In this document: one piece after another, positions 1-64,000 of the stretch
Position numbering within the stretch: the first letter of the stretch is position 1
Layout of the letters: each line of letters begins with the position of its first letter
Origin: the human T2T-CHM13v2.0 reference genome, Homo sapiens
Assembly (NCBI RefSeq): GCF_009914755.1
Contig: NC_060944.1
Length of the DNA: 64,000 nt
Reading direction: 5' to 3' (one strand)
Notes under the pieces: model-generated
The model's database searches: none
What the model was told of the DNA's origin: nothing
Seen by the model: only the letters and a program-made list of their open reading frames with translations
Position numbers and translations under genes: made by a program

Positions 1-399
1 TTTTGTGCCCAGGTGATAAATTATGACCACAAGTTGGGGAGAGGAATCCATCCTAACTCTTGGTTTTCTAGGGTTTGTGGAACTGGGGTTACTGGAAGGC
101 AGCTCCTTTGGCAGATGCATCTATCACCCTGGCCAACATCGAGAGTCCCTTGGGCAGCTCCTGGAGAGGGAAGACACTGAGATGCACAAGAGGAGGCAGA
201 GACAGAAGGGCCGATCAGGGAGGGTCCTTTGAGAGGACTGAAGCTGGCAGGCTCCAGGGTCATCCAGACATACTTGGGGCCTCTGTAAGGGGCTAGATTG
301 GGTCCTGGGTAGGTACTGAGGTTCATAACCAGCATCACGTCTCAACACAAATGTTCATCTGCCCCCATGGGTGTCTACTATAGGTTGATGAGGCACAGG

Positions 400-620
400 A
401 GAGTGGAGGGGGTTTGGACCAGAGCTGTTCTTATTCCTGCTCTGCTGCCTGCTAGCCCTGTGGCCTTGAGCCAAGCATGTAACTCCTTCAAGCATTAATT
501 TGCTCATCTTTAAAGTACGGAGAAATAATAATCATAGTACCTGCCTTAAAGAGTTGTGGTGAGGATCAATAAATTAATTCATTTCATTAGAACAGTGATT
601 GGCACATAGTAAGGGCCCTG
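400..620 (+). mobile_element. MIR SINE
   Basis: Matches MIR core and 3' end: tgtggccttgagccaag...tgctcatctttaaa...ataataatcatagtacctgcc...gttgtggtgaggat...ttagaacagtgattggcacatagtaag. Confidence 0.85.
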
Positions 621-634
621 CGGAATGACAAAAA

Positions 635-1020
635 TAGTGATATTGATGATGATAATGATAATAGTGATGGATGATGATTATGGTGATAATTGGTGATGAT
701 GAAGATGATATTGATGGTGATAATGATAATGATGGGTGATGATTATGGTGGTGATTGGTGATGATGATTATGACAATGATAATGGTGATGATTGATGTTG
801 ATAATGAAGATGATGATAATGGTGATTAATGATAACAGTGATGATGATGATGATAATGATGGTGAGGATGATGGTGGGGATGATAATGAGGAAATGATGG
901 ATGATGACTATGGTGATGATTGATGATGATGGTAACAATGAGGATGATTGATGCTGATAATGAAGATGATGATGGTGATGATAATGATAATTAATGATGA
1001 TGGTGATGATGACCATCATC
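635..1020. repeat. Degenerate (GAT/GGT/AAT)n trinucleotide low-complexity tract
   Basis: Continuous gatgatgat/ggtgat/gataat triplets; explains the poly-His/Ile/Met ORFs. Confidence 0.95.
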
Positions 1021-1169
1021 ACCTCAGGCTATTGGGGCCTATGATATTGGGGTTACATTTGGAAGAAATTCATGATTTTCACCTTGGGAGTCTTTATTTG
1101 ACTCACATGCTATTGCTGAGTGGGCCAGGAAGCATGTGCAGAACTGGAAATTGAGAACTTGAAGTTTGG

Positions 1170-1680
1170 TTTTGGTCAAGTTCCCCAGAAGCAGCCCCTA
1201 AAATGAAGGTCTGTGCATAAGTGATTCATTAAAGGGGCACTCCCCCAAAAAACTGGTCAGGTAGAGATAGAAGGTACAGAGAGAAACTGGAGAGGGAAGG
1301 GGAAGAGACCAAGGAAAGGTGAGGCTTCACCTGAGTCCCAGCTTCAGCCTGAGCCTGTGGGGAGCTCTGGATCATAAATCTTATCTTGAGGTTCGTCTTG
1401 CTCAAGACAAAGGAGCTGGGCTTCTGCATTTCTGCGTCAATCTACCCTCGGCTGTGACCTGCCCTGGGGGATGAGGGTTTGAGAAACCAGACTCCCAGGC
1501 ACTCCTGGCCCTCAGTCCAAGTGAGCCATTCCAGTAGCACAGGCATCATCCTCTAAAGAAGACTGACACTGTGAGCTGTTAGAAGCAAACACACAGAAGC
1601 CGGGTGGTGGCGGGTGGGGAGGGGACACACATTAGGGAGATCAGAGGCATGCGGGTGGAGCACTGATGTGTCTGTGCACC
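1170..1680 (-). mobile_element. ERVL-class solo LTR (LTR33/LTR16 group)
   Basis: ttccccagaagcagcccctaaaatgaagg... resembles the reverse-complemented LTR33/16 3' end; shares tggggagctctgga and caaggag motifs with the LTR at 19075-19522. Confidence 0.6.
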
Positions 1681-3034
1681 ACGGAGTTCACATCTACTCT
1701 TCCAGTAATGGCATGTGATCTCGAGCAAGACGCTTCATATAGTCACTCACTCAAATGTTTTCAGGTACTGACTCCAAGCCAAGCACAGTGGATGGGACTC
1801 CTTGGAAGCTGAATGTCCAGCATGTGCATCTGACTGACTGACAGCTGTCACCTGTGTGACACTGGGGAACTGCCTGGAGCCCTGGGTCCTCCCCCTCACA
1901 AGAGAACCTGTTGGAATATTCCAGGAAGTGATTTTGTTTAGACAGGTAACCCTGAGCCTACTCTAAATTCATTTGAAAAAGTGAATCTTCACACACTTTG
2001 GTATTTCTTGAGTGACATTTTCTTGAACCTCACCACACAGTTACACCAAGTTTACCGTAGGACTCTGGTCCAGGAAGCCTTGGCTCCCCCATCTGTAAAG
2101 CTCAGGGCTTAGATGAGGAGATCATCAAAGCTGCTTCTAGCACTGACTTTCTAGGACACCAAGTTAAAACAAACATGAGTCAAGCAGTTGATTAACCCCA
2201 GGTTCTATTTTTCCATTTGAACACTGAAGGTTTTTCCTAGTGGATCTTAAAAACAAACTCCGGAAGGGCCTTTTACCTTTTCCAGGGATAATGTCGTAAT
2301 CTAAACAAATATGTAAGAAGCAAAAAACAGAAATGGTGAGATGAGAATTTAATGTAGCGTGCTTGAGGCCCTGGATGATTTATCACTGTCCTCGCAGACT
2401 GCACAGCCTCACAATGGGTTCGTGAATGTGTCTCTCCTCTCCTCCCCCAAGGATCTTAGGCCAAGCAGGCCCCTTTAACGGAGAAACCATTTAACATGCC
2501 AGAAAAAGTATGGGTCTGTGGGCCACCCAGGAGGCAACCCAGCCCTTGAAGATGTCAGCGAAGACACAGAGACTCAGAGAAGGGCAACTTCAGAGTTGGC
2601 CTTTGGTTCTTTTATAGGAATTCCTCCCCGCAGGCTGCCCTTTCAGGGTGTGATAGTGTGGACAAATCCACTGGACCAGGTCACTGTTTTACAGCTATCG
2701 GGGTGACCCTGAGCCAATCAAAGCAAAGTACATAAGCATCATGGCAGTGGAGTCCAAGAACCATCTGGGTCATCCCCACACCCACCCCTGTCCCTGCCCC
2801 ACCATGTTGATTCTCATCTTAAACTCATCCGTTGCATCTTGCGCTGCTTCATAACCTTACCCAGTGGCAGATCATAAACCAGTGACTCATGTGCTTGTAT
2901 ATTTAGTGCCCATCTCCTTCCCCATGAGACTTTAACTTCTTGGGATAGTGATTCATTCAGTACATAGAGAGATGAGGGCTCTGGGAAGGTTTCCAGGAGA
3001 CAGTCTTCGTGGGACCTGGGGTCGTGTTACTTCA

Positions 3035-3125
3035 CGTCTTCTCATCTGTGAAGTGGGGCTAATAATAGTCCCCAACTCAGAGATGTTCTTACTATTTTTA
3101 TTTTAGAGATGAGGAATTTGCACTC
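3035..3125. mobile_element. Two short MIR fragments in opposite orientation
   Basis: ctcatctgtgaagtggggctaataatagt (+) followed by ttttagagatgaggaa (-). Confidence 0.55.
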
Positions 3126-3182
3126 TAAAATGTGATAACCACCCATCTGAATTATTGCCAAGTCATCAAGTTATCCATTAAT

Positions 3183-3292
3183 CATCCATCTATCCATCAA
3201 TTTATCTTTTCTCCCTCCCTCCCTTCCCTCCATCCAGCCGTCAAACCATCCATCCATCCATCCATCCATCCATCCATCCATCCATCCATCCA
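3183..3292. repeat. (CCAT)n simple repeat
   Basis: Perfect ccat run at about 3246-3290 with a degenerate left flank. Confidence 0.95.
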
Positions 3293-3639
3293 ACAATCAC
3301 TAAGTATTTTATGAGGGAAGTCGGTGTATGAGGCTCTTGGGAACACAATAGTGATCGCTTCAGGAGATCCTTAGCTAATATAGTGGGAAAAGAAAATCAA
3401 ATAAATACCTATATTCCAACCCAGTCGGATTAAGGGTGCTAACAGAGGATTTTGGAGCCCAGGACAGGGAGGGGCCTATTGTCCTGAGCTGGCTAAAGGG
3501 AAACAGGCAGGAGAAGCAAATTGGGTGAGTCTCATGTGCCAGATCGTGGAGTTGGACCCAACTTGTTAGCCCAAGGAAACTGTAGTGCAGGACATAGAAA
3601 GTGAAACTAAGTTTTAAGAGTGAAAAAGAAACAAAGAAA

Positions 3640-3920
3640 CACGCCTGTAATTCCAGCACTTTGGGAGGCCAAGGCAGGAGAATTGCTTGAGCCCAGGAGT
3701 TCAAGACCAGCCTGGGCATCCTAGCAAGATCTGGTCTCAAAAAAATAAAAAAATCAACCAAGCAAAGGTGGTGCCTGCCTGTAGTCCTAGCTACTTGGAA
3801 GGCTGAGGTGGGAGGACTGTTCGAGCTCAGGATATTTGAGGCTGCAGTGAACTCTGATCAAACCACTGCACTCCAGCCTCGGCAACAGAACAAGACCCTG
3901 TTTCCCAAAAATTAAAAGAT
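3640..3920 (+). mobile_element. AluJ, slightly 5'-truncated
   Basis: cacgcctgtaattccagcactttgggaggcc...ttgagcccaggagttcaagaccagcctggg...gaggctgcagtga...cactgcactccagcc; J-type diagnostics. Confidence 0.95.
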
Positions 3921-6219
3921 GAAAAAGTGATTTTACCTTCCTCTGAAACTGCAGCAACTCTTCATGATCCTGAGGGCTTGGGAGAGTTTAAACTTGCTTT
4001 ATCTAATGGGGCATGGCTATAACAACATGGGCACGACTCTGGAAATCTTTCATCTGAAGCGATGCAGACACTGCCTCCTTCCTTTCAAGGCAGAGCTTTA
4101 TGCACCTGGGTCTTGACATCGGTGTGGAATCTCAGAGGAACCTGGGGCTGATATCACTGGAATTAATCTGAGTAATTAGTAATTAGTTCCCAGGAGATGG
4201 CAGAGCTGATAACATCTTTCTTGGTGGTGGAATTTTTCCCTCTTGCCCTGTCCCAGAGCACAGTTCATCCTGCACCCCTGAATGGCTCTATTTCTTTCCA
4301 GTGATGGTTCACAGACTTTCGGGGTCTCCCGCCCTAATCATGACGTGCCCTCCTCTGCTCCCCTTGGGGTTGGCCTCCCCTGATAGTGTGACAGGTTATT
4401 TCTTTAGTCATTCAAGCTGGTTTTCCTCATATTTTTGCTTGCCCCATTTCCGGCAGCTCACTGGGCCCCTCTGTGTCCCTGCAGCTTTAGGCAGCTGTGT
4501 TACAGGCGTCCAGGTGGAAGCCACCTGCCGGAGCTTCTTCCCTTCCCGAAAAACAAGCCCGTAATGAATTGGCTGTGTGCATTTCACAGTTTTCACATAA
4601 AACCCAGGATTCCTGACTTCTCCCAAGGAACTGGGCAGTCTGGTCCTGTGTCTCCCCCTGGCAACAATGGGCTGGAGCTGGGGACCAACTGCCGCCTTCA
4701 GGAGGCATGTTCCTGCCTGCTTGCCACTCTCCCCACCCAGCTGTGGGCATATACAGAACTAAAGTGGGGTGTCCTGGAGGAGAGGGGGAGGGGGAAGGGG
4801 AAGGGAAGGGCAAGGAGCAATTCGGCAGAGATAGGAAAAAGATGGGGACGGTGCAAGGCCATTCATTCCTCACTCGGGGACCATGACGGGCCACATGAGA
4901 GAGGTCAGATGCTTGTAGGAGCAGTATCAGCCTGGTCTCAACAATGGGGCAACGGGCACCTCTCTGGTGAGCCGTGTGGACAGGTGGACCCAGCCATAAG
5001 GACCTCTCCTATGCTTTGGGGCTGGCTTGGACCTCAGCACAGCCCTGGGGGAGTCCCACAGTGCCATCCAGCTGGCATATGGACACGTGGAGGTGAATTT
5101 CGTCCATGGGGAGAAGTAGGAGCCTGGCTAGTTCTTGCCCCTCTTGAGATGTGGCCTGAGATTCTCCCTAGCTATGAGGAGCTTGACAGCCTGGGGAACA
5201 GGCCCTTTTCCCCTGCTCTGGATCGCCCAGGCTCTGCGCCTGGCAGCCATGGCTTCATTTATTGATCAAGGTGGCAGCAATTTTCTCATCACAGAATCTA
5301 ACCCAGTGCACGCCCCTGGTGTGTGTGTGTCTTCTGCTTGCTGTCAGTGACAGGTGAGGCCTGGGGTGGTGGATGGGGCCAGAAAGGATGGAAGCCTGGG
5401 GAGGAGACGGTTCCCAACCCTCATGCGGCTTTCCTCCACTATTCCTCTGGGCCGACTGGGCTTCATGGAACTCTCGCGGCTGCCCCACTTGATGGATGAG
5501 GACACCAGGTCTGAGAACTTCCCAGGTCACAGGGCAGGGATTCAGACCCTAGGCCAGGCCTGAATCGTGCCCACTTTAGAACAGGGTGGCCTTGTTGCTG
5601 GGCATTTCTGCAGTGCCATTGTGCCTCATTTGCCTTGTGTACACGGGGCCGACCGGTCATACCTGCGTGCGTGCACCCAGCAGGGCCCCGCAAAGTCCTA
5701 CCTGCTTTTCTGTCTGCCTGGAGTGCGCACCCTCCACTCTCAGCTTACCACTTATTGCCTCATCCTAAATACCCCCTTTAGGCTTTTTGTTTTGCTCTTT
5801 TAGATGAAGAAAACTTTGAAATTAAAATGCAAAATCGGATCTTTGCCTTTTGTGATAAAAGCCCATTTCCTCCTCAATCAAGCACAATTATACAAAGGTA
5901 TTCATTGCATCACCTGGTAAAGCTGAGATCAATATGAACAGGCTGGGTTTTGGCTTCCGTAACTCCCAGCACCAAGCCTGGGGGCTGTCAGGAGCCTGAG
6001 GCTTCCTGGTTTCAGGTGCAGCCACTCTAGTGCAGGAGGCAGGCCTTCCTCGTGACTCCTCCTAGGAAGATGGGCCCCACCTGCTGTGTTTCCAGTCACG
6101 TAGTTGCTGCGGCGGGTGGGTCTTCTCCCAGTGGACAGTCACCCCAGAGAGCACAGACCCCAGCACTCCCAGGCCTGGCACCTCCAAGGGGCCAAGTGAA
6201 TAAAGTAAATGAGACGGGT

Positions 6220-6480
6220 GAACACGGCTCCACGGGCGTTAAGGCCATGGGCTCCCACGCTGCACGACTTTAGTCCTGCCTCTCCTCGCTCTATGACCTT
6301 GGGCGGCAGCCACGGAACTCACAGAGCCTCAGCTTGCTCATCTCAAAAGTGGACGCGACCACGCAGCCTCTTCCCGTGGGGCTGAGGTGAGCACTCAGTG
6401 GAATGATCACCGTGCCTCAGGCAGGACAAGAGCCACGGGGACTGTGGCTATTTCTAATATCCTTAGTAGTAGTAGTATTA
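6220..6480 (+). mobile_element. MIR SINE (CpG-rich copy)
   Basis: ctatgaccttgggc...agagcctcagcttgctcatctcaaaagtgg...gtgcctcaggcaggacaag. Confidence 0.7.
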
Positions 6481-6751
6481 ATGGTGCACAGGAGTGGGGA
6501 CAGCGGGAGTTCTCAAGGGACCCTCCTTGTCACGGATGTTATCGCTGGGACTTGGGGATGGCTTCAAGAGCCACAGGAACATTCACCAAGTAACTGCTGG
6601 GATCCAGGAAAGCAAGAGGGAGATGCCGCTGGGCCTTTCCAATGACCTCTGCCTGTCTCCCCCACCACACTCAGCTACTGTGGAAGTTGGGAGTTTGAGC
6701 TGGGCCAGGCTTCCTCTTCTCTGCTTACCGTTGTCTTTGTGATGAATGCAA

Positions 6752-7830
6752 CCCTCTCTGTCTCTCTCCCCATCTCCCCTCTCTCCCCTCTCTCCCTCTC
6801 TCTCACTCCCTCTCCCTCTCTCCCTCTCCCTCCCTCTCTCCCTCTCTGCCTCTCTCCCTCTCCCCTCTCTTCCTCTCCCCCTCCCCTCTCTTCCTCTCCC
6901 CCTCCCCTCTCTTCCTCTCCCCCTCTCCCCCTTTCCCCCTCTCCCTCTCCCCCTCTCCCCTCTCTCCCCTCTCTCCCTCTGTCCCCCTCCCTCCTCTCCC
7001 TATCTCCCCCCTCCCTCCTCTCTCCCTCCCTCCTCTGTCCCTCTCCTCCTCCCTCCTCCCTCCTCTGTCCCTCTCCCCCCTCCTCTCTCCCTCTCCCCCC
7101 CTCCTCTCTCCCTCTCCCCCCTCCTCTCTCCCTCTCCCCCCCTCTTCTCTCCCTCTCCCCCCTCCCGCTCCCTCCTCTCTCCCCCTCCCCCCTCTCTCCC
7201 CCTCCCCCTCCCTCCTCTCTCCCTCCCTCCTCTGTCCCTCTCCTCCTCCCTCCTCTCTCCCTCTCCCCATCCCTCCTCTCTCCCTCTCCCCCTCCCTCCT
7301 CTCTCCCTTTCCCCCTCCCTCCTCTCTCCCTCTCCCCCTCCCTCCTCTCTCCCTCTCCCCCTCCCTCCTCTCTCCCTCTCGCCCTCCCTTCTCTTCTCCC
7401 CCCTTCCTCCCCTCTCTTTTCCTCCCCTCTCTCCTCCTCCCTGACTCCCCTCCTCCCTGACTCCCCTCTCTCCTTCTCCCCTCTCATTTCCTCCCCTCTC
7501 TTCTCCTCTCCTCTTTTCCTCTCCTCTCTCCTCCTCCCCGACTCCCCTCTCTTTTCCTCCCCTCTCATTTCCTCCCCTCTCTTCTCCTCCCCCCTTTTCC
7601 TCCACTCTCTTTTCTTCCCCTATCTTTCCCTCCCCTCTTTTTCTCTCCTCTCTCCCCCACTCCCATCTCTCCCTCTCCCCCTCTTCTTCTTCCACTCTCT
7701 TCCCTCCCTCTCCCCTCTCTCCCATCTGTCTCTCCTCTGTCCCCTCTCTATCCTCTCTCTCTCCCCTCTCTCCTCTCTCTCCCCTCTCTCTCCCCTCTGT
7801 CCTGTCCTGTCTCTTCTCTCTCCGTTTCCT
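6752..7830. repeat. ~1.1-kb polypyrimidine/polypurine (CT-rich) tract
   Basis: Almost exclusively C/T on +; sub-units such as ccctctccccctccctcctctct recur. Confidence 0.97.
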
Positions 7831-8748
7831 CCTGCTCATAGGAACCAGGGCTCACATTCTAAGGAACTAAAGGCCATGAAGAAATACCAGGGGGTTTCCT
7901 CCAGAGGGTGGAGGTTGGCCCCTGTGGCTGCCACGTGGTGTCCTGGGGGTGGGCTTGGAGTTGCTCTGTGAAGATCCAGGGGACCTGCATCTGGGGTTAC
8001 TTATGGCACAGTGCTAGAATTCTAGAGGGGAGCCCTCTGGGCACTCCTCCAAGGCCACATCCCAGACGTGGTGGGAGCTGCAGGGTCAGGTCATCGATGG
8101 TGTATTTCACGCTAACCAGATGTGGGCGGGCATGTGCCCTCCAGCAGATCCTTCAGAAGGAAGGAAGGAAGCTGTCACTGGGCCTTCCCAAGGCAAGCCC
8201 AGGCTTTCTCACACACCATCTCAGTCAGTCCTCATCCCATCCTGGTGGAGGGATCAGGATATCGTTTCTTCATTGTGTTGTGGGGGCAAAGGCGTAGCCC
8301 ATCATGCAGGTTGCTGGGGTGCCCCACAGGGGCAAGGCACAGAGAGGGCTTAGCAGACAGCCAGGCATGCAGTGACACTCAAAATGGCAGCTGTTTCCAT
8401 CCCAGTATTCAAATAAGGAAGTAGAGGCCCTGAGAAGTTAAGGGCAAACAAGGTCCTGGAGAACTGGAGTCAAGGAACGTGTCCCCAAGGGAGTGCCAGT
8501 AAGCACTGGCAGTGTGGCAGTGCTGGAAACAGGACAGGAAACACCACCTGCAGTGGTGTCAGTGCAGCCCGGGATCCTATACTGCAGCCCCAGGAAGCTG
8601 CTCAACGTCTGCAGCTCCTTGGCAGCCCTCTCTTCCATCTGGCCCTGGCTGTTTGCCTGTGCTGGGCACCATTTTGCTTCTGGCACTGCAGTGGAGGTGG
8701 GGCGGGAGGCAGGGCAAGGGTGTTCACCAGGAGCTCTGGTTGCACTAG

Positions 8749-9112
<364 letters not shown>

Positions 9113-9210
9113 CCATCTGATGTGTTCATCACCAGATTCCCCAAATCCAGTCCAGTACCTGACACTCAGCAGGAAATTTATTAGAGTTGAGGAATGAATG
9201 ACTGAATGGG
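9113..9210 (+). mobile_element. L2 3'-end fragment
   Basis: cagtacctgacactcagcagg...gttgaggaatgaatgactgaatg. Confidence 0.65.
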
Positions 9211-10039
9211 CTGACATGTCAGAGTCACTCTGTCCTTCCCTCCAGGGCATGAGCTTGTAGAAGACAAAGCCATGACACAGCCTCCTGGAGACAGAATTCA
9301 CTGGCTCAAGCAGAGCAACTTTGTTGAGGAGACAAAGCTTGGCATGGAATGGGCACCTGGTGGCCCAAGAAGGCTGAGTGAGGGGTGCAGTAGGCAGCCT
9401 GGATGCCGTGGCAAGCTTTGGGTGTTTTCTAAGCACAGAGGGACATTCCTACTAGAGCTGCACAAGTCTCAGCCCAAGCAGGAGTGTCCCCTGGCTGTTA
9501 GAAAGCCAGAGCTTTGGGAGAGCATGGCCTCTGAGTGTCAAGGCCCATGGGGATGTGACTCTACCAGGCTTCAAGCAGAACCCCAGGAGAGGATGGAGGC
9601 AGAAAGGCTATCTGCCTGGGAAAGTGATGGCCTCTTCATTCCCTCACCAAAGTCCCATTTTTTAAAAAAGTTAAAAATTGATGGACAAAATATTGAACAT
9701 GCAGACTTGGCAGCAGAGGGATAAACACAGGTGCACTTTGTCACAGTGACAGAGTCAATGGGCATTCATTTCTAACACGGCAAGCATCATTTGAATGAAG
9801 ACAGCAGCCATCAGTTAAATAAATAGTTATGCTGTCCTAAGCTTGAGTGCTAGCTAGGCTCAGAGCACGGACTTGGGGCTCACTGACTGGCATCTGTCAG
9901 CTTCTGAACTTGGTCCTGGTGTGGTTCCCTCAGAGCCCAGGGAGGTCGGGCAGGGGGTCTGTTCCAGGAGTGAGCAGGGAATTCCCTCTGATCCACTGAC
10001 TTCAGAGCTGGTCATGGAAGTTTTGAAATTCAAACTCTT

Positions 10040-10640
10040 TTTTTTTTTAAGTATAAAATAATATATGCTCATGAGAGTGCAAAACCAAATGAATCATGAC
10101 TGAAGGATATAACAGTAGGAAGAAAAAGCCTCCTACCTCCTTCACCCCAACATTGCATTTTCCAGAAGTTTCCCATATATACACACACGGTATGTCCATC
10201 TTACATTCCAGCAACTACAGTGGATCCTCCTGTATGTGCTGGTTTGCACTGGATCCCACTCTAGGTGAAAGATAAGATGGACATTCCTTTTCTTTGGTGG
10301 ATCCACTGGGACCTCTCTCCGTGTTAGCCTCCATGGGGTGGAGGAGGTCCTGTCTGTCTTAGTCCCTGGTGCAGTTCCGTTTTGGTCCAGGAAATATTTC
10401 CATTGAGTGGAGGGGCACAGCTCAGCCCCTGCCAACCTGCTGTGGAGTTGGAGCCTCCTCACTTGAGGCTGGGGGTGTGGGCGGCCATAAACTCATTGCC
10501 GTAAGCAGTTCTGCTACGGCAGAACCTTGTATCTTAGACACGTGCACTAGTGCGTTGGGAGGGTAAATTCCTAGAAGGCCATTGTGAAGTCAAGGGTGCA
10601 CGTGCTTTTAATTTTGATGGATGTTGTCAGATTGCTGCAC
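10040..10640 (-). mobile_element. Old L1M (L1ME-like) 3' fragments
   Basis: gggtaaattcctagaagg...gtcaagggtgcacgtgcttttaattttgatggatgttgtcagattgc resembles L1ME 3' UTR antisense. Confidence 0.55.
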
Positions 10641-11109
10641 GTCTGAGGAGGCAGCAGATCATTGACTCTTGGTGCAGTTTCAGTTCTTTTTTCTTGGAGC
10701 TTCCTGTGTTCTTCCTGTCCAATCTTCTCAAGCCCAGAGGCACATTGCTGGTGAAGATTGAGGCCTCTGGAGCTGGCCTGGGGGGCTGTGAACCCAGCTT
10801 CTGTCCTTGCTGACTCTTCCCAGGCCTCTGTGTCCTCGTCTGAAGAATGGGTGAATGACAGTACTGACTTCAAGGGCGGATCTGAGGCCTCATGAACTCA
10901 CCTCCCAGCCACCAGCATCCCCAGGTGCACATAGATCAAGGGAATGAGCTGTGGTCATGGGACACGAGTTTGTTGGACTCTGGAAGGCCTGGCAGTGAGG
11001 TCTGGGGTGGCATTGCCCTTGGAGTTGTTGAGGGACATTGGGGATGAAGTATGGCCCTTCTGAGCAGGCCACCCCTGCTGACCGTCCTCTCCTCTTTTGA
11101 AGTCCCAGA

Positions 11110-11190
11110 GATGGGGGATCTGTTTATTACAGACAGGCAAACAGAGGCCTACAGAGGTGAAGCAACTTGCCCAAAGTCACACAGCTGCTT
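11110..11190 (-). mobile_element. MIR fragment
   Basis: ttattacagacaggcaaacagaggcctacagaggtgaagcaacttgcccaaagtcacacagct. Confidence 0.8.
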
Positions 11191-11279
11191 ACATTACAGA
11201 AGAAATGCCACTCTGCTTTTTACTTTAAGCACAAAATTTGTTTCTCCTTGCATGTAATAACCTTGCTGTGGCTCTGATT

Positions 11280-11375
11280 CTTCACGGTCTGGGTTTGAAT
11301 TCTCATCTGCTGATTTCTGACTGTGGGCAAATTCCTTTACCTGTCTGTGCCTGCAGATCTCTGAGATGAAAGCGG
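11280..11375 (+). mobile_element. MIR fragment
   Basis: ctgggtttgaattctcatctg...tgactgtgggcaaattcctttacctgtctgtgcct. Confidence 0.7.
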
Positions 11376-11559
11376 AGATGGGCGAGCTCACTCACAAGCA
11401 GGGCTGCGCTGGTGTCAGCACCTTGGGCAGCCTCAGTCCTTCCTCTTGGATCCGGCACTGGCAGGGCACCAGTGCGAAGAGGGCTGCCTGTTCAACTCCC
11501 ACTGAAGCTACAGGTGAGTCCAGGCCTCGGTGCAATGCATGCTCTTGTGATGGCCCCGG

Positions 11560-12070
11560 AGCCAAGCAATTTTATCATCGTCTTGTAACTCATCCACTAC
11601 ATCTGACCTTTGGATTCACAGAATAATTAATGGGGCACTTTGGGTGGCGCTTGAAGTGTCAAGTTTTTAATTAATGTGCCGGACTGAATATACTTAGCTG
11701 GACCATTCTGCCCAGTCCATCCAATTACCCAGACTCATTATGCAACTCGATTGCGTTTTCCATTACTCAGTGGCTTTGCTAAATGGGAATCTATGCTGCA
11801 GACAGACAGCCCAGCGCTGATATTGATTAGAGAGCACAGTTTATTACCCAGTGGAGGCAATGCTTGGGGTTGTAAATCTCTTGCTGGACACAGCTTTTCT
11901 GCAGCCTCCAGGTGGGAGACGGAATTGTATTTGGATGAAGCATTTCAGCCATCGACCCTCCTTCCAAACTTCCTCTGTGTCCTGCCCTTTGTTTAATGGA
12001 ATTGCCTTTCCCTCGCCAACTCCCCCCTGTAAATACACTCAGGGACTCCTCGTGCTTTAATAGCTAACAT
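11560..12070. promoter_or_regulatory. Candidate conserved enhancer (homeodomain-site cluster)
   Basis: Repeat-free; TAATTAAT twice (gaataattaatgg, tttaattaatg), ccaattac, tgattag, tttattac, tttaatgg. Confidence 0.4.
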
Positions 12071-12599
12071 GGATGCATGGTATTTTTCACCTTTCCCCGA
12101 GCTCCAGAATGACACAAAGCATTGAGCTTGCCAGGGAGCATTATAGCAGGATCAGCCACAGGGGAGGATGCTGAGCCTTCTTTGTTCTCGCTGGATTTAG
12201 GATGGATCTTGTGCCAGACCCACCTTGTCTTGCTCTGCAGTGGCCTCCAGCCCTTGGTGAGAGAGGGAGGCAGCAGTCAGTTGGCGGTCGAAACTTGTGT
12301 TTAAGGTTGTGATTATAATTCCAAGTGGAGAAACACTCCTCTCCCCACTGTATCAAGGGTACTGTTTCATACTCGATAACCTCCTTCCACTCCTATTGCC
12401 CCTTCAGCATTGCTTCAATGTGTTTTCCTAATCTGTGGCACAGGCTGCAGCAGGGAAAAGAAAGAGAAAGAGTACAGGCTGGCGTGATGGTTGGGCCGTG
12501 TCCCTCCACTGTGTCAAAGCTGATGAACACCTATTCCATGCCGGGCACCGCACATTTGCCATCTCCAGTCCTCAGAAAGCCTAGGAAGCACGTGTTTGG

Positions 12600-12840
12600 G
12601 TTTGTTTTTTTTTTTAAATCTTCTAGTTTAGATTATTTCATATTCACAAAAGAGTTGCAAAAATAGTATAGAGAATTCTCATAGACCTCCACGCCCAGCT
12701 TTCCCTTGTGTTAACACTAAAGTAAGTGTTTTAATCAGCAATCTGTGGAAAAGAAAGCTGAGGCTCAGAGAGGTTAAGGAACTTCCACTAGGTCACACAG
12801 CCATGGTGGGATTGGAGCCCAGATCTGTGTTTAGCTTTGC
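12600..12840 (-). mobile_element. L1M 3' fragment followed by MIR fragment
   Basis: attcacaaaagagttgcaaaaatagtatagagaattctc (L1MC-like); gctgaggctcagagaggttaaggaacttcc...ggtcacacagc (MIR). Confidence 0.7.
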
Positions 12841-13559
12841 CTGGGTCATCCTGTAAGCATGAATGACTATCTGCCAAAGGACTTAAAAAGAAGGAGCGGG
12901 TGCTTATCCGCAATCACAAAATTCAAGAACAGAGCTGTAGGTGTCCGCAAAAGGGAGATGTCTGATGCCCAAGCCCAGAAATCAAGCCAGAACCTCATTT
13001 ATGTTCAAGATGGATGTTGCTTTGCAAAGGCACAGAGGAGATTTGAATTCCTAAGGGGTAAGAGGGAAAACAAGAAGAATTTGAGCACAACACTGACCAG
13101 CAGACCGCACGCTTCCTCCCTCATTTAGACTTGGGTAGTCTTGTTTCATGGACCCCAAACTGCCAGAAGGACCGGCTTCCAACCCACCTTGCCAGAGCCA
13201 ATCAGCAATCAGCACGTCTAATTGGGCTGGTGTTGACACTCCTGTTGGCAATGTAATAGTGCAATTAGCAACAATTAACCTTGAGAATAAATGAACCATC
13301 ACAAAAGAAAAGTTTTGCTTTTGCCAAGCTCGACAGACACCCTTTCAACAAACACCATTCTGATTCTCTGGACACTCCTAATGAGAAAAGGAGCTGCTGG
13401 GGGTTTAAACAAATAGAGTGATAGATCACAAATAAATCCTATTTATTAAGCACACATGGATGCCAGGCTTGGCGGTAAGCACTCAACATTGACTTAGCTC
13501 CCTAAATTCCCTCTAAAAACTTGTGAAATCAGTGCTGTTTTTATGCCTTTAAAAAACCC

Positions 13560-13900
13560 CAACATTTTAATTTTGAAATAACGACAGATACACAGGAAAT
13601 TACAAACATAGTAGAGGGGTCCCATGTATCCTTTCCCCAGGTTCCCCCAGTGGTGACACCTTATGTGATTGTAGATTATCAAAAGCAAGATATTAGCATT
13701 GGTTCAAGCTACAGCTCTTTTTCCGATTTCACCGTTTTCCATGCACTATTTGTATATGTGTGTGTTGTTCTATGCAGTGTTGTCAGTATTATTATCCCCT
13801 TTTCATAAATGAGGGAACCAAATCGTAGAAAGGGGTAAGGGACTTGCCTAGGTGACCACACAGAGCTGCATGAAGGTCAAACTCCAAAGCTGCACCCCTG
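13560..13900 (-). mobile_element. L1MB/MC 3' fragment inserted in a MIR
   Basis: ttttaattttgaaataa...atacacaggaaattacaaa...tcccatgtatcctttcccc; then attatccccttttcataaatgaggga...gacttgcctagg. Confidence 0.7.
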
Positions 13901-14097
13901 CCTGCCTCTCTAGGTTTTCAAACACCCCTATCCTTTGGGAATGTGATTAATATGGGAGAGACTTCACTTGTGGACGAAGTTAGCCCTTAAACTACACTTA
14001 CAGCTGGTGGTAAAAATGTTGTCTTGCTAATTTATCTCTTCTAAAGATGATATACAAAGGGCAGAGTGCTCTTTCATGCTCACATTCGCTCTCCTGC

Positions 14098-14100
<3 letters not shown>

Positions 14101-14140
<40 letters not shown>
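14101..14140. repeat. (GT)~20 microsatellite
   Basis: Perfect gt run. Confidence 0.98.
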
Positions 14141-14142
<2 letters not shown>

Positions 14143-15567
14143 CTGTATCTCACAGAGTGCCTTCCTGTGTGTGGACCCTGATGGAATGGGATGAGTGGGG
14201 AGTCACTGTGACTTCCAGTCTGGTAATGTGGGCAGAAAACACGTGGCTGCCTGACCTGGGACAGCCGGGGCAGGAGAGATCTACTGACAAATGGAAGCCC
14301 ACCTCCCACCACGTACAGGGTGGGGGGCACCAGAAGGCCCCAACACACCGAAGGGAAAGCTCTGTGACTCTTTACATCCGATGGCTTCAAATTAATAACA
14401 AATTGCAAAACTAAGGCACACTGGGGATTTGGCTTTGTTCTTGGAGCTGTTAAGAATGTAAAAGGTCATCGAGCTACAATAAATAATGAAATGTGCCTGT
14501 TTTGTGCTTGGGAGACGGGATTTTTTTAGGGGGGAGGGGTTGCTTTAATGGCTCTGGGGAGGGTCCTGAAATCATCCCGCTTCCCTCTGGGTGGCAGTGG
14601 TGGTGGAAATTTACTGCAAGTTAAATTTTTAAAAAATCAATAGCATTTCAGATGATTGCGAATTAGGGGCTATTTGCTGAGGCTTAAGGGGATTAAGGTT
14701 AAAGCCTGAAGATGATCAATGGGTAATTACCACAAAGCAGTGGGGTGAGGGAATGGAGCATGTCTGTGGTCTTGGGGTCAGGGCCTACAGGAATGAAGAA
14801 CGCAGCCCCAACAGGACCCCTTTTAACATCCACAGCGTGCAGTATGTCTGCACATGTCAGACCTGAATGAGCCGGGCTCAGATGCATTGGGAAAGCCATT
14901 TGCTAGGTCGTTCACCCTTGAGGGTGCCCACCCTTCGCCCTTTCTCCTCACCACCCTCGCGGATACCCCCACCCACCACGGAGGAAATGCTCTCCATTCA
15001 GACTTGGAGCACACAAAGGCCGAGGCGCGGACCTGCTGTTCCTTTCATGCCAATCAGTCCTGGGGTTGTAATGACTACAATTTTCTGATTTGAAGTCAAA
15101 ACCAAATGGCCCAGAAGAGTGATTCAGACTCCACGTGGCCCTCTTCCTGAGAAGAAGAAGCACAAATGGATTTTTCTTTCTTAAGCCCAATTGTGTGCTG
15201 CTCATCGACCCCTCATCATTTCTGAGCTCTATTTTCTTCCCTCCTGCTTGAGGCACAATTAACGGAGGCCCAGAAAGTTTTTTGCTTCCTGTGTCTTGGC
15301 TTTGTGGGTATAGCTTGGCCTTGGTGCTGAGAAAATGCCGAGGAGCCCAAAGCCCTGGAGTTGCCTTGGGAGAGTCGCTCACCCTTCTGGGCCTCAGGAT
15401 GGAGGGTCCAGGGGCTACAGAGCTGTCAGCCTATGCCCTGAGCTGGGACTCTGTGGAAATGTGGGTAGCCCAGTCTGCCCAGGGTGACTGACTCAGACTC
15501 TCCAGGGGTCATTGACTCTTTGGGTCAAACATCTGCTCTTCACCATGTGAATTTTAAAGTGTAAACC

Positions 15568-16388
<821 letters not shown>

Positions 16389-18294
16389 GGCAGTGCTGTG
16401 GAGCCCGCTCAGCAGTGACACTTTGTGAGTCTGGGTTCAGCTCTCTGGAGCTGCTCATTTTACACATGAGGGAGCAGAGGTCCTGGCAGGCTGATCCTAA
16501 AGTGAGTGATCCTCCCATAGCTATTAGTGGAGTCCTCAGGCTGCCCTTGTCCACGCTGGGGGCACCTCCAGGCAGCTTTGGATTTGAAAAGAAGGTAGCT
16601 GGTGCCATGAGGCTTCTGAGTTCAGCCAAAGGGCCCTCTGGGGCAATGGGACAACCTGGCCTTGTCCAGAACTGAGGCCCCGGAAGCGAGGGGTTGAAAC
16701 TGGTGCCATGAGCTCAGTTCTTTCAGCTAAAGCTGTGCATGTTCCCAAGACAGAAAAGGTCAGAGACAATGCAGTTATTCTGGGGCCATGGAACTCTGCC
16801 TGGTGCTTTCCAGGCTCTTAAACGTGTCCATTTAATCCTTCATTAAGACCTGTCCATCAGCTCATCTCTGTGCATTTAAAATATTTCACAATCACTTCCC
16901 CCCTCTGACAGGGGCCTGACTCTGGAAACTGAATTCAACCTGCCCCTACCCCGCACTCCCAGTATGGGGTCCTGGCCCAATAGAGCCAGCCAAGGCCTTG
17001 CGGTGTAAGTCTCGGCTGCTGCCTCCGTGTTGGGTGCGTCCAGTCCACTGGGATATATGGCTCCTATTGGAGGTGAGCTGTCCGGGTCTCTGTAAATCTG
17101 TTCCCTTCTCTTCCCCCACCATCAGGGACATAAGGCAGAGAAAATGCCAGACATGGACATGGGACATGGACACTTTGATCTATGTACTCATTTTCTTGTG
17201 CTCCAAACTTTTCCCTTTATTTGACTTCAGAGGTGACCACTGAGCCAGTTGCTTGCAGTCCATTCAGAAGCCCTTTCCATCAGCTTCCAGGCACAAGTGT
17301 ACCCTTCACCTCCAAGAGCGGGCAGAGCCCTGTTAGAGGGTGGTCGGGGCAAAGCCAAAGGCCCAGGCACACCGCAACCCCCCCGCCGCCACAGCCGGAA
17401 CTGGCACGTCGGAGGCACTGAGGCCCAGGGGCCTGTGCCCTGTGCTGCACCCCGCCTACCTGCCGCAATGCTGGGAGACAGCAAACAGGAACCACTTGAG
17501 GGGCCATCAGCCGCTGCTGATGCGAATCAAAGAGCACGCGGTCCCCAGCCCAGGGCGGAAGCACGCTGGCCACCCATTAGTTGTTATGGAAACTCATTAC
17601 CCCAAGAGGTTGTTCAGCTGAAAATATAAACAATTTCCCGAAAGGTTTTAGCAAAATTCATGGGTGACAGCCGTAATGGCACTATTAAGGGAGAGGAGGA
17701 TGTTCTCTCCTGCAGCTGTGGGTTGCGGCCTGCCTTGTGTCAGGGGCACCTGCTCTCCCATGTCTTTCCACTGCCACCCACCCAGTGGCATGAGGCCAGA
17801 CACGCGGCAGGTCCTCCTCAAGCCTCGTGAGTCCTCCTGTCGGGGGCTACTCCACGTCACTCAGACACTGTCCTACACTGGGGAGAGAGAAATCCCAAGG
17901 CAATGTGCCTCTTCTGGGCTCCCTGAGCAAATCCCTCTTACAAAGCTGGGTGCAGAAAAATATCACCTACAATGATGGCGAGTTATGACAATTAGAATAG
18001 CTATGTACTATCAGCAATGATTATTATTACATGGTATTATTTCATTATTGTGATCAATTATATTACTTGTAATTATTAATAAAAACATCAAGTATCATTA
18101 TGTTCCAGGCCACTTGTGTTTTAAGTGCTGTAATTCTGGTCACAGGCATATAAGGCAGGTAGTATTACCATCTCATTTTAGAAATGGCAAACTGTTGTTA
18201 CTGAAAGAGACCCTGTGCCAAGCAGGAATTTTAAGTTTCCTGAAAGTTCTGTTCCTCTCTTCATTCTCTCCCTCTCACCCTCTCTCACTTTCAT

Positions 18295-18770
18295 CCAGCA
18301 TTCATTCCACAAATTCTTATTGATTCTACCATGTGCTACATACTGTTCTAGACACAGAGTGGCAGTACACATGCCTGTGCTTCCACTACTGTGTTTTTAC
18401 TTGGCTTCTTCTACTCACCTGTCAGAACCTAGACGTCATTTCTCCCAGCTAGCCTTTTTGGGACTTGCTAGTTGGGGTTAGGGGCTTTTTGATGCTTCTA
18501 CAGATTCTGAACTTCCTTCATCTCCATACTGGGAGTTCTATGACAGTTGCTTACTTGTATCTGTCTCTTCCTCTAGACTGGGAACCCTTTGCCTCCTGGG
18601 ACTGTTTTTTGTCTATGTTTTCAGGGCTCAGCACAAAATAGGTACTGAATTTTTGTTGGATTTTATCACTAGGAAAATAGTTCCAAGAAGGCCAGGTCTG
18701 TCTTTTCTACCCTTATATCCACTAGAAGTGTCTAGTCTATAGTGCTTGCAAAATATATATTTGTATGATG
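18295..18770. mobile_element. Cluster of L2 3' fragments in both orientations
   Basis: cattcattccacaaattcttattgattctaccatgtg (-); tgtatctgtctcttcctctagactggga...gggctcagcaca (+). Confidence 0.6.
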
Positions 18771-19070
18771 GATAAATGGATAGATGGATGGATAGATGGA
18801 TGAATGGTTGGTTGGATGGGTGGTTAAGTGGATGAATGGATTAATGTCTGGATAAATAAAATGTTGGTTACTAGAAGGTTGGGTGATTGAATGGTTGGAT
18901 AGATATTCGGATGTTGGACAGATGGACTGATGGATGGATGGATGGATGGATGGACATATGGGTGGATGGTCAGATATATGGTTGGATGGATAAATGGAAA
19001 GTTGTTAGGATAGAGGTTTGGATGACTGGGTAGATAATTGAATATTGAATTGATAAATGAGTAGCAGATG
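18765..19070. repeat. Degenerate (TGGA)n repeat
   Basis: tggatggatggat runs following an L2 tail. Confidence 0.9.
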
Positions 19071-19074
19071 GTTG

Positions 19075-19522
19075 TTGTCTGAGGTCAGTTTCCCTGGGCA
19101 ACAGATTCTGAGCTGGTGTTTTACGTGCAGAAAAATTGCTGAGATGTGCCTTCAGGATCAACACCTATGGAAGAGTGAACAAAGAATGATCAGGCAGCAA
19201 GAGGAGTCAAACTGAGACAGAGTTGCAACCTCTGCCGATCCCATGGGGAGCTCTGGAGCTGGGATAGCCATTCAAGTTGTCTTGTCTTGAGGCAAGGAGT
19301 CTGTCTTTATAGCTCTCATTATCAGTCATTGGGTGCACACTGTCTCTGGGGGAAAGGCCTGATTAGGGATGAAGCATCTTTTTCAGCCAAGGGCAATGCC
19401 TGGAGAGGGACTCAGTTGAGAGCTCTCACATTTTAACACTTGCAGCAGCTGGGAGACTGAGGGCTTCTGTCCAACAGGCCCAAAAGGCAGGCCCCAGGTC
19501 ATGCACCAGAGCATCCACTACG
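19075..19522 (-). mobile_element. ERVL-class 3' LTR (LTR33/LTR16 group)
   Basis: Minus strand reads a PPT-like aagggtgaag then cgtagtggatgctctggtgc (LTR start) and ends ...gacctcagaca. Confidence 0.75.
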
Positions 19523-21650
19523 CTTCACCCTTCTGATTCACTTACTTGGCTCCTCCAGGATTCAACCATATGCCTAACACCAGGCATTCAACAACCATAT
19601 GCCTAACACCAGAACTCCTTTTCTGAAGAGTCCTTAGTATAATGTGATATATGCGGGATCCTGTACTGTCAGATCAAATACTGTGTTAGCATTCAGAGTG
19701 TAGGGCTCGCTGAGGCACAGTAAAGGCAAACCCATATCCTGAATATGTTAACCCCAATCAAGAGAAATTGCTGCCCTTTTGAAGGTGGAAAGTGTCCTGT
19801 GGAATCAACTTGCCACCAAGTAGCTGGTTGGTGGTGTTCTCAAGGGCATATTAGAAGCTAAAGGGCATATTAGAAGCTCTGTGTGTGTGTCTCCCCAGAT
19901 GATTGAGCCACTATACTGATATGGGTAGATTTTTGTAGGATGGATATTTGGTGGTAGCAGTAGCTAGATCAACCTTGGTAAGTGGGGAGTTCATGCTGTT
20001 GGGCTCATGTGTAGCTTCTACCTGTGCTACCATAGCTATTCCATTAATGAACCCATGGTGCCATCAACAGTAGCTGATGACAAATGCTAGCTGATGTCAG
20101 CTGGCCTACTCATTGTGTCTACTTGGCTGTCTAGTGGCTTCCAAGATAGATGCTCTAGTGGCTTCCAAGATAGATGCTCTCTATCCTGAACATATAGTAC
20201 AACAATCTTAGCACTGTATGACAACTTTCACGGGTCCTTCCAGAAGCCTCTTTTTCAGACCTCCTTGTCCCAAATGTTTAAGTCTTTGTTCTCAAGACCT
20301 CTGACTGACAAGTCAAGCTATTTACCTCAGCCCCTGAGTCCATGTATATTCTTACATTGAACTACTGTTTTTTTCAAACAAAAATGGATGGCCAGGTGCA
20401 CTGCCCAAAGCTGTGCAGTTTTGCTGTACCTTTGGGAATATTTTCTTTCACTGCTGTCTTTCAGGGTCACTTCTGAGTGGTGATATAGTGCACCTGGTAT
20501 CTGTTTTTGGTTTTCACTCACATGCGATTAACCCACTCATGAACCAAACTCAGGATTTTTTCTCATTTTTCAGCTCATCATAAAGGAACCACCCCCGTCT
20601 TCAGCTGGCAATGCTTTGAGCAAAGGGAGAGGGGCTGGTGCCACCATGGTAGATGACAAGGGAGTCTAGACTTCCTCCTGCTCCTGGGGCTTACATGTGC
20701 CCCCTGCTCCTGCTTGTGCTTGATCCTCGAAGTACCACTTCCATCTTGAATACATTGTTCCTGGATCTTCCTGACTTTATGACTTGATGGATCTAAGAGA
20801 ACCCAACTTACTGTGGGTAGTTCTGCCTGAGGGTCACTTGATGATCCATAGTCAGGCTCCACATCTCCACCAGGGCTGAGGAGGTCACCAGGAGCTCTTC
20901 TTAAAATGGTCAACAATTCTCTATTGCAGATGGCCTTGCTCCAGCACCCAAGTGGGCCTACACTGTGACTCTCTTGCTAGGATTTGCCATGCCATCTTTT
21001 CCTGTTGCTGACACCTCTAGTATAATAAGTTCAGCTGGGTCATATGATCTGAGCAGCAGGGCCACTTATGCTGCAGCCTTGACCTGCTGCACAGCTTTTT
21101 TCTGCTTTGATCCCCACTGGAAGTGGGCAGCCTTGTGTACCACTCACTAAATTAGTTGGAGTAGTTTTCCAAAGTATGGAACATGCATCTTCAGGTCCCA
21201 CAGAGGTCTTCCAGTGTTATCCTTTCATCTTTGTGGTAAAAAGTATGAGATGCAATAATTTGTTTTTTATTTGGAGAGGATGTGCTGTTATGCCCCCAGA
21301 TGACTGGACCACTCTACTGGACCACTGTACTGACATGGCTGGACCTTTGTAGAGGTCAGGCTCTCCCATCCTTTGGAACACATGTGCCTTCCCAAGAGTT
21401 CCAACTTGCCGTTTCTTGCTCATCCAGTCCAATTAGCATGATATGTCAGATATCACGGAACCAATGTGATGTTCAGTGGAATATCCCTATAATCCAGGTT
21501 CCTTCAGAAGGACAGAGAACAGGAGAATTAATATAGTGCTCAGGCAAGACTGTAAATGTACCCTGTTGTCCATGCCAAGTGAATGACAAACTATTTTTGA
21601 TCTTCCTTCTTGATGGGGATGAATGCATTCAACAAATTAATGACTACATC
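19523..21650 (-). pseudogene. Decayed ERV-L-class (class III) pol: RT, RNase H and N-terminal/core integrase
   Basis: Minus-strand translations: FTWHGQQGTFTVLPEHYINSP and QIKNKLLHLILFTTK (RT); LKDSSERKYSQ..AQLWAVHLAIHF (RNase H); PLTKVDLATAT and QPATWWQVDSTGHFPPSKGQQFLLIG..YSGYGFAF (IN). All are collinear with HERV-L pol, with many stops and frameshifts. Confidence 0.92.
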
Positions 21651-22354
21651 TCCCTCTGATCCTCTTGCTTAATATAATATGTACTGTTTCAATTTGGCAA
21701 TGCCCAGCAGTAAAATTTGAAACTGGGTTCCCAGGTGAAATAAGACTTCTTGAGCCTAAGCTATAGTGTCCCTTGAAACTCTTCCAGAGCTCTGCATTGG
21801 GAGGTATTAGACGCTTGCCCAGGTAATAATAAAGTTTGCCTCATCCTCATTTTAATGGTATTCTTTGTATGTGTAGGTCCCCTTCAGGAGCCTTGCTGGG
21901 AAGGGGTAGTGGGGCCAAGCTGGGATATGGATAGACCATGGCTATTATGCCATCAAAACCGCATTCAAATTAATGAAAATTTTGCACAAATCTAATAGTC
22001 ACCCTACTTCTCATCAACTTGCTACTGAGAGCCTTTCATGTACTTAGAGATACAAGGCAAGGGACTGGCCATTTAGCTGGGGAGTATAAACAGTGCATGA
22101 CACAGGCTTTCCAAGGAGGCAGGGCAAAGTAGACCGGAGAGTCCTGAAGCTTCCCTGGAGGGAGAGTGACTTAGGCGAGGAGAGAGCCTGGCCACCCCTG
22201 ACAAGGAGTCAGGAACGGTAATGCCTTATTTAAAGAATCATGCCTAATCTATAATAAGTAATATAATAACTGACAACAATAATAAATGTGACATTTATTG
22301 ACAAGTACACAAAACCCATTGGTGTCTATTATAAATTTCACCCTCAAAACAACC

Positions 22355-22830
22355 CTTCATTCATTCAGTAATACAACAATTATTTTTCAGACACTGAGGG
22401 TACGATGGTAAGCAAAATGATACGATTTCTGCCTTCATATGGCTCCCCATTCAAGGGAGCATGTGGGGACAGAGAATAAAGTCAGCCAATAAATAAACAT
22501 GATAATTTCAGATAGCAGCTAGTGCTATGAAGAGAATAGAACAAGAGAATAAACAAGATGATGCGGCTGAGGGGTACTTGCCTGGATGGGGGGTGCTTCA
22601 GATGGGAGGTTAACGAAGCCTCCCCAAGGGAGTGACAGTTGTGTTGGGACTAGAGCAACATACAGTTCGTGCAGAAGCATGTTGCTGGAGGAGGAACAAA
22701 TGCAAGGGCCTTGAGGCAAGCATGCTCTGGGATGTTTGAGGAGGCCAGGGGAGGCCCCTGTGGCTACAGCACAGCCTATAAGAAAGGTGGCTGGGAACAC
22801 TGATGCTCAGATCATGTCTGGGGATAGACA
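22355..22830 (-). mobile_element. L2
   Basis: ttcattcattcag...tttctgccttcat...atttcagatagc...gtgctatgaagagaata...aaatgcaagggccttgaggc. Confidence 0.85.
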
Positions 22831-25619
22831 ATCCGACTCCCAATTCAGGATGAGTCTTCGACACTCAAGAAGGAGAAAGGAAGGCCGGGCCACACTGAAT
22901 ACATGTCCAAGAGTCAATTAGTCCCTGTGTTTAAAGATCATAACCTCTCTTGCTCCCACATTCACACCAGGAGGAAGCGGTGACACATGCTGTCCCTTGT
23001 CCTGGAGGAGACCCTGCACCACCAGTCCTGTGTCTGCGACTCCCAGAACCGGATGGCCCAGGCGCTGTGTCCACGTAGCCCTTCGTGTATTGTATTGGGC
23101 CTCTTCAGTCACTGCTAGATTTTCCAGTATTGACCAACAGAATCTTCCCATTGGCTCGTTTCTTGGAAGAATGAGAAAGAGATGGGAAGAGGGGGAGAGA
23201 GCCTAGCTCCCCACATGCAGGTCTCTTTCCTTCCTCTCTCCCTGACCTCTTCCATGCGTGCTTCCGATATCCCCATGTTGAGAAGACAAACCACAGATAA
23301 AGTAGCCTCTCCTGGCCCACAGCCAGGGGCGTGGGTGCCTCCGTCCTGTGTGTGCAGACAGCTGAACAACCAGATTGTGACCTTGGCCTGGACTTCCTCA
23401 GCTGGCTGGAGATGAACTTGTTTTCAGAACTGTGAAACTTGACATCCTTTATCCCGATACCTTCAACTCCCAAGTTTGCTTGGCCAAAACAAGCCATATC
23501 TGCTTAATCTTTGGGGCTCTTTCTCATGGAAAAGGAGGCTGCTGCTTTGGCCATTTCCAAAGGCCCAGTGTCCACAGAGCCTTTCAGCACCACAGTCACC
23601 CCTTTGGACCCCAGGGGGGAGTATCCTGCTGTCATTTCAGTCACATTTTTAGACAATGAAACTAGATGGTGAGGAAGGGCCACTCTGTGCTGGCGCTCAG
23701 GCGAATTCAGGAGGGGAGCAGCCTGCGTCACTGCCCCAGGGACTGCTGGTTAGCCCAGGACTGGAGACCCATTACATTCCCAATTAGAGGCTCTGCCACT
23801 GAGCAGGTGCCTTCAGCTTCAACCCAGAGAGGAGCCCTGCTCTGCCCTGGAGGGGCCTAAGAAGCTTACATTATTTACAGTCACAGTTCACCTTTTATTG
23901 TTGATGTTGGTGCTTCCATTTGGTGTCAGAAATTTGCACGTTAAGGACTTTCTAAAGTGGGGGTTTTCTTTGGGCATGGGGTTGTGGGGAGCTACTGCCT
24001 CGTGCCCCCAATTTCACTGGGTCCCACTTTCCTTACAGCCTTCTCTCATCCTCTTCTTCCATGCATTTTAATTTAAGTTTGTATTTAGGGTCAGCATTTT
24101 GAAAGAAGAGTTAGCATCATTTTTAATTTTTAGCATCACGAATCTAATTTACTTGTTCCATGAGTTAATAGTGTTGGCTGCTTGAAGAGCACATGCCTTC
24201 TCTGTGAATTCGGCAGCTCCATCTGGGGTGATGGCGAGGGATGAGACCACTTTGCTGGGCCAGCCAGGGCCGGCCTGGGCTGGGCTGTGGCTCATTCAGG
24301 CTTTGGTTTAAGATTGAAGTTGGGGCTAGAGCTGAAGACGCCACCAAGGTCTGAGGTAGAGCCACACTTGGCCTCTATTACATGGCAGGGTTATTCCCAT
24401 TCACAGGGTGGCACCCTTCTGCTCTGTCGGCTTTCCCAAGCACATGGATTTTTAAAAATATCAAGAAAGGAAAATAATAACAACCTATGGTACTGACAAA
24501 GTAGGAGGAGGGTGTTGAATTAGAGGCAAAGAAGGAGACCCAGAACTTCAGAAACCCAAGCACCTGCTAGAAACTTCATGGCGTCAGGACAAACAGAATG
24601 ATTCCAGAGCCATCTGTCTCTACCCTCCCCCCATCCTCCTACTTGACACTTTAGGAGCCTTACTTGAGTGATAAGGATATTTTACCACAGCATTTTTACT
24701 TGGGCAACATACTTTATTGTTTAGTTCCAGGGAGAAAAATGGTCGATAGATTGATGAAGGCAAAATGACCTTGTTGTTGAGCAAAACCCTCCAGATCTCA
24801 TCACCTTCAGTAGCACTGCCTTCACCTAAATGCTAGTGACCTTATTGTAATTGATTTACACAGGCTCTCCCCAGTGTGTTTGCATTGCATGTGGCATTTG
24901 ACATTTCACAACTTGGCCTCTCAAAACTGGGATCCAGGATCAGCATGCACACTTCCAAAGCAGACAGTAAACATTCGTTAGAGCTTGCTCTTGAGCTGAC
25001 ATGGTGAGATCATACACAGCATCCTTAGTTGATGGAGTAAAAATGCTAATCAGGAAGAGTGTATGCCCCAGGAGACTCATAAAACAGGTTGCCAATAGGG
25101 TATGAATCAATCAGTCAATCAATCCATATTATTAAGCATTCTGTGGCCCCATTCCATCCTTCTCCCCAAATCAGTTCAGCTCTGGGAACTCAAATTCAGG
25201 AGCAGATTTCAAAAACGTTGAGAATCAACCAGGTGTTATGAGATGAGCTCACATCAAATGGTAAACAGTTCAAGGAATTGTACTATGGAAGGAGGCAGAC
25301 AGAGCTTGGACAGAGACATGAGTAGAGATTTCTGGAGAAAAGCAGATGGAGGATTTGCATAGTTGGAGGGAAGTGGGCCGGCGGGCAATGACGATGGAGG
25401 CGACATGCTGAGTGGTTGCCTGGCTCAACCACTCTTCACTGTTTGAGCTTCACGGGTTCTACTCAGCCACTCTGGAGCCTCACCATTCTCCCTGCATGAT
25501 GGAGCTAGTGACCCCATCTCTCAGGGCTACAGCGAGGTTCTAACAGGCAAAAGAGGTGAGACTTCTTTGTGAATTTTTCAGGAAAGAGGAGGAGATGCCT
25601 CCTCCTCCTCCTTGGGGGT

Positions 25620-25760
25620 TGGGGGCAGGAGTGGGGCTCACTCCTGTAATCCCAGTACTTAGGGAACCAGAGGTGGGAGGATCACTTGAGTCCAGGAGTT
25701 CAAGACCAGCTTGGGCAACCCCCAAGCTGGCAAGACCCCATTTTCAGGAAGAAAAAAAAA
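25620..25760 (+). mobile_element. Alu monomer (FLAM-like)
   Basis: ggctcactcctgtaatcccag...gaggtgggaggatcacttgagtccaggagttcaagaccagc...A-tail; single arm only. Confidence 0.9.
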
Positions 25761-26744
25761 GTGTTGTGGGGTAGGAGTTGTGGTGGGGTAGGGGGCAGAA
25801 CAAGCAAACTTTCAGTGATGGGAATGGGCAGCAAGGTCAAGACCAACTCCAACAAACTCCACAGAGGTGTTTGTGTTCTGGCTCTGGAGGGCTCAGCCCC
25901 TGCTAGGGCACAGCCAGCACATCCAGCTTCTTGAGCAATTAAGCCATTTCATCAATCACCTGAGAGCTGTTCCTTACACCAGACTACCAGGCAGGCTCCA
26001 GGGTACCTTTTGCCCCCATAAACAAAATTCCATCACTGATAACACAGACTCTCCTCTGCCTCGATATATTGCTCCAACAGGAATTCCAAGGCTGAGAAAT
26101 GGCATGTATAACTTTCTCCTTATTAGGCAATAAAACATCCAGAAGTGTGAATGTATACAGAACAATTCCATGCATGTCAACCACATCTTCAGAATAGCTC
26201 TAAACTATTCTCAGCTTCCTTTTTCCTGCAAATGGTTTAAAGGATGCACTTTTTAAGTCCATACACTTGAAAGATAGAAGGACCCTGCCAGTGGGGTCTT
26301 TGCATGCAGAGGGAATACAATTGAAATTTCAGAGACATTGATAAAGAAGCTGGGTAAAAATCTGGCCTTGGGAAATGTGAAGTTCTTTCCCCACTTTTTT
26401 GTTTGTTTGAGGTATATTTACATTCAATAGAATACTCAAATTATAAGTTTATGGTTTTATAAATTCTATGTATATACTCATGTAATCACCATCCCAATCA
26501 AGATGTGTGGTGTTTTATCACTCCAGAAAGTTCCCTTGTCCCCTCCTCCTCCAGGTGATATCACACCACCTCAACCCTGGCTACTCAGAGGCAAACAATA
26601 TTCTGATTTCTTTACTACAGGTTAATTTTGCCTGTTCTAGAACTTCATATGGGTGGGATGATGCAGATGTACTCGTTCATGCCTGGGTCTGTCACTCCAC
26701 CTAAGGCTCTAAGAATCATCTGTGTTGTATTAGCAAGTGGTTAT

Positions 26745-26922
26745 GTCTTCCTTTCTCCCACCCACCTGCCCTTTTTCTCTCCCCTTCCCTTCCCTTCTCT
26801 TCTTCCATTCTTCCCTTCCCTTCTTTTCCCTTCCATCCTTCTTTCCTTCTTTCCTTCTCTCTCTTTCTTCCCTTCTTTCTTTTGTTCTTTCTTTCTTTCC
26901 TTTCTCTCTTTCTTTTCTTTCT
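26745..26922. repeat. (CTTT/CCTT)-rich tract (Alu tail expansion)
   Basis: Pyrimidine simple repeats directly adjoining the AluJ 3' end. Confidence 0.9.
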
Positions 26923-27206
26923 GCAGAATCTCAGTCTGCTGCCCAGGCTGGAGTGCAGTAGCACAATCATGGCTCACTGCAGCCTCAACCTCCTGGATTC
27001 AAGTGATCCTCCTGCCTCATCCTCCTGAATAGCTGGGACCACAACAGCTGTGCAGCACCATGCCCAGCTAATTAAAAAAAATTTTTTTTAGAGATGGGGT
27101 CTCACTATGTTGCCCAGGCTGGTCTCAAACTCCTGGGCTCAAGCAATCTTTCTACCTCAGCCTCCCAAAGTGATGGGATTACAGGTGTGACCCATTGTGC
27201 TTGGCC
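26923..27206 (-). mobile_element. AluJ
   Basis: gcccaggctggagtgcagtagcacaatcatggctcactgcagcctcaacctcc...ctcctgggctcaagcaatc...cttggcc. Confidence 0.96.
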
Positions 27207-29014
27207 TGTTATTTTTTTTCTCGCTAGCGTTTTATTGTATGAACATCCCTGAATCTGTTTACCATCCTGCTATTGAGGAATATGTGGGTTGTTCGCAGTT
27301 TGAGGCTGCTATGAATTAAACCATCAGGAATTTGTGCATATGTTCTGATTTCTCTTGGATAAACTCCTAGGAGTGGAATTGCTGGGCTGCACAATGATTA
27401 CTGTATAGATTTTATTAAAAACAGAAAGCTCCAACGTGGTTGTGCCATTTCCCATGACTCTCAGCAGCTTCTGAGAGTTCCTGTTGCTCCAGATCCTTGC
27501 CAAGGCTTGGTTTCAATGGTCTTTTTAATTCTTGTCATTCTTATGTGAATGTAATGGTGTGGCATTGTGGTTTAATTTATGAAACAAAGGATAGTATTGT
27601 ATTATGATTAAGCTTGGTTGCTTTCACCTGGGATACTCTAGGACAAAGTCAAAAAACAGCTGGTGGCTCCATGAGTTGGGATGAGTGGGGAGCTGCTAGC
27701 AGGGGTCTCAGTACACACAGCAGAGGTCACCTTAGAAAGAGAAGTGCCGCCAGGGAGGGCAGGGCCATGTGCCACTCAGAATAGCCCTCGTGGGAAGTCC
27801 TAGCCCCTCAAAGCCCTCAGTTTCTGGATTAAGCAGTCCGGTTAGGGATCAAGCAAGGACAAGGGGAGGTAGCAGGTCCTCTGTTCTCCAGGTTGACTCC
27901 TTTGTCTCCATTGAACCACGTGTCAGGATTGCAAAGGCCTTGCCTCACAGGGCCCACAGCCAAGCCCCACAGCTGACTCCCAAGGGCCTGGAGTCTCCAT
28001 TCAGGTGTGTGTTGCAGGGATCTGCTCAGGCAAGTCGGCTGGGCCAGGCCACTTGCTGCTGGCTAAGATGGCCACCACCTGGCAAGAAGAGCCTCAGCCG
28101 GGCATGGGGAAAGGTTATAGTGATTGATGCAAGATCGATTTATTTCCCCACTGCCCAGTGCAAGGTCAATCCTGATAGACAGCCCTGAGCCACAGGGGGG
28201 CCACCCCTCGACCTCAATATCTCACTCCTTAAAAATCCCAAAGCGCAGGGAAAGGTCAGCTTGCTGGTCTTGGCCTCGTTCACAGCAGCTCCCTGGCACG
28301 CTGCCAGAGCTCTGCAAATCATGTCGTGGGTTCCTTTTGCCCCCTGCCTGTTTCTTACTCTCTCAGGCTCCCATGAGGGACATTTCAAGCCAACTCACTC
28401 ATAATACATTTTAGAATGATGAGGAGGGTGACAATAGTGATGGCGATGATGATGACCATTTCTCGATTGCTTGCACAATGCTAGACTGACTCCATCATTT
28501 AAGTATCACAGCCACCAAGTTTGAAATCAGATCTCCAAACTACAGTGGAGAAGTGGAGCTAGTAGCTGAGAAACTTGCCTAAGATCACATTGAACATTGT
28601 CTGCAAAGGAGATCAGGGGAGCATTCTGTGAATGTCCTCAGTGATGGACGGCCTGGACGCGAGATGAAACGGGCAGAACAGTGAAGACATAACAAACAAT
28701 CCTGGAGTGTGGTCGAGAAGTCACCAGGAGAGCTCTAAGTCCAGCAAAGAGGAGCAGGAAGCGTCTGTGGAGCAGCTGAGACCATGTGCTTCCTGGAACA
28801 GATGAGGCCTTGCAATCCTCAGATCTGCTTCTGACCTTTAAAAGTAAAACCATGTCAGACACCTCAGCTGTCTGAGTGTACTCACATGTAGGCAAAGAAA
28901 ATCACCCCCGGCTGCTTCCACAAGGGCAGCTGGCAAAGCAACCACCATTCCCTGTGTGCTGTCCAAGACCCAAGCCTCCTGCACACTGAACTCTCGGCAG
29001 CTTCGTGAGACCAG

Positions 29015-29115
29015 GATTCTCCCTATTTGACAGATGAAGAAACCGAGACTTGGTCACCAGTAGGCATGAAGTGGTAGAGTTGGCCCTCAAGCCAGGCCTG
29101 TCTGATTTTGAAGGC
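29015..29115 (-). mobile_element. MIR fragment
   Basis: ccctatttgacagatgaagaaaccgagac...aagtggtagagttgg...gcctgtctgatt. Confidence 0.7.
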
Positions 29116-29189
29116 CATGATCAACTTGGCATGCTATATTATGCCATGTCAATGTGTGAATAAATGTGTTACGTGAGATGTGCAAGCAT

Positions 29190-29880
29190 ATGCTAACAGC
29201 TTCAAAAAATAGCAAAAGAGAGACACCAAAATCCATTTCTATCCTTTCCTGGTTCTCCCGTCCCCCTTCTCAGAGACAATAGATAATAATCTTTTGAACA
29301 TCATTCTAGGGATATTCCATTCATACACATATTCTATGCATAATTTTGCATAATGACCCTCTTACTCTTTATGCAAATAAGTACATATAATGTGCATTTT
29401 TTTTTCTGTACCTTGCTTTTCTCAATTAACAGGGTGTTTGACAAACAGTTCAGCATGAGTGCAGATGGACTTGACTCATTCTCAGTGATGTCCTGTAGCT
29501 TTGTATGGGTGAACCCCAATTTACAGAGCCATTACCCTTTTACTCTGCATCTATAGTGTTCTTCTCATATCTTTGGGCAAGTGTGAGAATGTTTGTGGGA
29601 TGAATTCCTTGACAAGGAGTTGCCAAGTCAAAGGGCACACCCCTTTTTAGTCTAGAGGGATGCTGCTGACAGCTCTGCATGAGTTGCTCTTTCTACTCCC
29701 ATCAGCAATGTTCAAGGGCATCGAGTTTCTCATGCAGAGCAATCACAGGGTGTTGTCTGACTCTGTAACGGAGCCAATCTGATAGACACCTCATCTGCAT
29801 CGCTCTTATTATAAGTGAGGCTGGGAAACTCTTCATAGACTTTCAAAGCCAACTGTAATTTCCTTCCTTGTGATGTGGCT
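29190..29880 (-). mobile_element. Old L1ME-like 3' region
   Basis: ttctgtaccttgctttttctcaattaac...ggatgaattcctt...agtcaaagggcac...tactcccatcagcaatg...cttattataagtgaggctg. Confidence 0.7.
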
Positions 29881-30164
29881 GTTCCCATCCTTCATCAGAC
29901 ACTCTTGGTGTCCTCTATCCTACTCTGTAAAGCTCCTTGCAAGAGGGCGATGGGTAGCGGGCTGGGGGTGGAGGCCATTGAGGGCTGCAGGAGTCTTGGA
30001 CTCTAAGACCAGCAATGCATTTACCTCTCCATTAATCTTGTTCAAGACATTTGATCACTTCGGAGTGTGGTTTCCTTCTGAAAGGGGTTTAGATCAGAAT
30101 AATGCTAAAAATCTATGGATCTCTAGTTATTGCACAGACAGTTGTGGCTGGCAGTTTATTATCT

Positions 30165-30265
30165 ACTCAGAAGGAAATGGATCTGAGCTTCAGAAGAAAG
30201 AATTTAATTTAGATACTGTGGACAACTTCCTGATGTCTCAGGATATTAAACTCTGGAATGAATGA
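30165..30265 (+). mobile_element. L3/CR1 LINE 3' fragment
   Basis: gaaatggatctgagcttcagaagaaagaatttaatttagatac...aacttcctgatg...ttaaactctggaatg resembles the CR1 ORF2 3' end. Confidence 0.6.
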
Positions 30266-31174
30266 TGATAATCTGGGGTAGAATATCTTTGTAATACAAA
30301 GAACTTTGAAAACAAGATGACTCATTTGTCCTAACTGGAAAAGTTTCCTTCTGGCCCTGAAGGAAACCCCTGGCTGGGGGTTTGAAGCCAGTGTGTACAC
30401 AGGGGTCTTTGAGGGCCTTAGTGTGTGGTGGGCTTCATGTTCTTGTAGTTGGGTGCCAAGTTTATTGGCAGTGTTTGGCCCAATTACCTGTTTGATCCTG
30501 GAGTTCATGAGTTATCTAATTTCATGATTCAAGTCATTACACATGTTAGGAGCAGACACATTGTCAGTTTTAACTTAATTCCTAAAATTAGCATTATTGA
30601 AAAAGTGAACTGCAAGGGGAACTCCTGATTTTAATCAATAGTTCAAGTGAGCATGGTTAAAGAATGTCAAAATTCAGCAAAAGCATCCAGAGCCTCCACA
30701 ACAATGACCTCTGTCAGACATTTGAGGCCACAAAGTGTTTGGGATAAGTGAGTTGTCCAGTGAGGGGAAGCAGAAACTGCTCTGAGCACTGAAACTTCTT
30801 TCCTTTTGATGGACATCATTGCCGGATACTTCGCATAGTTTCTTGCCTTAGTGAACAGAACATACTCAGCATCGTTTTGCCTTTTCTTAATAACTCAAGG
30901 TCCTATTAATAACATCCAATAGTAATTCAGGCAACTGACCCTGACCTCTCTGGTTTTGCAGAGCTCTCGAATACTAGCATTTGGGGGAAATTAAAATTGT
31001 CCAATTTGGCCTCCTTAACGTAGGGGAGCACTTTTTAGTAACCCAAAAAAGAGCCTAAAGAACTTACATTGACAGGTCTTTAGTGTCTGGGAGACCCTGG
31101 ACACTGGAGCCAGCTGTACAGTGGGAGTCTTCGTTAGCTAACCACCACCTCCTCAACAACTGCCCTTTTGCCTT

Positions 31175-31310
31175 CTAATCTTTACCAAGTGCCCACCAAG
31201 CACCTACCATGCCCAGGCACTGTTCTCCCTGCTGAGGAGTCAGTGATATGCCAGGAAGCAGATGTGGTTCCTGCCCTCAGGAAGCTTGAAATCTATTGTG
31301 GTGACAGGTA
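31175..31310 (-). mobile_element. L2 3' fragment
   Basis: caagcacctaccatgcccaggcactgttct...gtggttcctgccctcaggaagctt. Confidence 0.75.
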
Positions 31311-33659
31311 TCCAACAGAGGCCACCACAACTACACCTACAAGCATAGGTTGTTACATGCATGACCAAGGAACTACGTGGGGTCCCAGAAAAAAGAAGAG
31401 CAGGTGATGGTGGCAGGGAACCTGATCTTTGTTCTGGTTTCATAGATGTTTTACCAGGACATAGTTTCCCATGATTAGGGGGTAAATTGCAGTTCTGCTC
31501 TTCCTGATCATGTGAACATGGATGATTTAAAAGTCCCACCCAGAGCCTCCCACCGGCGGAAGCTCCGTGCTGGGAAAGAGCAGCAGAAGTGGGTCTCTGA
31601 GTGCTTTGCATGGAGTAACAGGTTCTTGAGCACACTGGAAGCTCCCAGAACATCACTGCATTGTGGGGAGAACCCAGGACTGTCCAGTGGGAACATAGAG
31701 CCTCCAACACCCACTTCATCCTCAGAGCTCTGCAGGGACAGGGGAGGGATCAGGGCCAAGATCCCCCAGGCACAACCTCATCCCCTTTCCAGGACCTTTA
31801 TTTTGTGCTACAATTATAGGAAGGGAAAGACTAAAGGAAGAATCTGGTCATTAAACAGAGGGGTGATTTCAGGCCCTTGGAGCAAGAACGGTGCAAAGAA
31901 TCTCTTTAGACTTGGAGGGAAGATTGGTTCCCTGCAATCCAGAGATAGAGGTATGTGGGTCAACTGTCCCAGAGTCCTGTTCTTATGTGTCCCGAGAGAA
32001 CCTGCAAAAGGAGATGCGGCTCAGGGCTAACATGTGGTACAGGACCCTCAGGGAGCGGGGGAGGAAACAGGCCAGAGTGACCGCAAACAGCTAGCAGGCT
32101 ATAGGAACCTGAGAAGGGAGCAACGCCAACAAGGTACGATGGGAATATGGAATATGGGGAGAGATTAGAGAAAGTCCTGGAGAAGACAATTCCCAGGTCC
32201 AGATCGGCTTCCAAGGCCTTCTTGGTGTCTATCTTACAATTACAGAAGAAGCCCCATTTATGAAGTGCCTACTGCATGTTGGCACCGTGCTAAGGGTTTC
32301 CAATACAGCCACAACCTGGGTCAGGTCTACACACCACTGGTGGGAGATTTCTGATGGATTGTGGGCAGGTATTTTTTGTTTTCATAGCTATGGGTTTACG
32401 GACCTTGGTAGGTATTAGAAAATGTTTTATTGCTCATGCAGTCTGGGATTTCACGGTCATTATTGACTAGGAGTGGGTTAAATTCTATAAAGTAAGTCCA
32501 CCTAGAGTTGATTTAGAGAAAACAGTCTTGCAAGTGGTAGTCTGGGTAGGATGAAGAAGGGGCTGAAATCATAAAGGAGCATGCCAGTGGCTGTGTTTGG
32601 GAGACATTGAGCCTGCGTGAGGTTGAATAGCATCCTTCGGAGTGCACGGCTGTGAAGAGGCTGTGGGTTCCCATCCCAGGTCTGGCTGGGTCCAGAGCTG
32701 GAGCTGAGGGTGCCTGGGCTTTTCTTCCTGCTCAAGGTGTTGGCCCTGGGTACTCAGTGAGGAGACAAAGCCAGCCCACCCCTGTGCCTCAGCCCCTCTG
32801 GACCTCACCTTCACCCTTCTCTGCTCCCTGGACACCACAGTGCAGCTGAGACAAGGCAGCCTCAGGGGCACACACCCTGTGTCACCGGGTGGGTGGACAG
32901 AGCCCAAGAAGAGCCTGGAAGCACAGCTCATTCTTTGAGTGGAAAGGGTAGCAGGCAGGTTGAAGGGCAGTTCAGAGCATGAGCTTTGGCGGCAGGACTG
33001 GGATTCAGTTTCAGGTCTGGCTGCTCCTAACCCGGTGGTCTCTGGCCAGTCCTGCCACATTCCCGAGCTCCAGGCCCCCCTTTTATAAAATAGGGCAAGT
33101 TATGTGCTCCCTGGGCTGCCTTGGAGGTCAAATGGAGTCAAGGGGTTGCCCTGTGCCCCAGCCTCAGAGCAGTGTCTGCAGGGCCCCAGAAAAATAATCC
33201 CTTCCCCACCAATCGCTGGCTGATGGCCCCTGCCCGCCTTTTCCTTGGATGAGGACCTGGAAACTGGAAAGGGCCAGGTTTTTGTCAGCCCTTTGGTTTT
33301 GGGCAGTGCCTGGCACCAGAAAGACATTCTTGGGACAGGCGACAGGCCAAGGCTCTGAGGAGTGACCCTCACTGTGGGGTGAGCCCTAGGGATGGGTGCC
33401 CAGGAAGGGGCAGAGCCGAGGAAGGAAGGCAAGGCAGCAGGGCCAAGGGAGAAAGCTGCTGGGCCCCAGGCAGGACAGAGGCCAGCCGCTGGGAGAGCAG
33501 GGCTTCCCACCCCTGCCCAGGCAGGAAAGGGACCTCTGCTCCCTGGCATCTCCTCTGTCCTGTGCAGGAAGCTGGGAGGGCCAGGGCCCGGCAGGCAGTC
33601 ATCACCGCCTCATTCCTGCTTCACCCCGAGTCTGACAGGTGAGGACCCCATCACTTTCC

Positions 33660-34110
33660 CCGGGAAGATGAGCCCGCTAATAACCAAGTTCAATAAGAGA
33701 ATCAATTAACATGCCTAGTAGCAGAGCTGCTTACCCTGCCTCTTCCTGGCAGGTGCCTGCTAGGGTCAGATGCAGCCCATAATTACAGCGTCAGGTTTGC
33801 AGCCTTTTTCATGGTAATTTGTATATGTATATATATGTCTGTGTATATATAAATATATAAAGTGTGGTTAAAATGGATGCTGAGCAGAGGTCCGGGGTAC
33901 TGGCAAAGACGGACGCGTTTAATTTCCTGCATGCTTGCTCTGGCTTGAAAGCCTGCAGCTGTGTGGCTGCTGTTTCGGAGCGAAAAACACACTGTTCTAG
34001 GAAACCACCTTCTCCGTGATTTATCAACCAGCGTTGTGGGAGCCAAATTAGTTGTTGATTGTTCTATCGAGTAACTCAACTTCGGCATTGAAGGATCTGG
34101 CGCAGGGAGG
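33660..34110. promoter_or_regulatory. Candidate enhancer or conserved element
   Basis: Non-repeat; cataattac, ggtaatttg, tttaattt, caaattag, gattgttc (SOX-like), retained CpGs. Confidence 0.4.
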
Positions 34111-35484
34111 TTGGAGGTTTGACGACCAGCGGCTTTCTCAGAAGTAGTCCTTTCTGGAAGCAGAGCCCATGCACAGGGGAACCGGCCGATGGGCTAGAAA
34201 CCCGGGCTGCAGAAACCATTAGCTTATGTTTCTAGAGAGAGCCTTGCGGCTGTCTCTCAAATGTCTGCAGCTCCGGTGGCCCCCCAGGGTGCCTTACTGG
34301 GCTGCGGGCCTGGGCTGTGCTTGTGTCTGCCTGTGGGCATCTGTCTACACAGCTCTGCCAGGCATCTGGAACTCTCTCTGGCATCCTCCCTCTGCAACCC
34401 AGGCCAATTTGAGAATCTGGCCTCACCCCTGTCGATGTTTCTCCTGCCCCTGTGCCCCTACCACAGGTGGGGCGGATGGGAAGGCACAAGGGGGTTTTCC
34501 AAGGCTGGAAACGGGGCCATGATAATTCAGGAGGTGGCTCCACTCCAGATGTCTCTGGCCATCTTGCTGTTTGGTGCGCCTATCCCGCTCTCAGGCCACA
34601 CTTGCCCTGCCTAGTCTCCAGGCCTCTTCCTCAGGCTGTGCCCACTATTCAAGGTATTCCCCCTCCAGGCCTGAAACCCCCACTGCTCAGGACCCAGCTC
34701 CCAGCCCACCTCCTCTGGGAAGCCCTCTTTGAGGGGGTTCTAGGCTGGGACTGTTATGACCTCCCACTGGCACGTTGGCTTGGCTCCTGGTACCTCCTGT
34801 GTCCCCATGTGGTGAGAGACAGGTGGCAGCCTCCCCACATGTGTGTGTGCATCTCCTGAGGTGCTGAGCGCATGGGAGGAGGGGAAGCAAGCTCACCGAC
34901 GCTGGGAAACCTGTCCTCCAGGCCGCCTGGTTAGAGTTTGCGGGGCAGGTGCAGCCCCAAGGCCCGTGTCTCTCAAGTGAGGTCTCCCAGCTCCCAAAGT
35001 CGTTTTCTCCTGAGGAACCATGCTAAAAATGCTGGTTCCAGGGCCCTGACAGAACCATGCTCTCAGGAGCCAGCACTCAGGGTGCCTGGGCTTTTTCTTA
35101 GAAGAGGTCTGGGATCTATTTCTGAAATAAGCTCTCTCAGAGAAATCTGACAGGTGCAGAATTTCAGAGCTACAAGCTGAGACAATGGCAGGGGCCTCCA
35201 GTAGCCGCCTGTCTCTGGGGCCCCTGGCCCACATGAGGCCCCTCAGGCCCGCACACGGTCTCCCTCCAGCTCACATGGCTCCACACACAGTCCCTCTGGC
35301 TCACACACAGTCCCTCTGACCCACACACGGTCCCACTGGCCCACACACCTCTCTTGGCTGCTGAGGTTTTGTGCTTCCACCAAGCCAGGGGACTGTTCTG
35401 TGGCCCTGGAACCACCGTGAAAGCAAACAACCCTCGGCTGTGTTGGGAGACAGCTCCAGCTCCTCCATCCTCAAATGTGAGAGC

Positions 35485-36494
35485 TGATGATTGGGGTGGA
35501 GGAGGAGGTGAGTGGGGAGGGGGTGGGGGAGAAGGAGGTGATGGGGAAGAGATGAGTGGGCAGGAGGTGAGCAGGGAGGAGGTGAGCAGGGATGAGTGGA
35601 GGAAGGAGGTGATAGGGAGGAGGTGAGTGGGCAGGAGGTGAGCAGGGAGAAGATGAGCAGGGGGGTGGTGAGCGGGGAGGAGGTGGAGGGGAAGGAAGTG
35701 ATGGGGGAGGAGGTGGGGGGAAGGAGGTGATGGGGAGGAGGTGAATGGGCAGGAGGTGACTGGGGAGGAGGTGAGCAGGGAGGAGGTGAGCAGGGAGGAG
35801 GTGAGTGGAGTGGGGATGGGAGTGGAGTGGGGGGAAGGAAGTGATAGGGAGGAGATGAGTGGGCAGGAGGTGAGCAGAGAGGAGATGAGTAGAGCAGGGA
35901 TGAGTAGGGGAAGGAGGTGATAGGAGGTGAGTGGGCAGGAGGTGAGCAGGGAGGAGGCGAGCAGGGAGGAGGTAGAGGGGAAGGAAGTGATGGGGAGGAG
36001 GTGAGGGGGGAAAGAGGTGGCGGGGGAAGGAGGTGATGGGGAGGAGGTGAGTGGGGAGGAAGGTGGGAGGAAGGAGGTGATGGGGAGGATGTGGGGGAGG
36101 TGGGGAGCAAGGAGGTGATGGGGAGGAGGTGAGTGGGGAGGTGGTGAGCAGGGAGGAGGTGAGGGGGCAAGGGAGGTGATGGGGAGGAAGGAGGTTATGG
36201 GGAGGTGGTGAGTGGGGAGGGAGGTAAGGGGTAAGGTGGTGATGTGGAGGTGGTGAGTGGGGAGGTGGTGAGAGGGGAGGAGATGAGGGGGCAAGGGAGG
36301 TGATGGGGAGGAGGTGAGTGGGGAGGAAGGTGGGGGGAAGGAGGTGATGGGGAGGATGTGGGGGAGGTGGGGGGGAAGGAGGTGAGGCAGAGGAGGGGAG
36401 TGGGGAGGGAGATGAGTAAGGAAGTGATGGGGAGAGGGTGAGTGGGGAAGTGGTGAGAGGGGAGGAGGTGAGGGGGCAAGGGAGGCGATGCGGA
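35485..36494. repeat. Degenerate G/A-rich minisatellite of ~15-bp monomers (GGAGGTGA-N-GGGN)
   Basis: ggaggtgagcaggga / ggaggtgatgggga / ggaggtgagtgggca modules repeated throughout. Confidence 0.93.
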
Positions 36495-37170
36495 GGAAGG
36501 AGGTGATGGGAAGGAGGTGAGTGTGTAGGAGGTAAGCAGGGAGGAAGTGGGGGGGAAGGAGGTGATGGGAAGGAGGTGAGTGTGTAGGAGGTAAGCAGGG
36601 AGGAAGTGGGGGGGAAGGAGGTGATGGGAAGGAGGTGAGTGTGTAGGAGGTAAGCAGGGAGGAAGTGGGGGGGAAGGAGGTGATGGGGAGGAGGTGAGTG
36701 TGTAGGAGGTAAGCAGGGAGGAAGTGGGGGGGAAGGAGGTGATGGGAAGGAGGTGAGTGTGTAGGAGGTAAGCAGGGAGGAAGTGGGGGGGAAGGAGGTG
36801 ATGGGGAGGAGGTGAGTGTGTAGGAGGTAAGCAGGGAGGAAGTGGGGGGGAAGGAGGTGATGGGGAGGAGGTGAGTGTGTAGGAGGTAAGCAGGGAGGAA
36901 GTGGGGGGGAAGGAGGTGATGGGGAGGAGGTGAGTGTGTAGGAGGTAAGCAGGGAGGAAGTGGGGGGGAAGGAGGTGATGGGAAGGAGGTGAGTGTGTAG
37001 GAGGTAAGCAGGGAGGAAGTGGGGGGGAAGGAGGTGATGGGAAGGAGGTGAGTGTGTAGGAGGTAAGCAGGGAGGAAGTGGGGGGGAAGGAGGTGATGGG
37101 GAGGAGGTGAGTGTGTAGGAGGTAAGCAGGGAGGAAGTGGGGGGGAAGGAGGTGATGGGGAGGAGGTGAG
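36495..37170. repeat. 59-bp VNTR, 11 full copies plus a partial copy
   Basis: Unit ggaaggaggtgatggg(a/g)aggaggtgagtgtgtaggaggtaagcagggaggaagtggggg; shifts 1 nt per 60-nt line. Confidence 0.98.
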
Positions 37171-39644
37171 AGGGGAGGAGCTGAGGGGGGAAGGAGGTAA
37201 TGAGGACAAGGTGAGGGGAAAGGAGGTAAGGGAGGGGAAGGGGAGGGAAGGAGCTGAGCGGGGCAGAGCATGTCTCCTCTCTTTAAGCATCCTCTGTATT
37301 CTGCAGAGGCCAAGCAGTCTGGATGTTGGCCTTCCTCAGTGGCCCATGAAATAACTTTGCTCCCCAGATTCTGAGCATGGGTTAGAACACCAAGTCCCTG
37401 AGCAGCCCCATCTCTGGGCTAGGGCAGGGAGGGCAGGGTCCCCTTTCAGCCTCACACCTGGGATGCACTCGTAGGAACCCGCCAGGTGTTCTGCTCAACT
37501 TAAGGTCTCAAACACCAGCCCAGGGCATTGCCACCTTCCCACAGTCATGGTGATGACGAGCTTGGAGTCCTGCAGATGTCAAGGAGGGACAGGGCTGCAC
37601 CCCTCACCCTAGCATCACTCCTAGGTCTGCAGGCCACAGAGGGTGGTGCTGGATTCGGTGGAGAAATGTGCATTTGCACTGGCTGTGCTCTTTACCGTGC
37701 ACCTCTGGGCAAGTCCTCCTAGGGCCAATGGGAGGAATCGCAGAGGCTTAGACATGCAGCTGTCTTCACCGCATTCCTTCCTGCTCCCTCTGCTGTGACA
37801 GGCTGCTTCCTGCCTGGGAGCTTTGAGTTCAGAAAGCTGTGAGCTGTTTTCAATTCAAGGGGCAGGTTCTCTCTCTCTCTAAGGGTCCCTGTAGACATAG
37901 GAGGGAGGGCTGGGGGTGAGTTCAGTAGGGAGGCTTCAGACAAAACCCAAAGAGATGAGCTAGTTTCCTTCCTAGTTAGCCTAGGTGGCCAGCGCCCTGT
38001 GGCCACTCGAGCACGTGTCTCTCCTCGTCTGCTCCAGCATGGGGCTGAGACTCCTGTTCCAGGATTGGGGCTGTCGCTGGTCTCGCGTTCCTTCTTCTTG
38101 AAACTCAGACAACCCACCCCAACCTGACCTTTGGACGTGCAGGGCATCTGCTCAGAACAGGTTGTCCTCTTAGCCTATTGTTCAACCTTGCCTGGTTGTC
38201 CCAAACCTTGAGCCAATCTCTGTAGCCTCAAAGAATCTTAGACTTGGGAGGGAGGGTGGCCCGGAGGACCTCATGTCCTGCATTTGGGGACACAGACACA
38301 ATCACGGCCTAATTAGACACAACTTGGCTCCCCTTCCATAAAGCTTGTTCCGTTTCACTTCCACCTGTGCTATTTTCATGTTTGTTTCTAAATAAATTCA
38401 CCTCTTAAAAACATTAAATAGATTTCTTTACGCAGGGTCAGAAGTGGGAAATCATTACTCCTTGCCGTATTTAATAGACGGTAACTGAAAAACAGAAACC
38501 AAGTGTTACTAGCTGGAGACCCTTGCCTGAAGAGGATTCCGAGCCTGAGTCCAGCTTTGTTCGCAAGGAAGGTTGTGAGTGTTCAGGGCCTGTGGATATA
38601 TTAGACAGAGATTTTTCCTGTCATCGTAATGCCACGCTTTAGCAAATTCTGACCAAGTGCAGCCCTTCAAACTCCAGGGGGGAAACTGAGACACCAGGTA
38701 GAGAAAGGAGAGACACCAGGTCAAAGGGGAGTCTGATAGCTGGGCTCAGACACCAGCTGGAGCTCTTCTCCACACCTTTCCATTTCACTCACCCCCTCCC
38801 TCTGTGCCTCAGTTTCCCTCCTCTCCATTAGTCCAGGCTCAATAGCCATACAGGTGGCAGTGGTGGGGATCAGGTGTCAGAGAGGAGCAGCAAGCTCTGT
38901 CTCAGCTCCATGGTGGTCATTGGGGGCCCTCCAGTCCTCTCCCTTTGGCTGATGATGGCTGTCTCCACGTGTCAGCCACAGCAACCCTGTCCCCAGACAC
39001 TAGCTGCTGTTGGAAGAGAAACATGCAAATTCCATCCATTCTCCTCAAACACAAAAGGGAATGTTTAAACTGGAGCCAGTCAGGGGTCGGGGGTGGAGGG
39101 AGTGGCCTCCATGAGGAATGCATGATAAATCCTCTCGCCTGGCTTCTTGGCTACATGAACAGTTTTATTTTTTCTCCCAATCCCTCCCAATTGTCCTCAT
39201 GTTGGGCACTGTTTTGTGTGCCAGAAGGACAGGGAGAAGGACAGATGATGGCCCCACCGTCCATCACAATTCTGGCAACGCAGAAGGCCTAGAGAGGAGG
39301 CTCGGGGGGGCTGGGGTGCAGGGCTCCAGGGTTTGTGGGGAAAGCTGTTTGGGAGTCACCACAACATCCATCATCAGCTGTCATGTGCATGCTGTTCCAC
39401 CTCTCTGTTTATTTTCTGAGCATCTCCAAGAGCCTGGGACACCAGGACAGGGCATGGCGGGAGGAGATGTTTGTGTTTCTCCAAAGAGAGCTTACCGTCT
39501 TGTGAGGTAGCAAGAGAAAATGCTGAGGAGGTGCTGATCATCAGGTGGGAGCTCCCTGTTTTGGTTCAAGAGGGGCCATAACAAAGGGTACAGTTAACTG
39601 CAGCTGTGTAGTGACAGGATAAGGAAGTTTCCTTCTTTCCTTAC

Positions 39645-39883
<239 letters not shown>

Positions 39884-40540
39884 TCACCCCCTGCACATTT
39901 TTAGAGTGCTTCTCAGTTTTTCACTGCCAACTTGGTGTCCCTAATGGGTCTTGGCAGTAGGGATGGAAAGAAGGGGTGTGGGAAGTCAGTAAGAGAAGAT
40001 AAATTGCCCCAAAGTTATTAATTCCATTAGTTCATAGGGCCATACCCCTTTCCTTTCTCTCCTGAGCGGCACTTCAGCTCGGAAGGTACAGGTAATCCCT
40101 TAAGTGCTTCATCAAAGAGAATAAAGAACATGGAGCAATCACTCCTTGGCTGAGATATTAAAAGAATAAATTCAGGTTGGGTGCACCACCTTGGTTGTCA
40201 AAGAGAGGCCATATATCACACCTAAAGGACATTCACCAGTGTCAAAAAGAACGAGCTGTCTTTCTCCCCAAGGGAAAATTGCCTGTGGTGGAGGGAGATT
40301 CATTCAACTGGGTTTTTGCAAGTCAGGTCAAGAAGAGGAGGGTGCGACCAGGTTGATCACATCTGAAATATGATTGGCAGACAGCTAAGTGACCTCGGTG
40401 AGAAGCGAAGTAAATTACCTTTTGGTTTCAGGTTTTCTGAAAAGCTGTGAGCCAGGCCCTTTGGCACAAAGTACATGCTAGGGGGTCACCTCCATCATGG
40501 GGAGCATCATCTGGGGCTGCTGGGGTGGTCAGGACCCTCA

Positions 40541-41137
<597 letters not shown>

Positions 41138-41229
41138 TTAGGGATAAAATTCAAGTGAACTGTGAATGAGTTATAACCCCAATACTATACCATTGCCCCA
41201 GGAGTCTCCCACAAGACAGAAGACAGCTC

Positions 41230-41703
41230 TAGGAGTTTCCTGGGGGCTGCTGTACCAAGTGACTACAAACTGAGTGGCTTATAACAAGAGAAATGTGTTC
41301 TCTCACCATTCCAGAGGCCAGAAATCCAAAATCAAGGCGTCAACAGGGCCAAGCGCCTTCTGAAGCCTCCAGGAGAGGCTCCTTCCTGGCCTCTTCCAGC
41401 TTCTGGTGGCTCTGGGTGTCCTTGGCTGGTGGCCGCATCCTCCCATCTCTGCCTCCATCCTCTGCCTCCGTCCTCACGTGGCCTTCTCCTCTTCTCTGTG
41501 TGTCAGGCCTCACTCTGCCTCTCTCCTGCAAGGATGGCTGTCATTGGATTTAGGGTCTGGCAGGATAATCCAGGGTGATCTCATCACAAGATTCTTCACT
41601 TAATCACATCCACAAGGACATTTTCCCCATAAGGTCACAATAACAGATTCTAGGGATTATGATGTGGACACATCTTTTGGGGGTTACCATTCAACCCATA
41701 ATA
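41230..41703 (-). mobile_element. MaLR LTR (MLT1C-like)
   Basis: gctgctgtaccaag..acaaactgagtggcttataac...ccagaggccagaaatccaaaatcaagg...cttaatcacatc...aaggtcaca...gtggacacatcttttgggg..cattcaaccc. Confidence 0.9.
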
Positions 41704-41711
41704 GTAGCTGG

Positions 41712-42100
41712 TTGTTTAAAGCTGGGGTCCCCAGGAAGCAGACCCTAGACAAGGCTTTGAGGGCAAGCAGCCGCTCTGGGAGGCAATCCCAGGTAACAGC
41801 CCTAAGACCCCGAGAAAGCGGTAGAGAGGAAAGAGTGAAGTAATGCTCTCAGCGCATCACAGCAGCGAGTGACCCAGGCTGGTTCTCACCAGGGGGCTCT
41901 GGGAGATGGTGCCGGGCAGGCTGTGGGGCAAGGAAACTGGGGTCTCATTCAACTCCCACCATCCTTGGCTCAGGGCTGCTTCTGGGCATGAGAACTCCAT
42001 GGTGCCTCCAGTTATGGGAGATCCCAGAGGAGAGTCGCTGGTGTTCACAGAAGGACATTGTTGGAATGTTCTGGAACTGAGTGCCAAGGGCATATGGGCA
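41712..42100 (-). mobile_element. ERVL LTR16-like
   Basis: ggggtccccaggaagcagaccctagacaaggctttgagggcaagcag...tgggaggcaatcccagg. Confidence 0.65.
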
Positions 42101-42949
42101 CGTACAGCAGCATCCCTGACCCCAGTCCTGGCGAACTCCCCTTTCTTTCTTCCTCCGGGCTCCAATGTCACAGGATGCTGCAGAAGCCCGTGTGGGCAGG
42201 ACCCAGCCCAGATCCTCAGGGCTTCCCTGGGACCCCACACGATTCCTCTCCATTCATAAGCTCCCCCTCCCAGCCTCTGCCTCCTCCAGCCTCCTGGATG
42301 GATCTAGGTGGTCTCCGATTGGTGTGCTCGGGACACCATATTAGTGGAGGGAGGGAGGTTTAGATCCTGCTGGGGACAGGGAGAGACAGAGGCCGATGGT
42401 GGTCAGAGGGGCCATTTGCTGTTGCCTCCTCCCCCTGAAGGTGCCAGGGCTAGAGGTAGCTGGAACATCACCTGGGCTTCAGGTAGTGGTGTGGCCTCAG
42501 CCTTCCAACCCCAAACCAGATATGCCTTTTCCCCTGAGCTGACAGTGGGAAAGTTGGCTCGGACCCAGAGGATGGAGTCCCGTCTGTGTGAACACAGCAA
42601 GCAGAGATACCTGCGGCCCTGGGAGCAGCTTGGTCCAGGAAGCAGAAGCCTGGGCTACACATGGTATGAACAGTGATCTGCATTTCATTAACTCTGCCCC
42701 CAGGCTATTGGCTGCCACCAAGTTTGCTGTCCTGGTGAGGAGCAGGCAAGGGGTACAGAGATGGGAAGCAGGGCCCCGTCTGGCATTTTTACCAGGGGTG
42801 ACGCTGCTTCTTCACTGAGCCAAAGTAGAAACTGGGCAGCAGAAGGAAACGGTTCTCCCTAAATAACCTTGGGCAGCTCCTGAGCTGGGTACGTGGCTCT
42901 CCGATGCCACATCTGTTCTTCCTGCTTCCAGCAAAGACTCCAGCCCTGC

Positions 42950-43392
42950 TTTCCATCTGCGACCTTCAGAATGGGCTTGACTCCCCACCTGGAACCACAG
43001 TGGGTGCAGGACCCAGGCTGGGTAAATCAGAGTCAGCCATGGGTCAGAGATGGACACATGGCCCAATCAGGCCACTGAGTGTCAAGCCCTGGGCTCCTGG
43101 CAGAATCTGTGCAGAAGAATCTCTCTCTTTCCTCTGGCCGCTAACATAGGCGACACAAGCCTGGAGCTCTTGTGGCCCCTGTGGCCTCCTGAGCAGAGCT
43201 GGGCTGGGAATGAGGCCTCAGAGAGGGCACTGGAGCCGGGAGGTGGAGAGACAGGGGTCTGATGATATTCAGCAGCCAGATCCAGATGTGAAGCCCAGCC
43301 TCTCCTCCGGGACTTTCCGGTTACATGAGCCAACAGATTTGCCTGCTTCGAGTTGAGTTTCTGTCACTTGCAACCTAATGAGTCCTGACTAT
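42950..43392 (+). mobile_element. MaLR LTR (MLT1J/K-like)
   Basis: gggtcagagatggacacatggcccaatcaggcc...ttacatgagccaac...tttctgtcacttgcaacc...gtcctgact. Confidence 0.75.
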
Positions 43393-43550
43393 GGCAGTTA
43401 CTTAACCTCTCTGAGCCTCAGTTTCTGAGTCTATAAAATGGGAATAAAAGTGGTACTTTATATGGTTGTTCTTACATACGATGCTCTGAGGATGTAGTTT
43501 GTGAGAAGGCAGTGGGAATGCAGTAAGTTTAATCAAGGTTTGTTGAGTGA
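43393..43550 (+). mobile_element. MIR
   Basis: gttacttaacctctctgagcctcagtttc...ctataaaatgggaataa. Confidence 0.85.
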
Positions 43551-43889
43551 GGGAAATTCAGGAAACTTCTGTCAGTCACTTTAGCCAATTTGAAGCTCTC
43601 CTTTTTTTGTGCAAAGACAAACTACAGCTTACTCAACTGGTACTAATTTATCTAGGTTCAGCATTTGATTTTATTGGGCCTTGGATTTTCATCTATTTTG
43701 TGTCTATCTCATTGCTCCAAACTAGTACAAGCTCCTGAATTGCCAGGGCCACTTCTTATTCCTCCTGGGATGATCAGGTTGGGCGGGCCAGGGTGCTGCT
43801 TTAAAAGTCAGATTTTGCTTCTTTAGTCTTCCCTATTGTTAATGAACAGTTTTTGGATGTCACTTTGTGCCTAGCTTGTTCTAAGTGTT

Positions 43890-44375
43890 TATGTTAGTTA
43901 AGGGTTTTCTGTGTCTATAGAAGGAAAAATTCAAACTGAGTTAAGCCCAAACTAGACTTTGTTGGCTCACATAGCTGAAAGGCCCCGGGGTAGCTGCCTT
44001 CAGGCCTGGCTGGACCTAGTAGTTCCAGTGTCATCACAGGACTCTAAGAACTGTCATGGCTCTGCTTTTTTATGTGCTGGTGCCAAGACTATCTGTTCCT
44101 GGGGGATCCCAGCAGCCCCAGACTCATGGGAAAAAATGACCATGTCTTTCCCTTGGTCACTCTAACAAAAGTCTCAGAAGTAGCCCTGATTGGACAATCT
44201 GGGTCACATGCCCATCTGTCAATCAATCACTGTGGTCAGGATTATGCTGACTGACTGAGGGCTGAGTTGCAAGCCCCACCCCCTGCCCTGCTCAACTACA
44301 AGGACCAAGAAGGGGAATGAATTCCTCTGGGAACATCAGCATGCAGCTACTAGAAGAAAGGCTAATGGATGCCGA
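43890..44375 (-). mobile_element. MaLR LTR (MLT1K/J-like)
   Basis: ttggctcacatagctgaaagg...ccttcaggcctggctggacc...ctgattgg...gggtcacatgccca...aatcactgtgg. Confidence 0.75.
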
Positions 44376-45264
44376 GCCACCTCTGTGGCCCTTGTCACTC
44401 AAATACTAACAAGTTGCAGAAGTAGGTACCATTACATGTTGCATATGAGGACAGATGAGGCACAGGGAGGGTAAGGGACCTGCCCAGTGGCACACAGTTG
44501 ATCAATTGATAAGAAGACTCCAACCCAACTACAAGGTTCTTTGTAATGACCTCAAAAAGAATTTTTGCTGTTGTTTCTCTGCTTTCCTCTGTTTGTGATT
44601 CCCTCACACCAGCACAGTGCAAGACACACAGTAGGCCTGAAAACACTGCTCATTTGAGTCCATGGATGCCTCTTTCTGGTGTTTGTGTGATTGTTTACTC
44701 CTCAGGGTTTCCAATGACTACAGAGTACGGCCAACAGCAAAACACACCAATTTTTACTGCAAATTAGTTTTTGAATAAATGATATATAAGTTTATGCATC
44801 CTAATTAACCAAAAATTATTTATTACAGCAATTAAAATAAAGTTGTGTAAATGACTGCAATTTTAAGTTCTTGACAAAGCAATAAAGTCCATTACTATTT
44901 CTTGCCCTGCCGAGGCTCCTGGAAATCCTGCCAGCTGCTCAGCTGTCCCGCCCCCCGTGAAGATTGCAAGGAGCAGAGTCAGAGAATTTATTGAGCTGGG
45001 TCCCCTGGGGAACTGACTTCAGGCTGGAGGCCCTCAGGCAACAATCAGCATCTTCTGACTTAGTAATGCCAGGGAGGGTATTAGAAACCACTAGACTCCT
45101 CAGCCACCCAGACACAAAGATACAAGGTGGGGTGATGTGCATGTCTCTCTTCAGGACAGCCCAGAACAGCCAAGTCCGTTCTGCCTCTAACTCTCCTTCC
45201 CCTTTTGCTTTGTCCTGTGACTTGCTGGGACCAACCTGAAATGCCCCCTCTTCCCAAACCAACA

Positions 45265-45614
45265 TTTATCCATCCATCCATCTAGTCATCCATCCGTCTA
45301 GTCATCCATCCGTCATCCTTCATCCATCCATTCATCCTTTCTTCCATCCATCCATCCATCCATCCATCCTTCCATCCATCCATCGTTCCACCCACCCAAT
45401 CATTCATCCATTTATCACCCATCCATCCATCCATCTGTCATCCATCTAATCATCTATCCTTCATCTACTCATCTGTCCACCCATCTCTCCAATCATCCAT
45501 TCACCTAATTGTCCATACATCCTTCCACCCATTCATTCAGTCATCCATTTATCCATCCAATAATTAATCTAATTATCACAATTCATCCATCCATCCATCC
45601 ATCCATCCATCCAT
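45265..45614. repeat. Degenerate (CCAT)n repeat
   Basis: ccatccat runs. Confidence 0.93.
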
Positions 45615-46109
45615 GTTACCATCAATGTACCATACCCCAGGTGCATGTTTCCCATTTAAGTGTCCTTGGGGGCATAGTGACTACTGCAAAACTCCAAAGA
45701 GAGCTGTCAGCCATGGGCTCAGCCAGGGATCCTGGGGAGTGCCAGGAAAATTCCCCTGGGAAACACCAATTGTTGTCCCATCCCTAGCCCTACAAGTATT
45801 CTGGGGGAGGCTGAGAATGAGTAGATTCCTTTTCTCTATGTGGAGAGGAAGAATGCAGGCAGGAGAATGGCATAGAAGAAATGAAAGGCATTTTAAAGAA
45901 TTTTGGGGCCATAATCCAAGGAAGTAAAACTGGTGTGGAGCCTGCTTCTCATCATTTTCCAGTGGAGGGGAGCACGAAGCATGGTTGGATTTCGCAGATA
46001 TTGGATGGGACATACTTGTATTAAAAAGTATGTTGTTTATTTGAAATTCAAATTTATTTCTCTTCTTTTATTCTTTCTTTAGCATGATCTGACAACCATA
46101 AGCTTGCAG

Positions 46110-46300
46110 ACCCACCTGGGTTCTGCCTCTTGTGAACAGGTAACCTTCGGTGAGTCACTCTGACACTTGGTGAGCCTCTCTGACACTCACCTTTCTCACC
46201 TATAAAATGGGGATAACAATAAATACCTCGGGGAGTGTAACCAAAATTGCCCACCACTGGGACCACATAGGTGGTGGATTGTGTAGAACAGAAACATGAA
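46110..46300 (+). mobile_element. MIR
   Basis: ctcacctttctcacctataaaatggggataacaataaatacctc. Confidence 0.7.
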
Positions 46301-47282
46301 GGGCTCACCAGGAATTCCAGGTCTGTAGACTGCAGGACAGAGGCCTCAGCCAGAAGTGCTCAGAATCCAAGTTCGACAATGCTCCGCCAGTCACAGGAAA
46401 CATCTGTGGGGCAACTGTGGTCCCTAGGCTGCTATTTTGTAAGCTCCCATTTTTCTAGGGCTGTCCAAAGGATGACATAGGATAACATGGTGATATATGA
46501 ACCCCAAAGGTTCGGCGCACCGAGCCGGCATTGCACAAATGGCAGCTCCAGGGCTCTCGGGGCAGAGATCAACTCTATTGTTTTCAGCCCCTTCTCTTGC
46601 TCCCAATGCTCCCCCCTGCTCTCTCTCTTTTCAGGACCTCCCCTCTCCCCTACCTCATCTGTTGCAGCAACTCCTGCATCTACAGATGTCCACTGACTGC
46701 TTCCAAACCCTACAGCTCTTCACATATGGGAGAAAAAGACTTGGCAGTTTCTTAAGGGATACTCACAAAAGACCATGTTGAGACTTGGGTTTTGGAATGA
46801 GACAAACTTGAACATGGACTTGACCACTAACTCTTTCAGCAACTCATTCTGTGCCAGTGGGCAGCTCATTCAGCACCTTCACATGCAGTGCCTGTGAAAT
46901 AAGTACTGAAATGAGGTGAAATAAATACTGAAATGAAATAAGTGTGAAATAAGGTCTGGAGCTCCGAGAGCTGTGGCCAGTGCTCCATAAATGCCAACAG
47001 TGACCAGCAGGACCAGCAGTACTACATGATTCTCAGAGCCACAAGGGCCCTCAGAGCGGACTTCCTCTAGCACAGTACTCATTGGAGGAGAGCTGGCTTG
47101 ATTTGCAGCTTTCTCTAGCTCTTAGCTTCTGGGAAACAAGAGGTCAGAACAGGGTGACTGCTTGCTCACCCTGTGTGTAAGAAATTTTACAAGAATGGGA
47201 ACTCCATTGCAGACTTGTTGCTTGTTTCAAAACATTCATCCATCTACGGTTTTTCAGGATGCTGACTTTAATCCACTATAAA

Positions 47283-47775
47283 TGTGTCAGTCAAAATCCT
47301 TTTAGTTGCAGGTGATAAAATTACCAGCTCTGAGTAACTAAAAGATGGGGGTTGACTAATTGTGTACAACAAGCAGCCTGGAGAAGGGGAGTAACCCGGG
47401 GCTCCTGTGTTTTGCATGTTTCTGCCTTGCCATCTTCACAGTCACAAGAAGGTTGCCATAGCTCCAGGCATCATGTGCTTACACCATAGTATCCTACACA
47501 AGAAAGAAGGAGGTACAAGCCAAAGATCTTTCTCTTTATAAATCTCTCTTTATTCTTGGGGATAAGCTCTTCCAGAAGCTTCCTAGCAGATTTTCTTCTG
47601 CAGTTCAGTGTTGGGAAGTAGGTCACACACCCATCCCTACACCAAAAACAAAGAAAAATAAGATGGCAGTGGCTTAGACCGATTTGCACTTTCTGTGATT
47701 GCTGCACAAAATCAGTGTTCTAGTCACAGGAACAATGGAGGAATGACTACTGAGTGGACGGTCAGTATTTCTGCC
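47283..47775 (-). mobile_element. MaLR LTR (MLT1-like)
   Basis: tgtgtcagtcaaaatccttttagttgcaggtga...cacaagaaggttgccatagctccaggcatcatg...ggtcacacacccatcccta. Confidence 0.7.
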
Positions 47776-48686
47776 ATTTGTAATAATAATGCAGATAAAA
47801 GTAGCTTCCATTTGCGGAGGACTTACTATGAGCAAGTCATCCGGTTAAAGGCTTGACTGAATGACATTAGTTTCTCACGATAGCCCCATTTTGATCATAC
47901 AAGAACCCACTGTTCTTGTTCCCATTTTCAAGGGAGGCAAGTGCATTCTGTGGGGCACCTGGTGCTGGCTGTCCCTGAAGCTGTCCCTGGTGCTGGCTGT
48001 CCCTGAAGTTATCCCTGATGCGTGTCCCATCAGTCAGCCGAGGGTGGAACAAAAACTATGAAGCCACCAATGACCCCACGCTCCCCCTCCACTTCCCAGA
48101 TTCCATGCATCCTTGCTCAGGTCTGGCAGGAGAAGCCAAGAATAGACCCTGCCTTGCTGGTGCCCAGCAGCAGCTGCAGGAGGAGGCATGGGTCTGCCCT
48201 CTAACTCAATTGCATGTTTCGACCATGTTGCAACATTCCAGGCCAAAGGCAGTGATTTCTAATCAACAGGATTGTGTCCTTGGTCCAGGCCTTTCTGGAG
48301 CACTTAAAGTGACTGGTGACAACTGTTTCTGTGGGTCCTCTTTCAGTCTTCATTCATGTGGGACATTTTGACTGGGGAATGGTTTTATGCCTTGGGCCTC
48401 AAAAACGTTCCAGGCGTTTTGGTCACAGGAAAGTGACCGCCAGAAAAGAGGTGGGGACAACTGAGACTCATGTGAGTCTGATGGAAACTTGGGGGGAACA
48501 ACGTGTTAGTACTTGGACCTATTTCTGAGCAATGGAGAGGAAGCACGCAAACACACTTGTAAGGCACCTACACCATGCCGGGTCTGTGCAAGGCAGGGAG
48601 CTGAGCAGTGGCCACTCACCTGCTTGGGCCTCCCTTCTAAAGCTGCAGCCTGTCCACTTCTCTCTGTTGGCGGAAGGCAGAAAAAC

Positions 48687-49170
48687 CTCTCTCTCTCCAT
48701 TTCTTTCTGTCTCTCCATCTCTGTCTTTCGGTCTCTGCCTTGCTGTTTCTGCCTTTCTCTGTCTCTGTTCTCTGTGTCTCTTTGTCTCTGTCTCTGTCTT
48801 TCTGTTTTTCTCTGTGTCTCTGTCTCTGTGTCTATTTCGGTCTTTGTGTCTGTCTCTTTTTTCCATCTCTCTTTGTCATCTGTCCTTCTCTCTGTCTCTG
48901 TTTCTGTCTTTGTCTCTGTTTCTCTGTCTGTGTCCATCTCTGCCTCTCTATCTCTTTTTTATCTCTCTTTATCTTTCTGCCTCTATCTCTTTCTCTATTT
49001 CTCTCTCTGTGTTTTTCTTTTATCTCTGTTTTTCTGTCTGTGTCTGTCTTTCTCCCTGTCTCTGTCTCTGTGTTTCTTCTGTGTCTCTCTGTCTCCGCCT
49101 CCTTATTTCTGTCTCTGTCTCTTTCCATCTCTCTCAATCTCTGTGTTTCTTTTTTATCTCTGTCTCTCTT
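48687..49170. repeat. (TC/TCTG)n pyrimidine-rich tract
   Basis: tctctgtctc runs; explains the Ser/Leu/Cys and Arg/Glu/Thr ORFs. Confidence 0.95.
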
Positions 49171-49199
49171 TCACAGCATGCACACACACACACACACAC

Positions 49200-50245
49200 A
49201 CACAGGTGGGTCTTTAGGCAGAAATGATTCTTTTTATTTAACCAAGAATGAATTGGGCTGAAACACACACATTTTTGCCATTTTCAGTTTATCAAAAAGT
49301 ATATGTACATATGTGTGTGTGAGTGTGTATGCATATGTGAGTGCCTCTCTAGATAAAGTGCTTCTCCCCCTCCCTACCTTCTGCCTCTGGGTAGAACACA
49401 CTGATTTCTAAATAGCACCAGGAGACCCACACACTCTGACCTGCCTGGTCTGCAGGGCCAGACTTGCAGGTAGCTGTGTCTGTACAGACACAACTGTATG
49501 TGTGTGTGAGGCCCAATCCTCTCTCTCTAGCAGAATGAGGAGATGTATCTTTTTTTTCAGGATGGAAAACTACTGCTCTCTGAGCCGTGCTCTCCTGTGT
49601 GGGTAGAAAGATGCCTCTTTATCAGGACCAGCTCTAGGCCGCGCGGCCTCTGTTTTATTTGCTAAGGATCTGCCTTCTGAAATGCAAAATCATCTTTGTT
49701 TATTTGGGTTGGTTTGTTCCTCCCTGCAATGAGAAAAAAATATATAGTCTTTATGCACACAGAAAAACATATCTCCTCTCTGTCTCACACTCTCTTTGAT
49801 ACACACACACACCACACATGCGCGTGCGCGCACGCGCACACACGCACACACACACACACATTTTCCCTTCTTTCACTATGTGCCACTGGGAAAACAAACC
49901 CTTCATTCCTCGTTATTCCACACACGTAGAATAATGTGTGTGTCTCCAGGCAGAAAGTCAGAAAGTCTTTTCTCTCAATCCCTTTCCTTTTGGCCCCCCA
50001 TTCTTACACATGGTGCACACACACACGCACACACACACACACGCACTCACAGGCTCCATCACTGGAAAAACTGTCTCCCTTCTTTCACTAAAGATGCACC
50101 ACCCAAAAAGCCAGCACTTGATCTAGATGCAGATCTGATTGAGCCAAACTTGTGTGCACACACTCTCTCACGCACATGGATGCACACACACACTCTCACA
50201 CACTTTCCTGCATGCTGAGAAATGAATCCCTGAAGAAGGGAAGTG

Positions 50246-50276
<31 letters not shown>

Positions 50277-50811
50277 TGTGTTTGTCAAAAATTATTCTGT
50301 CTCAGAGAGTGGGTCTCTGAAGTCTTTATTACTGGATGGAAATACTGGCTCCTTTGAGAAAGTTTGTACTAGGGAGAAAAACATACGCATAAATTCTGTC
50401 TGTTGAAGAGGAAAATTGTGTGTGTGAGTGTGTAGAAGGTAAATGTCCTTTCTGTGTTGGTTTGTTTCTCTCTGCAATGAGAAAAAATGTTTTTATCCAT
50501 GAAGAGAAAGTGTCCCCTTTTCCCCCCACACCCCCTCCACATGCACGCACATGTGTACACACACACACATTTTCCCTTCTCTCACTGAATATGTGCCACT
50601 GGTGAAACAGACTCTATTTCTCAGTATGCAGAATAAAGTATGTGTGTGTCTCCAGGCAGAAAATCAGAAAGTCTTTTAATCTCTTCCTTTCTCTTTCTCT
50701 CTCTCTCTCTCTCTCAGAAAAGTCTCTCTCTGAAGGTTTCTGACACTTGGCAAATAGGCACCTCCCCCACCACCGGACAGAAAAACTCAGTCATGCTGTG
50801 ACAGCAGGAAG

Positions 50812-50848
<37 letters not shown>

Positions 50849-52306
50849 ACGTGCATGCAGGAAGATGTCTGTGTCTTGTTCTGTCTGTGTCTCTGAAAGC
50901 AGACATGCAGCAAGTCTCTCTCTCTCATCCTTACACACACACACACACATTTCACAGGCTCTATCCCTAGGGAAAAATCCCTCACATCTCCCTTTTCTCA
51001 GTAAAGATGCACCACCCAGAAAGACAGCACTCGATCGGATCTGCGTTTGGACTGGCAGAAAGCTGCCTAGCAGGAGTCTCTGGGGGTCTCTCTCACTAGC
51101 TCCTCATCACCAGCAGCAGCGACGCCATCCCCAGCTAAGCAATCCCCTTGGAGAAAGCCCCTGACCACAGCCCCCGCCTTTCCACCTCGGAGACTCGTGT
51201 GTGTCTGGGTATGGGCAGCAGAGAGTCGCTGTCTGTGAGTTGTTTGCTCTTCCCGAGGGCAGGAAAATCTGTATCAGGCAGAAAAATCTGTTTTGAAAAC
51301 ACGCATGCACATTCATGCACACAACACACATACGTACCACACACATACCACATGCATGCACACACAGGCAAAATGTCTTTCCTTCCTTCAGGAAAGGTGC
51401 ACCCCTGGAAAGCCCAGGCACTCTTTCTCAGTTTCCAGAAACCTGCCGGCATTGCTTGTCTTCAGAGACAACGTGTCTGTCAATGAGGAAAGTCTCTCTC
51501 GGAGGCCCTTATCTCTAGGAGAGAAAAACACACAATGAGAGAAACTCACTCTCCCTCTTCCCACACTCAGAAATCCGTGTGTGTGTATGCATTGCGCAGG
51601 AAAAACAAGCAAAACAAACCAAAACCAAACCTCTGTGCTCTGGCCCGTGATCTCTCCGTACACAGGAGAACGTGTGTGCCATTTTCCAGGCAGAAAAAAC
51701 GATTTTGGACACGTGCAAGCTCACTCGGATACGCACACACTCATGCAGAAAGGCCTCAGTTTGCACCAGAAAAACAAGCTCTATTTCCTCTTGGTACCTG
51801 GCCCTCAGAACAGTCTGTGTGCACCTCCAGATAGAAAATGTTTTTTCCCTTTCACTCAGAAAAGGCTCCATCCTAAGCTACCTGTAATGAGGCAGAAACG
51901 ACCTCCACCATTAGTAAAAGGCGCAACTGAGTAACTCACACGCACATGTTACTCTTTCCACACTGAGAGAATCCTGCATGTGTGCCTGCTTGTGCAAAAA
52001 ACCAAAACGTGTCTGGTTTGAGGCTTTCTGTGAGCTCAAAGAGACCTATCTTTTTCCAGATAGAAAAAAACCCCTGTCTTTCCAACACACACACACACAC
52101 ACACGCACACACACACACACACGAATACACGGCACTTGGGACAGAAATGTCCCCCTTGCCGGCCCCAGGGTGCACCGCCTCCAGCACACGATGCTCATTC
52201 CCTGCAGTTCTTGGCTCATGAGCAATTGCCAATTTGTGTCTGTCTTCAGGCACAAGACATTCTCTCACCCAGAAAGGGCCCCCAAGAAAACACAATTCAG
52301 ATAACA

Positions 52307-52337
<31 letters not shown>

Positions 52338-52633
52338 CTTTCTCCAATTCTCACTAAGGCTTCACCACCTAGAACATGATTTCTCAGTTCTTGGAATATT
52401 TTGTGTCTGTTTACGGGCAGAAAATGATCTGTCTCACTCAAATGTCTGTCCCTGAAGCTGCCCTCTACTCTCTCCCGCACCAGAGAAAAGCCCACTCACA
52501 CTCGCCCGCCCTTTTCACACTGAGCAAAGTCTGTGTGTGTGCACCTGCACACACTCTCATGTACGTGGCCAAAAAAATGTCCGTTGGTTCATCTCTTTCT
52601 GCAAACAAATGTGTCTTTTTCTAGGTAGAAAAA

Positions 52634-52680
<47 letters not shown>

Positions 52681-53717
52681 TTTCCCCTTCTCTCAATAAC
52701 TTTGCACCACCTGAAAGGTCATTATCCAATTCTTGGCTCTTGAGAAATCCTTTATCTCCAGTTAGAAAATACTGTTGCTCCCTGAGAAATGTCTAAAGTG
52801 CTCTGTCACTAGGCTGAACAACCTGCCGTGCCCTCCCCTGCACACACACACACTCACACCAGTCAGCAGGCGCGCACACACTCACAACCAGAAGAGCACT
52901 GTGTGCACGTCAGTACACATCCTGTCAGCCTTTCCATGTCTGCGCACACACACACACACGCGCGTGCGTAGGCAGAAACCTTCCCCCTGCCCATCAAGTG
53001 TCACCACTTAAAAATCACTTCTTTTTCTTCTAATTCTCAGCTTATGAAAATCTGTGTGTGTGTGTCTCCAGACAGAAAATGATTTTTTTTCCTCCTAAAT
53101 TGCTTCCTCCAGAGCACTTTCTCACTGGGAGAAATGATTCCCCTCCCCAAGAAAAACACTTTAGAGAAGACGATCACTCCCACTCTGACTTCCTTTTCAT
53201 ATTGGAAAATTGTGTGTGTGTGTGAGAAAAACTGTTCCCTTTTGGTCTGTTTTTTTTTTTTTTGCAAGCCAAAAAACCACGTATCTTTTTTTTCCAGGCA
53301 GAAAAACTACTGTCTGTTTTTCTGTCTATCTCTCTCTTATATACACAGATGTACACACATGTGCACACACACACACACACGCAGAATGTCTTTGTTTTCT
53401 AAGTATTTACCATCTGAAATAACCAGCACTTTCCAATCCCCAGCCCTCAGAAAAATATGTTTCCAGGTAGAAAATATTCTCTGTCTCTCAGAAAAGTCTC
53501 TCTCTAAAGGTTTGTCACTGGGCAGAAATCTCTCTTTCTCTCTCACATACACACACACAACAAGAAGGAAAATGTGTGTCTGTGGTTGTGGTTGTGTGTT
53601 TGTTTTTGTGTGTGTGTGTTTGTGGGTACAAGCCGATGAAAGTCTCTCCATGTTGAGCTGCCTCCCTGCAAGCAAAAAAATACATGTTCTTTTTTTTCCA
53701 GAAAGAAAAAATACGCC

Positions 53718-53763
<46 letters not shown>

Positions 53764-54105
53764 TGTGGCTCTTCTCTATGTACTACCTGAAAAACAAGCA
53801 AACAAACACTATTTCTGGGCTTGCAGAAAATTATGTGCTTGCTTGTTTCCAGGCAAATAACAATATTCTTAATCTTCACTCAGAAAAGTCACTTTTCAAA
53901 ACTCACTGGGCAGAAATACATTCTTCCCTAAAAAATAACAACCTACTCTCACCGTCTTTCCACACTTAGAAAAGTGTGTGTGTGTGTTTGTGTGCACGTG
54001 TGTAGTGGGAAAAAAACCCTCACTTTGTTAGTCTATCTCTTCCTGCAGGCAGAAAAATATACGCATCTTTTTCTCTGCGGGAAAACATGTACGTGAGGTG
54101 CACTG

Positions 54106-54155
<50 letters not shown>

Positions 54156-54571
54156 TCAGGCAGAATGTCTGTTTTCTCACTAAGTATGCACCACCTGAAA
54201 TACCAACACTTTTGAAATTCTCGGCTCACAGAAATACATGTGTCTCCAGGCAGAAAATGTTCTTTTTCCCTCTCAGAAAAGTCTCTCTCTAAAGCTTTTC
54301 ATCACCGGGCAACATAACTCCCCTCTCCCCAAGAAAGCACACACAAAATATGAAAAACACACGTTGGAAAAGAAGAAAACTCTGTGTGCATTCATAGGTG
54401 TGTGGTTATAAGCAAAAATGTCTCTCTGTGTGGATTTGTCTCCCTGTAAGCAGAAAAATACGTATGTGATTTTTCCAAGTGGGAACAAAATTCTTCTCTT
54501 TCTCTCACTGTCTTTCCCTCTCACTGTCTCCCCTCTCTCTCTCTCACACACACAGTACAGACACACACGCG

Positions 54572-54611
<40 letters not shown>

Positions 54612-55320
54612 TCTTCACCGGGCTCCCCTGCTAAGCAAATATGTCTCCCATTCTCTAGGGAAGTGTGTGTGCACCACTTGAAAAACACTATTTTGTAGCT
54701 TGCAGAAAATTATGTATACGTGTATGTTACAGGCAGAAAATGCCCTCCCTCTTTTTTTCTTTCTCTTCTTCTTTCTCTCTTTCCCTCTTGGAAACGTTTC
54801 CCCTGCCACAGCCAAGAAACACACACCACATTAGGAAAACATAAGTACCTGCTCACTCCCCAGGTAGCACATGTTACGGGTGTGTGCACACGGCCCTGCC
54901 TGTTGCTCTGTCTCTCCCCGCACACAGGAAAACACGTGCTTGTGTGTGCTTTCTCCAAGAAGAAAAATCAATCTTTCTCTCTCTCTGCCTCTGTCTCTCT
55001 CTCCCTCTGGTGGAAAAATCATAGTTTATTGCTTTTTCCCACCAGCAGAAATATCTCCTACCTTAACCCCTTACAGGGGCTGGGGACCTGCACGCACTCG
55101 CCCTGCAAATCTGAAAACCCGGCGCTCTCCCTCCTGCTCTTTAGAAAAAGGGGCATGGGTCACTGTCACCCATTTTCTTATCACGAGAAGAGAGTGCCTG
55201 TGTTATTCTCTCTTTAGCTAGGAGAGCTCTCTGTCTTTGTCACACGCACCCCCTTTCCATGTCTGAAAAGGGTGTTTGTGTCACTGTCTGGGCCCAATGT
55301 CACTGTCCATTTACTCTGCA
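49200..55320. repeat. Old degenerate tandem array of ~14-15 modular units (mean ~370 bp) with embedded (CA)n/(TG)n runs
   Basis: 49700-49990 aligns to 50450-50690; 50050-50140 to 50950-51045; 53381-53530 to 54160-54310; TCTCAGAAAAGTCTCTCTCT is exact at 50712, 53486 and 54271; a GCACCAC..GAAA anchor recurs about 14 times. Confidence 0.9.
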
Positions 55321-55479
55321 CCCTGGGCAGGCAGTGCCTTTCACTAGGAAAGAAGGAAGTTTCTCCCACTGCTCCGTCCCCAGGGTCCTCTCAGGGACCT
55401 TCCCCCTGTCCCCGCACCTAGTCCAGGTGGGAACCGGTCTCCCCTTGCAGGGAGGCGCTCTGTCTTCTCCCGGGCCTGG

Positions 55480-56100
55480 ATACACAGGTGTCGCAGCAGG
55501 AGTTCAATGTACCCCGTGACGCCCTCGCGGCCAGACGCCCCTGCCCAGAAAGAGGGGACCCTCCACTTCACTGAACCCAGCCCGTGCCAGGCCCCCGAGG
55601 ACACCGGGCCACAGTCTCCTAGGATGCTCCCAGGCCTGGAGCGGGGCAGGGTATCTCGGTGCCAGGCAAGTTGGTCCCCAACGAGCCACCCCAGCGGGGG
55701 TCCCTCCTCCAGTCCCCTGAATCCCTTGTCTCTGGGACCACGTCTCATCTAGGCTCAATCAGGGGCGATGACAACAACCATGACTTTGCCCCAGGAACCT
55801 GAGTGGGGGGCACGGGGCCCGAGGAAGAAGGGGCCAGCGGGCTGTTCCCCACGCTGCACCCCCACTCTGGCGCAGCGAAGTCTGCAGATCTCTGGACCCC
55901 GGCGCTGCCGAAGCCTCCCCCACGCGCCGCGCTCACTCGCTGCACAACAGCGCCACCACGAGGCCGCGGGCGGAACTGCCGGCAGCACAGCGGTCGCACC
56001 CCCCGGGCCCCCCGCCGGCTGTGCGGATCCCGAATCCCTGCTTGGCTCGGAGCTGCCAGGTCTAAGCCGACCCTCAGAGACGCACGCCCCTGACCCGCTG
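55480..56100. promoter_or_regulatory. CpG island, likely promoter
   Basis: About 32 CpGs counted in 55801-56100, high GC, GC/KLF boxes (cacgcccc, gggcgg); not Alu-derived. Confidence 0.8.
55948..55981 (-). promoter_or_regulatory. CTCF-like site with upstream motif
   Basis: Minus strand GGCAGTTCC-N8-CCTCGTGGTGGCGCTG versus consensus TGCAGTNCC-N8-CCASYAGRKGGCRS; three core mismatches. Confidence 0.5.
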
Positions 56101-56394
56101 GGCAGCTGTGGTGTCTTTGTATACAATGTTCCCTTCCTTTCTCCTCTTCTCGTAGATGTTCAGATTCCAAGGGACTTTTCCAGAAGCTTCCAGAAAACTT
56201 TCCTTTTAGGGGCCCAAGAGACCTTGATTTCAGGGACACAGTGAACCCCACTTAGGACCCCAAGAAAAGGGACTTGTCTCCAATCTCCTGTCCTAGAATG
56301 TGCAGACTTAGGGGGCTCTCCTGTACTCCTGGGTCCCGCACATCTGTCCAGCCCCGCCTCGTTCACCAGAGGCAGCAGAGACAGGCTGAGCACA

Positions 56395-56560
56395 CAGACG
56401 TGGGCTCAACTCTCTGCCCATCCACTCACTGTCTGGGGAACTTGAACAACTCACGTTGCCTTTCTGTGCCTCAGTTTCCCCATCTGGAACTGGTCTAAAA
56501 GAACACCCCCCGGTAGAGCTTCTGGGAAGATCACATGAAGTATGAAGCTTTGAGAGCTTT
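56395..56560 (+). mobile_element. MIR
   Basis: gtgggctcaactctctg...ctttctgtgcctcagtttccccatctggaactgg. Confidence 0.8.
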
Positions 56561-57159
56561 TGTACCCGACAGGCTCTCAGGAGGCAGCAGTCCAAACGGT
56601 GGAGGGATCATTATGACTAAGCAGGCACAGCTCCCAGCCGAGGGGGAGCTGGATCTCCCTGGCATCGACCACCCCAGGATGGTTATGGGATAAATACCTC
56701 TGCAGACGTTCAAGTGGAGAGGCTCAGGAGGATGCCGGGAATGTCTGCTGTTGCTGGGTGGGGAATTCAAATGATTTGTGTTCACTGTATCCCAGCTAAG
56801 AAGTTCTGGGCCGGGGCAATCTTTCTGATGCCCTCTTGTCTCCTGTTAACAAGGATTAGCTCAGCAGTATAGACAGGACCATAAAATATACCACCTTAGC
56901 CAGATCCTGGGGAGGCCACTAATGGAGCCACACTGGGCCAGGTCCACGGGGGCCTCTCAGTCACAGCTGGGAGGTGAGGCAAAGCCACCGTCGTCCTCAC
57001 CTGCCCATCCACCATCCCGGTGAGGTCAGTGCTCAAAACCTGTCTTTATCCCAGTCCGGTCTCACAGGGAGTATTTGTGCTGCTTTAAAGCCCTTCCCGG
57101 TGTCCTACTTACTTCTCCCTCTCAACCCGCCGGCTGAGATAGGCTAAAGAGAACATCGT

Positions 57160-57600
57160 TTCTTCAACAGATGTTTATTGAGGACCTGTTATATTTCGGG
57201 AGCCGTGCTGGCCGCTAGGGACACAGCCTGAACAAGATAGGTCCCTCTTCTCTCAGGGAACTGACATTCTGGTGGAGAGAGGACAAAAACCATGTATTAA
57301 TAAGTAAACAAGACAATTTCAGAAGACAAAGGCTGTGAATGAAGCAAAATAGGATAGACAGTAATTGGAGAGGGCTCCTTTACACAAGGGGCGGGGGGCG
57401 GGGATAAGAAGAAGGAGCTGGCTGAGTGCAGAACAGCAGGAAGGGTATTCCAGGCAGAGTGAATAGCAGGTTGAGGCCCGGGGTCAGGGGAGAATGAGCT
57501 CTGCCCGTTTGAGGAATGGCAGGAAGGGCCCTGGGGCAGGTGCGCAGTGGTCAGGGAAGCGGCCAGAGCTGGCTTGTGCTGGATGCAAAGAGAAGGTAAG
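57160..57600 (-). mobile_element. L2
   Basis: ttcaacagatgtttattgaggacctg...ggaactgacattctggtgg...gggtattccaggcagagtgaatagca. Confidence 0.85.
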
Positions 57601-60503
57601 GGATTGGAGTACTTAATAAATATTTGTCAAGTGAGTGAATGCATAATTTGATCTATCCATGTACAGTTGACCAGGTGGCGAAGGTTTGCCGAGTCAGCTT
57701 CTGTCCATTTTCTCTACTTAGTGGTGTCAGCTCTCAAAGACTTCTTGCTTCAGAGCCCCTCTCCGTGCTCCTGTGAGGGTGGGGATGAACCCTGAAAAGC
57801 CGTCTCCTTGTGGGCATTGCTGTTGTGTTCTCAGCATTCTTGCACGTTGACTTAAAGCTATTCAAACTCCTTATGAGCATCTGAGGGAGAGGAGCTGGAT
57901 CCACACTCTGGACTCTTGAATCCAACTTTGAAATAAAATATTTAAACAGCCCATCTCATGATATTCAGAACAATAGTCTGAAAAGTATTCTGCAATAGTC
58001 ATTGAAACAAAATGCCTAATTCCCAAATTACCAGTCTACAGAGTTCCCAAGGAAGAAGCGTGGATGTGAAACAGCTGCAGACTCCGTTGTTTCCTGGATG
58101 GCCCGAAACAGTTGTTCTCACTCAGTTTCACTTGAGAATCACTTTCAAGGAGGAGACTTTTTCAATTTGCCATAAATCTTACCATGTTTATTTTTAGAAG
58201 TTTCAGCTCCGTGATAATTTGCAAATGAGAAATGTTTAGAACCCATGTTGAACTGAACTTCCCCAAGAGGAGACTGGATTACATTAGATGAAATGGAAAT
58301 AGAAGTCAAATCTTGGGGAACACTGACGTCCTTGCCATGAAACCATCCATTGTGGATGTGCCCTCATTGTGGAACCTCACCTGCAATGTTTATGTGCTGG
58401 AAATAGAATTATATCAGCCATTCACACTTTAGTCTAAACATGAGGCACTTGTTCCTGCTCTCCATCATGAATCCATGTGAATCCTAAAAAATAAGATATC
58501 TTTTGTCCCAATTTCACAGTGGACCAATGGAGGAGCAGTGGATGTGTAGCCACCGAAGTCTCAAGATGGCTTTGGAGGTTCTGGGTGATGATGGGGGCTC
58601 CAGGGTTTCTAAGAATCTTTGAGAAGTCCACACTTGGGAGCTGGAAAGCCATCCAGAGCAAGGCAAGTGTTGATCCTCACAAACAAGAATTTCCCAAAGT
58701 TGCGAAAGAAGCCCTGCTGAGGAAGCAGGAGTACTAAGCTTGAGTCTTGGCTCCCGCTCTCCCTGTGTGACAACAGCCAAGCTCTAGGCCCATAGAGGAA
58801 AGAGTCTGAATCCCCAATCCAAACCTTTCACTTCTCAGCTAGGAAACGGGGGCTTACTGAAAGAGGGCACTGCCAGGTTGCCAGTGCAAAAGTTGTCCTT
58901 TCTGAGCCTCAGTGTAAACCCACAGGGGGTGTCTTCCTCACAGTCACGTGAGCAGGCCAAGCCTTCCTTCTGACTCCCAAGTCATCTGTGGACAGAGACA
59001 GCTGGAGAAACGGTTTCCTAGAGCACTAGCAAGCCTCTAGCTGGACATACCTCCATTGAGTTTCATCAGAAACGGGTAAACCTGGGTGCAGAGTTGCATA
59101 AACTTAGGCAGGTGCATCCAGATCCCAGAGCCTTATTCCTGGATGTAAGGTTTCTTGCGAGGTGTGGCTTCTCTGCTTGCTGCAATCCAAGGAGTGAAAA
59201 TGTATTTTGTATCTTCTCCTCAAGAAGAGAAGAAAATAACGAAAGAAGGAAAAACAATAAAAGAAGGGTAAAAAGAGGAGAGGCAAATTGAGCTACGTTG
59301 GGTTTATCTCAGTCATAAAATGAGGGATGACTTCCGTAAAGTTCATATTCTTTCTGCCTCTTGTCCAACTGTTTAAGCAATTATTGAGTGTCTCCTATGT
59401 TCTGGGGGCTATGCTGCAGCCTGAGGTTACAAAGAGTGGCAGGACCTGGCTGTGTCTTCAGTAAACCCCTACTTTCTACACTCAAGTTAGGGAGATAATG
59501 TCAAGGAGTTTAGCTTTTGCTTACTTGTTTCTTTTCTTTTTTTCTTTTTCCCTTTTCCATTTCCCTAGGCCTGTTTCTGTACCTTGCTCTTTCCTTCCTA
59601 GCTCTGCTCTCTCCATCCCTCTTTGACCACCACGTACAGTAATACTTTTATTCACTGAGTGTATTACGTTGAGTTTTATCTCACATGTCCTTTACTTTAG
59701 AAATGAATGACTCTGATTCATGGAACCTCTCTCCACACACAGGATTCATTTGCTTTTTTTGGCGTGTGGGACTCTGGATGGAAAAAATTTCTTGTCCTTG
59801 AATTCAGGAGCACTTCTATCATGCCTCCTATAATAAGATTGAAAGTTCTATTGGCCACATTTTTGGAGGACTGATTTTAGTCATAAACATATAGGTTCAG
59901 CAAGACACCCAGAAAAGTAGGATGTTTTTTTCAGGGCTCCTAGGCTAGTGCTCGGGTGAGAACACAAGTTGTTTAGATTCGGGGGCATTATGGTGCTCAA
60001 AGTTGACTTTAAATGAATGATAGAGTGACAGTAGCTTGCTGAAAGGTTTGGTGATTGGAAAAGGTCTTTCTAGCTTCACCTTTCTCAAGCAGTGTGAAAT
60101 ATGCATGGCAAGTCTTATTTTCTATTTAGGCAAATCCATCCCTTTGCTGTCGATAAGAACGAAACCAAAAAAGGTCACAATTTTTCACTGTCAACAAGAA
60201 ACAAAGAGCAAATGAATTAGGGCTGCAGCCTGGAAAACAGGAGCCAGGGTGGGAAAAACAAGAAAACGAGAGCTGGCCCTCATGTATTGCTTCCTGGTCC
60301 CCATGGGCCTATTGAGGACCCCCTGCCCTGCCCCCAGAGGTGAGGCCTTCTCATTTTTCATATCTTTGTGACCTTCAAGCATTGTTTCTTTGAAAGGAAG
60401 GGGGGCAAAGGAAGCAGGGATAAAATAGAAGATGGAGGCCCCCCACGAGAAGAGGAAAACCAGAATTGCACTCACCCAAGGAACCACAATCTGTATTTCT
60501 TGA

Positions 60504-60840
<337 letters not shown>

Positions 60841-61304
60841 TTGACACACATTTATAACAAACTGGAGTATTTTCCATGCTCCATGACGTGCTTAATAGGC
60901 ATCTTTAAAAATGGCGATGCAGGAAGTTCACTCACACAACAAACAACCCTATATTTTGCAGCTGAATTCTCCTCTGCGCTTCATCAGGCATAACTCACTG
61001 TGGGGGAGCACATTCAGATGGCAAGAAGAGATTTCCCAGACCCTGTTGACTGCTAGGTACCTGCTAGGTACATGCGGTCTAAGTCCTCATTAGCATGGGA
61101 AGTTTGGGAGCAACAGGCAGAACTTTCTCTGATCGTGCACACCGTGAGGAGGACCAAGCAGACATAGGAGGAAACAAGAAGTGGATGCATGGTCTCCTCA
61201 CCTTGGAAGCAACAAGCAACTCAGCCACATGATAAACCAGGAAGGAAAATGTCTGACTGATAATAGGTGACAGAATGAATCAAGGGAGGAAGGTCCCTTT
61301 GGGT

Positions 61305-61789
61305 CGGGGTCCCCAATCCCCGGGCCATTGACCTATACTGGTCCCTGATGTGTTAGGAACCAGGCTGCACAGCAGGAGGTGAGTGGCAGCGGAGCGGGTA
61401 TTACTGCCTGAGCTCTGCCTCCTGTCGGATCCGCAGTAGCATTAGATTCTCATAGGAGAACGAACCCTATTGTAAACTGCATAGGCGAGGGATCTAGGCT
61501 GCACACTCCTTATGAGAATCTAATGCCTGATGATCTGTCACTGTCTCCCATCATCCCCAGATGGGACCATCTAGTTGCAGGAAAACTAGCTCAGGGCTCC
61601 CACTGATTCTACATCATGGTGAGTTGGAGAATTATTTCATTATATATTACAATGTAATAATAATAGAAATAAAGTGCTCAATAAATATAATGCACTTGAA
61701 TCATCCAGAAAGCATCCCCCTCCACAGTCTGGGGAAAAAGTGTCTTTCATGAAACCAGTCCCTGGTGCCAAAAAGGTTGAGGACTGCTG
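61305..61789 (+). mobile_element. MER1A hAT-Charlie DNA transposon
   Basis: TIR-like ends cggggtcccc...ggactgctg; perfect 8-bp TSD ctttgggt at 61297-61304 and 61790-61797; internal attagattctcatagga / tccttatgagaatctaat. Confidence 0.93.
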
Positions 61790-62044
61790 CTTTGGGTTAT
61801 AAACCCCAAATGGCACCTGTATGAAACGATAGGGAGGTTTATATTATTAGTAATATTAATTTTTATTTCATAAACAGTTGCCATCGAGATATAGCCATTA
61901 TTAATTTTTTTAAAAAAAACTTGACATCTATTTTCAAGTTCTTTTAATGAGGTTACTGCAGAAAAAATGAGGAATAGACAGAGATGGGGTAAGGGGCAGA
62001 CAGAGGAGAGAGAGAGAGAGAGACACTTTGGAAAGTAGATTTAA

Positions 62045-62162
62045 GCTAGGTGATGGGTTGGTAGGTGCAGCAAACCACCATGTCACACGTTTACCTATGT
62101 AACAAACCTGCATGTCCTGCACTTATATCCTGGAACCTAAAATAAAATAAAATTTAAAAAAA
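62045..62162 (+). mobile_element. 5'-truncated L1PA 3' end with poly-A and TSD
   Basis: ggtgcagcaaaccaccatg.cacacgtttacctatgtaacaaacctgca...aaataaaataaaa; TSD gaaagtagatttaa / gaaagtagttttaa. Confidence 0.92.
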
Positions 62163-63704
62163 GAAAGTAGTTTTAAAAGGCAGCTGTTTGAGAGGCAATG
62201 AGAGTCTCTGTTGAGAGTGAGAAAAAATTGCCAAGAAATTCATGTTGGCTCAGCAAGTAAACTACCCCTGAAGAAGCTGATTAATGTTTAATTTCCACCC
62301 ACCCCAGTGTTCGGGCTCTGGGGACTGAAGGAGGCCACCCGAGATAAGCATGCAGGGCCCCCTCATGAGAGACCCACCATCTCCAGCTGTCACTCTATTA
62401 CCCCATTTCATGGATTCACTTTGAAATTACGATGGGAAGTTGATGCCTCGAAGTGTCTGCCTTTTGGACACCAACTTCCTCTTGTGTCTGGAGCCATCAG
62501 GTACACATTCACTGTTGCCCGGATCAAGGGCCTCTCCTTGGGCCCTGGCCCCAGGGCCAGAGCTGCACCAGCGCTCTCAGCTCCCCCAAGCCCCCTACGC
62601 CCACCTTCCACCGCATGGGAACACAGCCAGCATTGCCAGATCTTTTGACTTTTCCAGAGAAGCTGCAGATGACAAATTGTAGCTCCATCTGGGGCTTCAT
62701 AATTCAACTCCTAAGTTGCATTGCCAAAGGGTGGCAAATGCCACGGCCCTCTTCTGGAAGGGCCCACGTCTTTGCCCACAGACAGTATTTACCAAACATG
62801 CCGACGTAGCCTCCTAAGCAGATGTGAGGGCCGTCTGGCCCAGCCAGGTGTCTTCTCCCACCCTCTCCTCCCTTGCCGGCCTCCTCCTTCCCGTCCTTGT
62901 CGCCAGGCTGTAGCTGGCCTCAGGGGCCCCATCTCCAGTTGCCATTTCAGACCCTTTCCGTTGAGGGATTTCTGGGCCCGTTGAGGTATTTCTAGGCCCC
63001 GTTGCCTCCAACATTTCTTCTTCCAAGGCCATGTAGAGAATGGCTTGGTGTTTCTAATTAGGGGAGCATTTTGTTCCTGGGTTTTTGTTATTGCAGAAGG
63101 AATTTCCATTGCACTTAGAATGGCAGAGACTTTGCACAGTGTCATTGTGTGCCCTCGGGCGGAAGCCGGGCCTTGTTAAGGAGACGCCAGTGTTTCTGCA
63201 GTGCCATCACCAGGCCCAGAACAAGGGCGTCCTCAGCTTCCCAGAAGAGGCCAGTAAGTGTCAGGAAAGAACGTCCCTCCCCCTGAATGTGAACTAGCCG
63301 GAGAGAGAACAGGGCCGGTGGCGCACAGCCCCTGGCAGATCATCCGAAACCTGACGTCTGCTGAGGGGGAACAACTTTGCCCTGGGCACCTGGGAAAAAT
63401 GAGAGCATAGCCTGCCACCTGGCACTGTGACCATCAGACACGGTGGACACCGAGCAAAAATAAGGGTCCCGGGAACAGCTGGGGCTGTGCAACTCCACCA
63501 CCATCTGGAAGTAGCGAGCCATGGGCCCTGCGGAGTGGGAGGAGCAGCAGGGAGCTTTGGAGTCTCGTCCATCTTCTGAGCGAGGCCTCCTTTGCACTTC
63601 AATTCTGAGAACATTTTCTAAAAGCACCTCCCGTGCGAGGTACTGTTGTGAGGGTTTTGCGTGTATTCACCTATGGAATCCCCGTGAACACCTTTCCAGG
63701 TAGG

Positions 63705-63800
63705 GCAGGGGTGTCTGACGATGTCTAGAGACATCTTTGGTTGTCACAGCTGGAGGGAGTTGCTGGCCTCTGGGGACAGAGGTTGAGGATCCCTGAGGCA
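63705..63800 (+). mobile_element. MER20 fragment within an antisense MIR
   Basis: atgtctagagacatctttggttgtcacagctgg...gaggatccct; followed by cccattttacagatggaaagactga (MIR). Confidence 0.75.
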
Positions 63801-64000
63801 GATATTGGTATCATTAGCCCCATTTTACAGATGGAAAGACTGACAGAGAGAGATTCAGGGCCCCACTTAGGGGCACCCGGGACTCTCTGTGCAGGAACCT
63901 CTGCTTCTCCGTGGCCCACTGTGTGCCCCACTGACCTGGGTGCATCCCTGCCAGCCCCCACACTCATCTCTCCACCTGGGCAGAGACCATCCTGTTGAAT

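What the first reader, a model, noticed from the sequence alone, without database searches (positions are those of the whole stretch)
49200..56100. Locus-specific ~6-kb modular tandem array abutting a CpG-island promoter: candidate repeat-scaffold lncRNA or regulatory domain
Seen: what looks like scattered (CA)n/(TG)n microsatellites is an ordered array. Consensus module order is (CA)n - CTCACTAAGTATGCACCACCTGAAA - GCAGAAAA..TGTGTCTCCAGGCAGAAAA - TCTCAGAAAAGTCTCTCTCTAAAG..TCACTGGGCAGAAA - TTCCACACT.AGAAAA.(TG)n - CTCCCTGCA.GCAGAAAAATAC - TTTTCCAG. The GCACCAC-type anchor appears at about 49880, 50095, 50590, 51005, 51395, 51760, 52170, 52360, 52700, 53000, 53405, 53780, 54185 and 54670. Units have diverged strongly yet the short motifs persist. 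I recognised no Alu, MIR or L2 insertion in these 6 kb of an otherwise TE-dense window, and the array ends at the CpG island. It matches no TE or satellite I recognise. Known analogues are multivalent repeat domains in nuclear lncRNAs (XIST repeats, FIRRE local repeats, NORAD repeat units). Inference: a transcript running leftward from the CpG island would carry the array at its 5' end as a protein-binding scaffold.
Basis: partly seen in the sequence, partly recalled or inferred. Interest (0 to 1): 0.85.

Follow-up and report, generated by a model that had tools for sequence, protein, structure and literature searches.

The report
Ancient decayed tandem array near EDN3
A real but very old and heavily decayed tandem repeat of about 380-base units, found only at this spot downstream of the EDN3 gene, that looks like a genomic fossil rather than a proven RNA scaffold.

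Summary
The ordered array is real. About 17 head-to-tail units (median 379 bp, all on the + strand) fill window 49,155-55,010. Single units find each other in register even after all dinucleotide runs are masked: 29 non-self hits, against 1 in a reversed-sequence control. The unit is found only here. BLAST and a profile search of the whole T2T genome find only microsatellite or low-complexity matches elsewhere; the best profile hit outside the array has E = 0.19.

The array is old. Mean pairwise identity is 56%, and the best internal matches are 72-81%. Five units are truncated. CpG content is like the bulk genome.

- The window is among the least repeat-masked on chr20 (6.1%, 3.4th percentile), not TE-dense.
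- The array stops 300-700 bp short of a small CpG island.

The motifs are not significantly better kept than the spacers. RefSeq has no gene here. The units carry no repeated CTCF or Pumilio motif and no Rfam family.

Best reading: a fossil locus-specific tandem duplication, built hierarchically (about 195 bp, then about 390 bp, then multi-unit blocks) and decaying neutrally, in which only the (CA)n tracts stay "alive". The lncRNA-scaffold or regulatory reading is untested here and has no positive support.

The parts
48749..49210 (+). CT-rich low-complexity tract of (TCTCTG)n type, ending in (CA)12. It forms the left border of the array and resembles the CT-rich stretches that precede (CA)n in units u16 and u17.
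   Evidence: TRF rows 48,756-49,122 and 49,181-49,204. It is the only soft-masked stretch next to the array.
49155..55010 (+). The tandem array: about 17 head-to-tail units (u01 49,205 ... u17 54,609-55,010). Unit lengths are 152-456 bp, median 379. Each unit runs: anchor ...GCACCACCTGAAA, then ..CAGAAA.. TGTCTCCAGGCAGAAAA, then CTCAGAAAAGTCTCTCTCTAAAG, then TCACTGGGCAGAAA, then TTCCACACT.AGAAAA-(TG)n, then CCCTGCAAGCAGAAAAA, then TTTTCCAGGCAGAAAA, then (CA)n.
   Evidence: nhmmer. Alignments A1 and A2. Profile R1. Unit table.
52961..54608 (+). Best-preserved block, units u13-u16. u14 and u16 (two units apart) are the closest pair in the array.
   Evidence: u14/u16: 76.8% over 185 bp at offset 775, and 74% in A2. 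nhmmer E down to 1e-33.
49581..51348 (+). Colinear multi-unit block duplication. [u02-u03-u04] corresponds to [u05-u06-u07]. u03 and u04 are truncated.
   Evidence: blastn pairs: 49,848-49,990 with 50,557-50,696 (77%); 50,029-50,123 with 50,933-51,036 (81%); 49,705-39 with 50,453-87 (91% over 35 bp). Score matrix.
55001..55013 (-). Single CTCF-core-like motif (1 mismatch) at the right edge of the last unit. It is not repeated in the units.
   Evidence: 2 matches in the window against 3.55 expected by shuffling.
55010..55300 (+). Possible further, almost erased unit between the array and the GC-rich zone.
   Evidence: Only weak nhmmer hits (55,110-55,281 at E=0.049; 55,008-55,061 at E=4.6).
55300..56200 (.). 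Unique GC-rich zone. A small CpG island lies at about 55,700-56,200. No gene or promoter is annotated there.
   Evidence: 300-bp windows at 55,701-55,901: GC 0.65-0.73, o/e 0.71-0.89, 24-32 CpG. Unique in the genome. ORFs have no Pfam match.
56501..57001 (.). RefSeq functional element 'H3K4me1 hESC enhancer'. It sits where the + strand GC skew turns from negative to positive.
   Evidence: skew table.

Best explanation
This is a fossil, locus-specific tandem duplication array, a decayed macrosatellite-like repeat. It lies 72-78 kb downstream of EDN3.

Proposed history:
- A sub-unit of about 195 bp carried pyrimidine tracts followed by (C)AG-GCAGAAAA and a TG/CA-rich stretch.
- It doubled into a unit of about 390 bp.
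- That unit was amplified head-to-tail, by unequal exchange or replication slippage, to about 17 copies.
- Some amplification happened as multi-unit blocks.
- Amplification then stopped.

Since then the copies have diverged independently, by substitution and deletion, at about the neutral rate and without homogenisation. Only the (CA)n and (TG)n tracts at fixed places in the unit have stayed long, because slippage renews them.

The 'persisting motifs' are what chance retention leaves in 13-17 copies at about 56% pairwise identity. The same CAG-GCAGAAAA module also recurs several times per unit.

Shown here: the array, its hierarchy, its restriction to this locus, its divergence, and the lack of coding, Rfam, CTCF or Pumilio signatures.

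Inferred: the mechanism of origin, the age, and the absence of a sequence-specific function.
For: Array and register.

Hierarchy:
- R1, built from the first halves of units, also matches second halves at 7 places with E<=0.031. All 35 of its window hits lie in 49,193-55,010.
- 9-mer offset peaks occur at about 200-225, 375-400, 700-725 and 875-900 bp.
- Block duplications appear.

Locus restriction:
- BLAST of 53,381-54,608 and of 50,950-52,084 finds only microsatellite or low-complexity segments elsewhere.
- The R1 search of the whole genome gave 41 matches at E<=10. Fifteen are in the array. The best of the other 26 has E=0.187 at 21.8 bits.

Age and decay:
- Mean pairwise identity is 55.6%, maximum 74%; K2P mean 0.74, minimum 0.32.
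- The best internal BLAST pairs are 72-81% identical.
- 5 of 17 units are shorter than 300 bp.
- CpG o/e is 0.34-0.35, against 0.16 and 0.28 in the flanks.

No excess motif conservation: 26 columns at >=0.9 against 19.1 +/- 4.1 expected (118/2000); lag-1 autocorrelation 0.125 (122/2000).

No function-type signature:
- No ORF with a Pfam match above cut-off.
- Rfam hits only far below gathering, for example mir-466 at 34 bits against 85.
- CTCF motif once, at the array edge.
- 3 Pumilio-type octamer matches at two sites (two of them overlap at 49,302-49,311).
- Fold z<=-4 in only 4-5 of 17 units.
- No RefSeq gene.
Against: - The array sits in one of the least repeat-masked parts of chr20. It is 0.7 kb from a CpG island and 1.5 kb from an H3K4me1 hESC enhancer element. 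It is about 8 kb from the human block that corresponds to a horse EDN3-linked performance haplotype, reported as an endothelial enhancer cluster (PMC11182536, passages read; my coordinate conversion uses a recalled hg38 position for EDN3). The neighbourhood is therefore probably regulatory.
- The column-conservation test is borderline rather than flat (p about 0.06). The variance of conservation exceeds the star-phylogeny model in 2000 of 2000 simulations. Shared ancestry and misalignment can explain that, but selection is not excluded.
- The + strand of the array is poor in poly(A) hexamers (1, against about 5 expected from the window rate). It is rich in 3' splice-site-like Y-tract-YAGG strings (34 against 13.9).
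- The − strand has a positive GC skew running away from the island, as expected downstream of a CpG-island start site (recalled). This skew may simply be inherited from the unit's composition.
- No cross-species, transcription or chromatin data could be consulted.
Confidence: 0.6

Rival explanations
1. The array is a cis-regulatory DNA domain. Its periodic (CA)n/(TG)n tracts (Z-DNA-prone, nucleosome-excluding) and repeated short motifs act at the DNA level as an enhancer cluster, boundary or chromatin-phasing element in the EDN3-PHACTR3 gene desert.
For: - The neighbourhood is repeat-poor at the 3.4th percentile of chr20.
- A CpG island and an H3K4me1 hESC enhancer element lie within 1.5 kb.
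- A published endothelial enhancer cluster lies about 8 kb away (PMC11182536).
- The array holds 16 (AC)>=6 runs and 6 (GT)>=6 runs in 5.9 kb. The other 58 kb hold 0 and 3.
- The sub-unit of about 195 bp and the unit of about 390 bp are close to one and two nucleosome repeat lengths (my inference).
Against: - There is no per-unit CTCF motif.
- Motifs are not significantly better kept than spacers.
- Units are truncated and 56% identical.
- CpG content is bulk-genome-like.
- RefSeq lists no functional element inside the array.
Confidence: 0.22
2. An unannotated nuclear lncRNA starts at the CpG island and runs leftward through the array. Its repeated modules serve as a multivalent protein-binding scaffold. 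On the − strand the RNA would carry 16 (UG)6-23 tracts (TDP-43-type sites, recalled) and several (CA)n tracts (hnRNP L-type sites, recalled).
For: - A CpG island by sequence criteria lies 0.7 kb to the right.
- The − strand GC skew is positive from the island through the array.
- Going leftward, the − strand meets a poly(A) hexamer at 55,025, just inside the array's right edge, and then none for 4.3 kb.
- The modules are strictly strand-polar.
- Units fold better than shuffles on average: mean z about -2, against +0.26 in flank controls.
Against: - There is no RefSeq gene or transcript in the 64 kb.
- The element next to the island is H3K4me1-type, not a promoter.
- The first − strand poly(A) hexamer lies only about 700 nt from the island.
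- 5' splice-site-like hexamers are not enriched (9 against about 6 expected).
- There is no Rfam match.
- There are only 3 Pumilio-type matches, at two sites.
- Motif conservation is at the neutral expectation.
- Strong structure is found in only 4-5 of 17 units.
Confidence: 0.1
3. The array is a hairpin or dsRNA-producing cluster. Each unit's (UG)n and (CA)n pair into a long duplex, so the array yields small RNAs or Z-RNA/dsRNA ligands. The mouse Sfmbt2-intron mir-297/466/467/669 cluster (recalled) would be the analogue.
For: - Rfam E-value hits to mir-466, mir-297, mir-3149 and MIR2646 lie over the TG/CA parts.
- Unit u15 folds with z=-6.6 (+) and z=-7.9 (−) through a (UG)n.(CA)n stem.
Against: - All Rfam hits are far below gathering (20.7-40.7 bits against 75-245).
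- The paired tracts are more than 100 nt apart, so the structures are not pre-miRNA sized.
- Only 4-5 of 17 units keep both tracts and a z<=-4.
Confidence: 0.03
4. The pattern is an artefact of scattered microsatellites and low-complexity sequence, or a fragment array of a known dispersed repeat or satellite.
For: - TRF does not call the long period.
- Much of the raw similarity lies in CA/TG/CT runs.
Against: - Homology persists in register, on the + strand only, after all dinucleotide runs are masked. The reversed control gives 1 hit against 29.
- No copy of the non-microsatellite parts is found elsewhere in the genome.
- The stretch is not soft-masked.
Confidence: 0.05

Closest known systems
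Decayed (ancient) tandem repeats, as targeted by repeat labellers such as ULTRA (PMC11580682; I saw the search listing and the start of the abstract only)
   Same: Head-to-tail units at one locus. The units are diverged below the roughly 70% identity that TRF needs, so the long period goes unreported. There is no dispersed copy.
   Different: - The period is unusually long (about 380-390 bp).
- The build is hierarchical (about 195 bp, then about 390 bp, then blocks).
- Live (CA)n and (TG)n microsatellites sit at fixed positions in nearly every unit.
Macrosatellites and local repeats with chromatin roles (DXZ4, D4Z4, FIRRE local repeats); their properties are recalled, not from a call
   Same: Tandem units of hundreds of bases. 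Single locus. Lies next to a CpG-rich element.
   Different: - Recalled properties of those arrays: highly homogeneous units, variable copy number, and a CTCF or YY1 site or a CpG island in each unit.
- Here the units are 56% identical.
- CpG content is bulk-like.
- There is only one CTCF-like motif, at the array edge.
Repeat domains of nuclear lncRNAs (XIST repeats A-F, NORAD repeat units with Pumilio elements); recalled
   Same: Strand-polar short motifs recur at regular spacing.
   Different: - No transcript is annotated.
- There are only 3 Pumilio-type matches, at two sites.
- There is no Rfam family.
- The motifs are not demonstrably constrained.
TG/CA-rich miRNA hairpin clusters (Rfam mir-466 and mir-297 families)
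   Same: A tandem array whose units can pair a (UG)n arm with a (CA)n arm.
   Different: - Scores are 26-34 bits against gathering scores of 85-90.
- Loops exceed 100 nt.
- Most units have lost one arm.

Membership tests
Locus-specific decayed tandem repeat | Same-strand, head-to-tail copies that align in register | tested here: met
   29 non-self hits, all on the + strand; the reversed control gave 1.
Locus-specific decayed tandem repeat | Unit absent from the rest of the genome | tested here: met
   The best profile hit outside the array has E=0.187. Caveat: only 150 of about 1,000,494 first-look candidates were scored, and closed regions are not shown.
Locus-specific decayed tandem repeat | No homogenisation: copies diverged about as far as old neutral DNA | tested here: met
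   Mean identity 55.6%, maximum 74%. Best BLAST pairs 72-81%.
Locus-specific decayed tandem repeat | Not derived from a curated mobile element or satellite (Dfam/Repbase) | not testable with these tools
   No Dfam or RepeatMasker here. The only indirect evidence is that the stretch is not soft-masked and has no dispersed copies.
DXZ4/FIRRE/D4Z4-type macrosatellite | Highly similar units kept alike by concerted evolution | tested here: not met
DXZ4/FIRRE/D4Z4-type macrosatellite | CTCF (or similar) site or CpG island in every unit | tested here: not met
   One CTCF-like motif, at 55,001-55,013 only. Array CpG o/e is 0.34.
DXZ4/FIRRE/D4Z4-type macrosatellite | Copy-number polymorphism between people | not testable with these tools
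   Only one assembly is available.
lncRNA repeat-scaffold domain (XIST, NORAD, FIRRE type) | Lies inside a transcript | not testable with these tools
   No expression data are available. RefSeq lists no gene in the window.
lncRNA repeat-scaffold domain (XIST, NORAD, FIRRE type) | A defined protein-binding motif in each unit | tested here: not met
   The Pumilio element matches 3 times, at two sites. The CTCF motif occurs once. (UG)n and (CA)n tracts are present, but they are generic microsatellites.
lncRNA repeat-scaffold domain (XIST, NORAD, FIRRE type) | Motifs conserved above spacers | tested here: inconclusive
   Tested on paralogous units only: 26 columns against 19.1 +/- 4.1 expected (118/2000); clustering 122/2000. 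Orthologues are not available.
mir-466/mir-297-type hairpin cluster | Rfam gathering score reached | tested here: not met
   Best scores are 34.3 against 85 (mir-466) and 26.5 against 90 (mir-297).
CpG-island promoter | Sequence criteria: GC>=0.5, o/e>=0.6, length >200 bp | tested here: met
   About 55,700-56,200.
CpG-island promoter | A transcription start or gene | not testable with these tools
   RefSeq has none. The nearest element is an H3K4me1 enhancer. No CAGE data are available.

The most novel reading that the evidence does not exclude
The array is a retained, pre-eutherian, dinucleosome-period repeat domain that works through its phased (CA)n/(TG)n tracts. One version: it is transcribed from the orphan CpG island as an unspliced nuclear RNA. 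That RNA carries 16 (UG)n tracts and several (CA)n tracts, which would make it a multivalent TDP-43/hnRNP L platform with periodic (UG)n.(CA)n duplexes. The other version: it acts as Z-DNA-prone phased chromatin that tunes the EDN3 regulatory landscape implicated in blood-pressure and performance traits.
Probability: 0.1. Interest if true: 0.65.

Novelty: new member of a known kind. Interest (0 to 1): 0.3.

Why it matters
As it stands this is a tidy example of a class that standard annotation misses. TRF, soft-masking and RefSeq all leave the 5.8 kb blank, yet it is a single ancient duplication array.

It also concentrates 22 CA/GT microsatellites in under 6 kb. That probably makes it a dense source of length polymorphism next to a regulatory region tied to EDN3, blood pressure and, in horses, athletic performance. 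It is a possible confounder or carrier of association signals there.

If the array proved to be transcribed or constrained, it would be a new autosomal repeat-domain element. Nothing found here points that way.

Tried and rejected
- Coding reading. There are 35 ORFs of >=80 aa over 49.0-58.5 kb. All are low-complexity or GC-rich. Of 5 tested against Pfam, none reached a cut-off. Rejected.
- Known RNA family. An Rfam E-value scan of 47-59 kb gave only sub-gathering miRNA-like hits over TG/CA tracts. Rejected.
- Dispersed repeat or TE. Two BLAST searches and one profile search of the T2T genome found nothing beyond microsatellite or low-complexity matches. Dfam is not available.
- CTCF-per-unit and Pumilio-per-unit (FIRRE/DXZ4 and NORAD analogies) were not found.
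- U1/poly(A) asymmetry as a sign of transcription direction. The counts are small and not distinctive.
- Structure. The tool fold of u15 is strong on both strands. The survey of all 17 units shows this holds for only 4-5 units. A covariation test was not attempted, because the stems are microsatellites.
- Literature.
  - EDN3 + PHACTR3 + lncRNA gave 3 papers. One was relevant, PMC11182536. I read its outline, abstract and passages from sections 3, 4, 6, 11, 12, 21 and 31.
  - EDN3 + 'tandem repeat' + 20q13 gave 3 papers, none about this array judging by their listings.
  - 'RP4-614C15' appears only in that same paper.
  - 'AL035250' gave 0 papers.
  - The coordinate searches found nothing. One search was void, because a phrase does not match across a colon (shown).
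  - I found no paper describing this array in these searches.
  - Supplementary tables of PMC11182536 (the HiCap interaction tables S5-S6) are closed. They could show contacts with the array or the CpG island.
- Cross-species conservation, RNA-seq/CAGE, chromatin tracks and population variation: no tool here reaches them.

Full report
**Where it is.** The window is T2T-CHM13 chr20:61,132,001-61,196,000. EDN3 ends at 61,109,315, so the finding lies 72-78 kb downstream of EDN3. The next annotated features are PIEZO1P1 (61,244,779) and PHACTR3 (61,361,726). RefSeq lists no gene in the window. It lists two 'H3K4me1 hESC enhancer' elements, at window 27,526-28,026 and 56,501-57,001.

- A fuzzy search for the anchor (up to 3 mismatches) finds 10 + strand sites between 50,095 and 54,670. 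In the other 58 kb there is one + strand site.
- Each of three whole units, used alone as an nhmmer query, hits the other units in register with E down to 1e-33.
- Microsatellites could fake this, so I masked every dinucleotide run (831 bases in the array) and repeated the search with five units. That gave 29 non-self hits at E<=0.01, all on the + strand and all within 49,683-54,969. The same queries gave 1 hit against the reversed window.
- MAFFT alignment of 17 units (A1) shows the module order: post-(CA)n AGGCAGAA..TCTC-ACTAAGTATGCACCACCTGAAA; TTCTCAGCT..CAGAAA; (TG)3-6 TCTCCAGGCAGAAAATG; CTCAGAAAAGTCTCTCTCTAAAG; TCACTGGGCAGAAA; CTTTCCACACT.AGAAAA; (TG)n; CCCTGCAAGCAGAAAAAT; TTTTTCCAGGCAGAAAAA; (CA)n.
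- Unit lengths are 152-456 bp, median 379.
- TRF with periods up to 500 reports only the microsatellites and short-period low-complexity tracts, not the long period. That fits with units well below 70% identity.

- The array proper is 49,155-55,010. The leftmost unit (49,205-49,580) is supported only with microsatellites left in (E=3.4e-8 with a seed HMM that did not contain it). The stretch 55,010-55,300 gives only weak hits.
- The GC-rich zone starts at about 55,300. Windows that meet CpG-island criteria are at 55,701-56,200 (GC 0.65-0.73, o/e 0.71-0.89). The array is therefore 0.3-0.7 kb from the island rather than ending at it. 'Promoter' is unverified.
- The window is not TE-dense. Soft-masked stretches of >=100 bp cover 6.1% of it. 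chr20 overall is 25.1% masked and the median 64-kb window 17.7%, so this window is at the 3.4th percentile. The neighbours from 61.00 to 61.26 Mb are similar (0.06-0.09).
- The unmasked run that contains the array (49,211-60,520) is not even the longest in the window (27,198-39,663). The absence of young TEs in the 6 kb is thus a property of the neighbourhood, not of the array. The masking seems to miss old repeats and some tandem arrays, so nothing can be said about MIR or L2 from it. A MIR-like fragment does show up at 56,406-56,489 through its many genomic matches (the MIR name is from recall).

**Anatomy.**
- The array is strictly polar. CAGAAA occurs 39 times in 5.9 kb, against 3.3 per 5.9 kb elsewhere. 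Its complement is not enriched (6 against 4.6). CAGGCAGAAA occurs 8 times, all in the array.
- All 16 perfect (AC)>=6 runs of the window are in the array. Six (GT)>=6 runs are inside and three outside.
- The build is hierarchical.
  - The profile R1, built from the first halves of 13 units (A2), also matches the second halves at 7 places with E<=0.031. All 35 of its window matches at E<=10 lie in 49,193-55,010, 33 of them on the + strand.
  - Shared 9-mers peak at offsets of about 200-225, 375-400, 700-725 and 875-900 bp.
  - Above the unit level there are colinear block duplications. [u02-u03-u04] matches [u05-u06-u07]. Units two or four apart match at the right end (u14/u16, u12/u16, u15/u17).

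**Locus restriction.**
- BLAST of 53,381-54,608 against the whole T2T genome gave 76 matches. Outside the array, all of them cover only the CA, TG or CT-rich segments of the query.
- The same holds for 50,950-52,084, where only an imperfect CA-rich segment matches elsewhere.
- The profile R1 gave 41 genome matches at E<=10. Fifteen are in the array: the 13 training units plus 54,907-55,010 and 50,074-50,130. The best of the other 26 has E=0.187 at 21.8 bits.
- Caveats: only 150 of about 1,000,494 first-look candidates were scored, and closed regions are not shown.
- The GC-rich zone and the island are unique apart from the MIR-like piece.

**Age and mode of evolution.**
- In A2 the mean pairwise identity is 55.6% (maximum 74.3%). 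K2P mean is 0.74, minimum 0.32.
- The best internal BLAST pairs are 72-81% identical over 104-185 bp.
- With recalled neutral rates of about 1-2.2e-9 per site per year, 79% identity corresponds to roughly 55-125 million years. The bulk of the divergence is older and saturated. This is an inference, and an elevated local mutation rate would shorten it.
- There is no sign of recent homogenisation.
- Five of 17 units are shorter than 300 bp.
- CpG o/e is 0.34-0.35, against 0.16 and 0.28 in the flanks.

**Are the motifs kept better than the spacers?**
- On 136 well-occupied columns of A2, 26 have a consensus frequency >=0.9. A uniform-rate star simulation matched to the observed identity expects 19.1 +/- 4.1, and 118 of 2000 simulations reach 26.
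- Conserved columns are not significantly clustered (lag-1 autocorrelation 0.125; 122 of 2000 permutations reach it).
- The variance of conservation does exceed the star model (0 of 2000). Shared ancestry of units and misalignment near indels would produce that as well.
- So the impression that motifs persist is mostly what chance retention looks like across 13-17 copies. It is helped by the same CAG-GCAGAAAA module recurring several times per unit.
- This test uses paralogues only and is weak.

**Function-type signatures.**
- No ORF has a Pfam match above cut-off.
- The Rfam scan gave only sub-gathering hits to TG/CA-rich miRNA families.
- There is one CTCF-like motif, at the array's right edge (55,001-55,013, − strand). 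The window total is 2 against 3.55 expected.
- There are three Pumilio-type octamer matches at two sites in the array (two of them overlap at 49,302-49,311).
- Unit u15 folds far better than shuffles on both strands (z -6.6 and -7.9), through a (UG)n.(CA)n stem that closes a loop of more than 100 nt. Across all 17 units only u04, u05, u13 and u15 reach z<=-4 on at least one strand. The mean z is about -2, against +0.26 in 17 flank controls. The structure therefore follows wherever both microsatellites survive and is not a kept feature of the unit.
- Poly(A) and 5' splice-site hexamer counts are not distinctive. The + strand has few poly(A) hexamers (1) and many 3' splice-site-like strings (34 against 13.9 expected). 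The − strand meets a poly(A) hexamer at 55,025, about 700 nt from the island.
- The + strand GC skew is negative from 48.5 to 56.5 kb and turns positive at about 57 kb. That would suit divergent transcription from the island region. Over the array, however, it is simply the unit's composition repeated.

**Context from the literature.** PMC11182536 (outline, abstract and passages read) reports that a horse racing-performance haplotype 50 kb downstream of EDN3 lifts to hg38 chr20:59,375,651-59,389,801. It reports that this block behaves as an endothelial enhancer cluster contacting GNAS, SPO11, ZNF831 and the lincRNA RP4-614C15.2. Using my recalled hg38 position of EDN3 to convert, that block is about window 27-41 kb, some 8 kb left of the array. 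The other searches found nothing on this array (two searches were uninformative).

**Verdict.**
- The thing is real, locus-specific and unannotated. It is best explained as a fossil tandem duplication array decaying neutrally, with live microsatellites (confidence 0.6).
The decisive data (orthologue conservation, CAGE/RNA-seq, chromatin, deletion) are outside these tools.
- It is a new member of a known kind (decayed tandem repeats).
- Interest is modest, 0.3.

Noticed in passing
window 35,496-37,263: A G-rich minisatellite (periods 30/59/118 bp; about 1.7 kb). A 177-bp higher-order period is 98% identical over 3.8 copies at 36,495-37,170, so it expanded recently and is probably a VNTR. It is not in the soft-masked list. 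By my approximate conversion it lies inside the human block that corresponds to the horse EDN3 performance haplotype (PMC11182536). It may contribute to that block being longer in human than in horse.
   Followed up: partly
window 1-64,000 and chr20:61.00-61.26 Mb: The whole EDN3-PIEZO1P1 interval is unusually poor in soft-masked repeats (6-9% per 64 kb, against a chr20 median of 17.7%). The window is at the 3.4th percentile. This is typical of dense regulatory landscapes (recalled).
   Followed up: partly
window 6,754-7,823; 644-1,012; 45,268-45,614: Other long low-complexity or tandem tracts in the window: a 1.07-kb CT-rich (CTCTCCCC)n-type tract, a degenerate (TGA)n of about 370 bp, and an (ATCC)n of about 350 bp. 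The window holds several tandem and low-complexity tracts of 0.35-1.7 kb.
   Followed up: no
window 56,406-56,489: A short stretch right of the CpG island matches many loci genome-wide at 75-86% identity. It reads like the core of a MIR element (name recalled). It lies just left of the RefSeq H3K4me1 hESC enhancer element at 56,501-57,001.
   Followed up: no
window 56,500-57,750: The + strand GC skew switches from negative (48.5-56.5 kb) to positive (up to +0.33 at 57,250-57,749). The switch is centred on the H3K4me1 enhancer element. Two tandem GGGGCGG boxes lie at 57,388-57,403.
   Followed up: no
window 53,790-53,850 (unit u15): A unit-specific inverted repeat (AAACAAGCAAACAAAC... / ...GTGCTTGCTTGTTTC) forms a long, well-paired hairpin in both strand folds, independent of the microsatellites. 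It is not shared by the other units in A1.
   Followed up: no
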